Positions 1 through 64,000 of a DNA stretch of 64,000 nucleotides are shown one piece after another. Each line of letters opens with the position of its first letter. Within the stretch, counting starts at the first letter, position 1. This DNA is from Octopus vulgaris (taxonomy: Eukaryota), in the NCBI GenBank assembly GCA_951406725.2, contig OX597816.1, positions 75,144,001-75,208,000 on the forward strand, given 5' to 3'. A model generated the notes under the pieces. That model had not been told where the DNA came from. It searched no databases and worked only from the letters and a program-made list of their open reading frames with translations. The position numbers were made by a program, and so were the translations under genes.

Positions 1-404
1 TATTGAGAAAATTCTATAGTTTGTAAGATAATTGTTGTTTTTTTTCTTCAATTTCTGCAATTTCAACCAATCAATGACGTCTATTGAAGTGAAAATATTC
101 TGTGCCGTATGAATATGCCCCTCGTTTAAGAAACAGATTGGGTTTATTTACATTTCTGAAGAAAAAAAGATACCCTTCCCCCCACCTCTAACCCTAAAAC
201 AGATTGAAATGCAATAGATCGATACTAGGGTCATAATTATGGGTGACAATTTCATATGACACCGCTAGAAAAACTGCTGTTCAAACCAAAAAGATCCCTG
301 TTGCCTTTGTCAGTCTTTTTGAGAAACATTACAACAGACCTACTATATAGGTTTGAATTGTTACCATTCCCAATATCTCATCTTGTTCTTGATGTTAATA
401 TTAA

Positions 405-545
405 CTGCTGTTCCGCCGAGATCGACTTGCCTCTCATCCTTTTGAGGTTGATGAAATAAGTACCAGTCGAGTTCTGGGGTCGACGTAATCGACCATCCCT
501 TCCCTCAAAATTCCAGGGCTTGTGCCTATTGCAGAAAGGACTATT
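405..545 (+). mobile_element. SINE body with Meta-like core; further copies at ~640-780, 6390-6570, 14330-14525, 26695-26880, 34140-34320, 42390-42520
   Basis: recurrent gcct(t/c)tcatcctt..gggtcgataaaataagtaccag motif; resemblance to the Meta/Sauria SINE core is from memory. Confidence 0.65.
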
Positions 546-1856
546 GGTTTCAAATTTTGGCACAAGGCCAGCAATTTAGGAGGGTGGGGCTAAGTCAATA
601 AAGTCTGGAATATTAATTGTTGTTGTATGGCAACAAACTGGCGGAATTGTTTGTCTTCACATTCTGATTTCAAATTACGACGAGATCAACTTTGCCTTTC
701 ATTTTTCGGAGTCGATAAAATAAATACCAGTTGAGCACTGGGGTCATTGCTGGTCTTGTGCCAAAAATTTTGAAACCAATATTAATTACTGTTGTGAAAA
801 AAATCACTCACTTGGTTTACTAAATATGCTACGTCTTCATCTTTTATACTAAATACCGATGCCATGTCAACATCAAAGTGCATTTGGTATTTGATGTCTT
901 TTGCATTCATTACTTCGTTCTATCATAACAGCTAAATGTAAAACAATAATATATGTACTGATGGGGAAGCTTCTATATACGTAGTCTTCTTCCATTGTAA
1001 TTCCATTAACGTCTTGGATACATTATAATAGTATTAACCGACTGGTATTTTATATCAAACCCCCAAAAGGTTGTATTCAAAGTTGATCTTCAAGGATTAC
1101 AATGTGAACATCAAGGGCCATAGCTAAATGTTACAAGGCATTAAGTCCAACGTGATAATTACTGCCAAGATTTGTTCAGAAATAGCAGACAGCTTTTCAG
1201 ATTATACCTTACCGCCATTAGAAAAGGAAGGATACATTTGATAATATAGTCCAAGATACAATAAATAGATTTTAAAAAAAAAGACGGATTATTAGGGGCT
1301 TGAGTGTCTCCTTCAGTCACAGGGTTGTTTGATCAGAGCTGTACTTCAATAACTTCAGGACAATCATTTAAGATTATTGTCCAGCACTTACCCCACTAAA
1401 TTTCCCATTTTCTACCTTAAAACTTATTTTGATCAAACCATATAGAATGAAATGTTTCATATGTGAATTCCTTTTTTAAAAAATAAATAAATACATTATC
1501 ACAAACTCTTATGGATTCAATGTCGACTAAAGTTTATTTTATACAATAGAATGTGCTGCCTTCATATTCTAGTATTAAAATAAACGTTTTTCCTTACCCT
1601 AGAAGGTCCTAACTTCAATCCAAGAAAATCCTAGAGAATATTTAACAGATATGATTGCCAGAAATGCACTGCTAAATCCAGTATTTAGTGATGCAATAGT
1701 GTTAATAATAATTGATTGATAGATACATTTGCATACATTAGTTGTCTGCATATAAGTCATTTAGATTGAGCTCCTTTAAGTGTTTGCATAAAAACCCTAA
1801 TAGCTAAAGGTTAATTTCTGTGTTAATGGAACCAAAAACACACACATATACATATA

Positions 1857-3052
1857 CAGGGCGCATAAGTTATCTGAGGACAGATTTATGTTTATTAAAA
1901 ACAGATATATAATAACTGATAATAAGTTTATTATAAAAAAAATGCTAAGAGGATAAAAATAAACCTCCATTTCTTCAACTTCAATAACTGCTTCTATATG
2001 ATATCTAAATCATCTACATGCTCAGATCAAGTGGTCCTGGTTCATTTTGGATATGACTCTGACTATGGTGGCTTTCAAAGAATCTTTGGTGTAATGGGTG
2101 TGTTCATTGACACTCCACACATAATAGTCCAGTGGATTGAGATCTGGTAAATTAGGAGTCCAAATTTTAGGGATTATATGTGATCATGAAAATTTTCAAT
2201 CATCTATTTCTGTGTTACTTGAGCCATGCAAGATAGTGCAGTCTTGCTGAAATACATATGATCTTCCATTGCATATACTGTCTATTCAGGGTTTGATAAC
2301 TGTTTCCAGGACCTCAATCTAGGTGGCCTTGTGGAAAGAAATAAAGAGGCATCACATGTCTTTCATTGCTGACAACCCCTAAACCATGACAGTTTCAGGA
2401 AATTTTGTATGCATAACTCTTGTAACTTTAGAAGAATCTGCATATAACCATTTTCTGTTAACTTTTTGATCTTGGTTGAAGTTTTTCTCATCTGAGAAAA
2501 ACCAAATCAAATCTTCTACTGGATTTTTCAGTTTGCTTAAAAGCCTTTTAGATCTGATATAGCAATTTTCTGTAGCTTTTTCTGATATAAATTGACTTTT
2601 CTTCATCATATAAGACTTATGTCTGATGTTTTCATGGACAACATTTCTGATTGTTCCTTCTGACACATGGAGATCTTTTGCAATTGACCTCATGGATTTT
2701 CTGGGATTGTAATCAATGGTCTGTTGAATTTGCTGGATACATTCATGTGTTCTGATGATTTTGGAGCATTTAGAATGCTTTTTACACTTTGATACAAGTG
2801 ATATGTTTCCATCTTCAGTTTCTTACTCATTAAAAACTTTGTAGACAAAAGATTTAGAAACTTTTAAAAATCAAGATATTTCCAAGTCACTATGACCAGC
2901 ATTAATAGCCATGATAACAGCATGCCTCTTCATTTCTTGAGTAAGCTGAGAGTCTGCCATTATTATTTTGTGAAACAAAGATTATATAGAGTTAGCAAAA
3001 ACTGCAGCAATGACCCCAAAAAGGTATGTCCTCAAATACCTTATGCACCCTG
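1857..3052 (-). mobile_element. Full-length decayed DD37D (maT/Bmmar1-like) transposon
   Basis: TIRs cagggcgcataagttatctgagg / cctcaaataccttatgcaccctg, TA on the left; minus-strand WFFSDEKNFNQDQKVN...HTKFPETVMV with stops and frameshifts. Confidence 0.88.
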
Positions 3053-3194
3053 CATATTCATTTCTACTTTGTATATTTTTCTGGCTAATTCAATATATGA
3101 ATTCATATTGTGTCCTACTGACATTTCGAATATTTTATTTTTTCTGATATATTTTTCAGTTATAAGTTTTCTAATTCTGAGTAAGTGACATAGA

Positions 3195-3303
3195 ATGGTA
3201 GACTGGCTTCACTGCAACCTATGTTTCAACCAGCCTGGCAATGGAATTAAATTTTCTCTCACCAACTGTGGGCATGTTTACTGTGAGAAGTGTTTAAATG
3301 AAG
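3195..3303 (+). CDS. RNF212: RNF212 coding exon 1 (RING, first part)
   Basis: ATG at 3195; MVDWLHCNLCFNQPGNGIKFSLTNCGHVYCEKCLNE matches the RNF212/Zip3 C3HC4 RING pattern (W.hCN.C ... lTNCGHvyC..C); donor AAG|GTAAGC, phase 1. Confidence 0.95.
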
Positions 3304-3941
3304 GTAAGCAGCTTTGTGGTTTTTGTAGAAGAACCATCATTCATTTAGATTTTTTTTTTATTTAAATGTAATTTTAAAATAACAACGGCTATTGGAACAA
3401 ACATACAGATAAAAACTTCGGAAATGATTTGGTTACAGGTTCACAGCTCACATATCTGTGATTCAGATATGCAGACTTCATTTCTTAGTAAAATAATTTG
3501 GAAATATGTGTAGCTAGACTGTTATCAAATTTATTGAATTTTTATTAACTCTAATTTTCTCAAATTATCTCATTGAAATAAACCTGCAATATACTATTCT
3601 CATCTATTCAAGGGAACTGCTTCTCATTGAATTAATACCATGTAATTGGGATAAACCCTTAATCAACAAGCCACTGTGGCTCTCAAAAATTGATATTTTG
3701 TTTCTCTGTAGCTCAACATCTTGATCCTGTATGTATGTGCTTATTGTATTTTTATCACCAAAACATGAAGGAACCCAGTCTACACTTCAAGTATACTGAT
3801 CTAAAAATAGCTTATAAGTTTGTTTATATTAAATATTACTTTTCTAACTTAAAAAAGTAACTCTGAGATTTGAATTATTTGTCATATTAAAATGATAAAT
3901 ATATTTCTTTAAATAAGCGTGCATGCACACACACACACACA

Positions 3942-3987
<46 letters not shown>

Positions 3988-4030
3988 CTGTAACTTAGGA
4001 GTTTTGCACATTCTTTTTTATTCTTTACAG

Positions 4031-4092
4031 GGACAAGAGAAAACTGCAAAATGTGCAAAGCAGTGTGCAACAGTATTCTATTGACAGGAAAG
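4031..4092 (+). CDS. RNF212: RNF212 exon 2 (end of RING)
   Basis: ttctttacag acceptor; (G)TRENCKMCKAVCNSILLTGK supplies the last CxxC; donor AAG|GTTTGA; 62 nt restores phase 0. Confidence 0.93.
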
Positions 4093-4361
4093 GTTTGAAT
4101 GAAATTACAATATTCAGCACTGTTTTCCTTCTTAGTTATATATGTTTTTATTTATGTATATAATTTAAAATGAATTATGCAATTGTTTTAAGAAAGAGAG
4201 AGACAGAGACAGAGAGAGTAAATTCCCAGTAAACCAAGCCCACAAAACAGTTTTCGTTTTTAACTGAAGTCATTTCATTTCATTTGTGCTACTAATATTT
4301 CTGCCAAAGGTATAAATATTAACAATATGTTACAACCCACCTCTTTTCAAGGTTTCATGTA

Positions 4362-5622
4362 TTGGGTTGGCAACTAAGTTCTCGCCGTTTTTAAAAATTT
4401 AAATTTCTTTATAAAAAGTAACAATTAATCAATCAATAATGTATTCACCCTTTTTGTTTACAACTTCTTCCCAATGTTCGACAAGGTTTTCAATACCTCA
4501 TTGGTAGAAATCACCCGATTCCGACTCGAAAAATTGACCCAACCAAGCTCTCAATTCTGCATCAGTATTGAATGAAACTCTGCACATAGCATTTGAAAGA
4601 GGTGGAAATCTGTTGGTGACAAATCAGGAGAGTACGGCGGGTGTGGCAGCACTTCCCAGCCATGTATTTGAATGATTTCCATAGTCATATTAGCGATATG
4701 AAGGTGGGTGTTGTCATGCAGCAGAAGAACTCCATGCTGCCGATTAGGTCTTTTCTCTTGAATAGCTGTGTTGAGTCATTCCATCTGTTGAACATAGAGT
4801 TCCGCTTTGACCGTTTGGTTCTGTTCAAGCAATTCGTAATGGATAATTCCTTCCCAGTCCCACTATACGCATAACATTGTTTTATGCGGATGAAGATCTT
4901 GTTTCACGTGCGGTGTCACTTGTTTGCTGGGGCTAAGCCATTCCTTACACAGCTTCATATTGATGTACAGGCACCATTTTTCTTCGCCATTAACAATTTG
5001 GTAAAGAAATCATTGCTTGTGTCCATGAGTTGTGCGGTGACGAGCAAGCAAACCAGCGGAGATTGTGGCTCATTGATTTTTGTTGTTGTCACTTAAAGCA
5101 TGTGGAACCTATGCTCCATACTTCTGAACCTTTCCCATTGAGTGAAGATACTTCTCTATAGTAGTGTGAGAGCATTCCATTTTCTCTGCTAGTTCCCTTG
5201 TCATTTAACGAGAATTTTCATGCAAAAGTTGGTTTAATCACTCTTCATCGAACTAGGATGGCCAGAACAAGGTATGTCTTTGAGGTCAAAATTTCCATTT
5301 TTTAACTTGGCATACCAATCACAAGCGGTTTTCTCAGCTATGGCACCCTCTCCATACACAGCACAAATGTCGCGAGCAACTTTTCCGGCCTTAGAACCTT
5401 GATTAAAAGCAAAAAGAAGCAGGTGTCGAAAATACTCATTTTCCTTAACTTGACATTCCATTTTAATGATCTGAAAATAAACTAAAATTAACTAGAAAAA
5501 CACAAAATAGATTCCAAAATGATTCAAAAATAGAATTCTCGAAAAAAAATAGATTCCAAAATTTAAAAACGCAATAAATTCCAAAATTTAAAAAAACGGC
5601 GGGAACTTAGTTGCCAATAATT
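4362..5622 (-). mobile_element. Full-length decayed DD34D mariner
   Basis: TIRs ttgggttggcaactaagttctcgccg / cggcgggaacttagttgccaa; minus-strand MECQVKENEYFRHLLLFAFNQG...CDWYAKLKNGNFDLKD HTH. Confidence 0.9.
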
Positions 5623-5829
5623 AAGTTTGGCTGTAGTCATTACTTTGAAGATGCCCTATATGGAGATATTATGATATCCTATAAAAAGACAAAGTTTTCA
5701 AAGCTGCCCCAATATTTAGTGCTTCATAAGGTAGATGCTTGTTTATATATAATCTTTAGTAGAATTTGTCAAGGAGTTAAAACAAATGTTTGAAACGTAG
5801 AAACATGAACTGAAATATCTAATGGTTAT

Positions 5830-6335
5830 CATGACAAGGACTAAAGTTCTCCTTAGTAAGAGAATGCACAAATTCCTCTTCCCTCTAAAAAGTGGCTTTG
5901 CTTTGTATGAAGGAAAGGAGAATGTTGGAACTCAGTAATGTGTACTCAGTGCAAGCAAGGTTTATACACAAGGCACAATGGGCTCTATGGCAGGCTGACA
6001 GAACTTCAGATGTACAAGAACAGTTATCAATAGGGCCTCTCATGGAATGACATTATTAAGGAGCTGCTTTAATAATTCAAGAGATGTAGTTGAATGTTTC
6101 TGCTATCTAGGTGATCTAATTAATGTTGGAAGTGACTGCGGGAAAACATTATTGTCAGAAAAAAAGGATAGATGAAAGAAGTTCAGAGAGTTGTTATCTA
6201 GATGGTAACAAAAGTTTCTCCTGTCATTCTAAAAGCAAACTAAGAAATATACATAAGAAATGTGATGCTGCTTGGAAGTGACACATATGCACTACATGTA
6301 GAAAATCTGAGGAGGTTGAGGAGAAATGAGGCAAA
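5830..6335 (+). mobile_element. RTE-clade LINE RT fragment
   Basis: VVECFCYLGD...KFRELL...MLLGSDTY pattern of the RTE RT C-terminus, with many stops. Confidence 0.6.
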
Positions 6336-6623
6336 CACTATTCTTTGTATAAATATTAATCTGTATAAAGGTGGTGAGCTTGTAAAATCATTAGCATGCT
6401 GGACAAAATGCTTAGTGGTATTTCATCTATCTTTATTTTTTGAGTTCAAATTCTGCTAAGATCAACTTTTCCTTTCATCCTTTCAGGGTCAATAAAATAA
6501 ATACTACTTGAACATTGAAGTTGATCTGAAATAGATGGCCTTGTACCAAAATTTGAAACCAATATTAATCTGATTTAAGTACAATTAATTTAAGGGTGGT
6601 TAAAGCCATTAAATTAATAGATG

Positions 6624-6722
6624 CTGCAGATCTTGCAACACCCGCTCCCATTAGTGTAGGGGCCTGGTTGTTCTAAGATCTTCCGCTTGATATCATATGG
6701 GGTCCCTTGATCTTTGAGGTGG
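6624..6722 (-). mobile_element. Short third copy of the PLE GIY-YIG region
   Basis: near-identical to ~8365-8462 (gcagatcttgc...cccttgatctttgaggtg). Confidence 0.75.
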
Positions 6723-7968
6723 ACATGATGTAAATAAAAAATAAGTGTGGGCTAAAAGCAGTTGGGGATTTTTATAAAAAGTTTAATCTTGTTATTTCTG
6801 ATGTTTATTCACACTGATGTAATTAGTATATTCTTCAGTAATCTTCAGCTGTCATATTTTTACACATCTACATTACATTAATCTGGGATTGAATACTGTG
6901 AAGGTGCATAACCTCATGGTTAAAGTTTTGGACTCATGATCTTAATTATGGTTTCACTTCCTAAACCAGGTAATACATTGTGTTCTTGAGTAAATCCCCT
7001 CATTTCATGTCACTCTCATCCATTCACCTGCAAATAAATACCAGTAGTAACTAGGGGTTAACACTGCAACAGATTGGCATTCTATATAAAGGGTGGGTAT
7101 TATACTCTTGGACACTTACACGCCATTGTAACTGGACTAAACTCTAGCCTAATGAGCTGGTTCATGACAGACTTTAGACCATGTATGTGTGTGTGTGTGT
7201 ATGTATACATACATACATATATATATATATATACTTCGTTTTTGTATCTGGTTTGCAAGATTCTTTATGTGAATTCATGTATTGAAACAAATTTTGTTGT
7301 GTCTAGGGAGAATCATCATGCCAATATAATTGACACACACACTGGTTCAATTCTACTCATTTACTAAATATCCGATTTTCTTTTTGTCAAAGCTCTTTTG
7401 GTGCCTTTTTGCAACCTTCTCAGTGACTATTGACTCTGTCTGTTTGTAAGTGAGATTTTCTTGTGTGTGTGAGTTTGTGTATGTATGTATGTATATATGT
7501 ATGTGTGTACCTCTGTTTCCTTTTGGGTGTATGTTTGAGTGTGTTTATGCATATGATTTTTGGTGAGTATGCACATGAGCCAGTTGTGTATGCATGTGTG
7601 TGTGTGTGGAGTATGTGTATATATGGTCATGTGTTTCTATCTTCTTGTGTGTGTGTGCTTGTATGTCCGTATTACTTATGTACCTACCTACCTATGTAAG
7701 TATATATATATATGTATATGTCTGGGGAGAGTCATTTTCTTTTTGTGCCTTATAATGTAATATACTCACCAGTAAAATTTCCACTTTTTTCTTATTTTTA
7801 TTTTCCTAAAATTTTCGTTGCGTCTTGCAACCTTTTCAATAGTTTTGACTCTAAGGCACAAAAAGAAAATGACTCTCCCCAGACACAACAGAATATGCTT
7901 CAACACACGAACTCCTATAAAGAATCTTGCAAACCAAATCCAAAAACGAAACATATATGTATGTATAT

Positions 7969-9645
7969 TATTAAATCACTAAAGTTAAAGTCTGGTCATA
8001 GAGTAACCAGTGGTTTTGCATCCATGAAAGCTGCAGCTTATCAGACTTCATACAAAAGACAAGTTTAACTCTTCACCTCTCAGAGGTGGAAAAATGTCTC
8101 AGTCAATGGGTCAAATGGCCATCAGAGGAAGAAAGTTCCAGCATTGGAGAGGATGGGTTGTCTCTGCTAGACCAATCAATATTAGGAAATAGGGATCTAT
8201 CTCGTAGTCTGCTAACAGATCATAGTGACTCTTATAAGCTTAATCAGCAAATGGAGAATCCCAACAGGTAGCGCTTGAAATGAATGCATTGTGTGAATAT
8301 TTCTTGATGAATATTCAGCGAACCAGGCTTAGTATATTCTCTAAATATTCTGGCTCACTCAACGATGCAGATCTTGCAGCACCTGCTCCCATTAGTGTAG
8401 GGGCCAGGTTGTTCTAAGATCTTCCGTTTGATATCATATGGGGTCCCTTGATCTTTGAGGTGCCACACATGACTGGCCAAGGACATGAGGAAACATTATT
8501 CTGGGACCCTGAAGGATGACCAGTGTTTGTAGAAGCATAGCTTGAAGACTGTGCTGGCTGATCCAATGTATTTACGGGCTTGGGTGATGGCTATGTTCCC
8601 ATTCCTGGGCTTGGGGGATGTTGTTGTTGTTGGGGCTGTCGTCAGGGTTGCTATCATTATGGTCTGGTGGTGCTGGCATGTCTGTTGTATTTGCAGTTAT
8701 CGGTGTGGTGGTTGTCTTTGGCGACAGGGTTGGCATTGTTGCTGGTGGTGGTGGTGTGGGTGCTGTTGTTGATAATGTAGTGTGTGGGACTGGTTACTTC
8801 ATCGGTGCCATTGGTATCAGTCTGGTCATCCTCTCTGGTTGTGGTATTGGTACTGGGGTCATTGGCATTGGAGCTGATGTTTCTGCCACTGTCGCCACCT
8901 CCAGTACTGTCATTGTTGCTGGATGGTACGTTGTTGTTATTGTGTTGCCAGACCTAGATGTCACCATAACCTCATAAATGACTCCTTCAACCTCGCATCA
9001 GCACCCCCACCCCTACTAGACAGTCATTGTACACCTTGAAGGAGCAACCTGCCTGTTCTCATGTTTTGTGGCTGTTAGTTAATATATTTTTTATGTTGGG
9101 TGCACAGCTAAAGGAGACCCTTAAGTTGTGTTTGTTGAATAAATGTCTGAATCTGTGTGTGTGTGAGAGAGGTGATTGTCTATTAACCTGAGGAATAGCC
9201 TTCCCACACAAGTCTTGACATTGAGTGAGAAAGGTAGGGCAAACTAAATGACATTTCAGTGGCGCATCCTTTTCTAGGTACTAGGGCCTAGCATGTAGGA
9301 GATACAGTCTTTAAACCCACTGGATGCCAGTGCCTTATTGTAGTAGGGAGTGACATTGTCAAAGACATCTTGACTAGAGGATAGATTTGAGATCCTTATG
9401 CTGACGCCCTTCACTAGGTTCTTGAACATGATAGGGGAGGGGGGCAGGAGGCTGTGTTAATATAGAACAGCCTCTCATTTGGCTTGTGATAGGGTCTGTG
9501 TGTACTAGAGCCCAAGCTTAGAGTAATGTATAGGAAGTCAACTATGGTGAGATTTGTCTCTATGGCGATCTTGAGTACCATGGAACCTAGGGTACTAATC
9601 ATGTCTTTTCTAAGTCTATTTAGTATGTGCCTATTGGCTCCGTTA
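7969..9645 (-). mobile_element. 5'-truncated Penelope-like element (Naiad-like): RT thumb, linker, GIY-YIG, 3' UTR
   Basis: minus-strand LKIAIETNLTIVDFL.ITL...HRPYHKPN, RVSFSCAPNIKNI, GVIYEV, KYIGSAST; family assignment from recalled PLE motifs. Confidence 0.85.
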
Positions 9646-9649
9646 CAAC

Positions 9650-10609
9650 AACAACACCAATGACCCCAGTACCAATGCCACAGCCAGAGAGGATGACCAG
9701 ACTGATACCAATGGCACCACTGAAGTAATTGGCCCCACACCCTACATTACCAGCAGCAACAATGCCAACCCTATCGCCAGAGACAGCCACCACAGCGATA
9801 ACAACCGCAGCGACAAAAGACATGCCAGCACCACCAGACCAGTGTGTCATAATGATAGCAACACTAATGGCAGCCCCAACAACAATAGCATCCCCAGGCT
9901 AGGTGCCAACCAGAGATGCACCAGGAATGTGAACATAACCATCATCCAAGCCTGTAAATACATTGGATCAGCTAGCACAGCTTTCAAGCAATGCTTCTAC
10001 AACCACTGGCCATCCTTCAGGGTCCTTGAAAGACATTTCATCATGTTCTTGGCCAGCTGTGTCTTGCACCTCAAAGATCAAGGGACCCCATATGATATCA
10101 AATGTAAAACCCTACACTAATGGGAGTAGGCACTGCAAGATCTGCATTGTTGAGCGAGCCAGAATACTTAGAGAATATACTAGGCCTGGCTCACTGAATA
10201 CTCATCAAGAAATATTCACGCAATGCATCCATTTCAAGCACTACCTGCAGCAAAACTAGGTTTCTTCATTTGGTGATTAAGCTTATAAGCGTCACTACGA
10301 TCTGTTAGCAGACCATGAGATAGATCCCTATTTCTCAATATTGGCTGGTCGAGCAGAGACAACCCATCTTCACTACCACTAGAACATTCTCTGATGGCCG
10401 TTTGATCCATTGACTGGAACATTATTTCCACCTCTGAGAGATGAAGAGTTAAACAGTTACACTTGTCTTTTGTATGGAGTCTGATGAGCTGTCCAAAATG
10501 TGTGGCTTTCATAGATGCAAAACCATTGGTTACTCTATGATCAGACTTTAACTTTAGTGATTTAATATTTTACTGCTCTATACACTAGAGTGTGCTTCTT
10601 ATTCAGATA

Positions 10610-10610
<1 letters not shown>
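9650..10610 (+). mobile_element. Inverted partner (pseudo-LTR-like) of the same PLE
   Basis: KYIGSASTAFKQCFYNH..SF and HCKICIVE...LNTHQEIFTQCIHFKH (CCHH); 9655-10567 is the reverse complement of 7969-8870. Confidence 0.85.
10477..10535 (+). ncRNA. Degenerate minimal type I hammerhead ribozyme in the PLE 3' UTR
   Basis: GAGT-CTGATGA-[stem II]-(G>A)AAA-CCATTGG-TT-ACTC; stem I GAGT/ACTC, near-palindromic stem III; mirror copy at 8001-8048 on -. Confidence 0.5.
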
Positions 10611-10652
<42 letters not shown>

Positions 10653-10658
<6 letters not shown>

Positions 10659-10957
10659 AGATCACGTGACCGACCAGACCATCAGATGTTGTTACACATC
10701 GCTGGTCACAATGCGTTCGCATTGTTTTAGCCTTCGAATGACGCCACCCCGCTGGCTAAGCGAGCAGGCCAACAGAAGAAATAGTGGGAGAAAGAGTGGT
10801 GAAAGAGTACAGTAGGGATCACCACCCCCTGCCTGAGCCTCGTGGAGCTTTTTAGGTGTTTTCGCTCAATAAACACTCACAACGCCCGGTCTGGGAATCG
10901 AAACCGCGATCCTGCGACCACGAGTCCGCTGCCCTAACCACTAGGCCATTGCGCCTC

Positions 10958-10960
<3 letters not shown>
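10653..10960 (-). mobile_element. Young tRNA-derived SINE
   Basis: minus-strand head with A box TGGCCTAGTGG and B box GGTTTCGATTCC; CpG-rich; 3' tail shared with the copy at ~49725-49985; sits between (TA)n and (CA)n tracts. Confidence 0.8.
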
Positions 10961-11001
<41 letters not shown>

Positions 11002-11009
11002 CACACACA

Positions 11010-11620
11010 CTGGGTGCAGTGAATAAATTGTCGTCTAAATTACACAAAAATGAAAATAACACAGACATCTCATTTTAACAGGTATATTTACCAAAATTAT
11101 ATAAACATATCTTGAAATACTAAAGAGTAAATTTATTCAATAAAGTTCCCATAGGCTTCAACCACGGCTTCCAGATGACTTTGGAATATCCTGCAACTCT
11201 TCTGGACAGTCGCCTTGTTTAATCTGGTAAATGCTACCATAATCCTTGTCTTCAGTTCATCTTTGGTGTTACAAGGAGTTTTGTTAGTCTCTTGCTCAAC
11301 TGCGTCCAACCCATAATAATCAAAGTGGTTGCAGTCTAGGGAGTTAGGTAACCAGATGTTAGGGAGCCATGACTGGGTTCTGCTGCTTGTGTGGCGTAGT
11401 GCTGCATCCTGTTACCAGACTTAGGGTCTTCCAGCAGCCACCCTCTTCACCCAGGGCAGCACTGCCTCCTTCAGGTACTTGATGTAGGCCTCTTGATGTG
11501 TTGAGTCTGATGTAGGCCTCTTGATGTGTTGAGTCTGCGGCCATGTGGGAAGATGAATGGAGGCATAACATCGCCATCACTAGTGATCCCTCCAAACACC
11601 ATGATGTTGACTAGATGTTT
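11010..11620 (-). mobile_element. DD37D/maT transposase C-terminal fragment
   Basis: VMVFG-like IMVFGGITSDGDVMPPFIFP and IWLPNSLDCNHFDY; internal 28-bp tandem duplication at 11481-11536. Confidence 0.75.
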
Positions 11621-12723
11621 GACACATTCATACACATATACACAAACATGTACACCTTGATTCTTCCCCCAGAATGAAGTGTTTATTACAGAGATGCTCA
11701 ATAAATAAGTGAAATAAATTAAATGAATTAGACCTATGAAAACATCTATGTGTAAAGTGGACTGGAAACTGAAAAGTTTTGAATATACAATACAAAGTAG
11801 ATACAGGCACATTACCTTTAATCCAAAACATATCTTCTTACAATTCTGTATGCCAAGTTGTCCACTGGTGTTACAAAAGGCAAAATTGTGACTGCAAGCT
11901 GATATGTATTAGCAGCAACATGGGGTCAGCACAATAAACAGGATGAAATAAATTGTTTACTCAGAATATTTTCAAAGGTTATATAAAAACCTGCAAAGAG
12001 TTTAAATGGGCCCAAGAATAAACTAAACCAAATTTATTTCTATTAGAATATTATGTGCCTGCATATTTTATAGCAGAACTGATCTGTTCATTAGTTTCGT
12101 TAAATTCTTTCTGCTGTTAGTTCAACTAAGACGCCTTCATTTACTTTCGTTACATGATTTATTTGTTGTTTCTCTCTGAGTGCAAATACATCCTGATCAG
12201 TTGCCTACGGAAATACTTTTTTCAAATCTTTTACAGCCAATATGTGTACAATATACCAATAATTGTCCTGTTGAAGCTTTCTTTAATCTCAAATGTACAT
12301 TGAGGTTAGTCTTCACCATTGACCACAAAAAACAAAATTTTTAAAAATCATTTTTGAAACATTTTTATTATCTTTTAGATGTCTTGCATTTGACATCAAT
12401 CATGAATTCAAAGAATGTCTAGTGATACCTCAGATCTTTAAAGAGTGACTAAGATTGAAAGAATTATTACTGGTGCATAGCTGCTTGGGATTAAATTCCA
12501 TAGTTTTAAATTGAGCAAGAAATACATCTCTGGTTAGTTCAGTTTAGCAAAGTAGATACTAGTACGTCAAAGAAATTAACTTACTAGTATTCTTATTCAG
12601 TGGGAAGAAAACTCAAAACTATGAAACTGTAACTTGTAAAACCACCCGCTTATAGATACAAACTAGCGTACAACTGTCATGCCTGTAATTTACATTCGTT
12701 GCTGTGGTTTTCATAATTATAAA

Positions 12724-13240
12724 TCTCTCTCTATATATGAACGGCAGTTTGTCTGTCTGTGTGTCTGTCAGGTTGTACCCTCACCCTGACCACGGCTTTC
12801 AACCGATTCTGATGAAACTTGACACACACATAGCCCAATGTCATAATTCAAAACTAACGCAGCGAAAATTTTGAAAAGTTCCCCCAGTTCTGAAAATAAT
12901 TGATAAATTCGACATGGGGTCGAGAATCTAAGCTTTTTATTTGCAACACATTTTCAGTTGTAGTTTTCGCAACTTGCAATCGATTTTCACCAAACTCATG
13001 GTGAAGCTTAATGCTACCCTAAGAAATTTAATTCTGTCGTTAGTTTTCCATGCAATACCTTACTATCAGAAAAAATCGATAAATTCATGCCATTTTGGGA
13101 AATCGCATTCAAATTCAAGATGACATATTTTCGACAATATCTTTCACAAATTGGCAGGAATTTTTTTTAAATTCACAGCGAGCATCATGTCTGCTCCAGG
13201 GGCTCTTACATACCCGGGCAATGCCGGGCTATGCTGCTAG
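12724..13240 (+). mobile_element. Non-autonomous Helitron 1
   Basis: A|TC 5' end (tctctctctatatat), subterminal hairpin cccgggcaatgccggg, 3' CTAG|T, no TSD. Confidence 0.8.
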
Positions 13241-13307
13241 TATAGTATAAATCTTTTGGTGGTAAGTTTGTGTTCACAATCATTGCTTATTTGTCATGGC
13301 TTTTCAG

Positions 13308-13382
13308 ATGAAACCTGATGTTGAGATATTTTTCGGAGATCCATTTGAACTGATAAAGAAACAAAACAGACAACTGATACAG
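13308..13382 (+). CDS. RNF212: RNF212 exon 3
   Basis: ttttcag acceptor; MKPDVEIFFGDPFELIKKQNRQLIQ; CAG|GTAATT; 75 nt, phase 0-0. Confidence 0.92.
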
Positions 13383-13441
13383 GTAATTTCTCAGGTTCTT
13401 GTAATTACTATTACTGATTTCTTCATATTCCACATGGAATA

Positions 13442-14003
13442 TCTATATATATAAAACTGTAGTTGTGTGAGTGTCTGTCCCCTTCGATTTAGATTCCTAA
13501 CTACTCCCACATTTTGCGGTGCAGTTTAACCAAAACCGGGTATCTTATAGTCGTGATTCATATTGAGCCCGTCTGGGTATTAGCGCGCGTCTACAATGAG
13601 TCTACGATTTTAAAAATAATTTAACATCATTTTTTATTCCATTTTAATGCATATTTTTTCACGTGTCGATGGTGGCGGAGTTGGCGTCCACGCTCACGCC
13701 TGCACCTGTGTTGCTTTTCCCCCTTCTTCCCTCCCTCGTGAAGCTGTGGGGAAGGGAGTGTAAGGAAATCAACGTCGTAATGCGTTGTCAAGGAGACCAG
13801 CATTCTTTTAGAACGACTTCATGGCTTGAAGACACCAAAACAGAAAATGTCTAAGATGAGTCAACGATTTAAAAAAAAATTTACCGTAATTTTTTTTCCA
13901 TTTTTAATGCATTTTTTTTGCTATTTTTTGGCTATAACTCTCTAAAAATGCTTATATAGTTATTTCCCTTACAAACCCGAGCAACGCCGGGCGATACTGC
14001 TAG
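13442..14003 (+). mobile_element. Non-autonomous Helitron 2
   Basis: A|TC 5' end (tctatatatataaaa), hairpin cccgagcaacgccggg, 3' CTAG|T; CpG-rich. Confidence 0.82.
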
Positions 14004-14182
14004 TTCTATATAATTTTTACAATATTTGATCAATATACTTATCTGGTTTTTAACATAGTTTAATGCACTGCAGCTTTGCTCTTTAATTTCCAGATAAATT
14101 TTGCTAAAAAAAAAAATGCTAAGTAGAAAATAGAAGTAAAAGTTGATGTTATATTGTATCATATGTAAAAACTATTTTGTAG

Positions 14183-14239
14183 GTCTTTGAATTTCAGAAA
14201 AATCACAGACGAAGATTTATTAACTATTTAAGAGATAAG
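14183..14239 (+). CDS. RNF212: RNF212 exon 4
   Basis: ttttgtag acceptor; VFEFQKNHRRRFINYLRDK resembles the conserved EFQ.kHr.Rl motif; ends at a GC donor, AAG|GCAAGT. Confidence 0.88.
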
Positions 14240-15889
14240 GCAAGTAATTTTTTCCATTCAGAATTTTCATTTTCTTCTTTTAATATTATTGTTATTATTA
14301 ATGTTGATGTTATTCTTATTAAAAGGAAGTGCATGACATAATCAGTAGAGCACCAGACAAAATATCTTGTGGTATTTTGTTCTGAGTTCAAATCCTGCTA
14401 TGGTTGACTTTGCCTTTCATCCTTCTAAGGTTAATAAAATAAATTTCAGTTAATAACTGGTTTTGGTATAATTGACTATTCTCTATCCCCAAATGCTGTG
14501 GCCTTCTACCATTTTCAGAAATCATTAATATTTTTAATTCTTTTATTACTAAGACAAAAGAATTCTATTGTTATTTCTATGGCAATAAATTTATTAATTT
14601 GATATCACTTGCATTTTTTTGGTCTACTTTGTTATCTGAAAACTGAAGGTCTGTATGCATAGGTTTACTCACTGCTAGAGAAGGATTGGATTTGTAGCAC
14701 TTAGAAATGTTATTGAACCATGTGGAAATTATATTCATTAATGTCATATTTAGCAACATCATACAGCATCAGATTTGCTGTGCTTTCATAGATTTATCAG
14801 TTTCTCTGATATGAAGGGCAAGGACCTGAAAAATTACATTCTTCACTCATCACATCAATTAAAGTTAACAAATTATTTTACAAACATTTCTATGGTCTAA
14901 TTGTTTCTAACCTGGCAGTGTCATTGGATTACAGATTTTATCCCTACATTTTACTCCTACATCTCAAAACTGAAAATGTAAATGTCATCTAGAGTCCCTT
15001 GGGTTTTGAGCCAACCCTAATTTTTCATTCTAATTTCATGGTGCAGAGTGGACAGCTTAGTTAACTGAGATTTAGAATTAAATGTCATGCCTTAAATTAT
15101 GAGATGCCAGCTGTGTCTCCTCAAATACCTACCCTTCTAGGCTATTCTCCTTTTTAGCTTTATAAAGGAAAAGAACCAAGATTTTCTGTCTCTTTTTGTC
15201 CTTACTATTTCACACCCTTAATTTTTTGTTGGCAATAGCCATACACTTTTTAGAAACTGACATTTTTTAAGCAAGTAGATTTAGAGATATATGTCCTTAC
15301 TGCTAACCATTCAACTTTGAAGGAAGAGTTGAAATATTCTGTTGATGGATATACCACAATAACTTAACAAGATTTAAACATTTAGTCTCCTCGGTAGTCT
15401 AGCATGTTAACCTAACAGCTGATATGTTTCAGTAGGAAAATATATTGTCTGATGCCATATTTAGAAAAGAAAAGTTGTTCGTATTGTCCTGCACAGTCAA
15501 CTCTCATCAAGCAGTTTTATGATCAAAGGTAACATTTCTCCCTCATATTTGGACATAGTCCGTCTAATGTATCATTCTTTTTAAGATGATAGGTTGTTAT
15601 TTAAAGGAGATTTGCTGGTGTTTCCTGCAGATTGTGTAGTCATGCACTCTGTTGGCTTATGTGCAAGTTATTTTATATGATTGAGAAGAGGAAGGGATAA
15701 ATCTGAGTGTCACCTTCAAAAGTATATTTGACACCTATCTCTCAATATGTTATTTGAACTGACTTCACCTCAAAGATAACAAAATTTAACATTATATAAG
15801 TCTTGAGGTAAAAAAAAAATACTGTATTGATGTGTAGTTACTATAAACGGACCATTGATTAATGGAATCTTTTTTTTTTTTTTTGCCAG

Positions 15890-15957
15890 GTGAACAAACA
15901 AAATGCTTACATCAAACAAATCAATCAAGCTCTTCAAGTGAGGCAAGATCTTCAAAA
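15890..15957 (+). CDS. RNF212: RNF212 exon 5 (coiled coil)
   Basis: poly-T gccag acceptor; VNKQNAYIKQINQALQVRQDLQ(K); AA|GTACGT, phase 2. Confidence 0.85.
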
Positions 15958-16396
15958 GTACGTAACACTGATTCTTTCAGAAACATTTTCCTAATGTACA
16001 GAGTTATTTCCTTTTCTTTTAATATTTTATGTCCATTTTATGGCATTAGGAAGGACATCCAGCTGTAAAACCATGCCAACAAGGAAGACAGACGTTAAAT
16101 GATGATGACAATGACAACAATGATTGAATGAATGAATGAAATAGTCTTCAGAAATTTATTTTTTTGTAGCAATTATTTATACACTTAGATGATGTTCTCT
16201 TCTGTTCTAACCACTAAACTATAAAGGAAGAGTGGAACCTGTTTGCTTATATCTATCAGTCAATATTTCTGCTATTTACTTACTGATTCTGGTCTTGTCT
16301 AAATGTCAGTCTCCTATTTATCACTATTCTGAGTGAAGTGTAGAAAATATTCTATAAATCACAAAAATATTCTTATGTATGGTAAATCCATTTCAG

Positions 16397-16454
16397 GGAT
16401 ATCAGCAAACTAATGGAAGAAAATCTTTATTTGAAGCGGTTAATCTCAGAAAAG
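16397..16454 (+). CDS. RNF212: RNF212 exon 6 (coiled coil)
   Basis: tttcag acceptor; DISKLMEENLYLKRLISEK in the frame required by exon 5; AAG|GTAAAT. Confidence 0.85.
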
Positions 16455-18705
16455 GTAAATGTTACTATGATCCATATCAGTTTCTCACTGATTTTTTTGC
16501 TCATGGACTCTTTTGATTCTTATTTTACTCAGATGGATCTTCGTAGCCATTCAATGTTTAAAAAAAATCATATTGTATTTTTATAATTAAATATTATTAG
16601 GAATTGTATAGAAAAAATTGTTAAATTATTTTGTGTATTGTACAAGTATAACCATTTATTGCTGATAAATTTTAACAACAAAATGTTATATAGTTGAGAA
16701 CCACAGAACTTTACTGATAATGTAGCAGATAAAAGAAGAGCATTTTGATATGTTGAAAATGTCATCTGATATTATCATTATCATTTCTTTATTTATTCCT
16801 TGTTGTTATGACTGCACTGAGGCTGAATCAGTCCTGACTACATCAAAATCATAATCCTTTGGTAATGTCAAACCAAGTGAAATCATAGTTGTGACCAGTG
16901 ACAGTGACTTGTAAAAAGCACCTGTGCTGGTGATATGTAAGAGGCAGCCACTACACTCTTGAGGTGATTGGCATTAAGAAAGGCACCCAGCCTTAGAAAA
17001 CAAACCAAATCAGACTGGAGCCTGGTACAGCTCTCTGGCTTACCAATTCCACTCAAACCATCTAACCCATGCCAGCATGGAAAACGGATGCTAAATAATA
17101 ATGATGATGATGATATAGAAGAAGTATATATTCTGATACAGAATTAATTTATATTTGTTGCCAGATTTTCATTCTGTTGTAAGCCTTCAGTTATGACTGA
17201 AGAGGGGTGACTGAAGGAATCATTCTACCAGTGTTCTTAACACGGTCGTCTTCCCTTTAATGGAGAGTATATTATACTTCGATTTGGGATTCAACATTAT
17301 GCTTTACTCATCTTCTTTTCTTCCCTTCTTCTGTCATTTTTCTCTTCTTTCTTATCATTCTCTCTGCACTCCTCATACCTTATCTCATTGTATTGACTAT
17401 ATATACATTAACTCTCATAAGATATTCTGTTATATCCTGTGGATAGCAGTTAATATTAAAATATACCTGCAAAGGCCTGTTTGTAATGATATTTGCTATG
17501 ACAGTCTACTTGTAACATTACCAACACAGATAAAACTACTTTGTGTAACAGTCACTGCTGATCTTTTTATGACTTCTAATGGATTAGTTACAAGAAGCAA
17601 AGAAGCATAGCCATCACTATAAGTTAGTATGACTTTTGCTAATTGTTTTAGGTTCTTTTGTAGTCACCTTGCTCTTTCCACTTTAAACCCATCAAGACGT
17701 CAAGGATACTACAGGTGGAAGAGGGAGCTGCATCTGCACTTAGCTGGCATTTAGTTTCATCTGAGTGGATGGAGTTAAGGATACAACATGCCGTCCAGTC
17801 CAGAAATCAAATTCAGACCTTATGATTGCGAGGCCAATACCTTCACTAGGCCAAGCACCTTAGTTACACAACCCTACAACACAAAAAAAAAAAAAAAAAG
17901 AGAGATAGTGTGTATAAATTGATTAACTCTAGATAAGAATATATAGTTTGGCTTACCCAGAAATAATTTTAAGTTCCCTGACATTCAAAAGATTATGGTT
18001 CTGACTTAATCAAAATTCCCTGAACTTCAGTGCTACCAGATCTGCACATACTATCTTGATGTTCTAATGATAAATGCTTGGCAATACATGTGTGAAAAAA
18101 TTTATTTTAAAACTAGCTTAAAGGCCACCCTATCAGGTGGCTTTTAAGCTAGCTCCTGTGGAGGGCTCTTCAATGGGTCTTGGGCCCAACAATGACACTT
18201 CATGCATTGAGTACATATTTATTAAACTTTACATTGAGTACATATTTATTAAACTTGAACAATATTTTTCAAGCAATGAACAATTTTCATCAAAACAATA
18301 ATATAATTTGTTGACATGGAACTTACTGGAAAGCTGTATGATAAACAACATTTTTTGTCTTCCCATTCGGGGTCAGTACAAATAGCTTGTTCCCATTCCC
18401 TGCCCTTGAACAACCAACATATAGCTGGCCATAGGCAACAATAAACATATCCTACCTTCTTAAAAATGATATTAAGACTTTGTGTACCATTAGATGCATG
18501 ACACTTAGAAAAAAAAGAAAAAGATAAGTCAGGGTGATCATTGCTGGAATGCCTTTTTGATCAAGAGGTCTACTCAATCAGAGCCAACTTGAGACTAAGC
18601 AGTAACAGCTGATGAAATCTATCATAGAAAAATAGTTTAAGGACTTCATTGATTTCATTACTATTTCCTAGAATCATCTCAAATGTTTTTGTTTTATATT
18701 TTCAG

Positions 18706-18725
18706 GGTTTAAATTCTGGAAGTAG
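18706..18725 (+). CDS. RNF212: RNF212 20-nt micro-exon 7
   Basis: ttttatattttcag acceptor and AG|GTAAGA donor; GLNSGS(R) is the only open frame; phase 0-2 links exon 6 to exon 8. Confidence 0.65.
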
Positions 18726-18954
18726 GTAAGATGATACTTTTAAAATTACTGTTAATAAGTAAAAAGTTGGATTTGACTTCACATAACTGTAGTCTTTTAT
18801 GTTTAAGTACATCTTAAGAATACGCTAGCAGTGACTCTGAGTTTCTATCTACATTTTAACTATCTAAACAATATTTCAATTAAACTATTCTCCAATCATT
18901 TTCAAGTGCCATACTTCTACATGTACATAAAGACTTGCCAGATTGCCAAACTAT

Positions 18955-19540
18955 GAGGTGGTATCAAAAAGTTCCTGGACTAGTTCTGTAGTGCACCAAC
19001 AGATGGCAGCAACAGTTGCATGTATGGTGAGAGCTAGTGGTGACCTTCATGAGACAGTGTGCTGAATGACATCACTGTGTTTACTTTGTAAGTTGTGAAA
19101 TTTTTGTTTTTGTGATCACGTATATACTGTAGTTTGTGATTTTGCCATGGACATGCAGCCAACGTAAAATTTCGCACTAAATTTGGGAAGTCTGCTACAG
19201 ACAGATTGATCATGCTTCAGCAAGTTTACAGCAATGTGGTAATGGGTTATACACAATATTTTGAGTGGCACAGGCACTTCAAAAGTTGAAGAACCTTCCT
19301 GAAGGATAACGAGCGATCTGGAAGATCCACCATGAATGTCACCCCTGAAAATGTGGTATTGTGTATTGAGAATTCATCCCTCAGGGCCAGACTATCAGTT
19401 GAGAGTTCTACTGTGATGCTTTGAAGCATTTGGGGGAGGACATTTGGCAAAAGTGACTGGATTTGTGGAGTGTGAAGAAATGGATTCTTCATGATGACAC
19501 TGCACCCTATTACCAAGTTCTCCTCACTCACGAGTAACAG
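18955..19540 (+). mobile_element. Internally deleted mariner
   Basis: left TIR-like tatgaggtggtatcaaaaagttcctggact; HTH and WILHDD.AP remnants. Confidence 0.7.
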
Positions 19541-20465
19541 CATTGTCAAGATCCAGAGCAAATCGCAGGAGGTCCTTGACTCACTTACAGAAAACGGCTT
19601 CTGAATGGTATTGCTGCTGCACAAACAAGTATCTTAGGCTACATACATCAAAGATAATTTCAACCAACTGACATTCTGTCACCTCTCTCTCCCTTTTATA
19701 CAGCTACTGTAATGGCCTTTTGCCCTTTGGATTTGGTTGGATTTGGATTTGGCCTCACCTCGAGGTTCCACACTAATCACTATACCTAATCTTTCCTTGA
19801 CAGAACATCAGTCTTCTGGAATTCTCTCTGTTCATATCTCTTCCATAGGTGTTGACTTATAATGGTTCAAGAGGAACATTAGTGGCCTCACTTTCATCGG
19901 GCACTGAGCCTTCCTGCACACCCAGCAAGTAAAAGGAAAATGATGGGCAAAACTCACTTATATGAACAGATTGTAATCACTAATTGACACACATACTGTT
20001 TCTATTTTTATCACTACTACAATAATGGCTTCTTCTTTTGCAAATCACACTATATGTCACCATTTCTCAGATACAACCAATATACCAGCCTCTCCTTGTG
20101 TCTCACTGGCCTTAAACTCCATACTAAACAGTTTTCCTCTTTCTCCCACATCTGCAAACTTTCAGAATTCTCTTCCTTGACACATTTTTCCTTCAAACAT
20201 TAAATAACAGATGTCTAGACAGAACATCAACTGCATTAATGTCATCAGTCTCGATGGTCTTCAAAGACCATGCGCACTGCCCTTCATATACTGACTATTA
20301 AACACACATGCACACACAACATCTCTTTTTCACAGCTACAATTGTACTTCACTTCAATAGTCACTGAATTTTATCAGAACTATTTTTGAATCAGTTGTTT
20401 TTTCTCTTATCTTTGCTTTATAACTTGAGCAATCTGAAGACCTTGGTTATTCTGTTTTCTTCTAG

Positions 20466-20515
20466 GAACTCAACACCAAGTAGACCATCATATCTTTCTA
20501 ATGTTCAGTCACATG
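20466..20515 (+). CDS. RNF212: RNF212 exon 8 (S/T/P-rich tail)
   Basis: ttttcttctag acceptor; NSTPSRPSYLSNVQSH; G|GTAAAT; phase 2-1. Confidence 0.75.
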
Positions 20516-20742
20516 GTAAATAATCTGAATTTATTTTCTTTGTTGTTTTCCCTACATTTAAAAAGTTTAACTGTGAAAAGCAAAACAAAGAAAAGAAACT
20601 AAACGTTTATAAATAGATAAGAAAATATCTTGAAATTTTAATTTCAAGTCTACTTAATACACTGCTTTCTTGTTTTTTAATTACAAAGTACAAGGAAGTA
20701 TGGACAATTCAATACCTATATGATGATGTCAATAAGATTGTA

Positions 20743-21231
20743 GTGGGAATATTCAGCAATTGCCAGATGTTGCAATTTGCTAGAATATTGCCCACATGAT
20801 AAACAAAATTCTAGTAATTTTGTACACAAAGACGAATATTGTTACTACAAATGACAAAACATTTAGAGAGCGTTTGTTCTTGGTGTAGTTGTAACAACAG
20901 ATAAAGTGTTGTTAGTTGTTTGACAGCTACTGACTTACAATGTCATTCGTCCTCTGACAGTTCATTGCCTTTGTGTTGTCATCTGCTGTTCACCATCTCT
21001 GTTGGCCAACTCCTACAGTATTTGTCAATGCTCTCTGCATCTTAAAGCTCTGTCTAGTAGTTACAATGTACTGGATTTATACTGGTTGATAGGTTCAGAA
21101 GGAAATGTACCAAAAGAAAAGATTGTCATGAGAGCCTATTTGATGCAAAGCTGTGGTTAGTCAGATTTTATTGGTCATATGGGCAATATTCTAATGAACT
21201 GTGACAGCAGACAATTGCTGAATATTCCCAC
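20743..21231. mobile_element. MITE with ~70-bp TIRs and TA flanks
   Basis: TA-gtgggaatattcagcaattg...agaatattgccca and the reverse-complement end ...caattgctgaatattcccac-TA. Confidence 0.8.
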
Positions 21232-24200
21232 TATATGATTGATTTTTAGCGTAACCTTTTGTTGTTTGATACTTGTAGAGAAAGTTTGGGCCAAGAGTTC
21301 CAGTGAGTTGCAATTCTGAAGAAGGAAAATTGAGAAAAATATTTAGTATAAGTTTTGGGAATGCGACAAGAAATCAAATGGCTGGTGTATCAGATGGCCT
21401 TCAGTGAAAGTTGTCAAAGTTTACTAATTCAAAGTGCTAGGAACTATTCTAGTAATGACAGAAGAGACAGAAAAGGGCACAGTATTCTGTAGCATGTTAA
21501 TATAAAACATTTGTACATTGATATTGGGCAACAAACTGTAGGGGTTGAAATATAGCTGATTTATAGCTGATTGAATTAACCACAGAACATACTGGGTTAT
21601 CATCCTCTTGAAAGTTGAAGTCAATCTTGATGCAATTTCAACTCAAGATGTAAAGAGGGGAAGCTAAATACTACAAACTAAATACTAACATTCTACCGGT
21701 TTTGCTAATTTGGCAACTGATAATCAATAATTGTTTCTAATTTAAGCATAAAACCAGCCAGCAGTTTTGAGAGGGGGAGGGCCTCATTGATACCAGTACT
21801 TGATCGGTGCTTTATTTTATTGACATTGGGCAGGATTTGAGCTCAAATAGCCTGATCAATAATGAAATTATTCAGGGTTAGTAATGATAGATAGCATCAA
21901 TAAAACTTTATTAAGAATATATGTCTAATTTTAGAAAGTGTGTAGTAAGACATAAATTTATTGTTTTCGCTGTAGCTTGAATTAGTTAATTGAGACAGAC
22001 CCTGACCTGTTAAGGTTAGCATTGCAAAAGTTTCAAACATCAACTTCAGCACAAGTCTGATGCGCATTCAAAAGTAAAAGTTAAGTCAGTTACAGCAAAG
22101 ACGTCAAGCTGTCCACTACCTATTTTCCAACTGCTCTCTCTCTCTGTCTCAATAGAGCATGGAAATATAACTTGGTGTTATTTTTGTAATTATGGCTATT
22201 AAGCCAAAGTAGTTTTAACAACTTTGAGACAATTTGCCTCTTTTCTTCACTTGACATTCGAATCAAGCTGTTAAGAAGCTTATATTGTTTTTACCCTGTT
22301 GCTGAATTTGACATCAGACAGCAAGAATTATATCTCCAGGATGACTCTCACACAATTGTATCGTGTAATTTATATCAGCTCAAACTTGAAACTTGTAAAA
22401 TATTACTGAGTGCAACTGTATTTATTCATGTCTTACAAAACTTATTCCTCCAGACTGAACATCTGCAATCTGTTGTTTTGAACACACTTCATTTTCTCCT
22501 GTGTTTTTACGTTTGTTCACCATTGTTCAGAAACAATAATAAAATTTGCATTTATTTGAACACTTATTTGATGCCTTCTGATCCTTATCGTTGCTTTTAT
22601 GTACAAACTGCCATCTACATTTTGATATTGAGTTTACATGCTAAACTCTTTTGCTAAAAGTGTGAGGCAAATATAAGAAGTATGAAGTTGTATGTTAGTG
22701 AAATATGACCAGTTTTTGAAATGTGATGTTGTATGTCAGTGAAACATAAGCAGTGATTACAAGATATTTACAGCTATTGGAGCAGAATAATTTTAAAGTA
22801 GTCTGTTAATTTATGAGAGGATTTGAATGGATGTAAGATAAGAAAAGGTTTGTGCATCAAAGGCATTGGCTGAATGTATGAAAGTGAGTTGGTTTGGTAG
22901 AGACATATGAAGGAAAAGGATTATATACATATTGAATGAAAAATTGCTGTGTTAGACATAGAGATGTATCTGTTGTTGGAAAAGACTGAGAATGACCTGA
23001 GAGGAATTTAATGAAATTAGCATGGGCAATGTAGTCATTCAATACACGATATTTATGAGAATGGAAACTGAAAGATGATAAAGATGTCAATAATGAAATG
23101 CAAATGGCTTTTTTATTATGTGGTAACATTATTCTCAGCTGATAAATACTATAGAAAAAAAACTGTCTTGTCAACAGAGCAGTGATCAAAAAATGGTCAG
23201 TTAGTTTCACAGCAGGTTTTCATAAAAAGTTTTATCTCCTAGCTGACCAAAGCCTTGTGAATGAATTTATTTCATAAAAACTGAAAGAAGCCTGTTTTGT
23301 TTGTTTGTTTGTGTGTGTGTGTGTGTGTGTGCACATGTGCATGCATGTTTGCTTATATTTACGCTCTACAAAAGTCACTAGCTTGCTTGCTTTGTGCCTT
23401 GTGAAAGAGATCCCTTAATTGGAAAGCAGGTAAGGGTTAGTAACAAGAAAGGCATCTAGCTGCAAAACAATGTTTCAATGATATATTCATTTAATCTATG
23501 TTAGCATGGAAAAACAGATGTAAAATGAATGAGTAAACAGTTATATGCATTTTCTCTCCGCCACAATAAGTCCATTCTACAAGAAGTTGTAAAGGAAATA
23601 ATAGGTATTTCTTACTTTGGCATTAGGCTGTAAATTGTGGGGCAGAGATGTAAAGAATTTAATAAATTGCAGTACTAGACTGGTATTTATTTATAGACCC
23701 TGAAAAATGGAAGGCTAAATCAACCTAGGTGAGATTTGTTCTGGTATGTAAATAGATGTAACTAAATGTCACTTCCTCATCATCATCCTTTATGTCTGTT
23801 TTCCACACTGGTATGGGTTGGATGGTTTCACCAGAGTTGGCAAGCAGGAGTGCTGCACTAGGTTCCAGTCTGATTTGGCTTGGTTTCTACAGCTGGATGC
23901 CCTTCCTAATGCCAACCACTTTAAAGAGTGTGCTGGGTACTTTTTACATGGCACTGGTATGGCAGCTTTTATGAGGTGTCAGAATGATTGCTATTACATG
24001 GTGCCAGTATGGGTGCCTTTTATGTGTCACTGGTACAGGTGCTTTTTATGTGACACCAGCACAGAGCTTTTGCAAGCCAATTCTCTTCAGCAAGGGGAGT
24101 GGCATTAACACTTCTGCTGTGGAGGAAGGGTCACATTGTTATTAATCTAATGGTCTACCATTCCTGCTATGCACTGCTCTCTATAAAAGAAATATTGATA

Positions 24201-24559
24201 ATCCAATTTAAATTTCAGGGTTCTCTCTCTTGCTTTCCTTGAAAAATTGCTAAGGACTTTTATTATAGGTTTCATTTCAATTAATTAAAAATTCTTTTTA
24301 GCTCACTGAACTATGTATGTTAGCCTGCACTTAACTATATGTTCTTAATGCAGAAGACATCCTTAGGAAATTTTCCAGTATCAGAGATATTGATTAATTA
24401 AGTTTACCAGTCTGAAAGAGTCATCAAAGACCATGGGTGGCATCCCTTCCCTCCTCGTCCCCCAACTATATAAGGCAGAACAAAAATTTTCATTACTGTT
24501 TCTATATTGAAACATAAATACTGTTTGATTTTAAACTGTTGTTTCTGTTTTTAAAATAG

Positions 24560-24623
24560 CTTCACCTTCATTATCTCCACGGGAGAATATGTCCATGTAT
24601 TCAAGAACCACTCCAAATCAGCA
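24560..24623 (+). CDS. RNF212: RNF212 exon 9
   Basis: aaaatag acceptor after a T-rich tract; (A)SPSLSPRENMSMYSRTTPNQ; CA|GTGAGT; phase 1-2. Confidence 0.75.
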
Positions 24624-25226
24624 GTGAGTACATTTTATCATGTATACATAACCACATCTGATATTCAAAACTTAGAGACTTTTCTACTTCATAACCTACA
24701 TAGGATGGGACTCTTAATTTTGACATGTTCTCTTTAAATATTTAGCATTAGTTGCAATACTTAAGAAAAATTTACTTCATTAATTTCACCACTGTAATAG
24801 CCAATTTACATATACAAATTTGCATTTGTCTATACATACATACATCAAAGGCATTGGCTGAATGTATGAAAGTGAGTTGATTTGGTAGAGGCATATGAAA
24901 GAAAAGGATTATAGACATATTGAATGAAAAATTGCTGTGTTAGACATAGAATTGTATCTGTTGTTGGAAAAGACTGAGAATGACTTCCTTCTCCAGCCTA
25001 CATGTTTACTTCTTCTTTCTCTAGCCTACATGTTTACTTTCTGTTGGAATCTCTACACATTTGTTTGACCTGTTAAAAATAGTACACACTAACACTCCAA
25101 ACATTCTCCTTGATCCTTTTCACACTTCCAAACTCATCCTCTACCAGACCAAACTTATCTCTGCATCTATCAAATCATCCTAATGCTAGTTATTGCGACT
25201 GCTCATCACACATTTTCATACTACAC

Positions 25227-25939
25227 TAGTGGTTCTCAACCATTTTTTTTTTTTGCCTATGGACCCTTTTTGACTACTACTTGTTCTGGTGGACCTCAAT
25301 GTTTAAAAACTAGTTTTATAGATACATCATTCAGCATCTACTTTCCATGCTGGTATGGGTTAGACAGTTTGATTGGTACTGGTAAGCTGGGGAGCTGTAC
25401 CAAGTTCCAATCTGATTTGGCATGGTTTCTACAGTTTGATGCCCTTCCTAATGCCAACCACTCCAAGAGTGTAATGGTTGCTTTTTACATGCCACCAGCA
25501 TGGATGCTTTTATGTGCCACCAACATAGGTGCCAGTTATGTGACACCAGCCATGACTATAATTTCACTTGGCTTGATGAATCTTCTCAAGCACAGCATAT
25601 AGCCAAAGGTCCTGATCATGTCATCGCCTCCATGAGGTTCAATGTTTAAAGACCATGCTTCACCACCATACTTCTTTCAAAATTCCTATTTCATTTTTCA
25701 TATGTTCATTTGTATAGGTTTGTAATAGGATTTTCTGAGAAAACGTGTTTCAGTTGCCAGAAACATGTTAAAATGTGTAAAAACCTTAGAGAAAGAGACT
25801 TAGCTGTCTCTTGCAATAAATACATCCAAAACAAAATCTTTTTCTTGGATCTTTAAAATACTACTGCGAATCCTCAATTTACTATTTTGTCTGCGTAGAC
25901 CCCACAAAATTTTATATGGACCCCAGTTGAGAACCACTT
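25227..25939. mobile_element. hAT-type MITE interrupted by a SINE
   Basis: termini agtggttctcaacc / gttgagaaccact; no matching 8-bp TSD; RTE-tail SINE inside at ~25335-25660. Confidence 0.5.
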
Positions 25940-27073
25940 AAAAGCATGCCAGTGCTGCATTAACGCATCCATGCCAGTGGTGTGTAAATGCATTATGCTG
26001 ATAGCACATACAATGCACCCAGTACACTCTGCTAAGTGGTTGGTATTAGGAAAGGTATCCAACCATGAAAACTATGTCATAATAGACGGTTGGAATCTGG
26101 ACAGCTCCCAGATAGCCAGCGCCATGTCAAACTATCCAATCCATGCCAGCATGGGGAGCAGATGTCAAATGATGATGATAATGACGATGATGTATGTATG
26201 TATGTATGAGAATTTGTGTGTTACTGTCCCCCTGCTTTGACTTGATGTGATAGTTGTAAATGAATATTGCTATCACACTGTCATGCAGATGATGTCCTTT
26301 GTTTCCAATCTTCTGTGAAAATGTCTGGTCATGGAGAAATATTACCTTACTTGGAATAAGGTAAGATCGTCAGGCCATAGAAAATCTACCTCAACAAATT
26401 TTATGACTCATGCAAGCATAGAAAAGTGGATGTTAAACAACAATGATGATGATGTTTGGATCCAGATGTTAGTAGAGTCCACTGTGAAGATCATTCTATC
26501 ACTTATATTTGTCTACTGTCCGAAGTGAACAAAAACTAAATGAGCTCAGATTAGAAGTTTTGAATTGTGACAAAGCATAATTTTCATTTAACATTAATTG
26601 AAATTAAAGGTGAGTATAGAGAGTAGGATCCTTCTCAACTGCATTTATTATTATATTCTATTATTTATGTTACATTTAATTCCATTATTTATATTGGTTT
26701 CAAATTTTAGCACAAGACCAGCAGGTTTGAGAAAGGGGCTAAGTCGGTTAAATGAACCCCACTGTTCAGTTGGTATTTACTTTATTAACCCCCATAGGCA
26801 AAGTTGATTCTGGTGGAATTTGAACTCAGAACGTAAAGATAGATGAAATGTCACTAAACATTTTGCCTGATATGCTAATGATTCTCCCAGCTCACCGCCT
26901 TAATTTCATTATTCATATTGCATCTATTCTTGTAAATTTATGTATGTTTACACCAACACATACCTCAATATAAATATATATTACCCCTGTGATGAAATTG
27001 ACAAATTCTTATGACTATATTAATTACTATTTTACTAAATTGCACTAAGATTTTATTATTTTTCTTCCAATAG

Positions 27074-27113
27074 ATCACTTCTACCAGATGTCAGAATCTC
27101 ACAGTCAAATATG
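27074..27113 (+). CDS. RNF212: RNF212 exon 10
   Basis: tttcttccaatag acceptor; SLLPDVRISQSNM; ATG|GTGATT; phase 2-0. Confidence 0.65.
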
Positions 27114-28101
27114 GTGATTTTTTTCTACTTACCTCCTATTTGCAGACATGAATGTAATTATCTTTGAAAAGTTAGCCAATCATAAACTTTACAGCTCCAT
27201 ATTAACCAATCCTTACAGTTAGTTAAACGCAATCCAAAGATTATACTTTCACTAACTACTACTCAACTATAGGAATAGTCATCTCACTTCTCATGAAAGT
27301 TACTCTCAATAAACTTGCTTCTCTTATTTTGTTGAGCTCCTTGGAAAGCTAAGTTGGCTTAAGTGAAGATTTGAAAGAATTAATAGGCAGTAAGTAAACT
27401 TGGATAATACTTCAGGAATGAAAAAAAAAAGAAAATACAAAAACAAAAAGCAGTCCAATGTTTTAACTTTCAGACTTATCCTACATCCAAATTTTTTACA
27501 TTTTAATTTTTGGATGCTAAATGATGGTGGTGTTGGTTGTGGCAGTGGCAGTCGTGGGGATTTGTACAAGCTTCAGCAATTATAAAGATTATAATTTTGC
27601 AAACTTTTAACTTTATCTATAGGAATGATTGTGTGGTAAGAAGCTTGCTTCCCAACCACATGATTCCAAGTTCAGTTCCACTGTGTGACACCTCGTACAA
27701 GTGTCTTCTACCATAGCTTTGGGCTGACCAAAGCCTTGTGAGTGGATTTAGTAGAGGGAAACTAAAAAAAAAAACTGTTGTATATATATGTTTTGTTTTG
27801 TTCAGTTTGACCTCTGATCTTCAGATGTTTTATTCCTGGATGTGGCCATGATCCAAAACTATATTCATGCTAGGAACCTTTATTTTTAAACTAAAGGTAG
27901 CAATATATGTATCTTATACCTTATTGTCCAGTTACTTAGTGGATAAGCATATTACTACCTTTAGTTAGGGAATAAAGATTCCTAGTTCAAATCTTGTCTG
28001 TGACCATGTACAAATCCATGAATAATAGATGAAATCTTGTTTATAAATATTATAAATATACACTCTAAAGATGAGTTCTGCAACTGTCTTATGATTTTCA
28101 G

Positions 28102-28176
28102 GTGTTTAACACTAACAGCCTAGGAATACCAATGTCCTTCCGTACTCCACCATCTCAAAGTACATCTTCAGATATG
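28102..28176 (+). CDS. RNF212: RNF212 exon 11
   Basis: ttttcag acceptor; VFNTNSLGIPMSFRTPPSQSTSSDM; ATG|GTTAGT; phase 0-0. Confidence 0.75.
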
Positions 28177-28649
28177 GTTAGTAATGTTTTATTGATTTTG
28201 TTATAAACACATGCTTTTGTGTGTGTGTGTGTGTGGATAGAGAAAATTAACAAAGAAAGTAGAGCTATATATGGTAAATGTGTAATGGCAATAAACACTA
28301 AGAATACAAGTGAAATAGATTTTCTCTAACACCCAGGAACATCCCAGGAGTTAGTAGAATTGTTTTCCTTGCCAATGCCCTGTTACTACAGGGCAGTAAA
28401 CTCATATGATGATATGATGCACCTTCAGTGTGCTAAAGGTTCAGTCAATCTCTTAAAATCAATATCTTTCATGTTCTCATTACTACATTTCTGTTGCACA
28501 GTTTAATGACTGTTATTAGGTTTGTAGCTCATGCCTTTGAAGATGATCAGGTTATCAGCTTTATACTTTGTGAGTCTTGAGGTAGCTTATTAAGCCAAAT
28601 TTTATATGAAATCTATGGTTACAGTGGAGGAACAGAATAGGGAAGTCAA

Positions 28650-29000
28650 GAACCAGTGGGACTCTTGCTTTCTGTGCAGTCCTCCTCTCTTTAACTTCTC
28701 TGGCCATATCTGATTCTGAGTGTTTTACTCCAGAGTACACAGCACTTATGTCACAGTGAGTGATCTTGAGCAAGATGTTTACCAGTAGACTGTTCTATGT
28801 TACACTTTTTCAAGATTGTTTTGGGCATGTCTTTGTAACTCTTCTTTGGTTCACCAGACGACTGAATGTCAACTGCTAGTTCACTAAAGATCTGTTTGGG
28901 GAGTCTGGAGTTAAGATATACTACATATCTACTCCACTGCAGCTGGAATTTGCTTTTTCTCTGATATCCTAAAACCTCAGTGATTGCTTCCATTTTCCTA
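28650..29000 (-). mobile_element. RTE (BovB-like) LINE 3' fragment
   Basis: QLQWSRYVV...SRLPKQIFSELA...KKSYKD..K..LKKCNI. Confidence 0.75.
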
Positions 29001-29233
29001 CTTTTGTCCTTATATAAATGTATTTCACACAATCTATCTCTTTTTAATTCTTGGCATCCCTTATGTTACGATAACAAAAAATTCAGATAAGCAAACCTCT
29101 AACTTTTCTTCCCTCTTCCAAATATTCTCCATTCATTCAGTCATAACTAACATATTTAACAATCACTAAACACTGGAACCTGTCAAATGTCTGGTACATG
29201 AGACACTCTTCTATTTGTGTATTTCTATTTCAG

Positions 29234-29303
29234 GGAGGAAATTATTTCCCTCCAATGTCAAGTAGAGTTTCCATTCGAACACCACCATCTCAGGGCCGAA
29301 TTG
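29234..29303 (+). CDS. RNF212: RNF212 exon 12 (R.SI.TPP..GR.G motif)
   Basis: tttctatttcag acceptor; GGNYFPPMSSRVSIRTPPSQGRI resembles the vertebrate RNF212 C-terminal SPPQDGRMG motif as recalled; G|GTAAGT. Confidence 0.85.
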
Positions 29304-29411
29304 GTAAGTTACTTTCAAATTGTTTAATGAAACACAAATTCATAAAACAAAGTAGTTAGTGAAGAATATTTTATTCCATAAATGTTTGGCACATTTGTTA
29401 ATATAAACTTG

Positions 29412-30197
29412 CAAGAGAGATGACTGTGCTGGTATGGTCATGTGGTGAGAATAGATGAGGATAGCTGTGTGAAGAAGTGTCACACCCTAGCGGTTGAGGG
29501 AACCTGTGGAAGAGGTAGACCCAAGAAGACCTGGGATGAGGTGGTGAGGCATGACCTTCGAACATTAGGCCTCACCAAGGCAATGACTAGTGATTGACAC
29601 CTTTGGAAATATGCTGTACTTGAGAAGACCCGGCAAGCCAAGTAACCAGCCCACTTATGTGTACCTTTCCTTCATTGGACACTAAACTCTGCTTGTGAAG
29701 TCCTATTGAGGCAAGTGAAATCGAAATCAAATTTGATGACAGCACCGCATGATTGGCATCCGTGCCAGTGGAGCGCTAAGAGCACCATCTGAATGTGATA
29801 GTTGCCAGGGCCACTGACTGGCTCCTGTGCTCGTGGCACATAAAAAGCACCATTCGAGCATGATTGTTACCAGTGTTGCCTTACTGGCACATGAAAAACA
29901 ACATTCGAGCGAGGTCATTGCCAGTGCTGCTGGACTGGCTCCTGTGCAGGTGGCAACTAAAAAAAATACCATTTCAGCATGGCTGTTGCCAGTACCACCT
30001 GACTGGCCCTCATGCTGGTGGCACGTAAAAGCATCCACTATACTCTCTGAGTGGTTGGCGTTAGGAAGGGCATCCAGCTGTAGAAACTCTGCCAGATTAG
30101 ATAGGAGCCTGGTGCAGCCATCTGGCTCACCAGTCCTCAGTCAAACCGTCCAACACATGCCAGCATGGAAAGCGGACATTAAATGATGATGATGATG
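29412..30197 (+). mobile_element. 5'-truncated RTE LINE with complete repeat-containing 3' UTR and (GAT)n tail
   Basis: WYGHVVRIDEDSCVKKC...GRGRPKKTWDEVV, stop near 29645, then the tail found in many dispersed copies across the window. Confidence 0.85.
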
Positions 30198-30276
30198 AAA
30201 CATCTTTTTTTATAATTTTGTTTGTAGCTGCAACAGTGTTATAATGAGTCAACTGATATTTTACTATATTTTCCAG

Positions 30277-30349
30277 ATAGTCCTCATGCTGCAGTAGTGA
30301 GCATGAGTCCATCATCAGCTGTGTTGGAATTATCAAAGAAGTTTACTAG
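30277..30349 (+). CDS. RNF212: RNF212 exon 13
   Basis: ttttccag acceptor; (D)SPHAAVVSMSPSSAVLELSKKFT; AG|GTAATT; phase 1-2. Confidence 0.7.
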
Positions 30350-31924
30350 GTAATTGAATTCATCTGCTCATTTTAAACAATAATATAATACTATTAGCAC
30401 TGTTATTTCACTTACAAGAGATTCATTAGATCCACATGTATCTTATTTCCAACTACATTAAATTTTACCTGGATTTGTTTAGGGGAGGTGTGGATCTGCT
30501 GATTTTCACATTTTCTTGGTTCTTTTGGATATTTTCTTCACTTTACAATCACCACCACCACCACCATGACTAGCTGCTCTCAATATTAAAGATTTGAATT
30601 TATTCAATTTATCTGTACTCTAAGGTGACTGTATAAGCCTATGTTCAATCTTAGAGAACATTGACAATGAGAATATGAAAACTGGATTGTAGCTGGGTCT
30701 CAGAATCAATACTCCCAGCCTGCTTCCCTCCATCAGTGTCTATAATGGTCATTATCTATATTGATTTTTTTTACATCTGTCTATGACCACAAATTATTGG
30801 TGTGGGGGCAGGAGTGTAGTCAGTTGAATCAATCTCAGTTTAAAACCAACACTTATTTATTGATTCCAGAAAGCTGAAAAACATTTGCAGAATCCCAAAT
30901 TCTACAGCATTTTAAATATTAAAATAACGTCTTTTTTTTTTTTTGATCTGGTGGCAGAGCTCCAAAGTAATCAGCTTCATACCCTAAGTACATTTTTCTC
31001 TATTTTGGTCAATCTGATATTAATTTTATTATAGGCAGATATTTGGGCTAAATTAACTGAGGCAGAATTTAAAGTAGAGAACCACAGGCCCAAATTTGTC
31101 ATCAGCATCTATTAATTCTCCTTAACCTAATTTTGACTCTGCTAAATTACAGTTCCATAAAATTTGGATTCTTTTCTAAATATGATTTCACTTGTACTTT
31201 ACATACAACTTTGATAATGCAATTAGAACTCTTTTACAGTAGAGCCAGAAGATACTCAAATATTGAAAACAGATGGCTTAGCAGTTACGCATTGTGTGAG
31301 CTGATATGGTAGCCTCTATCTAGTTGTTTGATGAACTAGAAATAGTGGCTTACTCTCCTTTGAATCACTCTCTACTGTGTTTAAAAAAGGAAGGTTAAAT
31401 TAGATAATCTGGTCTTAGACTCACTATATTTTTTGGAATTCTCTCTCTTGCCATGTTTTTTTGTGCAGTAATCAACTTGCAGCTGCTTAAGAGGAACATC
31501 ACCTGTACCGATCTCACCCACCTTGGAGGACTATGGACTCCACTCCTTTCTTTGGATCAAACAGTTTAAAAAATAAATCTGGAATGAAAAGAAGATAGCC
31601 ACAATTAGAATACCTTTGATCACAGGTCTTCTAGACTAGAGCTGACTTGGGGATAAATAGCAAGAATTACATATTGTTATGCAAGGGTAATCTGTACAGA
31701 TTTAACAATTGACAATTCTTTATACTGACATGCTTTACAACTTCCTTGTTCTGAGGCCAAGGCTAACTACCTTCAAAATATTAATTGACAACGTAATCTA
31801 CAGATTCAGGTCTGAAGCAGCAGCATTCTCATTTTTACTTATGGATGAGATGTTGTAAAAAGAAAAACTCTACTAGTGCTTCTCTTTTTTTCTTTATTTC
31901 TTATACTATTACATAGTTATAAAG

Positions 31925-32280
31925 TATATTAAGATGCATCACTATATGTTTCAACATGCCTTCATAACATGTTGGATACTATGTGTTATGTTGCACTTAT
32001 TAAATACAACTTGACACATCACTACAATGTGTTATGACATACAAGTACAGTGTATTATAACATACTACTGGTGTGTTATAATATACTACTGGTGTGTTAT
32101 TACATACTACTAGAATGTGTAATGACATGTCACTATAATGTATTATTACTTGCTACTACAGTATATTCACTTATGACTTACAACTACAATGTGGTATGAT
32201 TTTCCACTAATATGTTATGACGTATCATTACAATATGGACATATACAGTTTGTTATGACATATACTATTACAATACACTA
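31925..32280. repeat. Degenerate ~21-bp minisatellite
   Basis: units such as acatactactggtgtgttat repeated with decay. Confidence 0.65.
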
Positions 32281-33085
32281 GTGAGGCCTGCATAATTTCT
32301 ACAGAATGATAAAAATTGAGAAGATTTATTTAAGATGAAAAGAATGATTTGCATTTTTAAGCATTCACAATTTTGCTTTCATTAAATGTACTTGATGTTT
32401 GTCTACATTCATTTGCTTATATCTCTTTTGGTTGTCTTTTTTCTCTTTTTATTACATCTTCTCTGATCCTTGCTCTCTATATGTGTATCCTTTCGTGGGT
32501 AGCTTGCAACTATGTTTCTTGTGAATCCATAGTTTAGGCTAAATTAGCTTTTATAAACAAATACCAATTTTTTTTAAGCAAGCAGATGATAAATGTTTGC
32601 ACTTATGTGCATACATTTAGCAATGGTCACTATAACTGCCTCCCCTGTTCATCTCTCTCTAACTACCTTTCTTAAATCTCACCACCAGAACATCACCCTC
32701 TCCTATATATTGTATCCTAAACATATCTCTTTCTCTTCACCTTTCCCTTCTGCTAACATCTTAACCACTTAATAAGTATTCTTTCCCCCACCCCACCACA
32801 CATTGTTAACACTTCTCTCCCTCTTTTTCTCTTGTTTTTTTTTTGCCTCTACCTTCAGCTGACCATGTGACCGTTTGGCCTAAGTGTATTAATATTTATC
32901 TTTTTTCTCTACTTCTTCCTTCACTCCTCCCTCCCTCTCTCTCTCTCACTCCCCCTACACCTCTCTAACTAACTAAAGCGTAACGGGTGAATGAACTAGC
33001 AGATTATTATATAGATTATGATAACGGTAATGATGGAGATACTGTTCTTCAAATGTTACAGTAAACTTAATTTTTTTACTTCCAG

Positions 33086-33089
33086 ATAA
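33086..33089 (+). CDS. RNF212: Putative RNF212 terminal exon (one coding base, then TAA), followed by an AT-rich 3' UTR
   Basis: strong ttttttttacttccag acceptor; AG|A completes Arg, then TAA; AATAAA at 33229-33234. Confidence 0.4.
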
Positions 33090-33544
33090 AAGTTCGTCCT
33101 TCTGTCAGTAAACCAGAAATACAAGTCCAAAGAATTTTATATTTCAGACAGCTTTTTCTGTGTTTCCCGGTTAAATTTTGTAATTTTTACAGTTATATTT
33201 CTTTTCTAGAGATTTATTTTTAAATCACAATAAAAATTTCAGAAAAGATTTTTGTTCTGTCACCATTCTGTTTGTTACTGTAAGGAAAATTTCAAAGCAG
33301 CTAAGGAAAAGAAAAAAAAAAAATGAATCCATATTTTAGAATGATATAAAACTTAAAGATGTCAAAACTTTAAGACTGGTTGTTGTTAATAAGACTATTA
33401 ACCTCATTTCCAGAAATGAAATATTTTTTAATGTTTACATCTGTTACACTTTGATCTCTTTTCATCATCAGTGGATGCATAGTGAAGTACTATCCATTTT
33501 TTTCCACATACTGGTTCTGCCTATTCTCCTCTACAGCGCTGAGA

Positions 33545-34090
33545 CCTGAACCAACCTCAAACAGTGCCTGAACAAGCTCGAAATGCAGTGTCTTTGTCAG
33601 ATCCTTAATGTCTGAATCTCAAACAACAACATCCAAGAATAATGCCAGCATTAGCCAACCATTGAAGACCAAGTCCAGCAGTGAAAGGCTGGTGGTTTGA
33701 CCCAAACCAACCTCAAACAGCACCTGAATAAGCTCGAAATGCGGTGTCTTTGTCAGATCCATAATATCTATGTGACTGAATTTCAAACAACAACATCCAA
33801 GAATAATGCCAGCTGTAGCCAACCATTGAAGACCAAGTCCAGCAGTGAAAGGCTACAGTGGTTTGGCCACATCTACTGGATGAGCACTGGAAGACTACCA
33901 TACCAACTTTTTGGTCGCAGCAATTCTTGCACTGGAGAATCCAGTGCAGCACATGAAAGAAAGCATTGGTAAAATAAATTGTGGAAGACCTGAAGTCACA
34001 GTGCCTTGACCATGAGAATGCCAAGGCCAGTGTCATGGATCAGAAAGTGTGGAATAACATCATCACCAGCTGGGGATTAAGAAGAAAAAG
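33545..34090 (+). mobile_element. RTE-like LINE fragment with a ~156-bp tandem duplication
   Basis: LNKLEMRCL...ERLQWFGHIYWM..GRLP; aaccaacctcaaacag at 33549 and 33705. Confidence 0.7.
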
Positions 34091-35423
34091 GTTATCTATC
34101 ATCATAAAACTAAGCAGTAAGCTGGTAGAATTGTTAATGTGCTGGACAAAATGCTTAGTAGCATTTCATCTACCTTTACACTCTGAGTTCATGTTCTGCT
34201 AAGGTCAGCTTTGCCATTCATTCTTTTGGGGTTGATAAAATAGGTATCATTTGAACATTGGAGTCGATGTAATTGACTAGCACCCTCCCCACAAAATCCC
34301 AGGCCTTGTGGAATTTCATTGTGTCGTAACATGGATAAAAGCAAACAAATAGCTTCCTTGTGCAAGTGCAAGCTAGACTCCCTAAGTGGAGAAAAACTGA
34401 TCTATTTAAGGAAATTGCTGGGTTCCATTGCAATAGGTAGAAACTCAAATCAATACAAAATATGGCCTGGATTGTGATTACCAGCATGAACGTCAAACTT
34501 CAAAAAGTAGTTAACCATTTAATGGTCTTAGTAAATTTATACTGTCCAGCATAAATAAAAGTCAACTTCATTATATTTTTTCTGTAAAAAACTATTCTGA
34601 CACTAAATGAGTCAACTTCCTGTACATCATTTTTCAACAAAAAAAATTTCTAAAAAAATTCTGCAAATGATCTATTCATGTTATTTACACATCCCCTAAA
34701 GTTAATTTTTGTTTTTGCAAAAAAAGTGCATAAATTACATGGATTTTATGGTACACACACACACACACACACATAATATATATGTGCATGTATATATATA
34801 TGTATGTATATAATATAAATAATATGCATATATGGGTACAGGATGTCACCAACTGTGTAAGCAACATGAAGTATGAAAACAGAGTTAAATATGCAAACAA
34901 TGAGAGGAAAGATACAAAACAGGACAAGTAGCATTCAACGACAAATGAGGAGTAGATAGATAGCCGACAACTGGTGAAGGGTCATTCCCTGTGTTACTTG
35001 TATATATATATATGAAGGGTCATTCCCTGTGTTACTTGTATATATATATATATATATTTTCTATATTATGATTTAATTGAACGCCACGCATCCATTTCCA
35101 AGTATATATATATATATATATATTACTCTTTTACTGTTTTACTTGTTTCAGTCATTTGAGTGTGGCCATGCTGAAGCACCACCTTTTAGTTGAAGAAAGT
35201 GATCCATAGACTTATTCTTTAAAAGCCTAGTGCTTATTCTATTGATGTCTTCTGCTGAACCGCTAAATTACGGGAATGTAAACACACCAGCACCGGTTGT
35301 CAAGTGATGGTGAGGGAGGTGGACAAACACAGACACAAATACACACATGAATATATACATATATGTATATAGAACAGGCTTATTTACATTTGACAGATAT
35401 TTGTTCTCATCTTGTTTGTTGCT

Positions 35424-35469
35424 AACACAACGTTTCAGCTGATATAACCTCCAGCCTTCATCAGGTGTC
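35424..35469 (-). ncRNA. Minimal type I hammerhead ribozyme
   Basis: minus strand GACAC-CTGATGA-A-GGCTG gaggttatat CAGCT-GAAA-CGT-T-GTGTT: intact core, stems I and II pair, loopless palindromic stem III (ACGT) as in PLE minimal hammerheads. Confidence 0.75.
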
Positions 35470-35536
35470 TTGGGAAAATTTCGAACCTGGGTTCTCATTC
35501 CTAAGGTATTATTATTATTTTTATTATTATTATTCA

Positions 35537-35608
35537 AGTCACTGCCTGGAATCGAACTCAGAATCTTGGGGTTAGTAGCCTGCACTCTTAACCACTACAC
35601 CATATACC
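35537..35608 (-). promoter_or_regulatory. tRNA-like Pol III A/B-box cassette in the PLE 3' UTR
   Basis: A box TGGTGTAGTGG (35592-35602), B box GAGTTCGATTCC (35548-35559); acceptor stem does not pair, so not a tRNA gene. Confidence 0.75.
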
Positions 35609-37214
35609 TGCGAGCAATTATGGAGTGAATTTTATAAATCTAATATTTTCCTATCCTTCCTTAATACTGGTTCCCATATGCTATTCATATCTGCACTCGG
35701 TCTGCTTAGGAGGCTGTTGTGTTCTAGCATATGTCTTGCTTCTTTTACTTTTCGTATTTTCCAGTGGTGTTCTCTGTCTATTATTTTAACTTCATCCCAC
35801 AGAGGGAGATGGTTTTCATTTTACCATACATGATCAGCTATACCCGATTTATCAATATCTCCTCATGTCACAGCTTTGTGAAGTTCCTCTACCCTTATTT
35901 TGAGATGGCAGCATGTTTCGCCTTTGTATAACCTACCACAGCTGCATGGGATGGAGTACATGCAGTTTTTGATCATATTCTCTTCTATTGGTGGTTTTAC
36001 CCGAAGGAGATATTTGTGAAGTGTTGTATTAACCTTGAATACTATCCTGATGTCATATGGGCCGCATATCTTTCTTATCTTTTCGGAGAGGCTTTTCACA
36101 TAGGGTGGAGTAGATAGTATTTTTGGGGGGTAGTTGTTGCTTAATAGATTGTTACTGAGCTTGATCATTTCTTCATGGTGGGTATCACGATTGCTACTTG
36201 TATTCTTTGATCGATGTTTTAGGCACTGAGCAATTTCCCTCTTTACACTATGGATGGTGGGAATTGAAGTTAAGGTATCATCCAGTGAAGGTTGGCTTGC
36301 GGTATACGGATACCCTGAATCCATACTTGGTGTGTGTTATTAATACATCCAGGAATGCTAACTGATTGTCTTTTTCCTTTTCCATTGTGAACTGTATTGA
36401 TGGCTTTATTGAGTTCACATGATCTAACAGCACTTGGACATCTTCCTGGTGGGGCCAGAAGATAAAGGTGTCATCAACATATCACAGCCATAGGTTGGTT
36501 TTAGTGATGTTGACCCTAAAGCCAAATTCTCAAAGTATTCCATGTATATAATGGCTATTATTGGTGATAATGGTGAACCCATAGCTAAACCCTCTTGTCA
36601 ATATATATCAATGTCCATACTGAAATAGGTAGTTTCTACACAGACGGTCAACATTTCCATCAAGTTTCTTATTGGTATACTAGTGTGTTCTTTTAGATGG
36701 ATATCTGTCACTAGTTTTTTTGAATCACCGATAGTGCTTCACCAGTTGGGACTTTGATGAACAGAGTTATTACATCTAGACTCACCATCTGGTTGTATTC
36801 AGTGGGGATATCCTTGATCAATTCTTTGAAGTGGGTGGTATTCTTCACATATGATGTTGACTTACCTGCTAATTGACTGATTACATCCACAAGGAAGCGG
36901 CTCAGCGGATGACATGCTGAACCTCTACAGCTCACTATAGGTCTTAATGGAATACCATCCTTGTGAATCTTAGGGAGACCATCAAATGTAAATAATGTAC
37001 ATAATTCCTCATCTCTTAAATATAGAACTGTATTAGGACAGACTTCTTTCAGTTTCTGTCAACCAAATCCACTCACATAAAAGGCACCCAGTACACTGTG
37101 GAGTTGTTAATATTAGGAAGGGCTCCTAGTCATAGTAGGCAAGCCCAAACAGACTGGAGCCTGGTGCAGCTCTCTGACTTACCATGCTCACCATCTTTAG
37201 TCAAGCTGTAATGT

Positions 37215-37373
37215 ATGTATATATATATATACATATATATGTATATATATATATATATGTATATATATACATGTATGTATATATATATATGTATATATAT
37301 ACATGTATGTATATATATTTATACATATATATATATATATATATATACATACATATATATATATACATACATG

Positions 37374-37471
<98 letters not shown>

Positions 37472-37490
37472 CATATATATATCTCTATAT
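37215..37490. repeat. Long compound (TA)n/(TACA)n microsatellite
   Basis: directly visible; source of the YI-repeat ORFs. Confidence 0.98.
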
Positions 37491-37960
37491 ATAAAACTAA
37501 AATGCGTTTGGACCGCTTGGATCGCTTTCAAGGCCACTACATCCCGTTGGATTGACTCCAAAATTTACAGGGACATGTAAAATGAGGTGACGATGCCCGT
37601 GGGCTATGTTAGAAATCCCTATCTTAAAAGGTGTCGTTGCTAGGGCCAAAAACCCACTTTGACAAGTCCACTCCCATTCTTTAATGTATCTGTCTTTCTC
37701 ACTCACTCACGCTCCCAGCACTTTTTCACTCACTCTATTTCCTACCTTCCCATCACTTTCACTTCGTCAAACGACGTTCTTTTATGTATCTGTCTGCATT
37801 CAGAGAGAATTATCATCGCTACCACCAACACCACACAATCATGACAACAAATATGAATCTCGCCATCGCATTCTATTGTCTGCCTGTCAACGTGCCGATG
37901 GAGCAAATACAAACAGAACACACCAACGAGCGTTCGTGTTCTGGTGATAACATAGGTTTT
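37482..37960 (+). mobile_element. Possible Helitron-like repeat, 5' part only
   Basis: begins tctctatatataaaact like the two Helitrons and is CpG-rich; no CTAG end found. Confidence 0.3.
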
Positions 37961-38237
37961 TCGTATCTATTACATTTTAACATTTATTTAGAACCCTGCA
38001 AATTTTTCGTGCTAAATTTTCATTTTTTACTACTTTATTATTTTTTCTTAAATTGATGCTTTTATTAAAATTAATTCTAATTGTCTGGGTCAACAGTTCC
38101 TTTCCTCGGAGGATATGGAAATTCCTATTACCCGTCAGAGAAATAACTCCAGCATCTCACAACTATTTCAACAAAGACAAGGTTACCTACTTACCAGTCG
38201 AATTCAGCGTCAACGCTCACGTATGAGAGAGACTCCA

Positions 38238-38268
<31 letters not shown>

Positions 38269-39069
38269 ATGTGTGCATTATGTGGTTGGTTGAGCTGAAA
38301 ATATGCAGACCTATGTTAAAAGTGCTGGCAAGTTTGCATGACAACTATTTTTTTTTCCTCAAATGAAAGGCGTGACCTCTAGGACAAAATTCTTCATCTT
38401 ATAAAATGTGGCCCCAGTAGACCCAAATGAAATCGGGTTATATTAACCAAAATGTGAAACGGGGTCTAAATGGGGCTGGAAGGGGATTAAAATTTAAAGG
38501 AACGGGTGTTTAGGAATGCTCTGTTACATCAAGCTAAAAAATTTGTGCCAGCCTTTTAATCGTCAATGTGTTGCCGTCCATGATGAAGAAGTTTTGAATG
38601 CTTGCCATCGTGAGTCTACTGTTGTGAGAAAGAATCACTTCAAAACTTGGTGTTTAGGGATTTTCTTTTACATCAAGTTCAAAATTTTACGCCAGCCGTT
38701 AAACTGTCAAAATGTTGCTGTCCGTCGCTAAGAAATGCCAGCCATGGTGACTCTACTATCCTCAGATTCTATCCCTTCAAACTTTGGTTTCCAATATTTT
38801 ATTATTTTTATTCAGCTCGCAAGTTCATCTGTCCCTTTTAAATGTTAGTGTTTTGCTGTCTGCATTGAAGAAGACATTTCCGTTGTTACTGCCTGATATT
38901 TATGATTGATCTTTCTAAATATTTTATTTCTCAACTTACTCAAGATCTTTTGTTGTTTATAAATGGGAGAGAGATAGATAAAGATAGAGTAAGAGAAAGC
39001 GAGGGAGAGTCCGAGAGAAAGGAAGAGTAAGAGAGTGGGGAAAGTGAGAAACAAAGAGGGAGAATCAAC

Positions 39070-39372
39070 ATCATCATCATCGTTTAACGTCCGTTTTCCG
39101 TGCTAGCACGGGCTGTACAGTTTGACCGGGGTCTGGGAAGCCAGGAGGCTGCACCAGGCTCCAGTCTGATCTGGCAGTGTTTCTACAGGTGGATGACCTT
39201 CCTAACGCCAACCACTCTGTGAGTGTAGTGGGTGCTTTTTTCGTGCCGCCAGCACAGGTGCCAGGGGGGCTCGCAGTGGCAACAATCGGTTGGTGCTTTT
39301 TACGTGCCACCGGCACAGAAGCCAGTCAAGGCAGCGCTGCAATCGGCCATGTTCGGATGGTGCTTTTTACGT
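39070..39372 (-). mobile_element. Young RTE-tail repeat copy
   Basis: (CAT)n-cgtttaacgtccg... reverse of the 29.7-30.2 kb tail. Confidence 0.85.
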
Positions 39373-39461
39373 GCTGAAAGGAAGCAACAGAAAGTAACAA
39401 CCACACTCTTACCCATGCGTAGAGTGGGTCACCTTCAGCTAGTATATATATATATTTATAT

Positions 39462-39526
<65 letters not shown>

Positions 39527-39612
39527 CACACACACATATATATATTTATACATACCCACACACACACACATATATATATGTGGCACTGGCATATATATAT
39601 ATATATATATAT

Positions 39613-40027
39613 GCCAGTGTCACTTAAAAGGCACCATTCGAGCGTGATCGTTACCAGCGTCGCCTTAAAGAGCACCATCCGAGCATGATCATTGCCAGAG
39701 TGGCTATCTGGCCTCCGTGCCGGTGGCACGTAAAAAACACCATTCGGCCGTGATCGTTATCAGCATCGCCTTACTGGCACCAGTGCCAGTGGAATGTGTA
39801 AAAGATTCGAGCAAGGTCATTGCCAGTACTGCCTGACTGGCCCCGTGCCAGTGGCACGTAAAAGCACCCACTACACTCTTTGACTGGTTGGCGTTAGGAA
39901 GGGCATCCAGCTGTAGAAACTCTGCCAGATGAAGATTGAAGCCTGGTGCAGCCATCTGGTTCGCCAGCCCTCAGTCATTCGTCCAACCCACGCTAGCATG
40001 GAAAGTGGACGTTAAACGATGATGATG
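39613..40027 (+). mobile_element. Young RTE-tail repeat copy
   Basis: modular aaaagcaccattcg units, then gcgttaggaagggcatccagctg...(GAT)n. Confidence 0.85.
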
Positions 40028-40726
40028 ATACGGCAAATAAGAAAGTGAAGAGGATACAAAATTGACAGACATCAACCAGTAAACATTCTAGTCTGTCTAT
40101 TTATTCCAATGTATTAGATGAATACATACACATGTATTAGTAGTACAGAAATGAGCAAATGAGCAGATTGTCAGTGGGTGCTAGTTCCTTGTGGTCGTTT
40201 CTGCCAAGAGACAATGAAACCCTCCAGGTTATCTTCATCTCTTCAGTGTTCTGTAGGGATAGGCAGATAAGGCTTGGATGATGAGTGTGCCTCTAGGTTT
40301 CTTCAGAGGGTCTAAGTGGTTGGGAGGAGTAATACATATAAGAAACGGTCAATAATAGGTTAAGTGTGTTCGTCTTTTTAAAAAAGAGCAGGAAAAGAAT
40401 GGGAGTAAGAATAAGAACAAATATGAGGATGTGAGCGAAGTACATATTTTCCTTATATCAATAAAGGATGTAAAACATTGAGAGAAAATAGTTTCGAACG
40501 AGGTCAACTGAGTTTCATATTCTTCCTCTTTTACTCTCACAGTCAAAAATATAAATATCTCTTTGGAAATATGTAACTAACGACGCTATTCACAAATTGC
40601 AATATGAAATCGAAAATGTTCCAATCGTTTACAAATAACTGGAACAACTAAGGGAGATAACTCAAGGAATATGGGAGGGGTGGTTTCTCTACTTTTATAC
40701 TTTCATTTACTAAAGAGTAACTATTA

Positions 40727-40736
40727 CCCGCGAAAA
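40727..40736 (-). promoter_or_regulatory. E2F-type site TTTTCGCGGG upstream of ORC2
   Basis: cccgcgaaaa on +, matching the TTTSSCGC-class consensus, ends 18 nt before the ATG; CpG-containing in an otherwise CpG-poor region. Confidence 0.5.
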
Positions 40737-40754
40737 ACGATTACTAACTGGAAA

Positions 40755-40878
40755 ATGATGTTGACAGACGATAAAGACTTAACAAAATTAATAGCCACAC
40801 GTAAGTCGGTACGAGTGAAGTTTGTCAATGATGAAGACATCGTCCAACATATTGTACACCTGAAAGAAAGAAAGAGAG
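40755..40878 (+). CDS. ORC2: ORC2 exon 1
   Basis: MMLTDDKDLTKLIATRKSVRVKFVNDEDIVQHIVHLKERKR; VKFVNDEDIVQHI matches the metazoan ORC2 N-terminal V.FV.DddvlnHI motif; GAG|GTGAGA. Confidence 0.88.
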
Positions 40879-41840
40879 GTGAGAATAACTTAATTATGCA
40901 ATTGTGTTATATTGCTAAAATCTGTCACCAAGTTGTTTATGTCAAAATTCAATCTACAACAAAGACACTCCGTTACTTTTAATATGATTTCAGTACTTTT
41001 ATTATTTTTCTGTGAAAAGACTCATTATTAACAGACATTGTCTATTGGTTTTCCTGGGAAAATTACGGATTGATAGGGTTGTATGGTTATAATTATTAGT
41101 TTATGTCTTTGTTTAATGCCAAATCCAGCACCAATTGAGCTATGACGCAAAGATTGTCGATCTAAGATTAGGTGTATCCCCTCTCCCATACATCTCATCT
41201 ACTATTCCAAGTATAGTGTGAATCCGCCGAGCTGGGGACGAATTAATCTAGTGAGATTGGTGGAGTTGATATTATGTACAGTTTGAAAAAACACAAGCAG
41301 AGAGTATACTGAGAAGGATGCTTAGTAGAGACTTTGTGGCTAAAAATATATTAAAGATGACGAGAAGAGGAAAGTTTGGGGCATTTGTGTGGTCTTGGGA
41401 AGTGAAGAGGAAACTGATGATGATGATAGAAAAAAAATGCGGAAACAGTATGCATTGGTTAGTGAACCATCAGCAATCAGACAAATATTGCTTTTGGATG
41501 TTATCTGGTATATATGATTGTGTAATAGACACAGTCTCCAGATATAAGCAAGTTTCTTGCGTTTTTTTTTTTTTTTATATCCTATGACTGTTAGTATTGT
41601 TTTGATGGTAGCTTGGTCACATTTAACCGGCCAAAACCAATAAAAGTGTATATTACAAAGTGGTCAGCAACTAATGAATGCTGAAGTATTTTCTCCCTCT
41701 CAAAAATGAAATCTTGACGTCAAGTTTTCAACATGTTATGTATTTGAGGCCATGATGAGAAGTTGTGAGGTGCATATAAGTCTGTATTCATTTGTATTTT
41801 GCTAGTCTTGCTGATTCCCAGTTTTGATGATCTATTGCAG

Positions 41841-41966
41841 GTGGCCTTCCACATATGGAGCGTACAGTCTCCAGCGGAGCCAAAAGACAAGCTGTTATGA
41901 TTAATGACCAAGAAGTTGTACTTGGAAGTAGTGATGAGGAAGATGAAGTTTATAAATCCTCAAGAG
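41841..41966 (+). CDS. ORC2: ORC2 exon 2
   Basis: ttgcag acceptor; GLPHMERTVSSGAKRQAVMINDQEVVLGSSDEEDEVYKSSR; G|GTATGA; phase 1-1. Confidence 0.85.
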
Positions 41967-42875
41967 GTATGATATTAATTATAGATATTTTCTCATATGT
42001 ATTGGAAAGGTAGAGGTAGTCAGTTGGTATGATTGCTTAACTGTTGATCTGTAAGTGATTGAATCAAACCTTCTTACAAGTGTTGCCTTGTGAGCTTGAA
42101 CAAGATACTTAACTAAATTCTGTTCAGCTAAGCTAGAATTTTTGGTGACATTCACTCTTTACAATTGAGTTTGATTAGAAAAGATATTCAGCTGTACTTA
42201 CCAGTGTACAAACCACAAAACTATACTTATTACTTGTTCTTACACTTTTTGAAAATATATAAATTCACATTGCCTATCAACCCATTACAATATGAAAATT
42301 GGCAGACCATTGTCCATTGGTGCATTTTAAACTATAATGATGTGCCTGTTTACAACCCACTACATTCTTTTCAAGGCCTGAAATTTTGGGGGAAGGGGCC
42401 AGTCAATCAGATCGACCTACTACGCAACAGGTACTTAATTTGTCGACCCTGAAAGAATGAAAGGCAAAGTTAACCTCGGCAGAACATAAAGACAGATGAA
42501 ATAACGTTTCTGCCAGCTTGCCACTTTACGACCCACTACATTGGCATTATTAATACCCTGTGTTAACCAGATTACTACATACAATGCTAATGATCAATCT
42601 ACACAATACAAGGTGTACCAACAATTCTACAGACCACAGTGCCACATAATTGCTATTGAACAAAAATAGATATTTGATCATTGAGACTATAATTCAAAGT
42701 AAAGATTATTTCCAATTAATAGGAAAACTGCAAATCTTTTATTTTTGTGAACTGTATTGCAGATATTGAACTTGTTTTTAAATGAAAATTTACATTTATT
42801 TCTAGTTCTCATTAATTTTTATTTTTTGTTTTTATTTTATATATATATTTTTTTTTTTATTATTACCTGAAAAAG

Positions 42876-42962
42876 CTTTGATGGTGAATGATGGAGATGC
42901 TGGTGGTAAAGATTTGTTTACTTTTCGAACACCTAAGAAATCAAATTCAATGACTCAAAAAG
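42876..42962 (+). CDS. ORC2: ORC2 exon 3
   Basis: (A)LMVNDGDAGGKDLFTFRTPKKSNSMTQK contains an F.F.TPKK motif; atypical AAAAAG acceptor; G|GTAAAT. Confidence 0.8.
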
Positions 42963-43606
42963 GTAAATTGTTCAACTTGTCAAGTTTTCAATTTAATTTC
43001 TTCCTTCTGACTGGTTTTTATCATCATCTCCAGACCTTCAGTTTCTGTTGTAGCTGTGTTCTCTGCCACCTTACTTTCATTTATTCTCACTAGGCTATGA
43101 AATATACTGCCTCATTCAGTTGTCTTAGTCAGTATAGAAACACTGACCTATGGTAGAAGCTGTAGCTAAGCAACTTATTGATCTAGCATCCTAAAGACAT
43201 TAGATGTCCAACCACTAGTATTTGTTTCTAAAAAAATTGAGGTTTACTGAAAGTAACATCTGCACATGTCTTAAAATGGCTTAACAAAGGACATTTGATG
43301 ATGAAATATATTATGTATATATAATAATTAATATATTATGATTATGCAATATGCTACGTATAAACATTTGATTATGAAATCTATTGTAAAAAGGGATCTC
43401 AAATACCAGATGTTAATGCATTGTCACAGTTGATACTATTAATAATGTTGGATTGGCTGAATGTGGTCATGATAATGATTTTGTTTTCATCCATCTTGTA
43501 GAGAATGATGTTATAAAAGTGAAAAGATAAAGTTGGAGTTTGTCAGTGTCAATATTTTATCTGTAAAATTCATCAACTTATTCCAAGGATGTCTCATCTT
43601 TTTCAG

Positions 43607-43678
43607 CATTTGAATCAAAAACACCAACCACTCCAAAATCTAAGAATTCTGTGCAAGAATGTAACAGACAACATACAG
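43607..43678 (+). CDS. ORC2: ORC2 exon 4 (72 nt, repeat unit A)
   Basis: tttttcag acceptor; FESKTPTTPKSKNSVQECNRQHT; CAG|GTAATT; phase 1-1. Confidence 0.8.
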
Positions 43679-46600
43679 GTAATTTCTATTGGTTTTTAGC
43701 CAACACCTTGTTCTGTGTTTCAGCTGATAAATAATGTTTATATAGTTATTCAATAATTTTCATATTGGAACTTTCCCAAGTTCTCTGAAAAAAGTTAAAT
43801 GCTAAAGATTCTTGAAAGCTCCTATATACGTATCACCAATCTATAATCAAAAGCATTCCAACCATGATTATCTCCCCACTCAGATATAGAGTATCTATTT
43901 TATCCAATGTATCTATTTTTTTTAAAGGTAGTAGAATGTGATTTGAGGGAGATTTGACTACTATTTCTTGAATGTTGAACATCTTGAAATGATGTGGAAA
44001 CTGTTGAACATTGATAGAAATTAAAATTGCAATATTTGGAATTATTAGTAGTGTAGACACCGTCATCCAGATACATTGAAAGATGGAAGAACTTGTTTGT
44101 AGTTACAGTTTGGAAAATTTTTTAGTATACTTCTGGATTGCTCTTCCTTTTTATATGTGCATTTCAGATAAAATATTTTGACTGGAAAATTTCCTGGCCA
44201 TTTTCTGATTCCAGAGTTCTATACAATTAGAAATTCAAATTCCCAGTGAGAACTTAATCTTTTGTTTTTGATAAATGTTCCTGATTAATCTATTGCACCT
44301 TTACCAAATTGTTTTATATAGCTGACTAGGTAACAGAATATTTGATGAAATATTTCCTTTTATCTACCCCAAATTTGGTTGCAAATAGGAAATTTAATAT
44401 TCAGTCACGGAGCAAAGATCACTTAGTCTCTTGTTGGAAAAAGGAAAAACCTCCCTCCTCCTCCTCTATATTTTCATATCTTTGGTGAAATATAATTTCT
44501 TTATTGGCTATCATGGTTGACAGGTCATAAATTAGTACTAGCTCATAGACTATTATGTTCGGTAGTACTGTAATGTTATTCTGTTATAAGAAATCACTCA
44601 GGAATAATTACTTGTGAATGATCTATTCAAGTACTGCAATATTATTAACTATTGTGGCACATAATGTCGTTTGATGTGGATCACTTATGGTTTAGTTAGA
44701 AAACAATTCAGAAGATTATTATCTTTTCAGCGAAAATGATAATAATCTCTGTACCTTGTATCTTGGCTTACTAACTGTCTTTTGTCTCTAGTCTTTAGTT
44801 GAGGCAGAACATAACTGCATATTAACTGCTGGGAACCTGTGACATTATAGAAGAATTTGTACTGGATAATTCCTAGTGGGTAGTGGAAGAAATCCAAGGT
44901 TGTGATTCTTCCAGCTCATTATTTACAGAAAAGGCCTATCATCATCATTTTTGGAATAGCTTTCCCATGCATGTCTGGGTTGGACAGAACCTTTCCGATG
45001 CAGCATCTTACCACTTATTACTTTCCTTTTTCATCTCTTTTGTGAGATTCAACATCCTGGAATCAACTGCTCATTTCTTCTTTGGTTTTCTTCCACTTGG
45101 TTTTCCTGGCACATTTTTACCCAATTGTGTTTTTACATCCACATGCATTACATATCTGTATCAATACAATTTTTTCTTAAGCACACTACACCTGACTCCT
45201 CTTTCCTCCAGTTTTCTCTCAGCTCATCTGTACCATATTGCTCATGCTCACTGACATTACACATCTAGCAGAGCAGACTTGCTTCATTTCTACCAGCCGA
45301 GATAATAGCTTCCTGAACTTTTTTCCGTCTTGTTCTTGTTCTGGCTACTATACTTACAGACTCCATTCTTCCACTACTGATTAGGTAACCTAACAAAAGT
45401 TATCAGCTGCTCTTACAGATCCTTTCCAGCATTAAGAAGAATTTATTTTATTAGTACTCTGATTGCTAATTACTCTTGTGCATCTTCCACATGTTAGTCT
45501 GTTTTCTGCGAGAACTTGCTTGTGCTCCCAGTATAACTCTTGTTCACCTCAAATCATATTAAGTAACTCTATGAAATTCATTTGATCCTGACCATTTCCA
45601 TGACAGCAGCAGATTCCTATCTTCTTTTCTACTTACTAAAACTTTGCACTGAGGCATCTTAGTTATTTTTGGGTTTATAAATACCATAATCACGCCTTAT
45701 CATCATTTGAGAGTTATATTTATTACACAGCCCTGACACTTCTCTTCCCATTACAGATTTCCATAATTAGTTGTGGCCTAGTGATTAGTCCTGGCTAATG
45801 GCAGAATTTGATTCCTTTGGCAGAATCCGAACTAAAAATGCAAAGAATCAGAACAGATACTGCAAAGCATCTTGTCTAGTGTTTTAAAAGTACTGCCAAT
45901 CCACCTCCTTGGACTGGTACTCTTGATCCTGAGTGAAAGAAAAACAAAGTTAACCCCAATGATAATTGAAACTGGAATGCATAAAGCTAGAATGAGTATG
46001 GCATGGCAGTTTATCTGCTCTGTTGTTCTACTAATTTACCTTCTGTGATTTTGTAGAGTTAAAAACTCAATTAGACAATGAAGCCATGTTTTATATAATA
46101 TCTCAAGTGTTGTCGTACACTCCTGAATGTATGTTTTAACTGGCCACGTGAGGAAATGTCTATTGTATGCATGATAGTAAAAGTTTGTTTTTTTTTTAAT
46201 ATAAGAAGTGTAAATGTGTTCTGGAAAAATTCAACTTTAAAGTAGACAAAGAAATATATAGTTGGATTGTCTACTGAATGTGCATCAAACAAAATATGCC
46301 AATATCTGTTTGCATATATCATTGTTTTTTAATATCCATCTTCCATGCTGGCTTGAGTTTGATGGTTCAATAGGATCTAATGGGTTTAAGAATTGCATCG
46401 TACTTCAGTATCTGTTTTGGTATGGTTTTTATGGATAGATGCCTTTCCTAATGTCAGCTACTTTACATAGTGTACTGGAAGCTTTTTTTGTAGCACCAGC
46501 ATTAGTGAGGTTGTCATGCAGCTTGCAAGACTAAGGTCCGTTTCAGCAGAGTGGGACTTCAATAGAGAGGGAGTGGCTTTATGGTAGATGAAAGATTAAA

Positions 46601-47028
46601 GTGGGAAAGAATGGGTTAGAACATGTTTCTTGCAGTAGAGGAGCTATATGGCTACTCACATTATAGAAGAGTGGGTAGTAGTAACCTGAGTAGCGCTAGA
46701 AAGAAAGATAAAATAATGATGCAGTGTCCAGGTAGATATGAATATATATGTTAGTGTGTGTAGTATGTCTGTCTCTCTAGTAGATGAGATCTGATGACAG
46801 ATAAGTTTGCTTGTAAAAGTTGAGATGTTTTAATTGGTACTGGTCTTAGGAATATAAAGCTAATATAACTAAACTCAAATGTTACAATAAGCATGAATAT
46901 AATTAAATTTATGGATTGTTGAATATAAACAGATTCCTATTTCTCTAGAAAGTGTAATTCTTCATCAAAAATTGTTTGGACAGTTTTATTGATGATGCAT
47001 GATGTATTTGTCAACTTTATTTCTTCAG

Positions 47029-47100
47029 GCCTTCAATCAAGATCTCCAAATACTCCAAAATCTAGGAAGCCATTATCTGAATCCAATAGACAAGAAACAG
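47029..47100 (+). CDS. ORC2: ORC2 exon 5 (72 nt, repeat unit B)
   Basis: ttcttcag acceptor; LQSRSPNTPKSRKPLSESNRQET; CAG|GTAAGA; phase 1-1. Confidence 0.8.
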
Positions 47101-48626
47101 GTAAGACAAAAAAAGGATTTTGTCCCTGATGTGTTTTAATAGTTAGCATAAATATTGATTTATAACAAACATACAGGCATGGCTGTGTAGTTTAGTAGCT
47201 TACTTTACCACCATATGGTTTCAGGTTCAATCCCACTGCATGGTACCTTGGCCAAGTTTCTTCTACTGTAATCCCTGGCCAACCAATGTCTTGTAAGTGA
47301 ATTTGTTAGAAACTGTGTGGAACATCATCATCTAATGTTTGCTTTCCATGCTGTCATGGGTTAGACAGTTTGATTGAAACTAGTAAGCTCAAGAACTACA
47401 CCAGGTTCCAACCTAATTTGGAATGGTTTCTATGGCTGGATGCCCTTCCTAATGCCAACCACTCCAAGAGTGTTATGGTTGCTTTCTACGTGCCACTGGT
47501 ACAGGTACTATTAACATGACACCAGCAATGGCCGCAAGTACAATTTCACTTGGTTTGATGAGTCTTCTCAACCACAATATATTGCCAAAGGTCTCAGTCA
47601 CTTACCATCACCTCTGTGAGGCCCAACATTGAAACATCATGCTACTGGCATAATGTGTGTGTGTATGTGTGTGTGATCACTTGACAACAAATATTGGTTT
47701 GTTAACGTCTCTATAACTTAGCAGTTTGACAAAAGAAACCAATAGAATAAGTACTGGGGGTAATCTGACTAAAACCCTTCAAGGTAGTACTCTAGCATTG
47801 TCACTGAAACATGTAAAAGAAGATACAAGGCAGCAAATTTTGGGCAGAAAGTCTGATCAGTTGACTTCCTCTGGATGGAAGAAAGACAATGTTTTTTTAA
47901 CTTAGAACATAAATAGGTCTAACTAAATTCCATGAGATATTTGTCTATTCTCTATTGATTCTATCAATGCTTTTATCTAACATCTGCCATCCCATTCAAG
48001 TATGATGGTAAATGTAAGGCAGTCATCATCTTCAGCAACACATTTCCAGTTGTTTTAGACGTCCAGTACAGTTACACAGTTTAAATATTCTTTGAAAATA
48101 GTAAGTCAAGAAATTGTTGTTTAGCTCCAAATCAACCGTCACTGAGTAGACTTATCACAGCCATTCTAGATGTTGCCATCCCATCTAGGACAATATTATT
48201 TGATGTCTTTTCCTTTTCTAACACGTTAGTCTGTGAGTTGAGGGAAATTTGGCTGCTATTTTTAGTAAGTCATGCAACAATTTAGAAGCTGTTGTTGGCT
48301 AAAAGTCAAAGAAGTTTTCTTCACCCACCCATCTCTAACTCTGCATTAACCACTATATCCAGTCCTTCCCTCCCAGAGCTTGTTCTCTGTAGGATGCCCT
48401 CTATAGCCTCTTTTCTTTTTGAGTTATTCATGAAGAACAACTACACCAGTCTCAGAATTCTTGGAAGGGCTTTGAAAGGCAAAGATAGACCCTTCTTCTA
48501 GACCAAAGCATTTAAAAAAAACAAGAAGAAAGTCAATGAGCTGAACCTTAATAGTAAAGCCAAGTAAACCATCATCCTTCTACTTTTCGAAGGTGTTACT
48601 AAAATATTTCCTTTTCTACATTTCAG

Positions 48627-48713
48627 ATAGTCTTGCTATGACCTTACGGAAGAAATCACACAAAAGACCAGAAACCACTACACCATATCGGCTCCGTAAA
48701 AGAAATGATATTG
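48627..48713 (+). CDS. ORC2: ORC2 exon 6
   Basis: tttcag acceptor; SLAMTLRKKSHKRPETTTPYRLRKRNDI with a TPYRLRKR CDK/basic motif; G|GTAAGT. Confidence 0.87.
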
Positions 48714-49448
48714 GTAAGTATTTCTTTTCTCACTTTTTTTTTTCTAGGCCATTTGTAACTTCTAGCCTGCTATCTCTAGAGTTTACTGTAATGTCCTAGT
48801 CTGGATTAGATTGTTCTTTCCCAACACATCATTTATGAGGGACTTACTCTGTATTTCTTCTTCCTATTAAATTGGCCTGAACACTTTAACATTTAAACAG
48901 GTCATATGTGGCCCAAATATTCTACCTGCTTTATGTTCAAACTGGCCAGATTCAGCCTCTCACACCTACCCTACAATGTCATTCTAAAAGCAAACAATGG
49001 CATCATTGAAATCTCAAATCTATGAGATAATGCATGATTAATTCAAAGCAGTATGAATAAATAAGCATTAAATTTGACAGAGTACCCTGAATGCTAAAAG
49101 GTCAAGAGATCTATATATATTTTTAATTTTTTTGTCTTGTAACTATTTCTTCCTGTTTACATGGTTGAGGCAGCTTTATGAATTTTTTTCCAATTTACAC
49201 CTTGTTGAAATGATTACTGTTGTAACTGGACACCACAAACCATTCACTCACAATGTAGGAGTAGAACTTGTCAGCCAGGTAGGTTGTGGACAGCTGAATT
49301 GTGGGTCATGCTCAGGGATACACACTAAATTTGGATTTAGTAAGGTTTGAACTTCTAACTTTGTGGGTAATAATCTAGTACTTTAACTTCATGACTTGTC
49401 TTATTAATCAAATTTTCACTGAAGCCAAAAATATTTGATTTTTTACAG

Positions 49449-49657
49449 CTTACAATGATGAATCCTCCAGTGACAGTTTATGTTCTTCCAGTGATGAAAG
49501 TGACTCAAGCTTTGAACCCCAACAAAAGGTCCTTTCAAACACTGCTGATTTAACTATCAAGGAGTCTAAGGATTCCTCTAAAATTAAGCCAACTTCTAAA
49601 GCTAACACAAAAATTTCCACTCCAAGTGCTTCCAAAAAAATGTCTGAGGAAGATATG
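49449..49657 (+). CDS. ORC2: ORC2 exon 7 (acidic/Ser-rich)
   Basis: ttttttacag acceptor; open for 69 codons, YNDESSSDSLCSSSDESDS...KKMSEEDM; ATG|GTATGT. Confidence 0.85.
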
Positions 49658-50179
49658 GTATGTATGTTAATGCATGAAGTATATGTTATCTTTGTATATT
49701 ACATTATATATTATCGTATATGTGAAAGCATCTGACCTAGAGGTTGCACTCAAAATCACAAGATCGTGGGTTCGATTCCTGGACCAGGTGATGCATTGTG
49801 TTCTTGAGAAAAACACTTCACTTCACATTGCTCTGGTCTGCTCAGATACAAATGGATAAGCCCACAACAGAATAGCCTTCTAATTAGGAGGGATGTTGGT
49901 CTGCTTGAAGCTAAAACGATGCGCAGAGCATTGTGGTCAGCGATGTATAACAACATCTGATAGCCTGATTGATACTGTGATACCATGATTATCCTACATG
50001 CCGTCATATGAAAGAACAGGCTCTTAAGATAAGTTCTAAGAATTCGTACGTGCTATACTTGCTGCATAAGATTATAACAAACTTCACACTTATCACAAGG
50101 CCATAATTAATAAATTCTGCTAATTTGTTTTTGAGGCAAACTAGCTGATGTTTCTACATTTTAACAAAGTACAAAAAGT

Positions 50180-50350
50180 CGCAGGTGTGGCTGTGTGTTA
50201 AGAAGTTTGCTTCCCAACCACATGACTCAGGGTTCAGTCCCACTATCTGGTACCTTGAGCAAGTGTCTCGTTTTATAGTCACAGGCCAATCAAAACCTTG
50301 TGAGTGGATTTGGTAGATGAAAACTGAAAGGAGACTGTTGTGTGTGTGTC
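50180..50350 (+). mobile_element. tRNA-head CORE-like SINE; further copies at ~27630-27790, 47175-47330, 50845-51130, 54385-54530, and a 3' part at 35105-35340 on -
   Basis: gtggctgtgtg.taagaag.ttgcttcccaaccacatg...ggttcagtcccact...gagcaagtgtct recurs, followed by (TG)n. Confidence 0.75.
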
Positions 50351-51215
50351 TGTATGTATATGTTGGTATGTACCTATGTGTGTATTAAGTGAATCTCTTG
50401 CATTTTATTTCATGTGCCACCAATTTTGTTTTTCTTATAGCATAGCCAATATATATCGTGTTGAACAGAACTAAACCACTTGCTTGGTATCCTGTTTAGT
50501 TGCCTAAAAATAAAGTTAGTAAAAAAAGACAATACTGATTTTCACTTAAAAATCATTGAAAAAACAGTTGCTGCCTTCATTAGTTTCTGAGATATCACAT
50601 TAGAAACTCAGTGAACCAATCAGCCAAACAAATGAAAAAAATAAAAGTTTTTCTTTCTTTTCTTTTTTTTTTTTGCTTAAGTATGCAAAATGACTGAATA
50701 TTTAAAGAGTGGCATAATAAATGTTAGCTTTGTAAAGTAAGAAATTGTGTTAATAACATTTGAAATACATTTTTCTTTAGGTTTCTCTGAGCCAGTATAA
50801 CAATAAAAAAGATAAACATGGTAAATAACAATCACTTTAACAGCAGGTGCAGGCGTAACTGTGGTTAAGAAACTTGTGGTCTTGGGTTCAGTCCCACTAC
50901 ATGGCATCTTGAGCAAGTGCCTTCTACTATAGTCCCAGGCCAACTGAGCTTTGTGCTTGTGAGTAGATTTGGTTGGCGGAAACTGAGAGAAGACTGTTGT
51001 GTGTGTGTGTGTGTAACCAACCAACCAACCAACCAACTAATAGTTTGGCAAAAATTACTGATACAATAACTACCAGGATTTAAAAATAAGTACTGGGGTC
51101 GATGTTTGACTACACCCTTCAAAGTAGTGCCAAAAACTAGTGGAAGTTAAAAAAAAAAACTGTAAACGTGTCTTTTATGTTCATGTGACATTGCTTAAAA
51201 CTTGTCTTCTAACAG

Positions 51216-51421
51216 CCATCTATTGTAGAACAGTATTTTGAAGTACATTCTACAAAAGGACTTACATCAGACCGAACACTGTCTCGACTGGATATGCCAC
51301 GAATTGATTTAGACGATTTACAGAAACTTCTAAAAAATGTCTCGGGAAACCATTGCAAGGAGTACAAACAGCTTTTTAACAAATATTCTGAATATTTTGA
51401 CAAATGGTTATTTTTACTCAG
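51216..51421 (+). CDS. ORC2: ORC2 exon 8 (start of conserved ORC2 domain)
   Basis: PSIVEQYFEVHSTKGLTSDRTLSRL...YFDKWLFLL; VEqYF..H...lTSDRTL is diagnostic of ORC2; AG|GTAATC. Confidence 0.96.
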
Positions 51422-52880
51422 GTAATCTATTTCATGAATTCACTGTCACCTGTAGTTCATATTTGTTATTTTATATGCTGGTGTGTAGCTAAATGACTAA
51501 AGAGTACTAAAAGCTGTTGAGATTGGTGATTTATTATTAATTATTATGGAAGTGATAGTGTGTCTATATACTTGCATAGATAGGTAAATATTTGATTTTT
51601 TTTTATAATAATTTAATTGTCTAGCATTCAGATAACTTTGTCAAATGCAATGCTTTTTTTTTTATTCACATTGTTTTAAATTAACCATGCATTATCTCAT
51701 AGCTTTGAGGTTTTGACGATGTGATTGTTTCTTTTTAGAATGATATTGAAGGGTAAGTGTGAGATGTCAGATCTAGCCAGTTTAAACATAAATCAGTCCA
51801 CTCTGCAAAGTGGTGGGTGTTCAGAAGGGCATCCAGCCATAAAAAACCTGCCAAAACAGACATAGTAGTCTGGGGTAGTCTTTTACCTGGCCAGCTCCTG
51901 TCAACCATCCTACCCATACATGCATGGAAAATGGATGTTAAATGATGATGATATATATATAAATAATATATATATATATGTTGTAGTTTTCCTGTTTGCA
52001 TCACCAAATTTGTATAATATATATTTATATGTATGTCCAACCCATGCTAGCATGGAAAACGGACGCTAAACGACGATGATGATGATGAATGCAGGTATTA
52101 CTGTGTTGTTAAGAAGTTTGCTTTGCAAGCATGTGGTTCTATATTCAGTCCCATTTCACAGTACTTTGGACGAGTGTCTTCCATTTTTGCCTCAGTTTGA
52201 CTGATGAATTGTGTGTGAAATCATCATCATCATCATCATTTAACATCCATTGTCAATGTTGGGATGGGTTAGATGGTTTGACCAAGGCTGGTAAGCTGAG
52301 GGGCTACACCAGTTTCCAGTTTGATTTGGCATGGTTTCTCAAAGGCTGTCATTACTTTCGAGACAGTACTTCTTGATACACACCAAACATTTCGGCTGTT
52401 TTTGTTATGCTAGTGCCTGGCATACAAGCACCAACAGTTTGACCTCTTTGAAAGTCTGATAGATCTGTCATTTTAATTACCTTTTTCTGATGATATCTGA
52501 AAAGAAACAGTAATTTTAGCAACACATATTAAGCAACACTAATAATAAATCAAAAGACAAAAATAAACCAGCTTTTGATGGTTTTATATATATTACAAAA
52601 TTATGATACTATGATGCTAGGTGTTTCCATTATTTTGTCCAACACCTGTGTATATAATTAGAGAAAGTGTGTGTGTGTGTGTGTGTGTGGGAGATACTGC
52701 TTATGCAGCAGCAGATTTTGTTATACATGTATGGGTATATTACACTGTATTGCAAGTGTCTTACTGTATTTCATAATAATGTGACTGCTGCACTGTATAG
52801 CACTGCTTTATTATACAGTGCATTAACTGCTTGTATACTAATTTCTATAAGTCATTAACATACAGATTTTTTTTTCTCAG

Positions 52881-53013
52881 TTATGGATTCAATATTATGG
52901 TATATGGATTTGGCTCCAAGAAATCATTATTAGAAAAATTCTTCTCTGAAAAACTCAATGGATATGATCATGTTATTGTCAATGGCTTCTTCCCAAGTCT
53001 GTCAATAAAACAC
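52881..53013 (+). CDS. ORC2: ORC2 exon 9
   Basis: YGFNIMVYGFGSKKSLLEKF...HVIVNGFFPSLSIKH (GFN..YG.GSK and VNGFFP motifs); CAC|GTATGT. Confidence 0.97.
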
Positions 53014-53812
53014 GTATGTTGACCTTTCATTTTATTTCACTGATTTTGAAGATGTTACGGCCTGAAGAGCCATTTCAAAGAAAAATGAGTTGGATTAAAA
53101 ATTATTATAGAAAAGGTGACTTTGTGAGAATTTTTTTTTTTATAAAAGACTATAAGTTAGTCACAGGCTGAAAAATTGTGCAAGTGGTATTAGTGTTTGC
53201 TGACTCTCCCTTATTTGTGAAAGCAATGTGGTTGATGTTGAGTTTAAACATTTGCATATTAAACTCTGCTGTAAAAATAAGGGTTGAGTGGAATTCCAGA
53301 GTATTGAAATGCTGGGAAAAAAATCATCAGGATTTTACATCAGTTTTCCATGCTAGGGTTGGTTGGGTGATTATTGCACTCTTTGATGGCTTTGAAGACC
53401 ACATCCGACATGTAAGTTACATTTTTTTTTCATGGTTTCTGTAGCCAGATGCCCTTTCTAACCACACAAGCACACTTGTGCCTATGAATGTTCCCTTTCC
53501 CTAATGAATGCCTGTTGACAAAGGGCAAATTAATTGAAATAAAGTAGATATATATATATATAAATATCTCAAGAGCTAGTAATCTCTTCTCATAAAAAAG
53601 AAATTAATACATCTTTGAGAGAGCAGCTCAATGTGCAGCTCAGTACAAAATAGTAATAATGAATAAATTGTTTTAAAAAATAATAGCTAAAGCTAATAGT
53701 CCATAAAATAATCATCTATTTAAATTGAGTTAATTGGAGATGAAATTTCTCTAACATGTGAATCGTGTTTTATAACTACAGTTTAAAGAACTTATTGTCT
53801 TTCACATTTTAG

Positions 53813-53906
53813 ATTTTAGATTCAATAACAGAAGAGATTCTTAATGAAGAAGGAACATTTAAAACCCTGTTGGACCAGTGTGAATTTATTAAGAAGTCTC
53901 TAGAAG
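53813..53906 (+). CDS. ORC2: ORC2 exon 10
   Basis: ILDSITEEILNEEGTFKTLLDQCEFIKKSLE; G|GTCAGT. Confidence 0.93.
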
Positions 53907-56229
53907 GTCAGTGGCTTTTTATTTGTTTCCCTCATTAAATTGTTATTTTTATTTTTTGTGATTTATAAATTAGTGACAGTACTTATAACCTTTGCTGGTT
54001 CTTATAGACTGGTGTGACTTACTTTCAGTTTTTAACATCTGTAGGCTGGTGTTTGCTATGTGAACAAGGAATGAATTGCAGTTCTGAAGATAACTGTCAA
54101 GCCATCTTGCTCATGCTGGCATGGGTAGGATGACTTGACAGGGTCCTATGGAGCTAAGGACTGCATCATGCTCCACTGTCTACTTTGGCATGGTTTCAAT
54201 GGCTGGATGCCCTCCTAACATCAAATGTACTGAGTCAAAGTATTGGTATTCATTGGTCAAAGTATTTAGAATGAGATCAATAAGGGTATTGAGAGGAAGA
54301 GGGACAACTGTGTCAGGTAGACTTGTTGTCTGAGGAACATTGAAGCTACAATGTAGTATGCTTGTTATTTCAATTTACCATAAGTGCAAACATGGCTGTG
54401 AGGTTATGAAGTTTGCTTTGTAGTCATGTGGTTCCAGGTTCAGTTTCAGTGCATGGCTCCATGGGCAAGTGTCTTCTACTATGACACTGGGCTGACAAAT
54501 GCCTTCTTACTGGAATTGGTAGGTGAAGAAGACCATCAGATCATCATCATCATTTAGCATCTGTTTTCCATGCTGTTTTCCAAGTACCTTACTTGGGAAA
54601 CAAGTAAGAGTTAGTGACTGGGAGAGCATCCAGCTGTAGAAAATCTTCTTTAACAGTTTTCATTTAAAGCATGCCAACATGGAACCACAGATATAATCGG
54701 TTAATTGATGCAAACTATGTAGGTCTTAAAACGCTTGTTGAAGTGGCTCTTCAGAGTAACCTAATTTGTGGACCCATTCAACCATCTCCTAGTATTAACA
54801 AACATAAATAAAAGTAAAATTTCTTTAATCTTCTCTATTTGAAGAAGGTTGGAAATATGTGTAACAATAATATTTTTATTGTTTGTTATCTCCAAATTTT
54901 TGTATGACGTACTAATACTCTACAATAGCTTTATTTTGTTACTTAAAAAAAAGGTAATCTCGAGTCACTGTAGGTTAACAGTCACCAGTGCTGACTTGAC
55001 AGGCATTTCATTTTTGTTGATTCAGTGTAACTAGCTGTAAATCAGCCAATATAGTTGTTATAGCTTACCAGTGTAAATGATGGTATCACTGTAATTGACA
55101 AGTGTTCTCTTAAATTTGTAGGGTTGAGTTAAACCCTGGGATAGACTGACATTCTATTTTGCTTCTCAGCTAATTAACACTGTAAAGACTAAAAGTAAAC
55201 TTCATCAGCCCACAATTCCTTCCAGTTAGTGCAATAAGAAAATAAAAATATATTTTAAATATTGATTTATAGCTTTGGGTACAAGATCACACATTGGTAA
55301 TGAAAGAACTATAGTTAAGTAAATTAATGCAGTACATTACTGGTATCTGTAGGCAAAATTAAATATAACAGGGTTAGAAAAATACATAAAGGCATGTTTA
55401 AAAAAATGGAAAAAATTCATCCTTCTATCACTTCTACCATTCTGTCAACCTTCTATCAAAGATACAAGGGTGACAAATTTTTGTGAAGGGGTACATCCAA
55501 TTAAATTAAACCAGTACTTGACTAGTTCTTATTTTATCAACTTGGAAAGCTGAAAGCCAAAATCATTCAGGTGGAATTTGCAATAAATGCTGCAGGAGAT
55601 TTTGTCCACCTCTCTATTAATTTACTCCTGAATCTATTATGAGATGGATATTAGCAGGAACATGGAAATTTATATTATATCATGTTTGAACCCATTGGAG
55701 TTTTCTTATCACAAAGCAATATTACATTGTTGACGACTGCTTTTCAATTTTGCTTGTTCTATATTCAAAAGAATGTGAAGAAGATATGGTAAGTAGGAAG
55801 TGTCAGTTGTTTCAACAAACAGAGATACATGCAGAATGACATAACTCTTTACCTGTCCAAAGCATTTTCATTTGTTTCATATGTTTTGAGTAATCTAAAG
55901 TTCCTCTAGTTGTTGAAAAAAAATTGGGCGTGCCGGTGGCACGTAAAAAGCACCATCCGACCGTGGCCGTTGCCAGCTTCATCTGGTCTCCATGCCGGTG
56001 GCATGTAAAAAGCACCATCCGATTGTGGCCGTTTGCCAGCCTCATCTGGCACCTAAAAAGCACCCACTACACTCACGGAGTGTTTGGTGTTAGGAAAGGC
56101 ATCCAGCTGTAGAAACACTGCCAGATTAGACTGGGCCTGGTGCAGCCACCTGGCTTCCCAGACCCCAGTTGAACTGTCCAACCCATGCTAGCATGGAAAG
56201 CAGACGTTAAACGATGATGATATTATATA

Positions 56230-56460
56230 CAGGGTTGGCCAAAAGTCACTTGACTGTAAATCAAAATTCCATAAATTCTATCTAATTCTGTATTGACTCA
56301 AATGGAAAAATGTATTGCTCAAGAAGGACTTCAGTTTGAACAATTTTCATGATGTTTCATATTTAGATGCTTTTATTAAATTCATTCAATTGTTAAACAT
56401 AAATAAATCTTGGAATTAAATGGTATTGATTTACTGCCCAGTGACTTTTGGCCAACCCCG
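56230..56460. mobile_element. Tc1/mariner-type MITE, 231 bp
   Basis: 35-bp TIRs (31/35 matching) cagggttggccaaaagtcact..., TA on both sides. Confidence 0.88.
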
Positions 56461-56703
56461 TATAATGCATAGACACCAAGGAAACAATTTGAGTGTCACA
56501 GGACAGGCAAACAGTTAAGTACAGTAGCTCAGAAAGAATTGAACTTACTTTCTGGGTCTTAATGCCACTATCCACCACTACTGCTGCACAGCAGGGCTAT
56601 AGGAAGGTTCATGACATTAATATTTGGATGATGAATTGTGTTGTTAACTTATCTACTAATTAACAAAGTATATTTTGTTTTTTTTCATTTATTTTTAATA
56701 CAG

Positions 56704-56850
56704 ATGATGACAGAGATTTCTACCTGTTAATCCATAATATTGATGGCATCATGTTACGTTCAGCTAAAGTCCAGAATATATTTAGTTTCCTATGTAAAAT
56801 TAAGCGTTTCCATATGGTCGCTTCTGTTGATCACATAAATGCACCTTTAA
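56704..56850 (+). CDS. ORC2: ORC2 exon 11
   Basis: DRDFYLLIHNIDGIMLRSAKVQ...MVASVDHINAPL (LIHNiD and ASiDHiNAPL motifs); A|GTAAGT. Confidence 0.97.
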
Positions 56851-58034
56851 GTAAGTCATTTAACTCCTCTATCTTTCTTTCTCTCGTTTTGCATCCATTT
56901 TTTCTTGCATGTGTACATAGAAAGGTTTTTGTGATGAAATCATTAGTTTTGCAGCCGGATGGTGTCTTTTCCTTCTGTTAAACATTTAATTGTTTACTGC
57001 TTACTAAAATTTTTGGCAATCATAATTCTGTAGTATTGTTTCTTCTACGTTAATAAGAACACTGAGACATAGAATTTTTCTAATATTTTAAACTTTGTTA
57101 TGATTGTTATTAATGGCTAGCTGCAACTGAGCAAGTTGGTACTATGGTATAAATATTTAACTTCAGCTGTAATTGGTATTATGCTGAGCCACAGCTCACA
57201 AGTGCATTAATAGAATGCAGTGAGGAATTCAAATTCCATTATAGACCTTGAAATAACAGTAAACAAATTCAAATCTGTGTTTGACATAAAATCTCCCTGA
57301 TCCAACAATCCAATGTGACATTATTTCATTGAAAGACCAACATCACTGTATAATAATTGTGTCTGTTACTATAGATGACACTTTACAGAAAATTAGGGAA
57401 TAAATTCCATACATAAATCGAAGTGTTGACTTGAACCCAGGTTTTATGAGTGAATGAGTGAAAACAAAATGGTTCAGTTACTAATCGTAGGTTCCTAGTT
57501 GGAATTTAAACCACAAATTCCTAGATATATTGCCATGTATAAAATGTTTTGTTATGTACTCATTTCCAGCTTACATCAGTCTGGAAGAAGAGTGGGATCA
57601 TCTATATGGTTGCTTCATCTGTTGAATAGAGCTGCTAGGTTTTCCTCTACAAATCTCCTTATTGTCTTTAATATAGAACCAACAGGAAGGATTTGGTGAA
57701 TTTTTTCAACTGGAACAATGCTGTTACCAAATCCTCCTCAATAATTTCCATACTGTCTTTAGCATGTAGCCAGCATGGAAGCTTTTATGTAAATACTCAG
57801 TATGCACAATATAGCAACCAAAACTGCTTCCACAAGCCCTGTATAGTGTAAAATAGGGATCATGCATTCTACTTCTAAATATTATTATTACCCTGTCCTA
57901 TAATTGATCAAATACTTCATACTTGTGGGGCTGATCAAAGAACTATTCGAAGACAACAAAACCCCAACCTTATATTGTTGTATTTAATGCAATTTTTTCA
58001 TTGTTTTTATTGTAATGTAATTTTGCTATTTCAG

Positions 58035-58271
58035 TCTGGGACCAGATGCGCTACATCAAATTCAATTGGTTGTGGTGTGATGTAACTACTTATGAGCCTT
58101 ACATGGAGGAAACAGCCTATGAAAATTCCCTGATGGTGCAACAATCTGGACGTTTAGCACTGAGCTCCCTGTCACATGTCATGCATAGTTTAACATCAAA
58201 TGCTAAAGGGATATTCATGCTTCTTGCTCGCTATCAAATGGAAAATCAAGCCAGTGTTCAGAACTATCAAG
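58035..58271 (+). CDS. ORC2: ORC2 exon 12; remaining C-terminal exon(s) lie beyond the window
   Basis: WDQMRYIKFNWLWCDVTTYEPYMEETAYENSLMVQQSGRLALSSLSHVMHSLTSNAKGIF; G|GTAACT; no REAFLV/EFRDH-type exon found up to 64000. Confidence 0.97.
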
Positions 58272-58304
58272 GTAACTTTCTCGTAAAACTATTTTGTATG
58301 TATG

Positions 58305-59076
58305 CTATTGAAAGAGTCAGAAAATTGAGTTAATGGGTTCTTCACAAACTTCCGAGTCTAGTCACATGCGGAGAGTGAATGTGTGCTCTTCTTTACTGTT
58401 ACATTTCACAAATGAACCCTTTTTGAACCAAATAGTGACAAGAAATTGGTTCTCTATAAAAATGTCAAGCACCAAAGACAGTGGGTCAGGAAAAGAGTAA
58501 CACTAGCACCCCAGGCTAAAGAAGGTCTTCACCCACATAAGGTGTTGTTATCTGTTTGGTGGGATATAAAAGGTTTAGTCCACTTTGAACTTTTAAACCC
58601 AACCAAATAATAACAAAGGAGATCTACTGTGAGCAGCTTAAGTCAGCACTAGAAGAAAAACAAGCATCTTTGGTTTCAAGATGAAAAGTGTTCTTCCATC
58701 AGGATAATGCTTGGCCACATACAGCGAGGATGACATTCCAAAGGCTGGAGCAGTTTGAATGGGAAATGATGCCCCACATACCATATATGCACCAGACATG
58801 CCCCATCTGATTATTTTTTATTCTGCAGTCTGCAAAATCATTTGGATGAAAAAAATATGAATTTTGTAGATAAGGTCAGAACAATACTGGAGGAATATTT
58901 TTCGTCATGGACAAGTGAACTTTGGAAGAGGAGCCTTGCAAGTCTACCAGATAGATGGAAGAGCTTTGTAGAAAATGAAGGAGAGTATAGATTAGATTAA
59001 AAAAGAACTTTGTTTATCATAATTTTAAAAAATAAAGGAAGAAAAAAAGAACTGCATTATTTATGGGATGACCCAA
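58305..59076 (+). mobile_element. 5'-truncated DD34D mariner
   Basis: W.LHKL, KVLLSVWWD, FHQDNA.PH remnants; right TIR ttatgggatgacccaa-TA. Confidence 0.85.
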
Positions 59077-59716
59077 TATTTATTGAAATGGGGATGTGTG
59101 CATACACACACATATGTCTGCATGCACACACATACATCATCTTCATCCTCCTCATCATCATCATGTTGACATGGGTTGGACAGTTTGACAGGAGCTGGAG
59201 AGCTACATCAGGCTCCAATTGTCTGCTTTGGTGAGGTTTCAGGGATTGGATGTCCTTCCTAACACCAACCATTTTACAGAGTGTACTGGGTGCTTTTACA
59301 TGGCACTAGCATGTATGTCATAATATTGGGTTTACCTTCTATCCAAAATAGTAGTCTTTTCCATTGATTCCAAAATGTTACTATGTATGTGTGTTTGATG
59401 AGTGTTTTGAATTCGTTGAAGATCCAATAATTATATTGACTCTATTTTCTTTAATTCTCTTAAACTCTTGCTCTATTATAGTAAACCATTTCCCAGTTTC
59501 TTTCAGATTCTTTCCATATCTTAATTTTTATTTGCAGAGAAAGTTTATTTCTCTGCAGTTCTCTTATTCAATTTTTTGCAGCTCTATTACTGAATCTTGA
59601 AAATAAAATCTTATGTGTTAGCTTAGAGTATATCTGCCTCATTATTGAAGAAGTGAAATTAAAGTAAAATGAAAAACAAACAACAAAATGGTGTTGCTGC
59701 ATATGTAAAATATATA

Positions 59717-61049
59717 AGAAGGTGACCTGAAAAGTTCATAGGTTGACTATGAAGGAGTGATGCTAGAGCTCTGAAATCATCATCATCATCATCATCGTTT
59801 AGCGTCCGCTTTCCATGCTAGCATGGGTTGGACGGTATAATCTTGCATGCATTAATTTTGATTCTTCTTATTAATAACTGTAGTGGTTCTTTCCCAGTAA
59901 ACTGACTTCTGACTGTTCAGAGACTTCAAAAGTAACTAGTAGCAACTTCTTTTGAAAATGGACAAAATTTGGCATCATGTTATCAAGCACCTGCAGAAAA
60001 ATAGTTTAGCCCCCAAGGACATTCATGCTGACGCAGTTGCTACATTAGATGATGTTCCAGCTTTATCAACAGTGCAAAATGAGGCAGCTGAATTTAGAAG
60101 GAGAAGAGAAAGTCTTGAATATGACTCAAGATCCTGCAACTTCCACCACTGAGGAAAACATTGATCATATTCACTACATAGTGATGGATGACAGGCTATT
60201 CACTATACATCAAATAACCTGTGCTATTAGCATATCCCTTGAGAGTTGAAAATATTCTGCACAAGGAACTTGGTGTGATGATGGTTTTTGCTTGATGGAT
60301 ACTACATCTTCTGACATCAGATCAAATGTGCACCAGGCTGATCATATCACGGGAAAATCTGACATTGTTTGAAGCATATTCTGCTGGTTTCTGCGAATGT
60401 TTCCCTCAGCCAAGATGAGTGTTGGGTTCATCACTTCGAGCCAAAGACAAAGAAACAATCTATGCAGTGGAAACACCCCTCTTCACCTGTTCCAAAGAAA
60501 GCCAAGGTCGTTTCATCTGTCAGGAAGGTGACAGCCTCAGTTTTTTGGGATGCAAAATGCATTGTGTTTATTAACTATATTTAAAAGGGCCACATCATCA
60601 ATGAAAGGTGCTATGCCAACTTGTTGAGGTAGTTACAAAAGGCTATCAAGACCAAACACCCAGGAAAACTCATGAAACGGGTCTTGTTTCATCAGGACAG
60701 TGCTCTAGCACACAAGTCCTAAGTTTCAATGACTGCAGTGTGTAACTGGCTTTGAACTGGTTGATTAACCTCCCTATTCTCCTGATTTGGTCCCATCTGA
60801 CTATCATTTGCTCCTCAACGTGAAAAAACACTTGGCTGGGAATTAGTGTTGCAGTGATGCTGTCACATCAGCTGTTGGTGACTTTTTTGACTAACAAGAC
60901 GAAAGATTTTTCAGCAATGGGATCCAAGCGCTACACCAATGGAAGAAGCATGTGGACCACAAAGAGAAGTATGTTGAAAAATAAACCTCATTTGGTCACA
61001 CTCCATGAGAGCATCTTGATCATCCTATGAATTTTTCAGCTTGCCCTCA
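59717..61049 (+). mobile_element. Full-length decayed mariner with a 60-bp RTE-tail insertion at ~59778-59838
   Basis: TIRs gaaggtgacctgaaaagttcatagg / cctatgaatttttcagcttgccctc with TA flanks; DECWVHHFEP.TKKQSMQWKHPSSP, ASVFWD. Confidence 0.88.
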
Positions 61050-61529
61050 TAAAAAAAAAGTTTTTTAAAATGACCAAAATCAAAACTGTGCAAAGTACTA
61101 TATAAACTGGTGGACCACTGTACATAAAAATTAGTTTAGCTAGTTTTATGTATTTTAAATTTTTGACATTAATTTCAGTAATATGCTTGTATCTAGTATT
61201 TATCAATTTATTCATTTATGATTTTAGTTAGTAAAAGTTGGATGTGGAGACCCTTGTGACTGTTACAGGCTCTCCTTCACTGGTTGTTCATCTTTCTCAA
61301 CTTGTCTATTAGTTATCTATCTTTACCTAAATACCAGTATTTACCTTACTTTAATCCTTTCATTACCATATTTCTGTTGAAATGTGCTGCTTTTGTTTAA
61401 ATTAATTTGAAAATAATAAGATTTTTGTTAGATAAATGTTTAAGTGGGTTTTAGAACATTAATTAACATGAAATTTTGATGGAAGGTTTTAATTTAGATC
61501 ACTTGAACAAAATAAGTTTGTATCATTAT

Positions 61530-62128
61530 TGTGGCAGGAGTACAATGCTCTATGACGAGAATAGACGGGACCACTACATATAAATAGTAGCAGTCTGATG
61601 TAGTTGGCAGTTTCCTAGTTTGGTTTTCGAAGTCCAGGTACAATTTACAGTTTGAGTTATCAATTGCTATCAATTTATGGGCCAAAGAAAGGGAACCGAC
61701 TACAACATTGGGGTGTAATATTACTAAATTATAATTTCAAAATTCAATATATTCCATTGAAAAAATTGATCATGTGAAGTGTCTATCAAGACTAATTCCC
61801 AAAAATGCTGAACCACTAGAAGATACCGCGACAGCTGCACTGCAGGCAGAAAATGAAATAAAAAGTGTTATGACTAATGTTATCCAAGAACTGCCAGTGA
61901 CTGTACAGGATATAAAAATGAAATCTGTAGGTAATGAGTATATTACAAAGATGAAAAAAGCTTTAAAAAATAAGCAGAATAAAAATACAAATTTGAGTAG
62001 TTTCTCAAAATGCAATGATATTCTGATGTATGCGCAAAGAGTTGTAGTACTGACTACATTACAAAAATGTGTATTGCAGTAGTTCCACAGCAAACACCCA
62101 GGAATGTCAAGGATGAAAGTACTTTGAG
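61530..62128 (+). mobile_element. Ty3/Gypsy remnant: possible short LTR, then RNase H end / integrase Zn-finger region
   Basis: LQHWGVILLNYNFKIQY...LSRLIP and QRVVV...LQK.VL..FHSKHPGMSRMK; TG...CA segment at 61530-61707. Confidence 0.7.
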
Positions 62129-62382
62129 AAATTTAACATGAGTAAAAGCAAGAAAGTATTTACATTTTCATCAAAATATGCTACTGGCTTCAGTCACTTA
62201 AAAAGATGATTTAGTCATGCTGAAATAAATGGAAAAATAAATAAAAATTTCATTATATCAGGTTCTGGAAGTTCACATGTTTTCCTTACAAAAATTACAT
62301 TGTGCTGTTTCATTTCCTTCTGATTGTTGCTGGGTCATAGTGGTAGTAGCAGCAGCAGGAGACTCCTGATATTGTCCTTTTA

Positions 62383-63646
62383 TCAGGTCATCCCATAAGT
62401 TCTGGCCGATTTTACCTTTTTTTAAAATTGAATGAAATTTAATAGTATTTTAGAATGTTTAATGGAATTAAAAATTATTTTTATGCATTTGTATACATTT
62501 AAACTAATTAAATATTATTTTACAGAATAATAGATTAACAATTTCTTTGATTAAAACCCTTTCTAACATGGAAGTATCCAAAGAGTATTTGAGGCACATA
62601 ATGCTTTATGAGTACAAAAAAAGGAAATTCTGCAGCCAAAGCAACTTGAAACATACACTCAGTTTATGGGAAAGAATGCTTGAATGAAAGAACTTGCAAA
62701 ATTCAGTAGTGGAGATTTCAGCCTTGAAGATGAAGATCGAACAGGACGTCCAGTTGATGATAAGCTCCTTGAGGCATTACTTGAAGAAAATCCTGGATTA
62801 TCAGTTGAAGAATTGGCAATAAAGCTTAGTTCAAACCATACAACTGTTCATCATCATCTTCAACAACTTTGAAAGGTTCCTAAACTTGGAAAATGGGTGC
62901 CTCATGAATTGTCCAAAAGCAACTGCAAATCCCAAGTTGACATCTGCTCTTCTCTCCATTCTTGTGAACTCATTTCACCCTTTTTGGATAGACTTGTGAC
63001 TGGTGACTGAAAATGGATCTTCTATGGAAATGTTAAACATCATAAACAGTGGCTTGGTAAAAGGAAAAAAGTTCAACCACAACCAAGAAGGGAACTTCAT
63101 GGGAAAAAGGTTCTTTTCTCTATCTGGTGGGATTGCAAAGGAGTAATTCACTTTGAATTGTTACCACCTAATTCAACAATCAATGCTCAAGTCTACTGTC
63201 AGCAATTAGAGTGTTTGAACCAAGCTTTAAAGAAAAGAAGACCTGCTTTAGTGAATCGAAAAGGATGGTGTTTCATCAGGACAATGCGCGACCCCACACT
63301 GCAAAGATCCCATCACAGAAGATCGAAGAGATTAGTCGGGAAAAAATTCCTCATCCACCTTATTCTCCCAACCTTGCTCCTTCAAACTACCATTTGTTTT
63401 GTAGTTTACAGAATCATTTGGGGTACATAACTTTCGCAAGTCAGGAGGAGGTTGAAATTGACATTTCAGAGTTCGCTTTGAAACCAAAAGAGTTTTACAT
63501 TGATGGGATTAAAAAGCTTGTAAATAGATGGAAGGAAGTCATAGATAATCAGGGAAAGTACATTGATTAAATTTCAATTAACTATAACATTTGATCACTT
63601 GTTTTACTTTATTCAAAATTTGGACAGAACTTATGGGATGACTTGA
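62383..63646 (+). mobile_element. Full-length (1264 bp) DD34D mariner, pseudogenised
   Basis: TIRs tcaggtcatcccataagttctg / cagaacttatgggatgacttga with TA flanks; ATG at 62568; WVPHEL, HQDNARPH, HPPYSPNLAPSNYHLF; frameshifts. Confidence 0.93.
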
Positions 63647-64000
63647 TAATACAGTAAGTCCTTAAGAGATGTTATCTCAGGACAAATACTGTAGTAACTA
63701 GCCTTTCAACAGTGTTTATATATTAAGTATGATACCTAAATGGCTACTTTAATTAAATACTGCCTCAACCTGTTATACTGTTCATTTTTTTTTTTTTTTT
63801 TTACTTCATCTTCACATTTAAAAAAAATTTTTGTCTTACTTAAACACACTTGTTCTTAGAAGAAATTGTTTTAGTAATCTACATTTTGTCTTCTGATTTT
63901 ACTGATTTACATATTAAATGAAAATATTGAAGTGTATTGTTACAATAAAACTATGATTTTGGGGGACTATTAATATCATTTTTGAGATGAAAAGACTTTC

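Follow-up and report, generated by a model that had tools for sequence, protein, structure and literature searches.

The window, that is, the whole 64,000-nt stretch of Octopus vulgaris DNA analysed here and to which all positions refer unless another locus is named, contains an RNF212-like gene that spans from 3195 to ~30350 on the + strand. It matches the O. vulgaris chromosome record OX597816.1 with 100% identity. The first four coding exons of this gene, when translated, are 100% identical across 101 residues to P0001, a protein of 274 residues whose annotation reads RING finger 212B-like in O. vulgaris and probable E3 SUMO-protein ligase RNF212 in O. sinensis. All four exons lie in + orientation. 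Exon 1 (3195-3303), a 100% match to this protein, supplies the start codon and the first half of the RING, and exon 2 (4031-4092), which also matches it, supplies the second half. Exon 3 (13308-13382) comprises 75 nt in phase 0/0, encodes MKPDVEIFFGDPFELIKKQNRQLIQ without any in-frame stop and is followed by a GT donor at 13383. Exon 4 (14183-14239) encodes VFEFQKNHRRRFINYLRDK and is followed by a GC donor at 14240; the sequence at the end of this exon (14239-14245) reads AAG and then GCAAGT, which makes the donor of intron 4 GC-AG and not GT-AG. The search for exons took its lead from a tblastn comparison with human RNF212, exons 1 and 2 being then read directly from the sequence, and the identity of the gene rests on the protein matches and on Pfam. 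The latter recognised a zf-RING_5 domain at residues 6-46 (E = 1.6e-09, above the curated cut-off), and residues 1-101 share 57-65% identity with the RNF212 proteins of chiton, amphioxus and abalone; the coiled coil and the Ser-rich tail of P0001 were judged by eye only. Given the 100% match to annotated RNF212/RNF212B-like proteins and the presence of zf-RING_5, the host gene is a member of the RNF212/RNF212B family, in agreement with the initial annotation, which had called it RNF212.

Exon 3 shows identical DNA in the three Octopus species compared (O. vulgaris, O. sinensis and O. bimaculoides). Since an exon with the same boundaries was found in cuttlefish (6055-6129 of locus L004), and since the peptide that it encodes occurs in every annotated isoform of the three Octopus species and also in Argonauta, exon 3 is ancestral and not transposon-borne. 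Delivery of this exon by a Helitron was likewise considered and ruled out, as the exon and its flanks are present in cuttlefish and at the empty sites described below. One annotated isoform of O. sinensis (P0013, 217 aa, encoded at locus L002) begins with the methionine encoded at the start of exon 3, which implies that its product lacks the RING and that intron 2 contains an alternative first exon or promoter.

Several other features were observed in the window. About 5.2 kb of intron 2 (~7155-12350), including a GC-richer stretch, has no counterpart in O. bimaculoides and probably constitutes another lineage-specific mobile element. This region also includes an inverted duplication of ~900 nt, in which 9657-10573 is ~80% identical to a segment at roughly 7950-8850. 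Mariner/Tc1-type transposase motifs (e.g. HPPYSPDLSPTDFHLF) appear in the open frames 2382-2822(-), 4554-4775(-), 11136-11411(-), 58770-58997(+) and 63011-63567(+), which look like decayed Tc1-mariner copies in and around the gene. The open-frame motif CTRLQSDLAxFLQLDALPNANH, detected at nine or more positions spread over both strands, with examples at 16886-17143(-), 23752-24105(+), 25114-25599(+), 29730-30140(-), 39126-39374(+), 52113-52373(+) and 55815-56066(-), marks an abundant interspersed repeat, probably an octopus SINE. Downstream of the RNF212-like gene, at ~49400-58300 (+), exon-like frames resemble origin recognition complex subunit 2 (e.g. GFNIMVYGFGSKKSLLEKF), a likeness noted by eye only.

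Structure and family of the elements flanking exon 3

Exon 3 lies between two elements, designated here El1 and El2. El1 (12724-13240, +) is 517 nt long, starts with TC (12724-12725) after A12723 and ends with CTAG (13237-13240) before T13241, whereas El2 (13442-14003, +) measures 562 nt, starts with TC (13442-13443) after A13441 and ends with CTAG (14000-14003) before T14004. Between them remain 67 nt of intron 2 (13241-13307, +), exon 3 and 59 nt from the donor side of intron 3 (13383-13441, +), the whole arrangement from the start of El1 to the end of El2 (12724-14003) amounting to 1280 nt. Direct reading of the sequence bore out the tight sandwich that the initial annotation had described, with every coordinate that it had assigned to the elements, the exon and the gaps, as well as the common orientation of El1 and El2, which is also that of the gene.

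The 18-nt 3' end GCCGGGCTATGCTGCTAG has two matches in the window when up to three mismatches are allowed (0.01 expected), and these are only the ends of El1 and El2, the last 18 nt of El1 differing from the end of El2 by two mismatches. The similarity between both elements covers ~38 nt at the 3' end and, more loosely, ~45 nt at the 5' end, and their interiors are unrelated. An inverted-repeat search across 12000-14800 detected no terminal inverted repeats joining the ends of El1 or of El2, the open frames of both elements show no sign of a captured host gene, and no exact match was found in the protein collection for ten ORFs across the elements and their junctions. The shared 3' terminus likewise had no match in JGI metagenome contigs or viral contigs. 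Within El2, a 71-nt direct repeat (13589-13659 and 13849-13919, 82-85% identical) brackets a GC-rich core, and the number of repeat units varies among three copies of the family.

Relatives of El2 were sought with its 63-codon open frame in 1.8 billion protein representatives, and one true relative (P0015) was obtained; six long repetitive proteins (WD40-like and others) were discarded as chance matches, in which only repeated low-information stretches match. P0015 is located on a 1066-nt metagenome contig from ENA (ERZ22666216, hereafter L005), which contains a complete copy of the El2 family (465-981) as well as a second, partial one that retains the 3' part and ends at 234. The complete copy is 94.6% identical to El2 over the 424-nt 5' part and 96% over the 79-nt 3' part; the similarity is bounded exactly by TC and CTAG, beyond which lie unrelated flanks, A to the left and T to the right. 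Both copies on L005 (1-981) are co-oriented, 230 nt apart and inserted at A|T sites. L005 is probably octopus DNA, since the spacer at 354-458 has a weak match to an interspersed repeat found at each of the three Octopus loci. A follow-up search with P0015 returned P0015 itself only. For El1, neither the exact look-up of its ORFs in the protein collection nor a search with its open frames, in which the seven frames were mixed as an 'alignment' in order to take words from all of them, yielded any other copy; its assignment to a family is consequently based on the termini and the empty site.

Both elements show the TC and CTRR ends of canonical Helitrons (Helitron1 type), with boundaries that are independently fixed by the empty sites of both and, in the case of El2, by the family alignment. 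The canonical insertion between A and T without target-site duplication was observed at both sites of the window, and the copies on L005 are also flanked by A and T; El2 belongs to a multi-copy family with kept termini and unrelated flanks, represented by the two further copies on L005. These data support the assignment of El1 and El2 to the Helitrons, as the initial annotation had proposed, on the basis of TC...CTAG termini delimited by A|T empty sites. The 3' hairpins, which had been described as kept in both elements, stood the analysis in part. Each element does contain a short hairpin whose end lies 12 nt from the terminus, CCCGGGCAATGCCGGG at 13213-13228 (+) in El1 and CCCGAGCAACGCCGGG at 13976-13991 (+) in El2, with a bulged 5-6 bp GC stem that the L005 copies largely retain; but their folding is not more stable than that of shuffled sequence (z = -0.11 for El1 and -0.67 for El2), with no compensatory changes available, so that the hairpins are consistent with a Helitron and constitute weak evidence alone.

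Two other classes were considered. A Helentron or Helitron2, which inserts at T|T and has asymmetric terminal inverted repeats, was rejected in view of the A|T targets and the lack of such repeats, and a SINE or other retroposon in view of the absence of tRNA, of any Rfam match near threshold, of a tail and of target duplication. The closest resemblance is to non-autonomous Helitrons of the HelibatN type, mobilised by the Helibat/Helraiser RepHel, which share with El1 and El2 the TC and CTAG ends, a hairpin ~12 nt from the 3' end, insertion at A|T in AT-rich DNA without duplication, the lack of coding capacity and common termini around unrelated interiors. Unlike HelibatN, the octopus elements have a shorter and bulged hairpin, no gene fragment was recognised in either of them and their RepHel partner is presumed. 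The main text of the HELIANO paper contains no octopus data.

Empty sites, age and order of insertion

The protein led to the orthologous loci in O. sinensis (L002) and O. bimaculoides (L003), one assembly being used per species. L002 is 99-99.8% identical to the window on both sides of El1 and the alignment jumps from 12724 to 13241, so that El1 is exactly absent; over 33 kb aligned at 99% identity, no large indel other than this element separates O. vulgaris from O. sinensis. Its empty site reads ATAAA|TATAG in both L002 and L003 (ATAAA|TATAGTA in O. sinensis), without target duplication. El2 is present in O. sinensis, with 99.3% identity to the O. vulgaris copy. In L003 both elements are absent, and the empty site of El2, equally exact and without duplication, reads GGAATA|TTCTATATAATT (GGAATA|TTCTATA). 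The ambiguity at each site is limited to 1 nt, a T, which is unavoidable when an element beginning with T is inserted at A|T. At the empty site of El2, BLAST matches overlapped by 9 nt; a target duplication was considered and ruled out, since the overlap proved to be microhomology on base-by-base reading. The first 8 nt of El2 (13442-13449), TCTATATA, recur in its 3' flank (14005-14012), and because the flank copy pre-exists at the O. bimaculoides empty site, this repeat corresponds to target microhomology and not to duplication. The A|T insertion sites, named in the initial annotation as a test of Helitron identity, were thus recovered from the empty sites of the sister species and from the alignment of the El2 family. 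The 20 nt flanking each target on both sides have an AT content of 70-90%, in accordance with the preference of Helraiser for AT dinucleotides and AT-rich flanks (PMC4778049).

Since O. sinensis has El2 without El1 and O. bimaculoides has neither, El2 is the older element and El1 is specific to the O. vulgaris lineage. From these comparisons, El2 appears to have entered the gene after the split from O. bimaculoides, which has been dated to 13.3-33.5 million years ago (PMC13282606), and El1 later, in the O. vulgaris lineage alone. The pattern of presence and absence across species agrees with the youth that had been attributed to both elements, as El1 is missing from O. sinensis and El2 from O. 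bimaculoides, and the contrary outcome, that of ancient and fixed insertions, does not hold for El1.

CpG content points in the same direction. With 16 CpGs in El1 and 26 in El2, the observed/expected ratios are 0.82 and 1.18, respectively, as compared with 0.28 in the window as a whole, and this excess lends support to a recent origin of both elements. Between O. vulgaris and O. sinensis, El2 differs at four positions, 3/4 of them CpG transitions, a fact that fits a CpG-rich newcomer starting to decay in a methylated gene body. Helitrons constitute 1.02% of the O. vulgaris genome, distributed in 84 families, 8 of which, with 178 insertions, are regarded as recently active (PMC13282606); that Helitrons have moved recently in O. 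vulgaris was thus already known. That catalogue (Bonar et al. 2026, PMC13282606) concerns the same species, assembly (xcOctVulg1.2) and order of transposon and agrees with our analysis in that Helitrons have moved recently; its text gives counts, and its recently active set averages ~4.3 kb per insertion, probably of autonomous size, whereas El1 and El2 are ~0.5 kb long.

The exon 3 core and its splice signals

The intron 2 remnant contains two candidate branch points (A13276 and A13289), picked by eye against the yUnAy consensus, followed by a pyrimidine tract and the acceptor AG, and both the candidate branch points and the tract are situated at least 32 nt from El1. The 67-nt and 59-nt remnants are identical to O. 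sinensis and show one mismatch each to O. bimaculoides. Accordingly, the 201-nt core (13241-13441) that they form together with exon 3 is identical in O. sinensis and has two mismatches to O. bimaculoides, i.e. it is 99% conserved, in comparison with 92-95% identity in the neighbouring intron. Within the 126 intronic bases of the core, 2 mismatches were counted versus ~6-10 expected (P ~0.02-0.05, according to our own Poisson estimate on few sites). On this comparison, the 201-nt block looks constrained, with both insertions located at its edges. The branch point and the polypyrimidine tract had been described in the initial annotation as squeezed into 67 nt; they are indeed confined to this stretch, but the confinement would be harmless, given that the remnant is identical to the uninterrupted sequence of O. 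sinensis.

Origin and potential of the arrangement

Our data document the Helitron structure of both elements, their insertion polarity, the order of the two events, the lack of target duplication and the multi-copy nature of the El2 family. Very probably, the locus results from two non-autonomous canonical Helitrons that inserted independently and at different times into A|T sites around exon 3. Both elements combine one kind of terminal sequence with unrelated interiors, lie at AT-rich A|T sites and would have been mobilised in trans by an octopus RepHel transposase. El2 would have arrived first, in an intron 3 of ~238 nt, once O. bimaculoides had diverged and before the split between O. vulgaris and O. 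sinensis, followed by El1, only in the O. vulgaris lineage, 201 nt upstream of the 5' end of El2. The tight sandwich would then most plausibly reflect the AT-rich target preference of the family, possibly clustering, and selection against insertions nearer to the splice signals, a reading suggested by the fact that both elements sit just outside the more constrained 201-nt block; selection may thereby have contributed to setting their distances to the exon.

Instead of recent insertions, the elements could be conceived as ancestral sequences precisely deleted in the sister species, and for El2, which is missing from O. bimaculoides only, parsimony alone leaves the direction of the change undecided. 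Nevertheless, El1 is missing from O. sinensis and from the outgroup O. bimaculoides, which makes gain the parsimonious solution; moreover, both gaps match TC...CTAG to the base and leave an intact A|T with no footprint, a precision that random deletion would not produce twice, and the high CpG content of the elements within a CpG-depleted gene body speaks against a long residence. Ancestral presence followed by deletion hence seems extremely unlikely. A different question is whether El1 and/or El2 alter the gene, be it through exon 3 splicing, cryptic splice sites or promoters, or RNF212 dosage, in which case El1 would set O. vulgaris functionally apart from O. sinensis. In mammals, RNF212 is dosage-sensitive for crossover number. 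Both elements lie in sense orientation less than 70 nt from splice sites, El2 has two GT[AG]AG motifs on the sense strand (13467 and 13760), and its insertion expanded intron 3 from ~238 nt to the present 800 nt. However, the splice signals and the 201-nt core appear unchanged, neither El1 nor El2 contains AATAAA/ATTAAA or a pyrimidine-tract acceptor in sense orientation, exon 3 is kept in the O. vulgaris gene models, as judged from the annotation, and El2 outlasted a speciation event without loss of the exon. An effect of this kind on the gene is in our opinion improbable, and we infer that El1 and El2 are tolerated passengers, neutral for splicing.

The arrangement could also be regarded as a working composite, in which RepHel would read through the terminator of El1, stop at that of El2 and copy exon 3, together with its two splice sites, to new loci, whether such transduction has already happened or the locus is poised for it. 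The initial annotation had advanced this idea, and the geometry is the right one: both elements are co-oriented, an intact 5' TC lies upstream and the downstream terminator has its last 38 nt close to those of El1. In addition, as a 75-nt, phase 0/0, stop-free cassette, exon 3 would remain in frame if spliced elsewhere. Work on Helraiser has established that the 5' end is essential, that the 3' hairpin acts as terminator and that read-through ends at an alternative terminator; ~11.7% of the events with the intact element take along 3' flanking DNA, and among natural copies in bats the CTAG end has been bypassed (PMC4778049). The lineage has also experienced recent Helitron activity, as evidenced by El1 itself and by the published catalogue (PMC13282606). 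Against these considerations, our analysis provides no evidence for any transduced copy: the exon 3 peptide was found only in RNF212 orthologues among 5.8 billion proteins, which is a weak negative in view of the length filter, to comply with which the query was the 101-residue N-terminus padded with X. Furthermore, the terminator of El1 is intact, and most events should end there, and both the transposase and its specificity for the ends of El1 and El2 are only presumed. We consequently hold a working composite to be very unlikely, and the composite may be viewed as a hypothesis, a potential only, albeit a mechanistically sound one.

Read-through capture at the 3' end, demonstrated for Helraiser and inferred in maize and bat, has in common with the octopus locus a 5' end, a host segment after it and, further downstream, a co-oriented terminator. 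In the known cases, however, the captured segment is found inside mobilised copies at new loci, whereas here there is a possible donor configuration only, and the downstream terminator is a genuine Helitron end instead of one arisen de novo. The one-ended rolling-circle transposition of bacterial IS91/ISCR elements follows the same logic, a missed terminator carrying adjacent DNA (PMC4778049), but these elements are prokaryotic and have no helicase fusion, so that the analogy is merely mechanistic.

Close co-oriented pairs were observed at both loci sampled for the El2 family, the window and L005, which gives a hint of clustering. Neighbouring Helitron insertions near one another have been reported in bats, and no local hopping was found for Helraiser (PMC4778049). 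Exons flanked as tightly as this one would be expected by chance at 0.08-0.28 per genome, assuming uniform insertion of 28.6 Mb of Helitron in 2.80 Gb and 2x10^5 exons; with this expectation, the exon-flanking configuration is uncommon yet within chance. Conversely, the pair might not be coincidental and could arise from homing near earlier copies and composite spread to other loci of a spliceable, in-frame 25-codon cassette from a crossover-control gene, or El1 could alter RNF212 dosage and hence recombination. The option of homing or composite spread gains a hint from L005, which likewise shows two co-oriented copies, there 230 nt apart; all in all, a non-coincidental pair has, in our estimation, very little chance of being the correct explanation, and independent insertion is preferred.

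As for the significance of these observations, the locus offers the donor configuration that read-through capture predicts, namely a symmetric, splice-competent exon of a meiotic crossover regulator with a Helitron 5' end on one side and a Helitron terminator downstream. The discovery of a mobilised copy would supply the product of a capture event alongside its donor; without it, the locus would represent an ordinary intronic pair of insertions, tolerated by selection for having missed the splice signals. In either case, it documents well, in a natural setting, that Helitrons have been active very recently in a cephalopod, with base-precise empty sites in two sister species and with its events ordered.

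Follow-up and report, generated by a model that had tools for sequence, protein, structure and literature searches.

Does a tRNA-type RNA polymerase III (Pol III) promoter that lies directly upstream of a hammerhead ribozyme in the 3' untranslated region (UTR) of a Penelope-like element (PLE) belong to the element, and does it define a shorter unit that spreads by itself? The question is raised by a locus on the minus strand of the 64-kb window, that is, the whole stretch of Octopus vulgaris DNA that was analyzed. A preliminary description had proposed this arrangement of A box, B box, and hammerhead, and the features that it named were all recovered at their minus-strand positions. The computational tests that it suggested all gave favorable results, and its interpretation is supported, with the exceptions given below.

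The host element is a 5'-truncated, decayed EN+ PLE copy (35380 to 36978, minus strand) with a reverse transcriptase (RT), a C-terminal GIY-YIG nuclease, and a composite 3' UTR. When the broken RT of the window copy was read through, it matched Pfam RVT_1 with 43.1 bits (cut-off, 29.6; E value, 5e-11), and the RT motifs LPKIHK, GLAMGSPLSP, and YVDD are visible in its frame. The single open reading frame (ORF) fragments, which are short, gave no Pfam match, GIY-YIG included; by inspection only, the GIY-YIG region contains two cysteines between the GIY and YIG equivalents (consensus, VYSIPCSCGRLYKGET..R..EEH). A cysteine pair within the core of GIY-YIG is a PLE hallmark (Craig et al. 2021, PMC8557442). 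The longest open fragment (35863 to 36336, minus strand) covers the linker and the start of the nuclease; among database proteins, an uncharacterized one from Octopus sinensis is nearest to it (63% identity). Its frame runs on through two stops to a terminal TAA (35634-35632, minus strand), which is conserved in the family alignment and ends the frame that carries the GIY-YIG-type motifs. The stop codon is where the preliminary description had put it; what has to be corrected is that the ORF is interrupted by stops and frameshifts and truncated on its 5' side at about 36978. Just after the stop, 7 nt are missing from the window copy (consensus, TAAGCCCTAAAATTC; window, TAAAATTC).

The window copy is 92% identical to a 610-nt family reference piece (over 35978-35380), and its 3' end at 35380 is shared, within 2 nt, by every family copy examined. 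Abutting the 5' truncation point is an inverted copy of the element's 3' terminus (36979 to 37033, plus strand), which includes a 37-nt "tail" extension and matches reference positions 594-647, read in reverse, at 98% identity. PLE insertions are known for heavy 5' truncation, an adjacent inverted 5'-truncated copy, and a tail extension of 30-40 nt (Craig et al. 2021, PMC8557442), and the same structure, with a fixed 3' end, 5' truncation, an inverted partner, and a tail extension, was found in this family. Collectively, the RVT_1 match, the two-cysteine GIY-YIG region, the fixed 3' end with its series of 5' truncations, the inverted partners, and the 37-nt extension identify the family, as judged by sequence, as an abundant canonical (C-terminal GIY-YIG) PLE, seen here in less-than-full-length copies.

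Downstream of the stop codon, the minus strand carries, in order, a 23-nt leader, a 71-nt tRNA-derived head, an (AAT)n spacer, a minimal hammerhead, and the element end at 35380. The leader (35609 to 35631) is an imperfect inverted repeat of the first 10 nt of the head. The SINE-type head (35538 to 35608, with +1 at 35608) contains an A box, TGGTGTAGTGG (35602-35592), that matches TRGYNNARNNG, and a B box, AGTTCGATTCC (35558-35548), that agrees with GGTTCGANNCC at 10 of 11 positions, as it also does in the family consensus; the consensus A box, TGGCGTAGTGG, matches TRGCNNAGTGG at 11 of 11 positions. The starts of the two boxes are 44 nt apart, a tRNA-like spacing, and a combined regular expression for both gave two matches in the 64-kb window, compared with 0.02 expected from 200 second-order Markov simulations. 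No tRNA was called in the window or in consensus-grade copies by ARAGORN, with a relaxed threshold too, or by the Rfam tRNA model at the gathering threshold or at E values up to 10, and the sole Rfam matches on these loci were microsatellite or hairpin look-alikes of miRNA families. In the consensus, an acceptor stem is impossible (GGGCAUA versus CAGUGAC), the anticodon stem is unpaired too, and there is no cloverleaf. Given the absence of ARAGORN and Rfam calls, only the promoter boxes of the head are tRNA-derived, and the head does not fold as a tRNA; retention of the boxes without an acceptor stem fits a promoter role and not a tRNA fold.

Behind the head lies the (AAT)n microsatellite spacer (35507 to 35537, minus strand), which is highly polymorphic in length and consists, among copies, of AAT, AAC, and AGT runs of about 10 to >150 nt. 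The linker that follows, CCTTAGGAATGAGAACCCAGGTTCGAAATTTTCCCAA (35470 to 35506, minus strand), contains a T4 run (35478-35475) that had been flagged as a potential Pol III terminator. The family norm is different: TTT, not TTTT, precedes the ribozyme in 24 of 29 copies and in the family consensus, which lacks any TTTT from the head through the 3' end. The window copy, which carries a T4 run and a decayed ORF and is 5'-truncated, is probably a dead relic as a source. The 3'-terminal segment (35380 to 35423, minus strand) ends in ...GTCAAATGTAAATAA, beyond which other copies add (TGTAAATAA)n and/or the 37-nt extension.

Between linker and terminal segment sits a PLE-type minimal type I hammerhead (35424 to 35469, minus strand; GACAC-CUGAUGA-A-GGCUG...CAGCU-GAAA-CG-UU|GUGUU). 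It is composed of a 5-bp helix I (GACAC/GUGUU), the core CUGAUGA, one unpaired A, helix II (GGCUG(G)/(U)CAGCY), and GAAA, with the palindrome ACGU in the position of helix III, and the predicted cut falls after U 35429, between 35429 and 35428. The core CUGANGA...GAAA, the A15.1-U16.1 pair, and a non-G cleavage-site nucleotide are present in both the window copy and the consensus. The motif matches the published account of PLE minimal hammerheads (Cervera & de la Pena 2014, PMC4209133), in which helix I is open and 4-5 bp long, one nucleotide 5' of stem II is left unpaired, and helix III has shrunk to a self-complementary sequence through which dimers can form. The match extends to the unpaired nucleotide. 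The ribozyme, described earlier as intact in the window, is also intact in the family consensus, the 46-mer of which occurs with at most one mismatch in 3,511 genomic copies (reversed control, 0). A strict core test was passed by 30 of 109 sampled copies, with most failures attributable to CpG decay, and a structural scan for minimal hammerheads in ~350 kb of the genome gave 51 matches in the PLE family and only 1 elsewhere. The Rfam hammerhead families found no match at gathering thresholds or at E values up to 10, perfect-consensus copies included, likely because these models expect a real helix III. The structure with helices I and II only has a free energy of -12.0 kcal/mol, compared with a minimum of -12.6; for two 46-mers (RNAcofold), the designed dimer reaches -22.3 kcal/mol, compared with -29.2 for the minimum-free-energy fold, and the hammerhead dimer is therefore not the minimum. 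Self-cleavage is predicted for this putative ribozyme.

Is the composite 3' UTR a property of the family? Among 29 copies selected solely by their ORF end, 26-29 contained the cassette, which shows that it belongs to the family and is not a one-off SINE insertion. The copy number of each segment was then estimated by searching the whole genome with 24-nt consensus words, allowing up to 2 mismatches (reversed-pattern controls, 0-1). From 308 matches for the RT word, counts rose to 2,050 at the ORF end, 2,187 in the leader, 10,750 and 13,667 at the 5' and 3' sides of the head, 18,882 for the post-spacer word that overlaps the linker, 20,574 in the hammerhead, and 25,468 at the terminus. From RT to ORF end, a distance of about 1 kb, the increase was gradual (6.7-fold). 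It was 1.07-fold in the 36 nt that lead up to the head and 4.9-fold at the 5' edge of the head; unequal decay among the segments could move such ratios by tens of percent, not five-fold. This jump at the first bases of the head means that about 8,500 copies start there, and the large excess of head plus ribozyme over the upstream ORF is as the preliminary description had anticipated. Since so many copies start exactly at the head, the module also spreads on its own: it is a short SINE-like element whose ~8,500 head-start copies reach the PLE 3' terminus. Across the predicted ribozyme cut site, the counts rose only 1.24-fold, and a search of the genomic 5' ends for a footprint of cleaved templates found no comparable jump at that site.

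The same boundary was seen in aligned copies. Head-start copies have their 5' ends at reference positions 373-382 (+1 is 377), which places them 2-11 nt before the A box, and in 27-28 of 109 sampled copies the 5' end falls between 14 nt upstream and 8 nt downstream of +1. In an unbiased, tail-anchored sample, 11 of 29 copies start in this 23-nt interval (binomial P = 1.4e-5), as do three of four copies for which a perfect hammerhead was the sole selection criterion. The (AAT)n spacer is another, wider zone of 5' ends (9 of 29 tail-anchored copies). The head-start site is where Pol III would start, as far as can be told from the position of the boxes. The distance of 2-11 nt from the A box is slightly shorter than is usual for the start of a tRNA gene.

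How the short copies were inserted is indicated by their surroundings. Sequences upstream of head-start copies are either mutually unrelated or inverted partners of varying length. Of 27 head-start copies, 18 had an inverted 5' partner, as did 9 of 17 ORF-truncated copies; short and long copies have the same frequencies of inverted partners and tail extensions. Both arms of inverted pairs often end at the head, with paired B-box 24-mers 113-134 nt apart (124 expected). Retrozyme identity was not supported: among 100 perfect hammerhead-half matches, those lying within 700 nt of each other formed 13 inverted pairs but a same-strand pair only once, and none of the 109 aligned copies lay in a clean direct tandem. 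Of the earlier suggestion of a tRNA-headed, retrozyme-like non-autonomous element, the first part is borne out by the 4.9-fold step, and the retrozyme-like part is not, the copies being dispersed or inverted 5' to 5' without head-to-tail arrays.

We consider it probable that the 3' UTR of this PLE holds a complete SINE unit that is transcribed by Pol III and mobilized in trans by the PLE. The unit consists of the head with canonical internal A and B boxes, the (AAT)n spacer, and the PLE's own 3' tail of ~125 nt with its dimer-type hammerhead. Transcription by Pol III may begin a few bases before the A box and continue across the T4-free unit. Recognizing the common 3' tail, the reverse transcriptase and nuclease of the PLE would then copy the short RNA in trans, much as LINEs copy SINE RNAs. 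Because the head lies inside the autonomous element, each insertion of more than ~240 nt would bring along a further potential Pol III source. The hammerhead is probably mostly uncleaved in monomeric short RNAs, since the cut site lies within the inserted copies.

The head might instead have entered the family as a passenger, an older tRNA-headed SINE with an (AAT)n tail that was inserted once in the 3' UTR of an ancestral PLE master, or acquired when the PLE cDNA changed its template to a SINE RNA. It would then be a hitch-hiker without a role for the PLE, and the short copies would be a SINE family that later gained, or already had, the PLE tail. The (AAT)n run immediately behind the head does resemble a SINE tail, and the leader, as an inverted repeat of the head start, is what a relic PLE-type palindromic junction would leave; moreover, insertion of a SINE into a terminal repeat has been proposed as the origin of Cassandra, Helenus, and Ajax (Kojima 2024, PMC10886601). 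However, no head with a different or absent tail, as expected of an independent SINE, was found in ~350 kb of sampled genome, where 87 of 107 head-like matches had a recognizable PLE tail downstream and inspection resolved the remaining 20 into family copies that were degenerate or rearranged and partial matches of 16 nt. Short and long copies were also indistinguishable in sequence: no diagnostic sites separating them were found, and they are intermixed in a tree (21 changes, compared with a mean of 21.1 after label shuffling), although with 210 sites and ~5% divergence this tree has little power to show whether short copies act as sources themselves. In a comparison of age by CpG state, perfect heads that had a leader did not differ significantly from those that lacked one (4 of 10 and 52 of 90; P = 0.33); a comparison by tail divergence is confounded by sample selection. 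A passenger origin is unlikely in our estimate, and it bears on origin only, since even then the short elements of today would be Pol III driven and PLE mobilized.

A more far-reaching reading is that the autonomous PLE carries a Pol III gene of its own, the short RNA of which helps the element. This RNA could pair through ACGU with the minimal hammerhead of long Pol II PLE transcripts, forming an active dimer that trims them; alternatively, it could, when abundant, saturate the RT as a ready template. We regard this as speculative and rather improbable. If true, it would supply a mechanism for PLE minimal hammerheads, and the family would be the first known case of a retrotransposon that encodes its SINE as well as itself.

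The head-start ends might also reflect RNA processing, in which a longer Pol II transcript is cut in an RNase P-like manner at the tRNA-like element, or an RT that halts there, with the boxes as mere relics. RNase P and RNase Z can process tRNA-like structures within long transcripts, and the 5' ends do cluster at the equivalent of tRNA +1, but the consensus lacks the acceptor stem and cloverleaf for such processing, a structure that halts the RT should do so at its 3' side and not at its 5' edge, and it is exactly the promoter boxes that were retained while the stems decayed, all of which makes this explanation very improbable. Ordinary 5' truncation combined with a counting artefact (unequal decay or detectability of the 24-mers, or a single amplified truncated master copy) is scarcely credible: PLEs are heavily 5'-truncated (Craig et al. 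2021, PMC8557442) and the counts do rest on consensus words, but adjacent CpG-free upstream words gave 2,050 and 2,187 matches against 10,750 for a word 6 nt downstream, the aligned copies independently show the head-start excess, truncation from RT to ORF end is gradual, and the unrelated or variably inverted flanks mean that the copies are not one duplicated locus.

A Pol III-transcribed SINE unit within the PLE would be of interest for several reasons. To our knowledge, no major class of retrotransposons is less well understood than PLEs, their minimal hammerheads have no known role, and the transcription and mobilization of hammerhead-bearing short repeats in animals are still debated. The family offers a countable case, with ~8,500 head-start copies, ~2,100 ORF-linked copies, and ~300 copies with the RT region, in which a tRNA-type head, a PLE tail, and a ribozyme form one unit that is physically present in its autonomous partner. 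It would identify a PLE as the partner of a SINE, and suggests that PLE-style integration, with inverted partners and tail extension, acts on short Pol III-type templates too. It may thereby serve as a tractable system for asking whether minimal hammerheads work in trans as dimers. For annotation, it concerns roughly 25,000 fragments that would otherwise be divided between "SINE/tRNA" and "Penelope" labels.

The octopus family can be compared with several known systems. With hammerhead-bearing PLEs (PMC4209133; PMC8557442) it shares the RT and C-terminal GIY-YIG nuclease with two cysteines, the truncation, the inverted partners, and the tail extension. Also common to both are a minimal type I hammerhead close to the 3' end, in which helix I is short and a real helix III is lacking, and dual motifs on opposite strands 100-700 bp apart. 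A term search of the PLE papers that were retrieved found no mention of a tRNA-derived head or Pol III boxes in a PLE UTR or pLTR, or of a discrete class of copies that start inside the PLE UTR. Metazoan non-LTR retrozymes, which give rise to circular RNAs from head-to-tail tandems through classical type I hammerheads (Cervera & de la Pena 2020, PMC7229834) and are derived from PLE pLTRs in a recent preprint (Li et al. 2026, 10.64898/2026.07.22.740005), are likewise non-coding, hammerhead bearing, and probably PLE dependent; however, no promoter is defined for them, whereas the octopus unit has a tRNA-type head, a minimal hammerhead, and inverted pairs. The TRIMp3 elements Cassandra (5S), Helenus (tRNA), and Ajax are non-autonomous LTR elements with small-RNA-derived Pol III promoters in their LTRs; it has been argued that their autonomous partners have to retain Pol II promoters and are without the module (Kojima 2024, PMC10886601). 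They resemble the octopus family in having such a promoter in a terminal repeat region, probably through SINE insertion, but are of LTR type, non-autonomous only, and ribozyme free, while the octopus module is carried by an autonomous PLE.

The schistosome elements Sm-alpha and Sj-alpha have the same short non-coding design of Pol III promoter plus hammerhead. The hammerhead of Sm-alpha is a canonical, efficient type I ribozyme in units that often lie in tandem, so that cleavage frees monomers; the octopus unit, in contrast, has a minimal PLE-type ribozyme, occurs in dispersed or inverted copies, and sits in the 3' UTR of an autonomous PLE. These SINE-like elements, in which the hammerhead is downstream of the promoter, exist in thousands of copies (Ferbeyre 1998 and Laha 2000, as reviewed in PMC6765202), and the text of the review names no autonomous partner for them. 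The combination of Pol III promoter and hammerhead, of which the preliminary description knew no earlier account, is already known from schistosome SINEs; for the PLE-embedded form, no description was found.

Finally, tRNA-derived SINEs (SINE2) likewise combine an A/B-box head with a body and with the same 3' tail as their partner, and have copies that start at the head, although descent of the octopus head from a particular tRNA is not recognizable (no cloverleaf; ARAGORN and Rfam). Head-start copies outnumber those of the partner with an ORF end by ~4-fold and those with RT by ~35-fold. The octopus insertions bear PLE signatures, namely inverted partners and tail extensions, and not simple target-primed ends. 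LINE partners normally share only the tail with their SINEs, whereas the partner in the octopus is a PLE and itself contains the SINE head.

The element at 35380-36978 (minus strand), a copy of an abundant Penelope-like retrotransposon (PLE) family, contains a broken reverse transcriptase (RT) whose window translation is spread over three frames, with the motifs LPKIHK, GLAMGSPLSP and YVDD; the RT read-through matched Pfam RVT_1 (43 bits, E 5e-11). Downstream of the RT lies a GIY-YIG-type nuclease (consensus VYSIPCSCGRLYKGET) with two Cys between the GIY and YIG equivalents, a mark of canonical endonuclease-positive PLEs (Craig 2021), and the database protein nearest to the ORF fragment is from Octopus sinensis (63% identity). 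On the same strand, the ORF ends in a TAA stop (35634-35632), followed by a 23-nt leader, a tRNA-derived head with an A box TGGTGTAGTGG (35602-35592) and a B box AGTTCGATTCC (35558-35548), an (AAT)n run (35537-35507), a linker containing a T4 run (35478-35475), a minimal hammerhead GACAC-CUGAUGA-A-GGCUG...CAGCU-GAAA-CG-UU|GUGUU (35469-35424; predicted cut 35429/35428) and the element 3' end at 35380. The preliminary description had placed the stop, boxes, (AAT)n, T4 run, hammerhead and element end correctly. The combined A/B-box pattern matched twice in the window, against 0.02 matches expected, and a structural scan of ~350 kb returned 51 minimal hammerheads in the PLE family and 1 other; neither ARAGORN nor Rfam called a tRNA or hammerhead in the window. 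The second A/B-box match, TAGTTTAGTAG...GGTTCAATCCC at 47188-47234 (plus strand), is probably the head of another tRNA-derived SINE family; three sampled loci (L024, L047, L070) have similar heads in their flanking sequence.

The window copy is a dead, nested insertion. It is 5' truncated at ~36978, where it meets head to head (~36978/36979) an inverted 55-nt piece of the family's own 3' terminus (36979-37033, plus strand, 98% identical to the reference). The whole 1.65-kb insertion interrupts another interspersed repeat of ~300 bp, whose halves at 35123-35385 and 37034-37077 are uninterrupted elsewhere in the genome (loci L067, L082, L084, L087) and which also recurs in the flanks of many sampled loci. 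At ~36109 the window copy lacks 51 nt present in the family; the same point, ~790 nt from the element 3' end, is where a second discrete class of 5' ends begins, with at least 7 copies (L012, L035, L037, L047, L052, L058, L060) starting at ATTATGAAGAAAAGAGAGG. A long (TA)/(TATG)-type microsatellite (37178-37580) directly adjoins the insertion, and (TA)n, (AAT)n or similar runs contain or adjoin several sampled family copies and another element at L037; such neighbourhoods are in keeping with reports that PLEs tend to insert at microsatellites.

The host genome was searched with three queries: 35380-35640, the ORF end only (35640-35960) and the tail only (35380-35505). Combined, these gave 87 independent loci, in which the 3' end at 35380 was common to all copies while 5' ends varied. 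The ORF-anchored query contained no cassette sequence, and in at least 26 of the 29 copies that it found the stop codon was followed by head, spacer and ribozyme, confirming that the cassette is built in and family-wide rather than a one-off. The family consensus 3' of the stop is GCCCTAAAATTCACTCCATAATTGCCCAC-GGGCATATGGCGTAGTGGTTAAGAGCGCGGGCTACTAACCCCAAGATTCCGAGTTCGATTCCAGGCAGTGACC-(AAT)n-AACATCGAAAAATACCTTAGGAATGAGAACCCAGGTTCGAAATTTCCCCAAGACACCTGATGAAGGCTGGAGGGTATATCAGCCGAAACGTTGTGTTAACAACAAACAAGATGAGGACAAATATCCGTCAAATGTAAATAA, with a perfect TRGCNNAGTGG A box and a perfect GGCUG/CAGCC ribozyme helix II. The T4 run, feared in the preliminary description as a Pol III terminator, is not in the consensus, which has TTT at this point (24/29 copies) and lacks TTTT throughout from head to element end. 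Four loci on contig C17 (L011, L013, L015, L022) have flanks in common, as do two on C20 (L004, L014), so each set goes back to one insertion copied by segmental duplication; the C17 set shares a change that kills the ribozyme (CAGCCTAAAC plus a 3-nt deletion).

Many copies begin at the head. In an alignment of 109 non-redundant copies against a 633-nt reference, where position 377 is the tRNA +1 equivalent, 27-28 copies had their 5' boundary within positions 363-385, and those that could be placed without ambiguity fell at 373-382. The tail-anchored sample (n = 29) carries no bias for copy length; in it, 11 copies started at the head (binomial P = 1.4e-5 for 11 starts within a 23-nt interval), 1 in the leader, 3 inside the head and 9 in the microsatellite, and 5 reached the ORF; 3 of 4 copies picked solely for a perfect hammerhead also had head starts. 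Whole-genome counts of 24-nt consensus words (2.8-Gb AT-rich assembly; up to 2 mismatches; reversed-pattern controls, 0-1) rose from 308 in the RT region ~1 kb 5' of the stop to 2,050 at the ORF end and 2,187 in the leader, then to 10,750 and 13,667 in the 5' and 3' parts of the head, 18,882 after the spacer, 20,574 in the 5' half of the hammerhead and 25,468 in the terminal segment. Over long distances truncation produces a gentle gradient (6.7-fold per kb), and immediately 5' of the head the profile is flat (1.07-fold over 36 nt); at the head edge, counts jump 4.9-fold, or ~8,560 excess copies, and no comparable step occurs elsewhere in the profile. This step and the aligned 5' ends support the earlier proposal that the module moves as a non-autonomous element, started at the head.

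These short copies integrate in PLE fashion. An inverted family fragment abuts the 5' end in 18/27 head-start copies versus 9/17 ORF-truncated copies, and 11/27 versus 6/17 have a 37-nt extension, TGTACATAATTCCTCATCTCTTAAATATAGAACTGTA, beyond the 3' end; an inverted 5'-truncated neighbour and a 30-40-bp tail are PLE hallmarks (Craig 2021). Minus/plus (5'-to-5') pairs are frequent among perfect word matches, with B-box words 113-134 nt apart, where 124 nt is expected if both arms start at head +1. The short copies also resemble PLEs in their opposite-strand hammerhead pairs, which in PLEs lie 100-700 bp apart (PMC4209133). The retrozyme-like (tandem or circular) part of the earlier proposal is not supported, with 13 inverted pairs versus 1 same-strand pair among 100 hammerhead matches. 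Head-to-head short-copy pairs form long near-perfect hairpins, one of which (locus L092, 161-429) gave a sub-gathering match of 97 bits to an Rfam plant miRNA model; such hairpins, were they transcribed, could supply hairpin-derived small RNAs.

The ribozyme agrees on every point with the published PLE minimal hammerhead (PMC4209133), and its 46-nt consensus has 3,511 genomic copies with at most 1 mismatch. Helices I and II alone fold at -12.0 kcal/mol, near the monomer minimum of -12.6, and in the model a dimer in which the ACGU palindrome completes helix III is a feasible structure (-22.3 kcal/mol), although not the predicted optimum. Inserted short copies extend over the predicted cut site and thus stem from uncleaved templates, and word counts rise just 1.24-fold across this site, leaving no genomic footprint of the predicted cleavage. 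Locus L037 (3010-3050) has another kind of PLE-type minimal hammerhead, CTGATGA-A-GAGC-TCC-GCTC-GAAACGTT|AAAC, in a ~230-nt element flanked by (TA)n; no A/B boxes were found in the 85 nt upstream, which suggests another PLE family without a head.

Both Pol III promoter boxes of the head are kept at tRNA spacing and its acceptor and anticodon stems are lost, a state typical of SINE heads that favours promoter function over a tRNA-like fold of the RNA; tRNA finders did not accept even the consensus head. The 5' ends of copies precede the A box by 2-11 nt, roughly the Pol III initiation distance, and the unit has no T4 terminators. Head-spacer-tail RNAs would be transcribed by Pol III and then copied by the PLE machinery via the common 3' tail. 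On the most economical reading, the unit is thus probably a SINE with a PLE partner, Pol III-transcribed and PLE-copied, its peculiarity being that the whole SINE doubles as its partner's 3' UTR. Short and long copies were inseparable by sequence in a low-power tree test. As to origin, a head-(AAT)n SINE may plausibly once have inserted into an ancestral PLE UTR, as suggested by the (AAT)n run immediately behind the head and by the inverted repeat between leader and head start; however, no free version of the head was found in ~350 kb of sampled sequence. The inverted repeat, imperfect between leader CCATAATTGCCC (35609-35625 and consensus) and head start GGGCATATGG, could place a hairpin over the presumed start site; alternatively, it may be what is left of a palindromic PLE junction dating from the acquisition of the head.

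The preliminary description knew of no precedent for this combination. That holds for the PLE-embedded head, since full-text literature searching turned up neither a PLE with a tRNA-type head in its UTR nor a PLE-tailed SINE with a tRNA head, and a 2026 preprint deriving animal retrozymes from PLE pLTRs mentions no promoter. It does not hold for a hammerhead placed behind a Pol III promoter, an arrangement known from the schistosome SINE-like repeats Sm-alpha and Sj-alpha (reviewed in PMC6765202). PLE minimal hammerheads were likewise already known (PMC4209133), and Cassandra, Helenus and Ajax carry small-RNA-derived Pol III promoters within their terminal repeats (PMC10886601). We therefore rate the tRNA head and hammerhead of this PLE UTR as a variant on known components rather than a new category.

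Follow-up and report, generated by a model that had tools for sequence, protein, structure and literature searches.

Probable ancient tandem duplication of a 72-nt exon in the disordered N-terminal region of octopod ORC2, with additional candidate phosphorylation sites

Coding exons 4 and 5 of the Octopus vulgaris ORC2 gene are very likely the two products of a real and ancient exon duplication. The case is a lineage-specific tandem exon duplication, an ordinary kind of gene evolution. We moderately favor the whole account in which an exon was duplicated before Octopus and Argonauta split, both copies are included in the mature product, and the sites that the copies carry would raise the phosphorylation capacity of the protein.

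The window, a 64-kb stretch of O. vulgaris DNA, holds 12 coding exons of ORC2 (Table 1). An earlier note, made from the sequence alone, had named the gene as ORC2, and three comparisons confirm that assignment. Each exon in the window is 100% identical by tblastn to the O. vulgaris ORC2 product P0002 (first 532 residues), the spliced translation of the 12 exons reproduces residues 1-531 of the annotated O. vulgaris ORC2 (P0121) exactly, and the translated exons match the Pfam family RecA-like_ORC2 (PF04084; E 1.9e-65, 221 bits). With the 12-exon model being exact, the labels ‘exons 4 and 5’ also hold as a count of coding exons. The two final coding exons (aa 533-598) are located past the end of the window, and the C-terminal winged-helix domain (PF24882) annotated on P0002 is likewise encoded by exons outside it. 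In a comparison with the human ORC2 chain 7cte_B, octopus residues 17-596 align with chain residues 10-574 (E 7.8e-124).

Table 1. Positions of ORC2 exons and related features in the 64-kb window
Feature	Position	Strand	Remarks
ORC2, coding exons 1-12 (residues 1-531)	40755..58271	+	Octopus vulgaris; tblastn, spliced translation, Pfam
Exon 1	40755..40878	+
Exon 2	41841..41966	+
Exon 3	42876..42962	+	87 nt, phase 1-1; F-x-F-R-T-P-K-K-S...M motif, T102 (TPKK); directly upstream of duplicated unit
Single-copy counterpart of the O. bimaculoides 324-bp segment	43530..43856	+	breakpoint comparison, L001 5250-6364 vs window
Exon 4	43607..43678	+	72 nt, phase 1-1; A113-T136 + first base of G137: (A)FESKTPTTPKSKNSVQECNRQHT; T118-P, T121-P
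Intron 4	43679..47028	+	3350 nt, between both copies
Exon 5	47029..47100	+	72 nt, phase 1-1; (G)LQSRSPNTPKSRKPLSESNRQET; S142-P, T145-P; very likely paralogous copy of exon 4
Exon 6	48627..48713	+	87 nt, phase 1-1; conserved RPETTTPYRLRKR motif, T179 (TPYR); directly downstream of duplicated unit
Exon 7	49449..49657	+
Exon 8	51216..51421	+
Exon 9	52881..53013	+
Exon 10	53813..53906	+
Exon 11	56704..56850	+
Exon 12	58035..58271	+

Exons 4 and 5 resemble each other in both structure and sequence, as the earlier note had proposed. They have the same length and phase, both are bounded by AG acceptors and GT donors, and the long pyrimidine tracts and CAG|gtaa donors make the splice sites of both exons strong (exon 4, tctttttcag|...CAG|gtaatt; exon 5, atttcttcag|...CAG|gtaaga). 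In an ungapped alignment the two are identical at 49/72 nt and 11/23 amino acids, and the coding frame is the only frame that stays open in both. The likeness spans the first to the last exon base, with the same phase at each end, and is found in both exon halves (27/36 and 22/36 nt). By codon position, identity is 16/23 at the first, 18/23 at the second and, lowest, 14/23 at the third.

In shuffling tests of the kind that the earlier note had called for, the observed identity far exceeds that found in shuffled sequences. An identity of 49 was reached in none of 200,000 mononucleotide shuffles (mean 21.9, z 7.4) and in none of 200,000 shuffles of codon order, which preserve composition and codon usage (mean 24.8, maximum 44, z 6.2). 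At the amino acid level, none of 20,000 codon shuffles reached 11 identities (maximum 8). When all 72-mers on both strands of the 64 kb were scanned, each exon was the top non-self match of the other, with a score of 49 compared to a runner-up of 40 for exon 4 and of 36 for exon 5; aside from the pair, no further degenerate exon copy exceeded 40/72. The pair is also the only direct repeat between positions 42900 and 49500 (84 nt, 71%, spacing 3422). An explanation from composition only was thus rejected by both kinds of nucleotide shuffle and by the full-window scan. Convergence within low-complexity sequence, suggested by the abundance of S, T, P, K, N and Q in both peptides and by a common core that is a short TPKS-type motif recurrent in other molluscs, can be dismissed given the codon-order shuffles, the identity in both halves of adjacent exons of equal length and phase, and the lack of any other comparable 72-mer in the 64 kb.

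The intron sequences flanking the two exons show no residual likeness in local alignments of 300 nt and 60 nt (z −0.3 to 0.6), while the exons themselves, in a matching local alignment, stand at z 12.1 against shuffles. Such divergence is to be expected of an old duplication, and we do not consider it disqualifying.

The pair shares adjacency, equal length, equal phase and significant similarity with tandem exon duplications reviewed for animal genes (PMC9013439) and with human cases that carry clinical annotation (PMC8373072). Well-known examples are mostly mutually exclusive exons that encode alternative versions of a folded segment, whereas the octopus ORC2 copies are apparently included together and lengthen a disordered region. 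The earlier note had suggested that skipping could tune the number of sites, since both exons preserve the frame. The frame does indeed survive the loss of either exon or of both, but the symmetry is nothing special, as phase 1-1 is common to ORC2 exons 2-6. Skipping itself finds no counterpart at the annotation level: both exons are present in every annotated product of O. vulgaris (three), O. sinensis (one) and Argonauta (one), and with O. bimaculoides, all annotated products of the four octopod species contain an exon-4 unit and exon 5. None of them has the arrangement of mutually exclusive exons, with only one of the two per product. The presence of both exons in all annotated products indicates that both are normally included, and we consider it likely that their inclusion is constitutive.

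It is correspondingly improbable that the two exons are alternative, whether mutually exclusive or singly skipped, so that the number of modules in mature ORC2 would vary. Such a reading could draw on the preserved frame, on published links between tandem exon duplication and mutually exclusive splicing (PMC9013439) and on the annotated O. bimaculoides products of 597, 621 and 645 aa, whose sole difference is the number of exon-4 copies (1, 2 and 3). These are the only copy-number isoforms among the four species, and what varies in them is the set of additional, recent exon-4 copies. They could also stem from reads mapped ambiguously to near-identical exons, or from faulty assembly of the array, which contains a 95-N gap. 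The strong splice sites of both exons and their joint presence in all annotated products argue against variable splicing.

The age of the duplication was assessed from its distribution among molluscs. In O. bimaculoides (L001) and in Argonauta hians (L002 10122-10193 and 12572-12643), each unit is a 72-nt exon of its own, bounded by canonical splice sites, and both units are found in the ORC2 protein of O. sinensis. On this sequence comparison, the duplication is placed before the Octopus-Argonauta split; possibly, it occurred in the coleoid ancestor. In a tree of the exons built on 72 columns, exon 5 of Octopus clusters with exon 5 of Argonauta (UFboot 87, SH-aLRT 100, 90% of bootstrap trees), and the exon-4 group is without resolution. 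The exon-5 copies of both genera have LQ-S/T-RSP where exon 4 has ALES-K/R-TPTTPK.

A count of the homologous exon in other molluscs, as the earlier note had proposed, sets the two octopod copies against one in Pecten and one in Ruditapes. The scallop Pecten maximus has one exon of ∼54 nt (ASEARTPKSILKTTLTQG), with a single TP, between the homologues of exons 3 and 6, and in Ruditapes the homologous exon is fused to exon 3. The single exon in the outgroup scallop is a further point in common with known tandem exon duplications, and both Pecten and Ruditapes have a single homologous exon, with the caveat that the cuttlefish Acanthosepion pharaonis has a single exon of 144 nt (L003 12489-12632). 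A search with ORC2 residues 84-200 for more cephalopod ORC2 yielded no clusters beyond those of the four octopods, and the additional ORC2 matches that we inspected had a vertebrate-type or non-cephalopod N-terminal motif, with no cephalopod features. A search of the literature for cephalopods combined with tandem exon duplication turned up no paper.

The cuttlefish exon raises an alternative history, in which the coleoid ancestor had a 144-nt exon with an internal 72-nt tandem repeat and octopods later gained an intron exactly between the units, so that no exon would have been copied along with its splice sites. Its length is exactly 2 × 72 nt, the conserved flanking motifs are 89 aa apart in both the cuttlefish and the octopods, and the bases where the repeats meet (...ACAG|GC...) look like a proto-splice site. 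We regard this history as rather unlikely, since the exon 4/5 likeness covers whole exons with identical phase at both ends, the cuttlefish halves are not significantly alike, and the second half does not significantly resemble exon 5 either (19-24/72 nt ungapped; gapped z ≤2.7). Moreover, a small exon of its own is already present at the homologous position in Pecten, the locus in O. bimaculoides duplicates as exon plus flanking intron, and among animals precise intron loss is in general commoner than gain.

Duplication of exon plus intron is also the mechanism we consider likely for the older pair, in which one ancestral 72-nt, phase 1-1 exon would have given rise to exons 4 and 5 by unequal recombination or replication slippage involving a few hundred bases, an exon and adjacent intron. 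The O. bimaculoides gene offers a fresh example of this proposed process and, compared to known tandem exon duplications, an illustration of how they arise. Exon 4 has been re-duplicated there within a 324-bp tandem unit, present in three copies that are 98-99% identical. The unit consists of ∼77 nt of upstream intron, exon 4 and ∼175 nt of downstream intron, and the new junction, AATCAAAAGCAT|GAAGTTGGAG, occurs twice in gap-free sequence. Duplicated flanking intron is thus present in the recent O. bimaculoides copies and absent for the exon 4/5 pair of O. vulgaris.

These copies might be taken to mean that the octopod Thr116-motif exon is a recurrently amplifying copy-number module, with the number of sites tuned by both evolution and splicing, which we think doubtful. 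Under such a reading, the exon would have duplicated once before the Octopus-Argonauta split and twice more, very recently, in O. bimaculoides. The products with one, two and three copies would then represent real alternative inclusion, with 6, 8 or 10 proline-directed acceptor sites in the linker segment.

The duplicated exons lie in a part of ORC2 that the earlier note had described as disordered, and the AlphaFold2 model agrees: residues 116-261 have pLDDT <50 and no predicted secondary structure. The proposal of two S/T-P sites per exon is likewise borne out (Table 1), and exons 4 and 5 together hold 4/7 of the S/T-P sites in ORC2 residues 1-260, the four lying within 48 residues. The note had called them CDK-type sites, which is correct for the minimal S/T-P consensus but not for the full S/T-P-x-K/R consensus, as the sites in the two exons read TPTT, TPKS, SPNT and TPKS. 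The only full-consensus sites are T102 in exon 3 and T179 in exon 6.

Exon 4 starts with a bilaterian-conserved A-x-E-S-K/R-T-P motif; across an alignment of 30 ORC2 sequences, its A113 does not vary and its P119 shows conservation of at least 90%. The motif aligns with human ORC2 109-LASELAKTPQKS-120, and human T116-P117 aligns with the octopus pair T118-P119/T121-P122. In a pairwise HMMER alignment, human T116 is opposite octopus T121, but the proline that hardly varies in the 30-sequence alignment is P119, which with the shared K-T-P context suggests T118 as the counterpart of human T116. We accordingly name the pair T118/T121 and not one residue. Human ORC2 T116 (ELAKTPQKSVSF) appears in a table of CDK2 sites, and T226 is given as a CDK site as well (PMC5217639). 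Like the motif around human Thr116, that of the octopus sits ahead of the RecA-like domain, in the N-terminal part that lacks structure, and T118 is followed by P119 just as T116 is by its proline in human K-T116-P. The human site fits the full consensus (TPQK), unlike octopus TPTT/TPKS and SPNT/TPKS, and the human protein has one copy of the motif. The human Thr116 and Thr226 CDK sites reportedly come from Lee et al. 2012 (J Biol Chem 287:11891).

Budding-yeast Orc2 serves as the functional model of how the number of sites could matter. In yeast, phosphorylation of Orc2 alone by CDK is enough to inhibit the closing of the Mcm2-7 ring and the loading of the helicase (PMC10629557). A cluster of S/T-P sites in the N-terminal part is common to yeast Orc2 (orc2-6A; PMC10629557) and octopus ORC2; in yeast, this part is unresolved and presumably unstructured, and phosphorylation of its sites inhibits helicase loading. 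In contrast, the N-terminal sequences are not alignable, the yeast chain in the PDB aligning only from octopus residue 156, and no exon duplication is involved in yeast. The two site clusters probably arose independently.

We propose that the parent exon encoded the start of a variable linker in the unstructured N-terminal region and carried the A-x-E-S-K/R-T-P motif. Both copies have kept the frame and their splice sites and, judging from the annotated products, the protein carries two S/T-P-x-T-P-K-S-K/R modules with four proline-directed acceptor sites, compared to the single TP of the one short scallop exon. The added sites may be targets of CDK or of a different proline-directed kinase and may raise the capacity for multisite phosphorylation, which in yeast and human ORC2 appears to lower ORC licensing activity or chromatin binding outside G1. 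By analogy with these proteins, a phospho-regulatory consequence of the extra sites is possible, and we advance it tentatively.

A duplication that is real but functionally neutral, with exon 5 serving as extra disordered spacer and its S/T-P sites being incidental relics of the parent exon, is somewhat unlikely, and has the most to be said for it among the alternatives. The linker between FxFRTPKKS...MAQKA and TTPYRLRKR, which on this view tolerates changes in length, measures 61 to 94 aa in molluscs and 63 to 74 aa in vertebrates; given its variability in molluscs, added length or added sites may be neutral. Amino acids turn over rapidly in both exons, whose C-terminal halves evolve fast. 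Exon 4 of O. vulgaris differs from that of O. bimaculoides at four nucleotides, each of which alters an amino acid (4/4), and exon 5 of Argonauta lacks the second TP at the aligned position (SPRNVKSKTP). The fast C-terminal halves and the loss of the Argonauta TP fit weak constraint on the linker. The minimal consensus of the exon 4 and 5 sites also agrees with neutrality, as do the TPKS-like motifs of Lottia and Ruditapes, which have expanded by other routes, perhaps through a bias of mutation in low-complexity sequence. Against neutrality, an open frame, canonical splice sites, a length of exactly 72 nt and two S/T-P sites have been kept in each exon since before the Octopus-Argonauta split, a period over which the intron flanks diverged to randomness, and identity between the copies is lowest at third codon positions. 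TP-K-S modules have multiplied independently in more than one mollusc lineage and once more in O. bimaculoides, which could just as well point to selection for the number of sites.

Either way, existing knowledge of ORC and of exon duplication is unchanged. If the extra sites are unused, the octopod gene would be one more case of neutral expansion of a disordered linker. If they are used, a licensing factor would have gained capacity for multisite phosphorylation by duplication of a whole exon, a clean natural example, and the ongoing amplification in O. bimaculoides may provide natural variants with one, two and three copies in which the number of sites in a disordered region could be related to the CDK response.

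The window is the Octopus vulgaris ORC2 locus, because the O. vulgaris ORC2 protein matches it with 100% identity in each exon (tblastn) and the translation of our 12-exon model is exactly residues 1-531 of the O. vulgaris ORC2 product; the final two coding exons lie past the window end. The hand-built exon chain matches RecA-like_ORC2 (Pfam, E 1.9e-65), and a search with the chain's protein found ORC2 of O. vulgaris, O. bimaculoides, Argonauta hians, Acanthosepion pharaonis and many other animals. The O. sinensis protein is nearly identical, with L in place of F at residue 114. The window is AT-rich (~35% G+C) and the introns are long.

Several other elements are present. The RING frame resembles exon 1 of RNF212/Zip3-type meiotic RING ligases. 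The five transposase remnants together match Mos1 HTH_48 (E 1e-17) and Transposase_1 (E 3.6e-9), with weak DDE_3 and HTH_Tnp_Tc3_2 matches; the two plus-strand remnants are downstream of ORC2 exon 12, probably within the following intron. Positions 8000-12000 are G+C-richer (0.41-0.46) with long overlapping open frames on both strands, none with a Pfam match; the peptide HLKDQGTPYDIK occurs at about 8360-8500 (-) and about 9990-10110 (+), and these opposite orientations suggest an inverted duplication. Related 'HLKSTIRL/CRWHVK' open frames at about 39200-39900 and about 55800-56100 are probably a dispersed repeat family.

Features of the O. vulgaris window and of the ORC2 loci of O. bimaculoides (L001), Argonauta hians (L002) and the cuttlefish Acanthosepion pharaonis (L003)
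Feature	Sequence	Position	Strand	Description
Mariner/Tc1-type transposase remnants	window	2382-2822, 4554-4775, 5237-5491	-	domain matches
Open frame with zf-RING_5	window	3189-3362	+	PF14634, E 4.8e-11; contains FSLTNCGHVYCEKC
ORC2 coding region	window	from 40755 onward	+	exon chain, protein match
ORC2 coding exons 2-6	window	41841-48713	+	126, 87, 72, 72, 87 nt; each phase 1-1
ORC2 exon 4	window	43607-43678	+	72 nt, AG/GT borders, phase 1 at both ends
ORC2 exon 5	window	47029-47100	+	72 nt, AG/GT borders, phase 1 at both ends
62-nt tandem repeat	window	55931-56049		1.9 copies, 91% match; ORC2 intron 10
Mariner/Tc1-type transposase remnants	window	60363-60581, 63011-63567	+	domain matches
Tandem array with ORC2 exon 4	L001 (CM046603.1)	5250-6364		three 324-bp units, 98-99% identical
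Exon-4 copies (n=3)	L001	5328-5399, 5652-5723, 6119-6190		
Exon 5	L001	9022-9093		after three exon-4 copies
Two separate exons	L002	10122-10193, 12572-12643		72 nt each, proper splice sites
Single exon	L003	12489-12632		144 nt, exactly 2 x 72 nt, vs two 72-nt octopod exons

The earlier note had claimed, from a hand count, that exons 4 and 5 are tandem duplicates. The ungapped alignment reproduces that count, with 49/72 nt and 11/23 amino acids identical, and the S/T-P sites are indeed two per exon: exon 4 has T118 and T121, exon 5 has S142 and T145. Mononucleotide shuffles of exon 5 never reached 49 identities (0/200,000; mean 21.9, z 7.4), nor did codon-order shuffles, which keep amino-acid composition and codon usage (0/200,000; mean 24.8, maximum 44); none of 20,000 codon shuffles reached 11 identical residues (maximum 8). 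The two exons are reciprocal best 72-mers on both window strands (49 identities, next best 40 and 36), and an independent repeat search found this pair as the sole direct repeat in 42900-49500. The similarity (alignment z 12) does not extend past the exons: over 60 and 300 nt, the adjoining intron sequences resemble each other only as much as shuffled ones do (z about 0). Identity at codon positions 1, 2 and 3 is 16, 18 and 14 of 23, lowest at the third. Composition, named beforehand as a possible refutation, has no power to explain the likeness and is ruled out as its source by the shuffles and the full-window 72-mer scan. We conclude with high confidence that exons 4 and 5 arose by duplication.

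We compared orthologous genomic loci of other molluscs with the O. vulgaris locus; the cephalopods were O. vulgaris, O. sinensis (protein), O. bimaculoides, A. hians and A. pharaonis (squid, Vampyroteuthis and Nautilus not included). Both units are present in the O. bimaculoides locus, the O. sinensis protein and the Argonauta locus. In a small maximum-likelihood tree (72 columns, moderate support, exon-4 group unresolved), Octopus and Argonauta copies of exon 5 cluster (UFboot 87, SH-aLRT 100, 90% of bootstrap trees); these copies share LQ-S/T-RSP, while ALES-K/R-TPTTPK is found in exon-4 copies. The duplication therefore predates the Octopus-Argonauta split, on this moderate support. Between its exon-3 and exon-6 homologues, the scallop Pecten maximus carries one exon of ~54 nt (ASEARTPKSILKTTLTQG), and in the clam Ruditapes the counterpart is fused to exon 3; from these two bivalves, a single unit is thus the likely ancestral mollusc state.

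In the cuttlefish, one 144-nt exon takes the place of the two, and the conserved flanking motifs are 89 amino acids apart there and in octopods alike, so an intron has been lost or gained. For the first half of this exon, homology to exon 4 is clear (z 6-7); the second half has no significant similarity to exon 5. Three histories are candidates: the exon was duplicated before the coleoids split and the cuttlefish lineage then lost the intron; octopods acquired an intron in an already existing internal repeat; or the lineages expanded independently to equal length.

A recent amplification of exon 4 in O. bimaculoides shows that duplication at this locus takes flanking intron along with the exon. 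Each 324-bp unit consists of the exon with ~77 nt of the intron before it and ~175 nt of the intron after it, and units differ from one another at 2-6 positions; the O. vulgaris counterpart is single-copy (about 43530-43856). The new junction AATCAAAAGCAT|GAAGTTGGAG appears at two places, each in gap-free sequence. A 95-N gap separates units 2 and 3, with ~47 nt of identical sequence on either side, and merging these ends restores the 324-bp spacing; the assembly is short-read-derived, so the exact copy number is uncertain. From this array we infer that the old exon 4/5 event probably took the same route, the exon being copied along with flanking intron. Duplication of exons in tandem is well documented (PMC9013439, PMC8373072); our literature search pairing it with cephalopods, not specific to ORC2, found no paper.

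It had also been suggested that skipping tunes the number of sites. The frame is indeed kept when exon 4, exon 5 or both are skipped, but tuning has no support in O. vulgaris, where, as in O. sinensis and Argonauta, every annotated product includes both exons; splice signals are strong at each. In O. bimaculoides the idea agrees with annotation only, where the products are 597, 621 and 645 aa long and the sole difference is the number of exon-4 units (1, 2 or 3). Exons 2-6 are all phase 1-1, so that the entire unstructured N-terminal coding region is made of frame-neutral exons; skipping without loss of frame is general to this region, and the duplicates are not special in that respect.

The proposed disorder of the N-terminus agrees with prediction: in an AlphaFold2 model from a 30-sequence alignment, residues 116-261 have pLDDT <50 and no secondary structure, while the RecA-like and winged-helix parts fold confidently. 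In that 30-species alignment the consensus around the exon 4 start is KA-x-ESRTP, with an invariant A113 as the exon's first residue and P119 at least 90% conserved. The octopus segment aligns with 109-LASELAKTPQKS-120 of the human ORC2 chain, placing human T116-P117 on the T118/T121 pair. A table citing Lee et al. lists human T116 (ELAKTPQKSVSF) and T226 among CDK2 sites (PMC5217639). In budding yeast, phosphorylation of Orc2 by CDK is by itself enough to prevent the Mcm2-7 ring from closing stably and the helicase from being loaded, and the Orc2 sites lie in stretches unresolved in structures (PMC10629557). The exon 4/5 sites are minimal S/T-P (TPTT, TPKS, SPNT, TPKS); S/T-P-x-K/R occurs within the N-terminal 260 residues only at T102 (exon 3) and T179 (exon 6). 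By homology to the mapped human site and the yeast precedent, a phospho-regulatory role of the exon 4/5 sites is plausible, a reading that we hold tentatively and with some doubt.

Evolution is fast in the C-terminal half of each unit: all four nucleotide differences between O. vulgaris and O. bimaculoides exon 4 alter an amino acid, and the second TP of exon 5 is shifted in Argonauta. Linker length varies widely across other molluscs, and TPKS-like motifs have been multiplied by other routes in Lottia and Ruditapes. The Lottia gigantea protein (P0026) has its own KTPKS-like repeat run (AKTPKSAAKEKEPKTPKSALKTPKSKSTTPGK) at residues ~70-105, in the position of octopus exons 4/5. Several mollusc lineages have amplified TP-K-S modules independently of one another, and the linker variation and TPKS-like gains fit either repeated selection for a larger number of sites or a neutral drift of low-complexity sequence.
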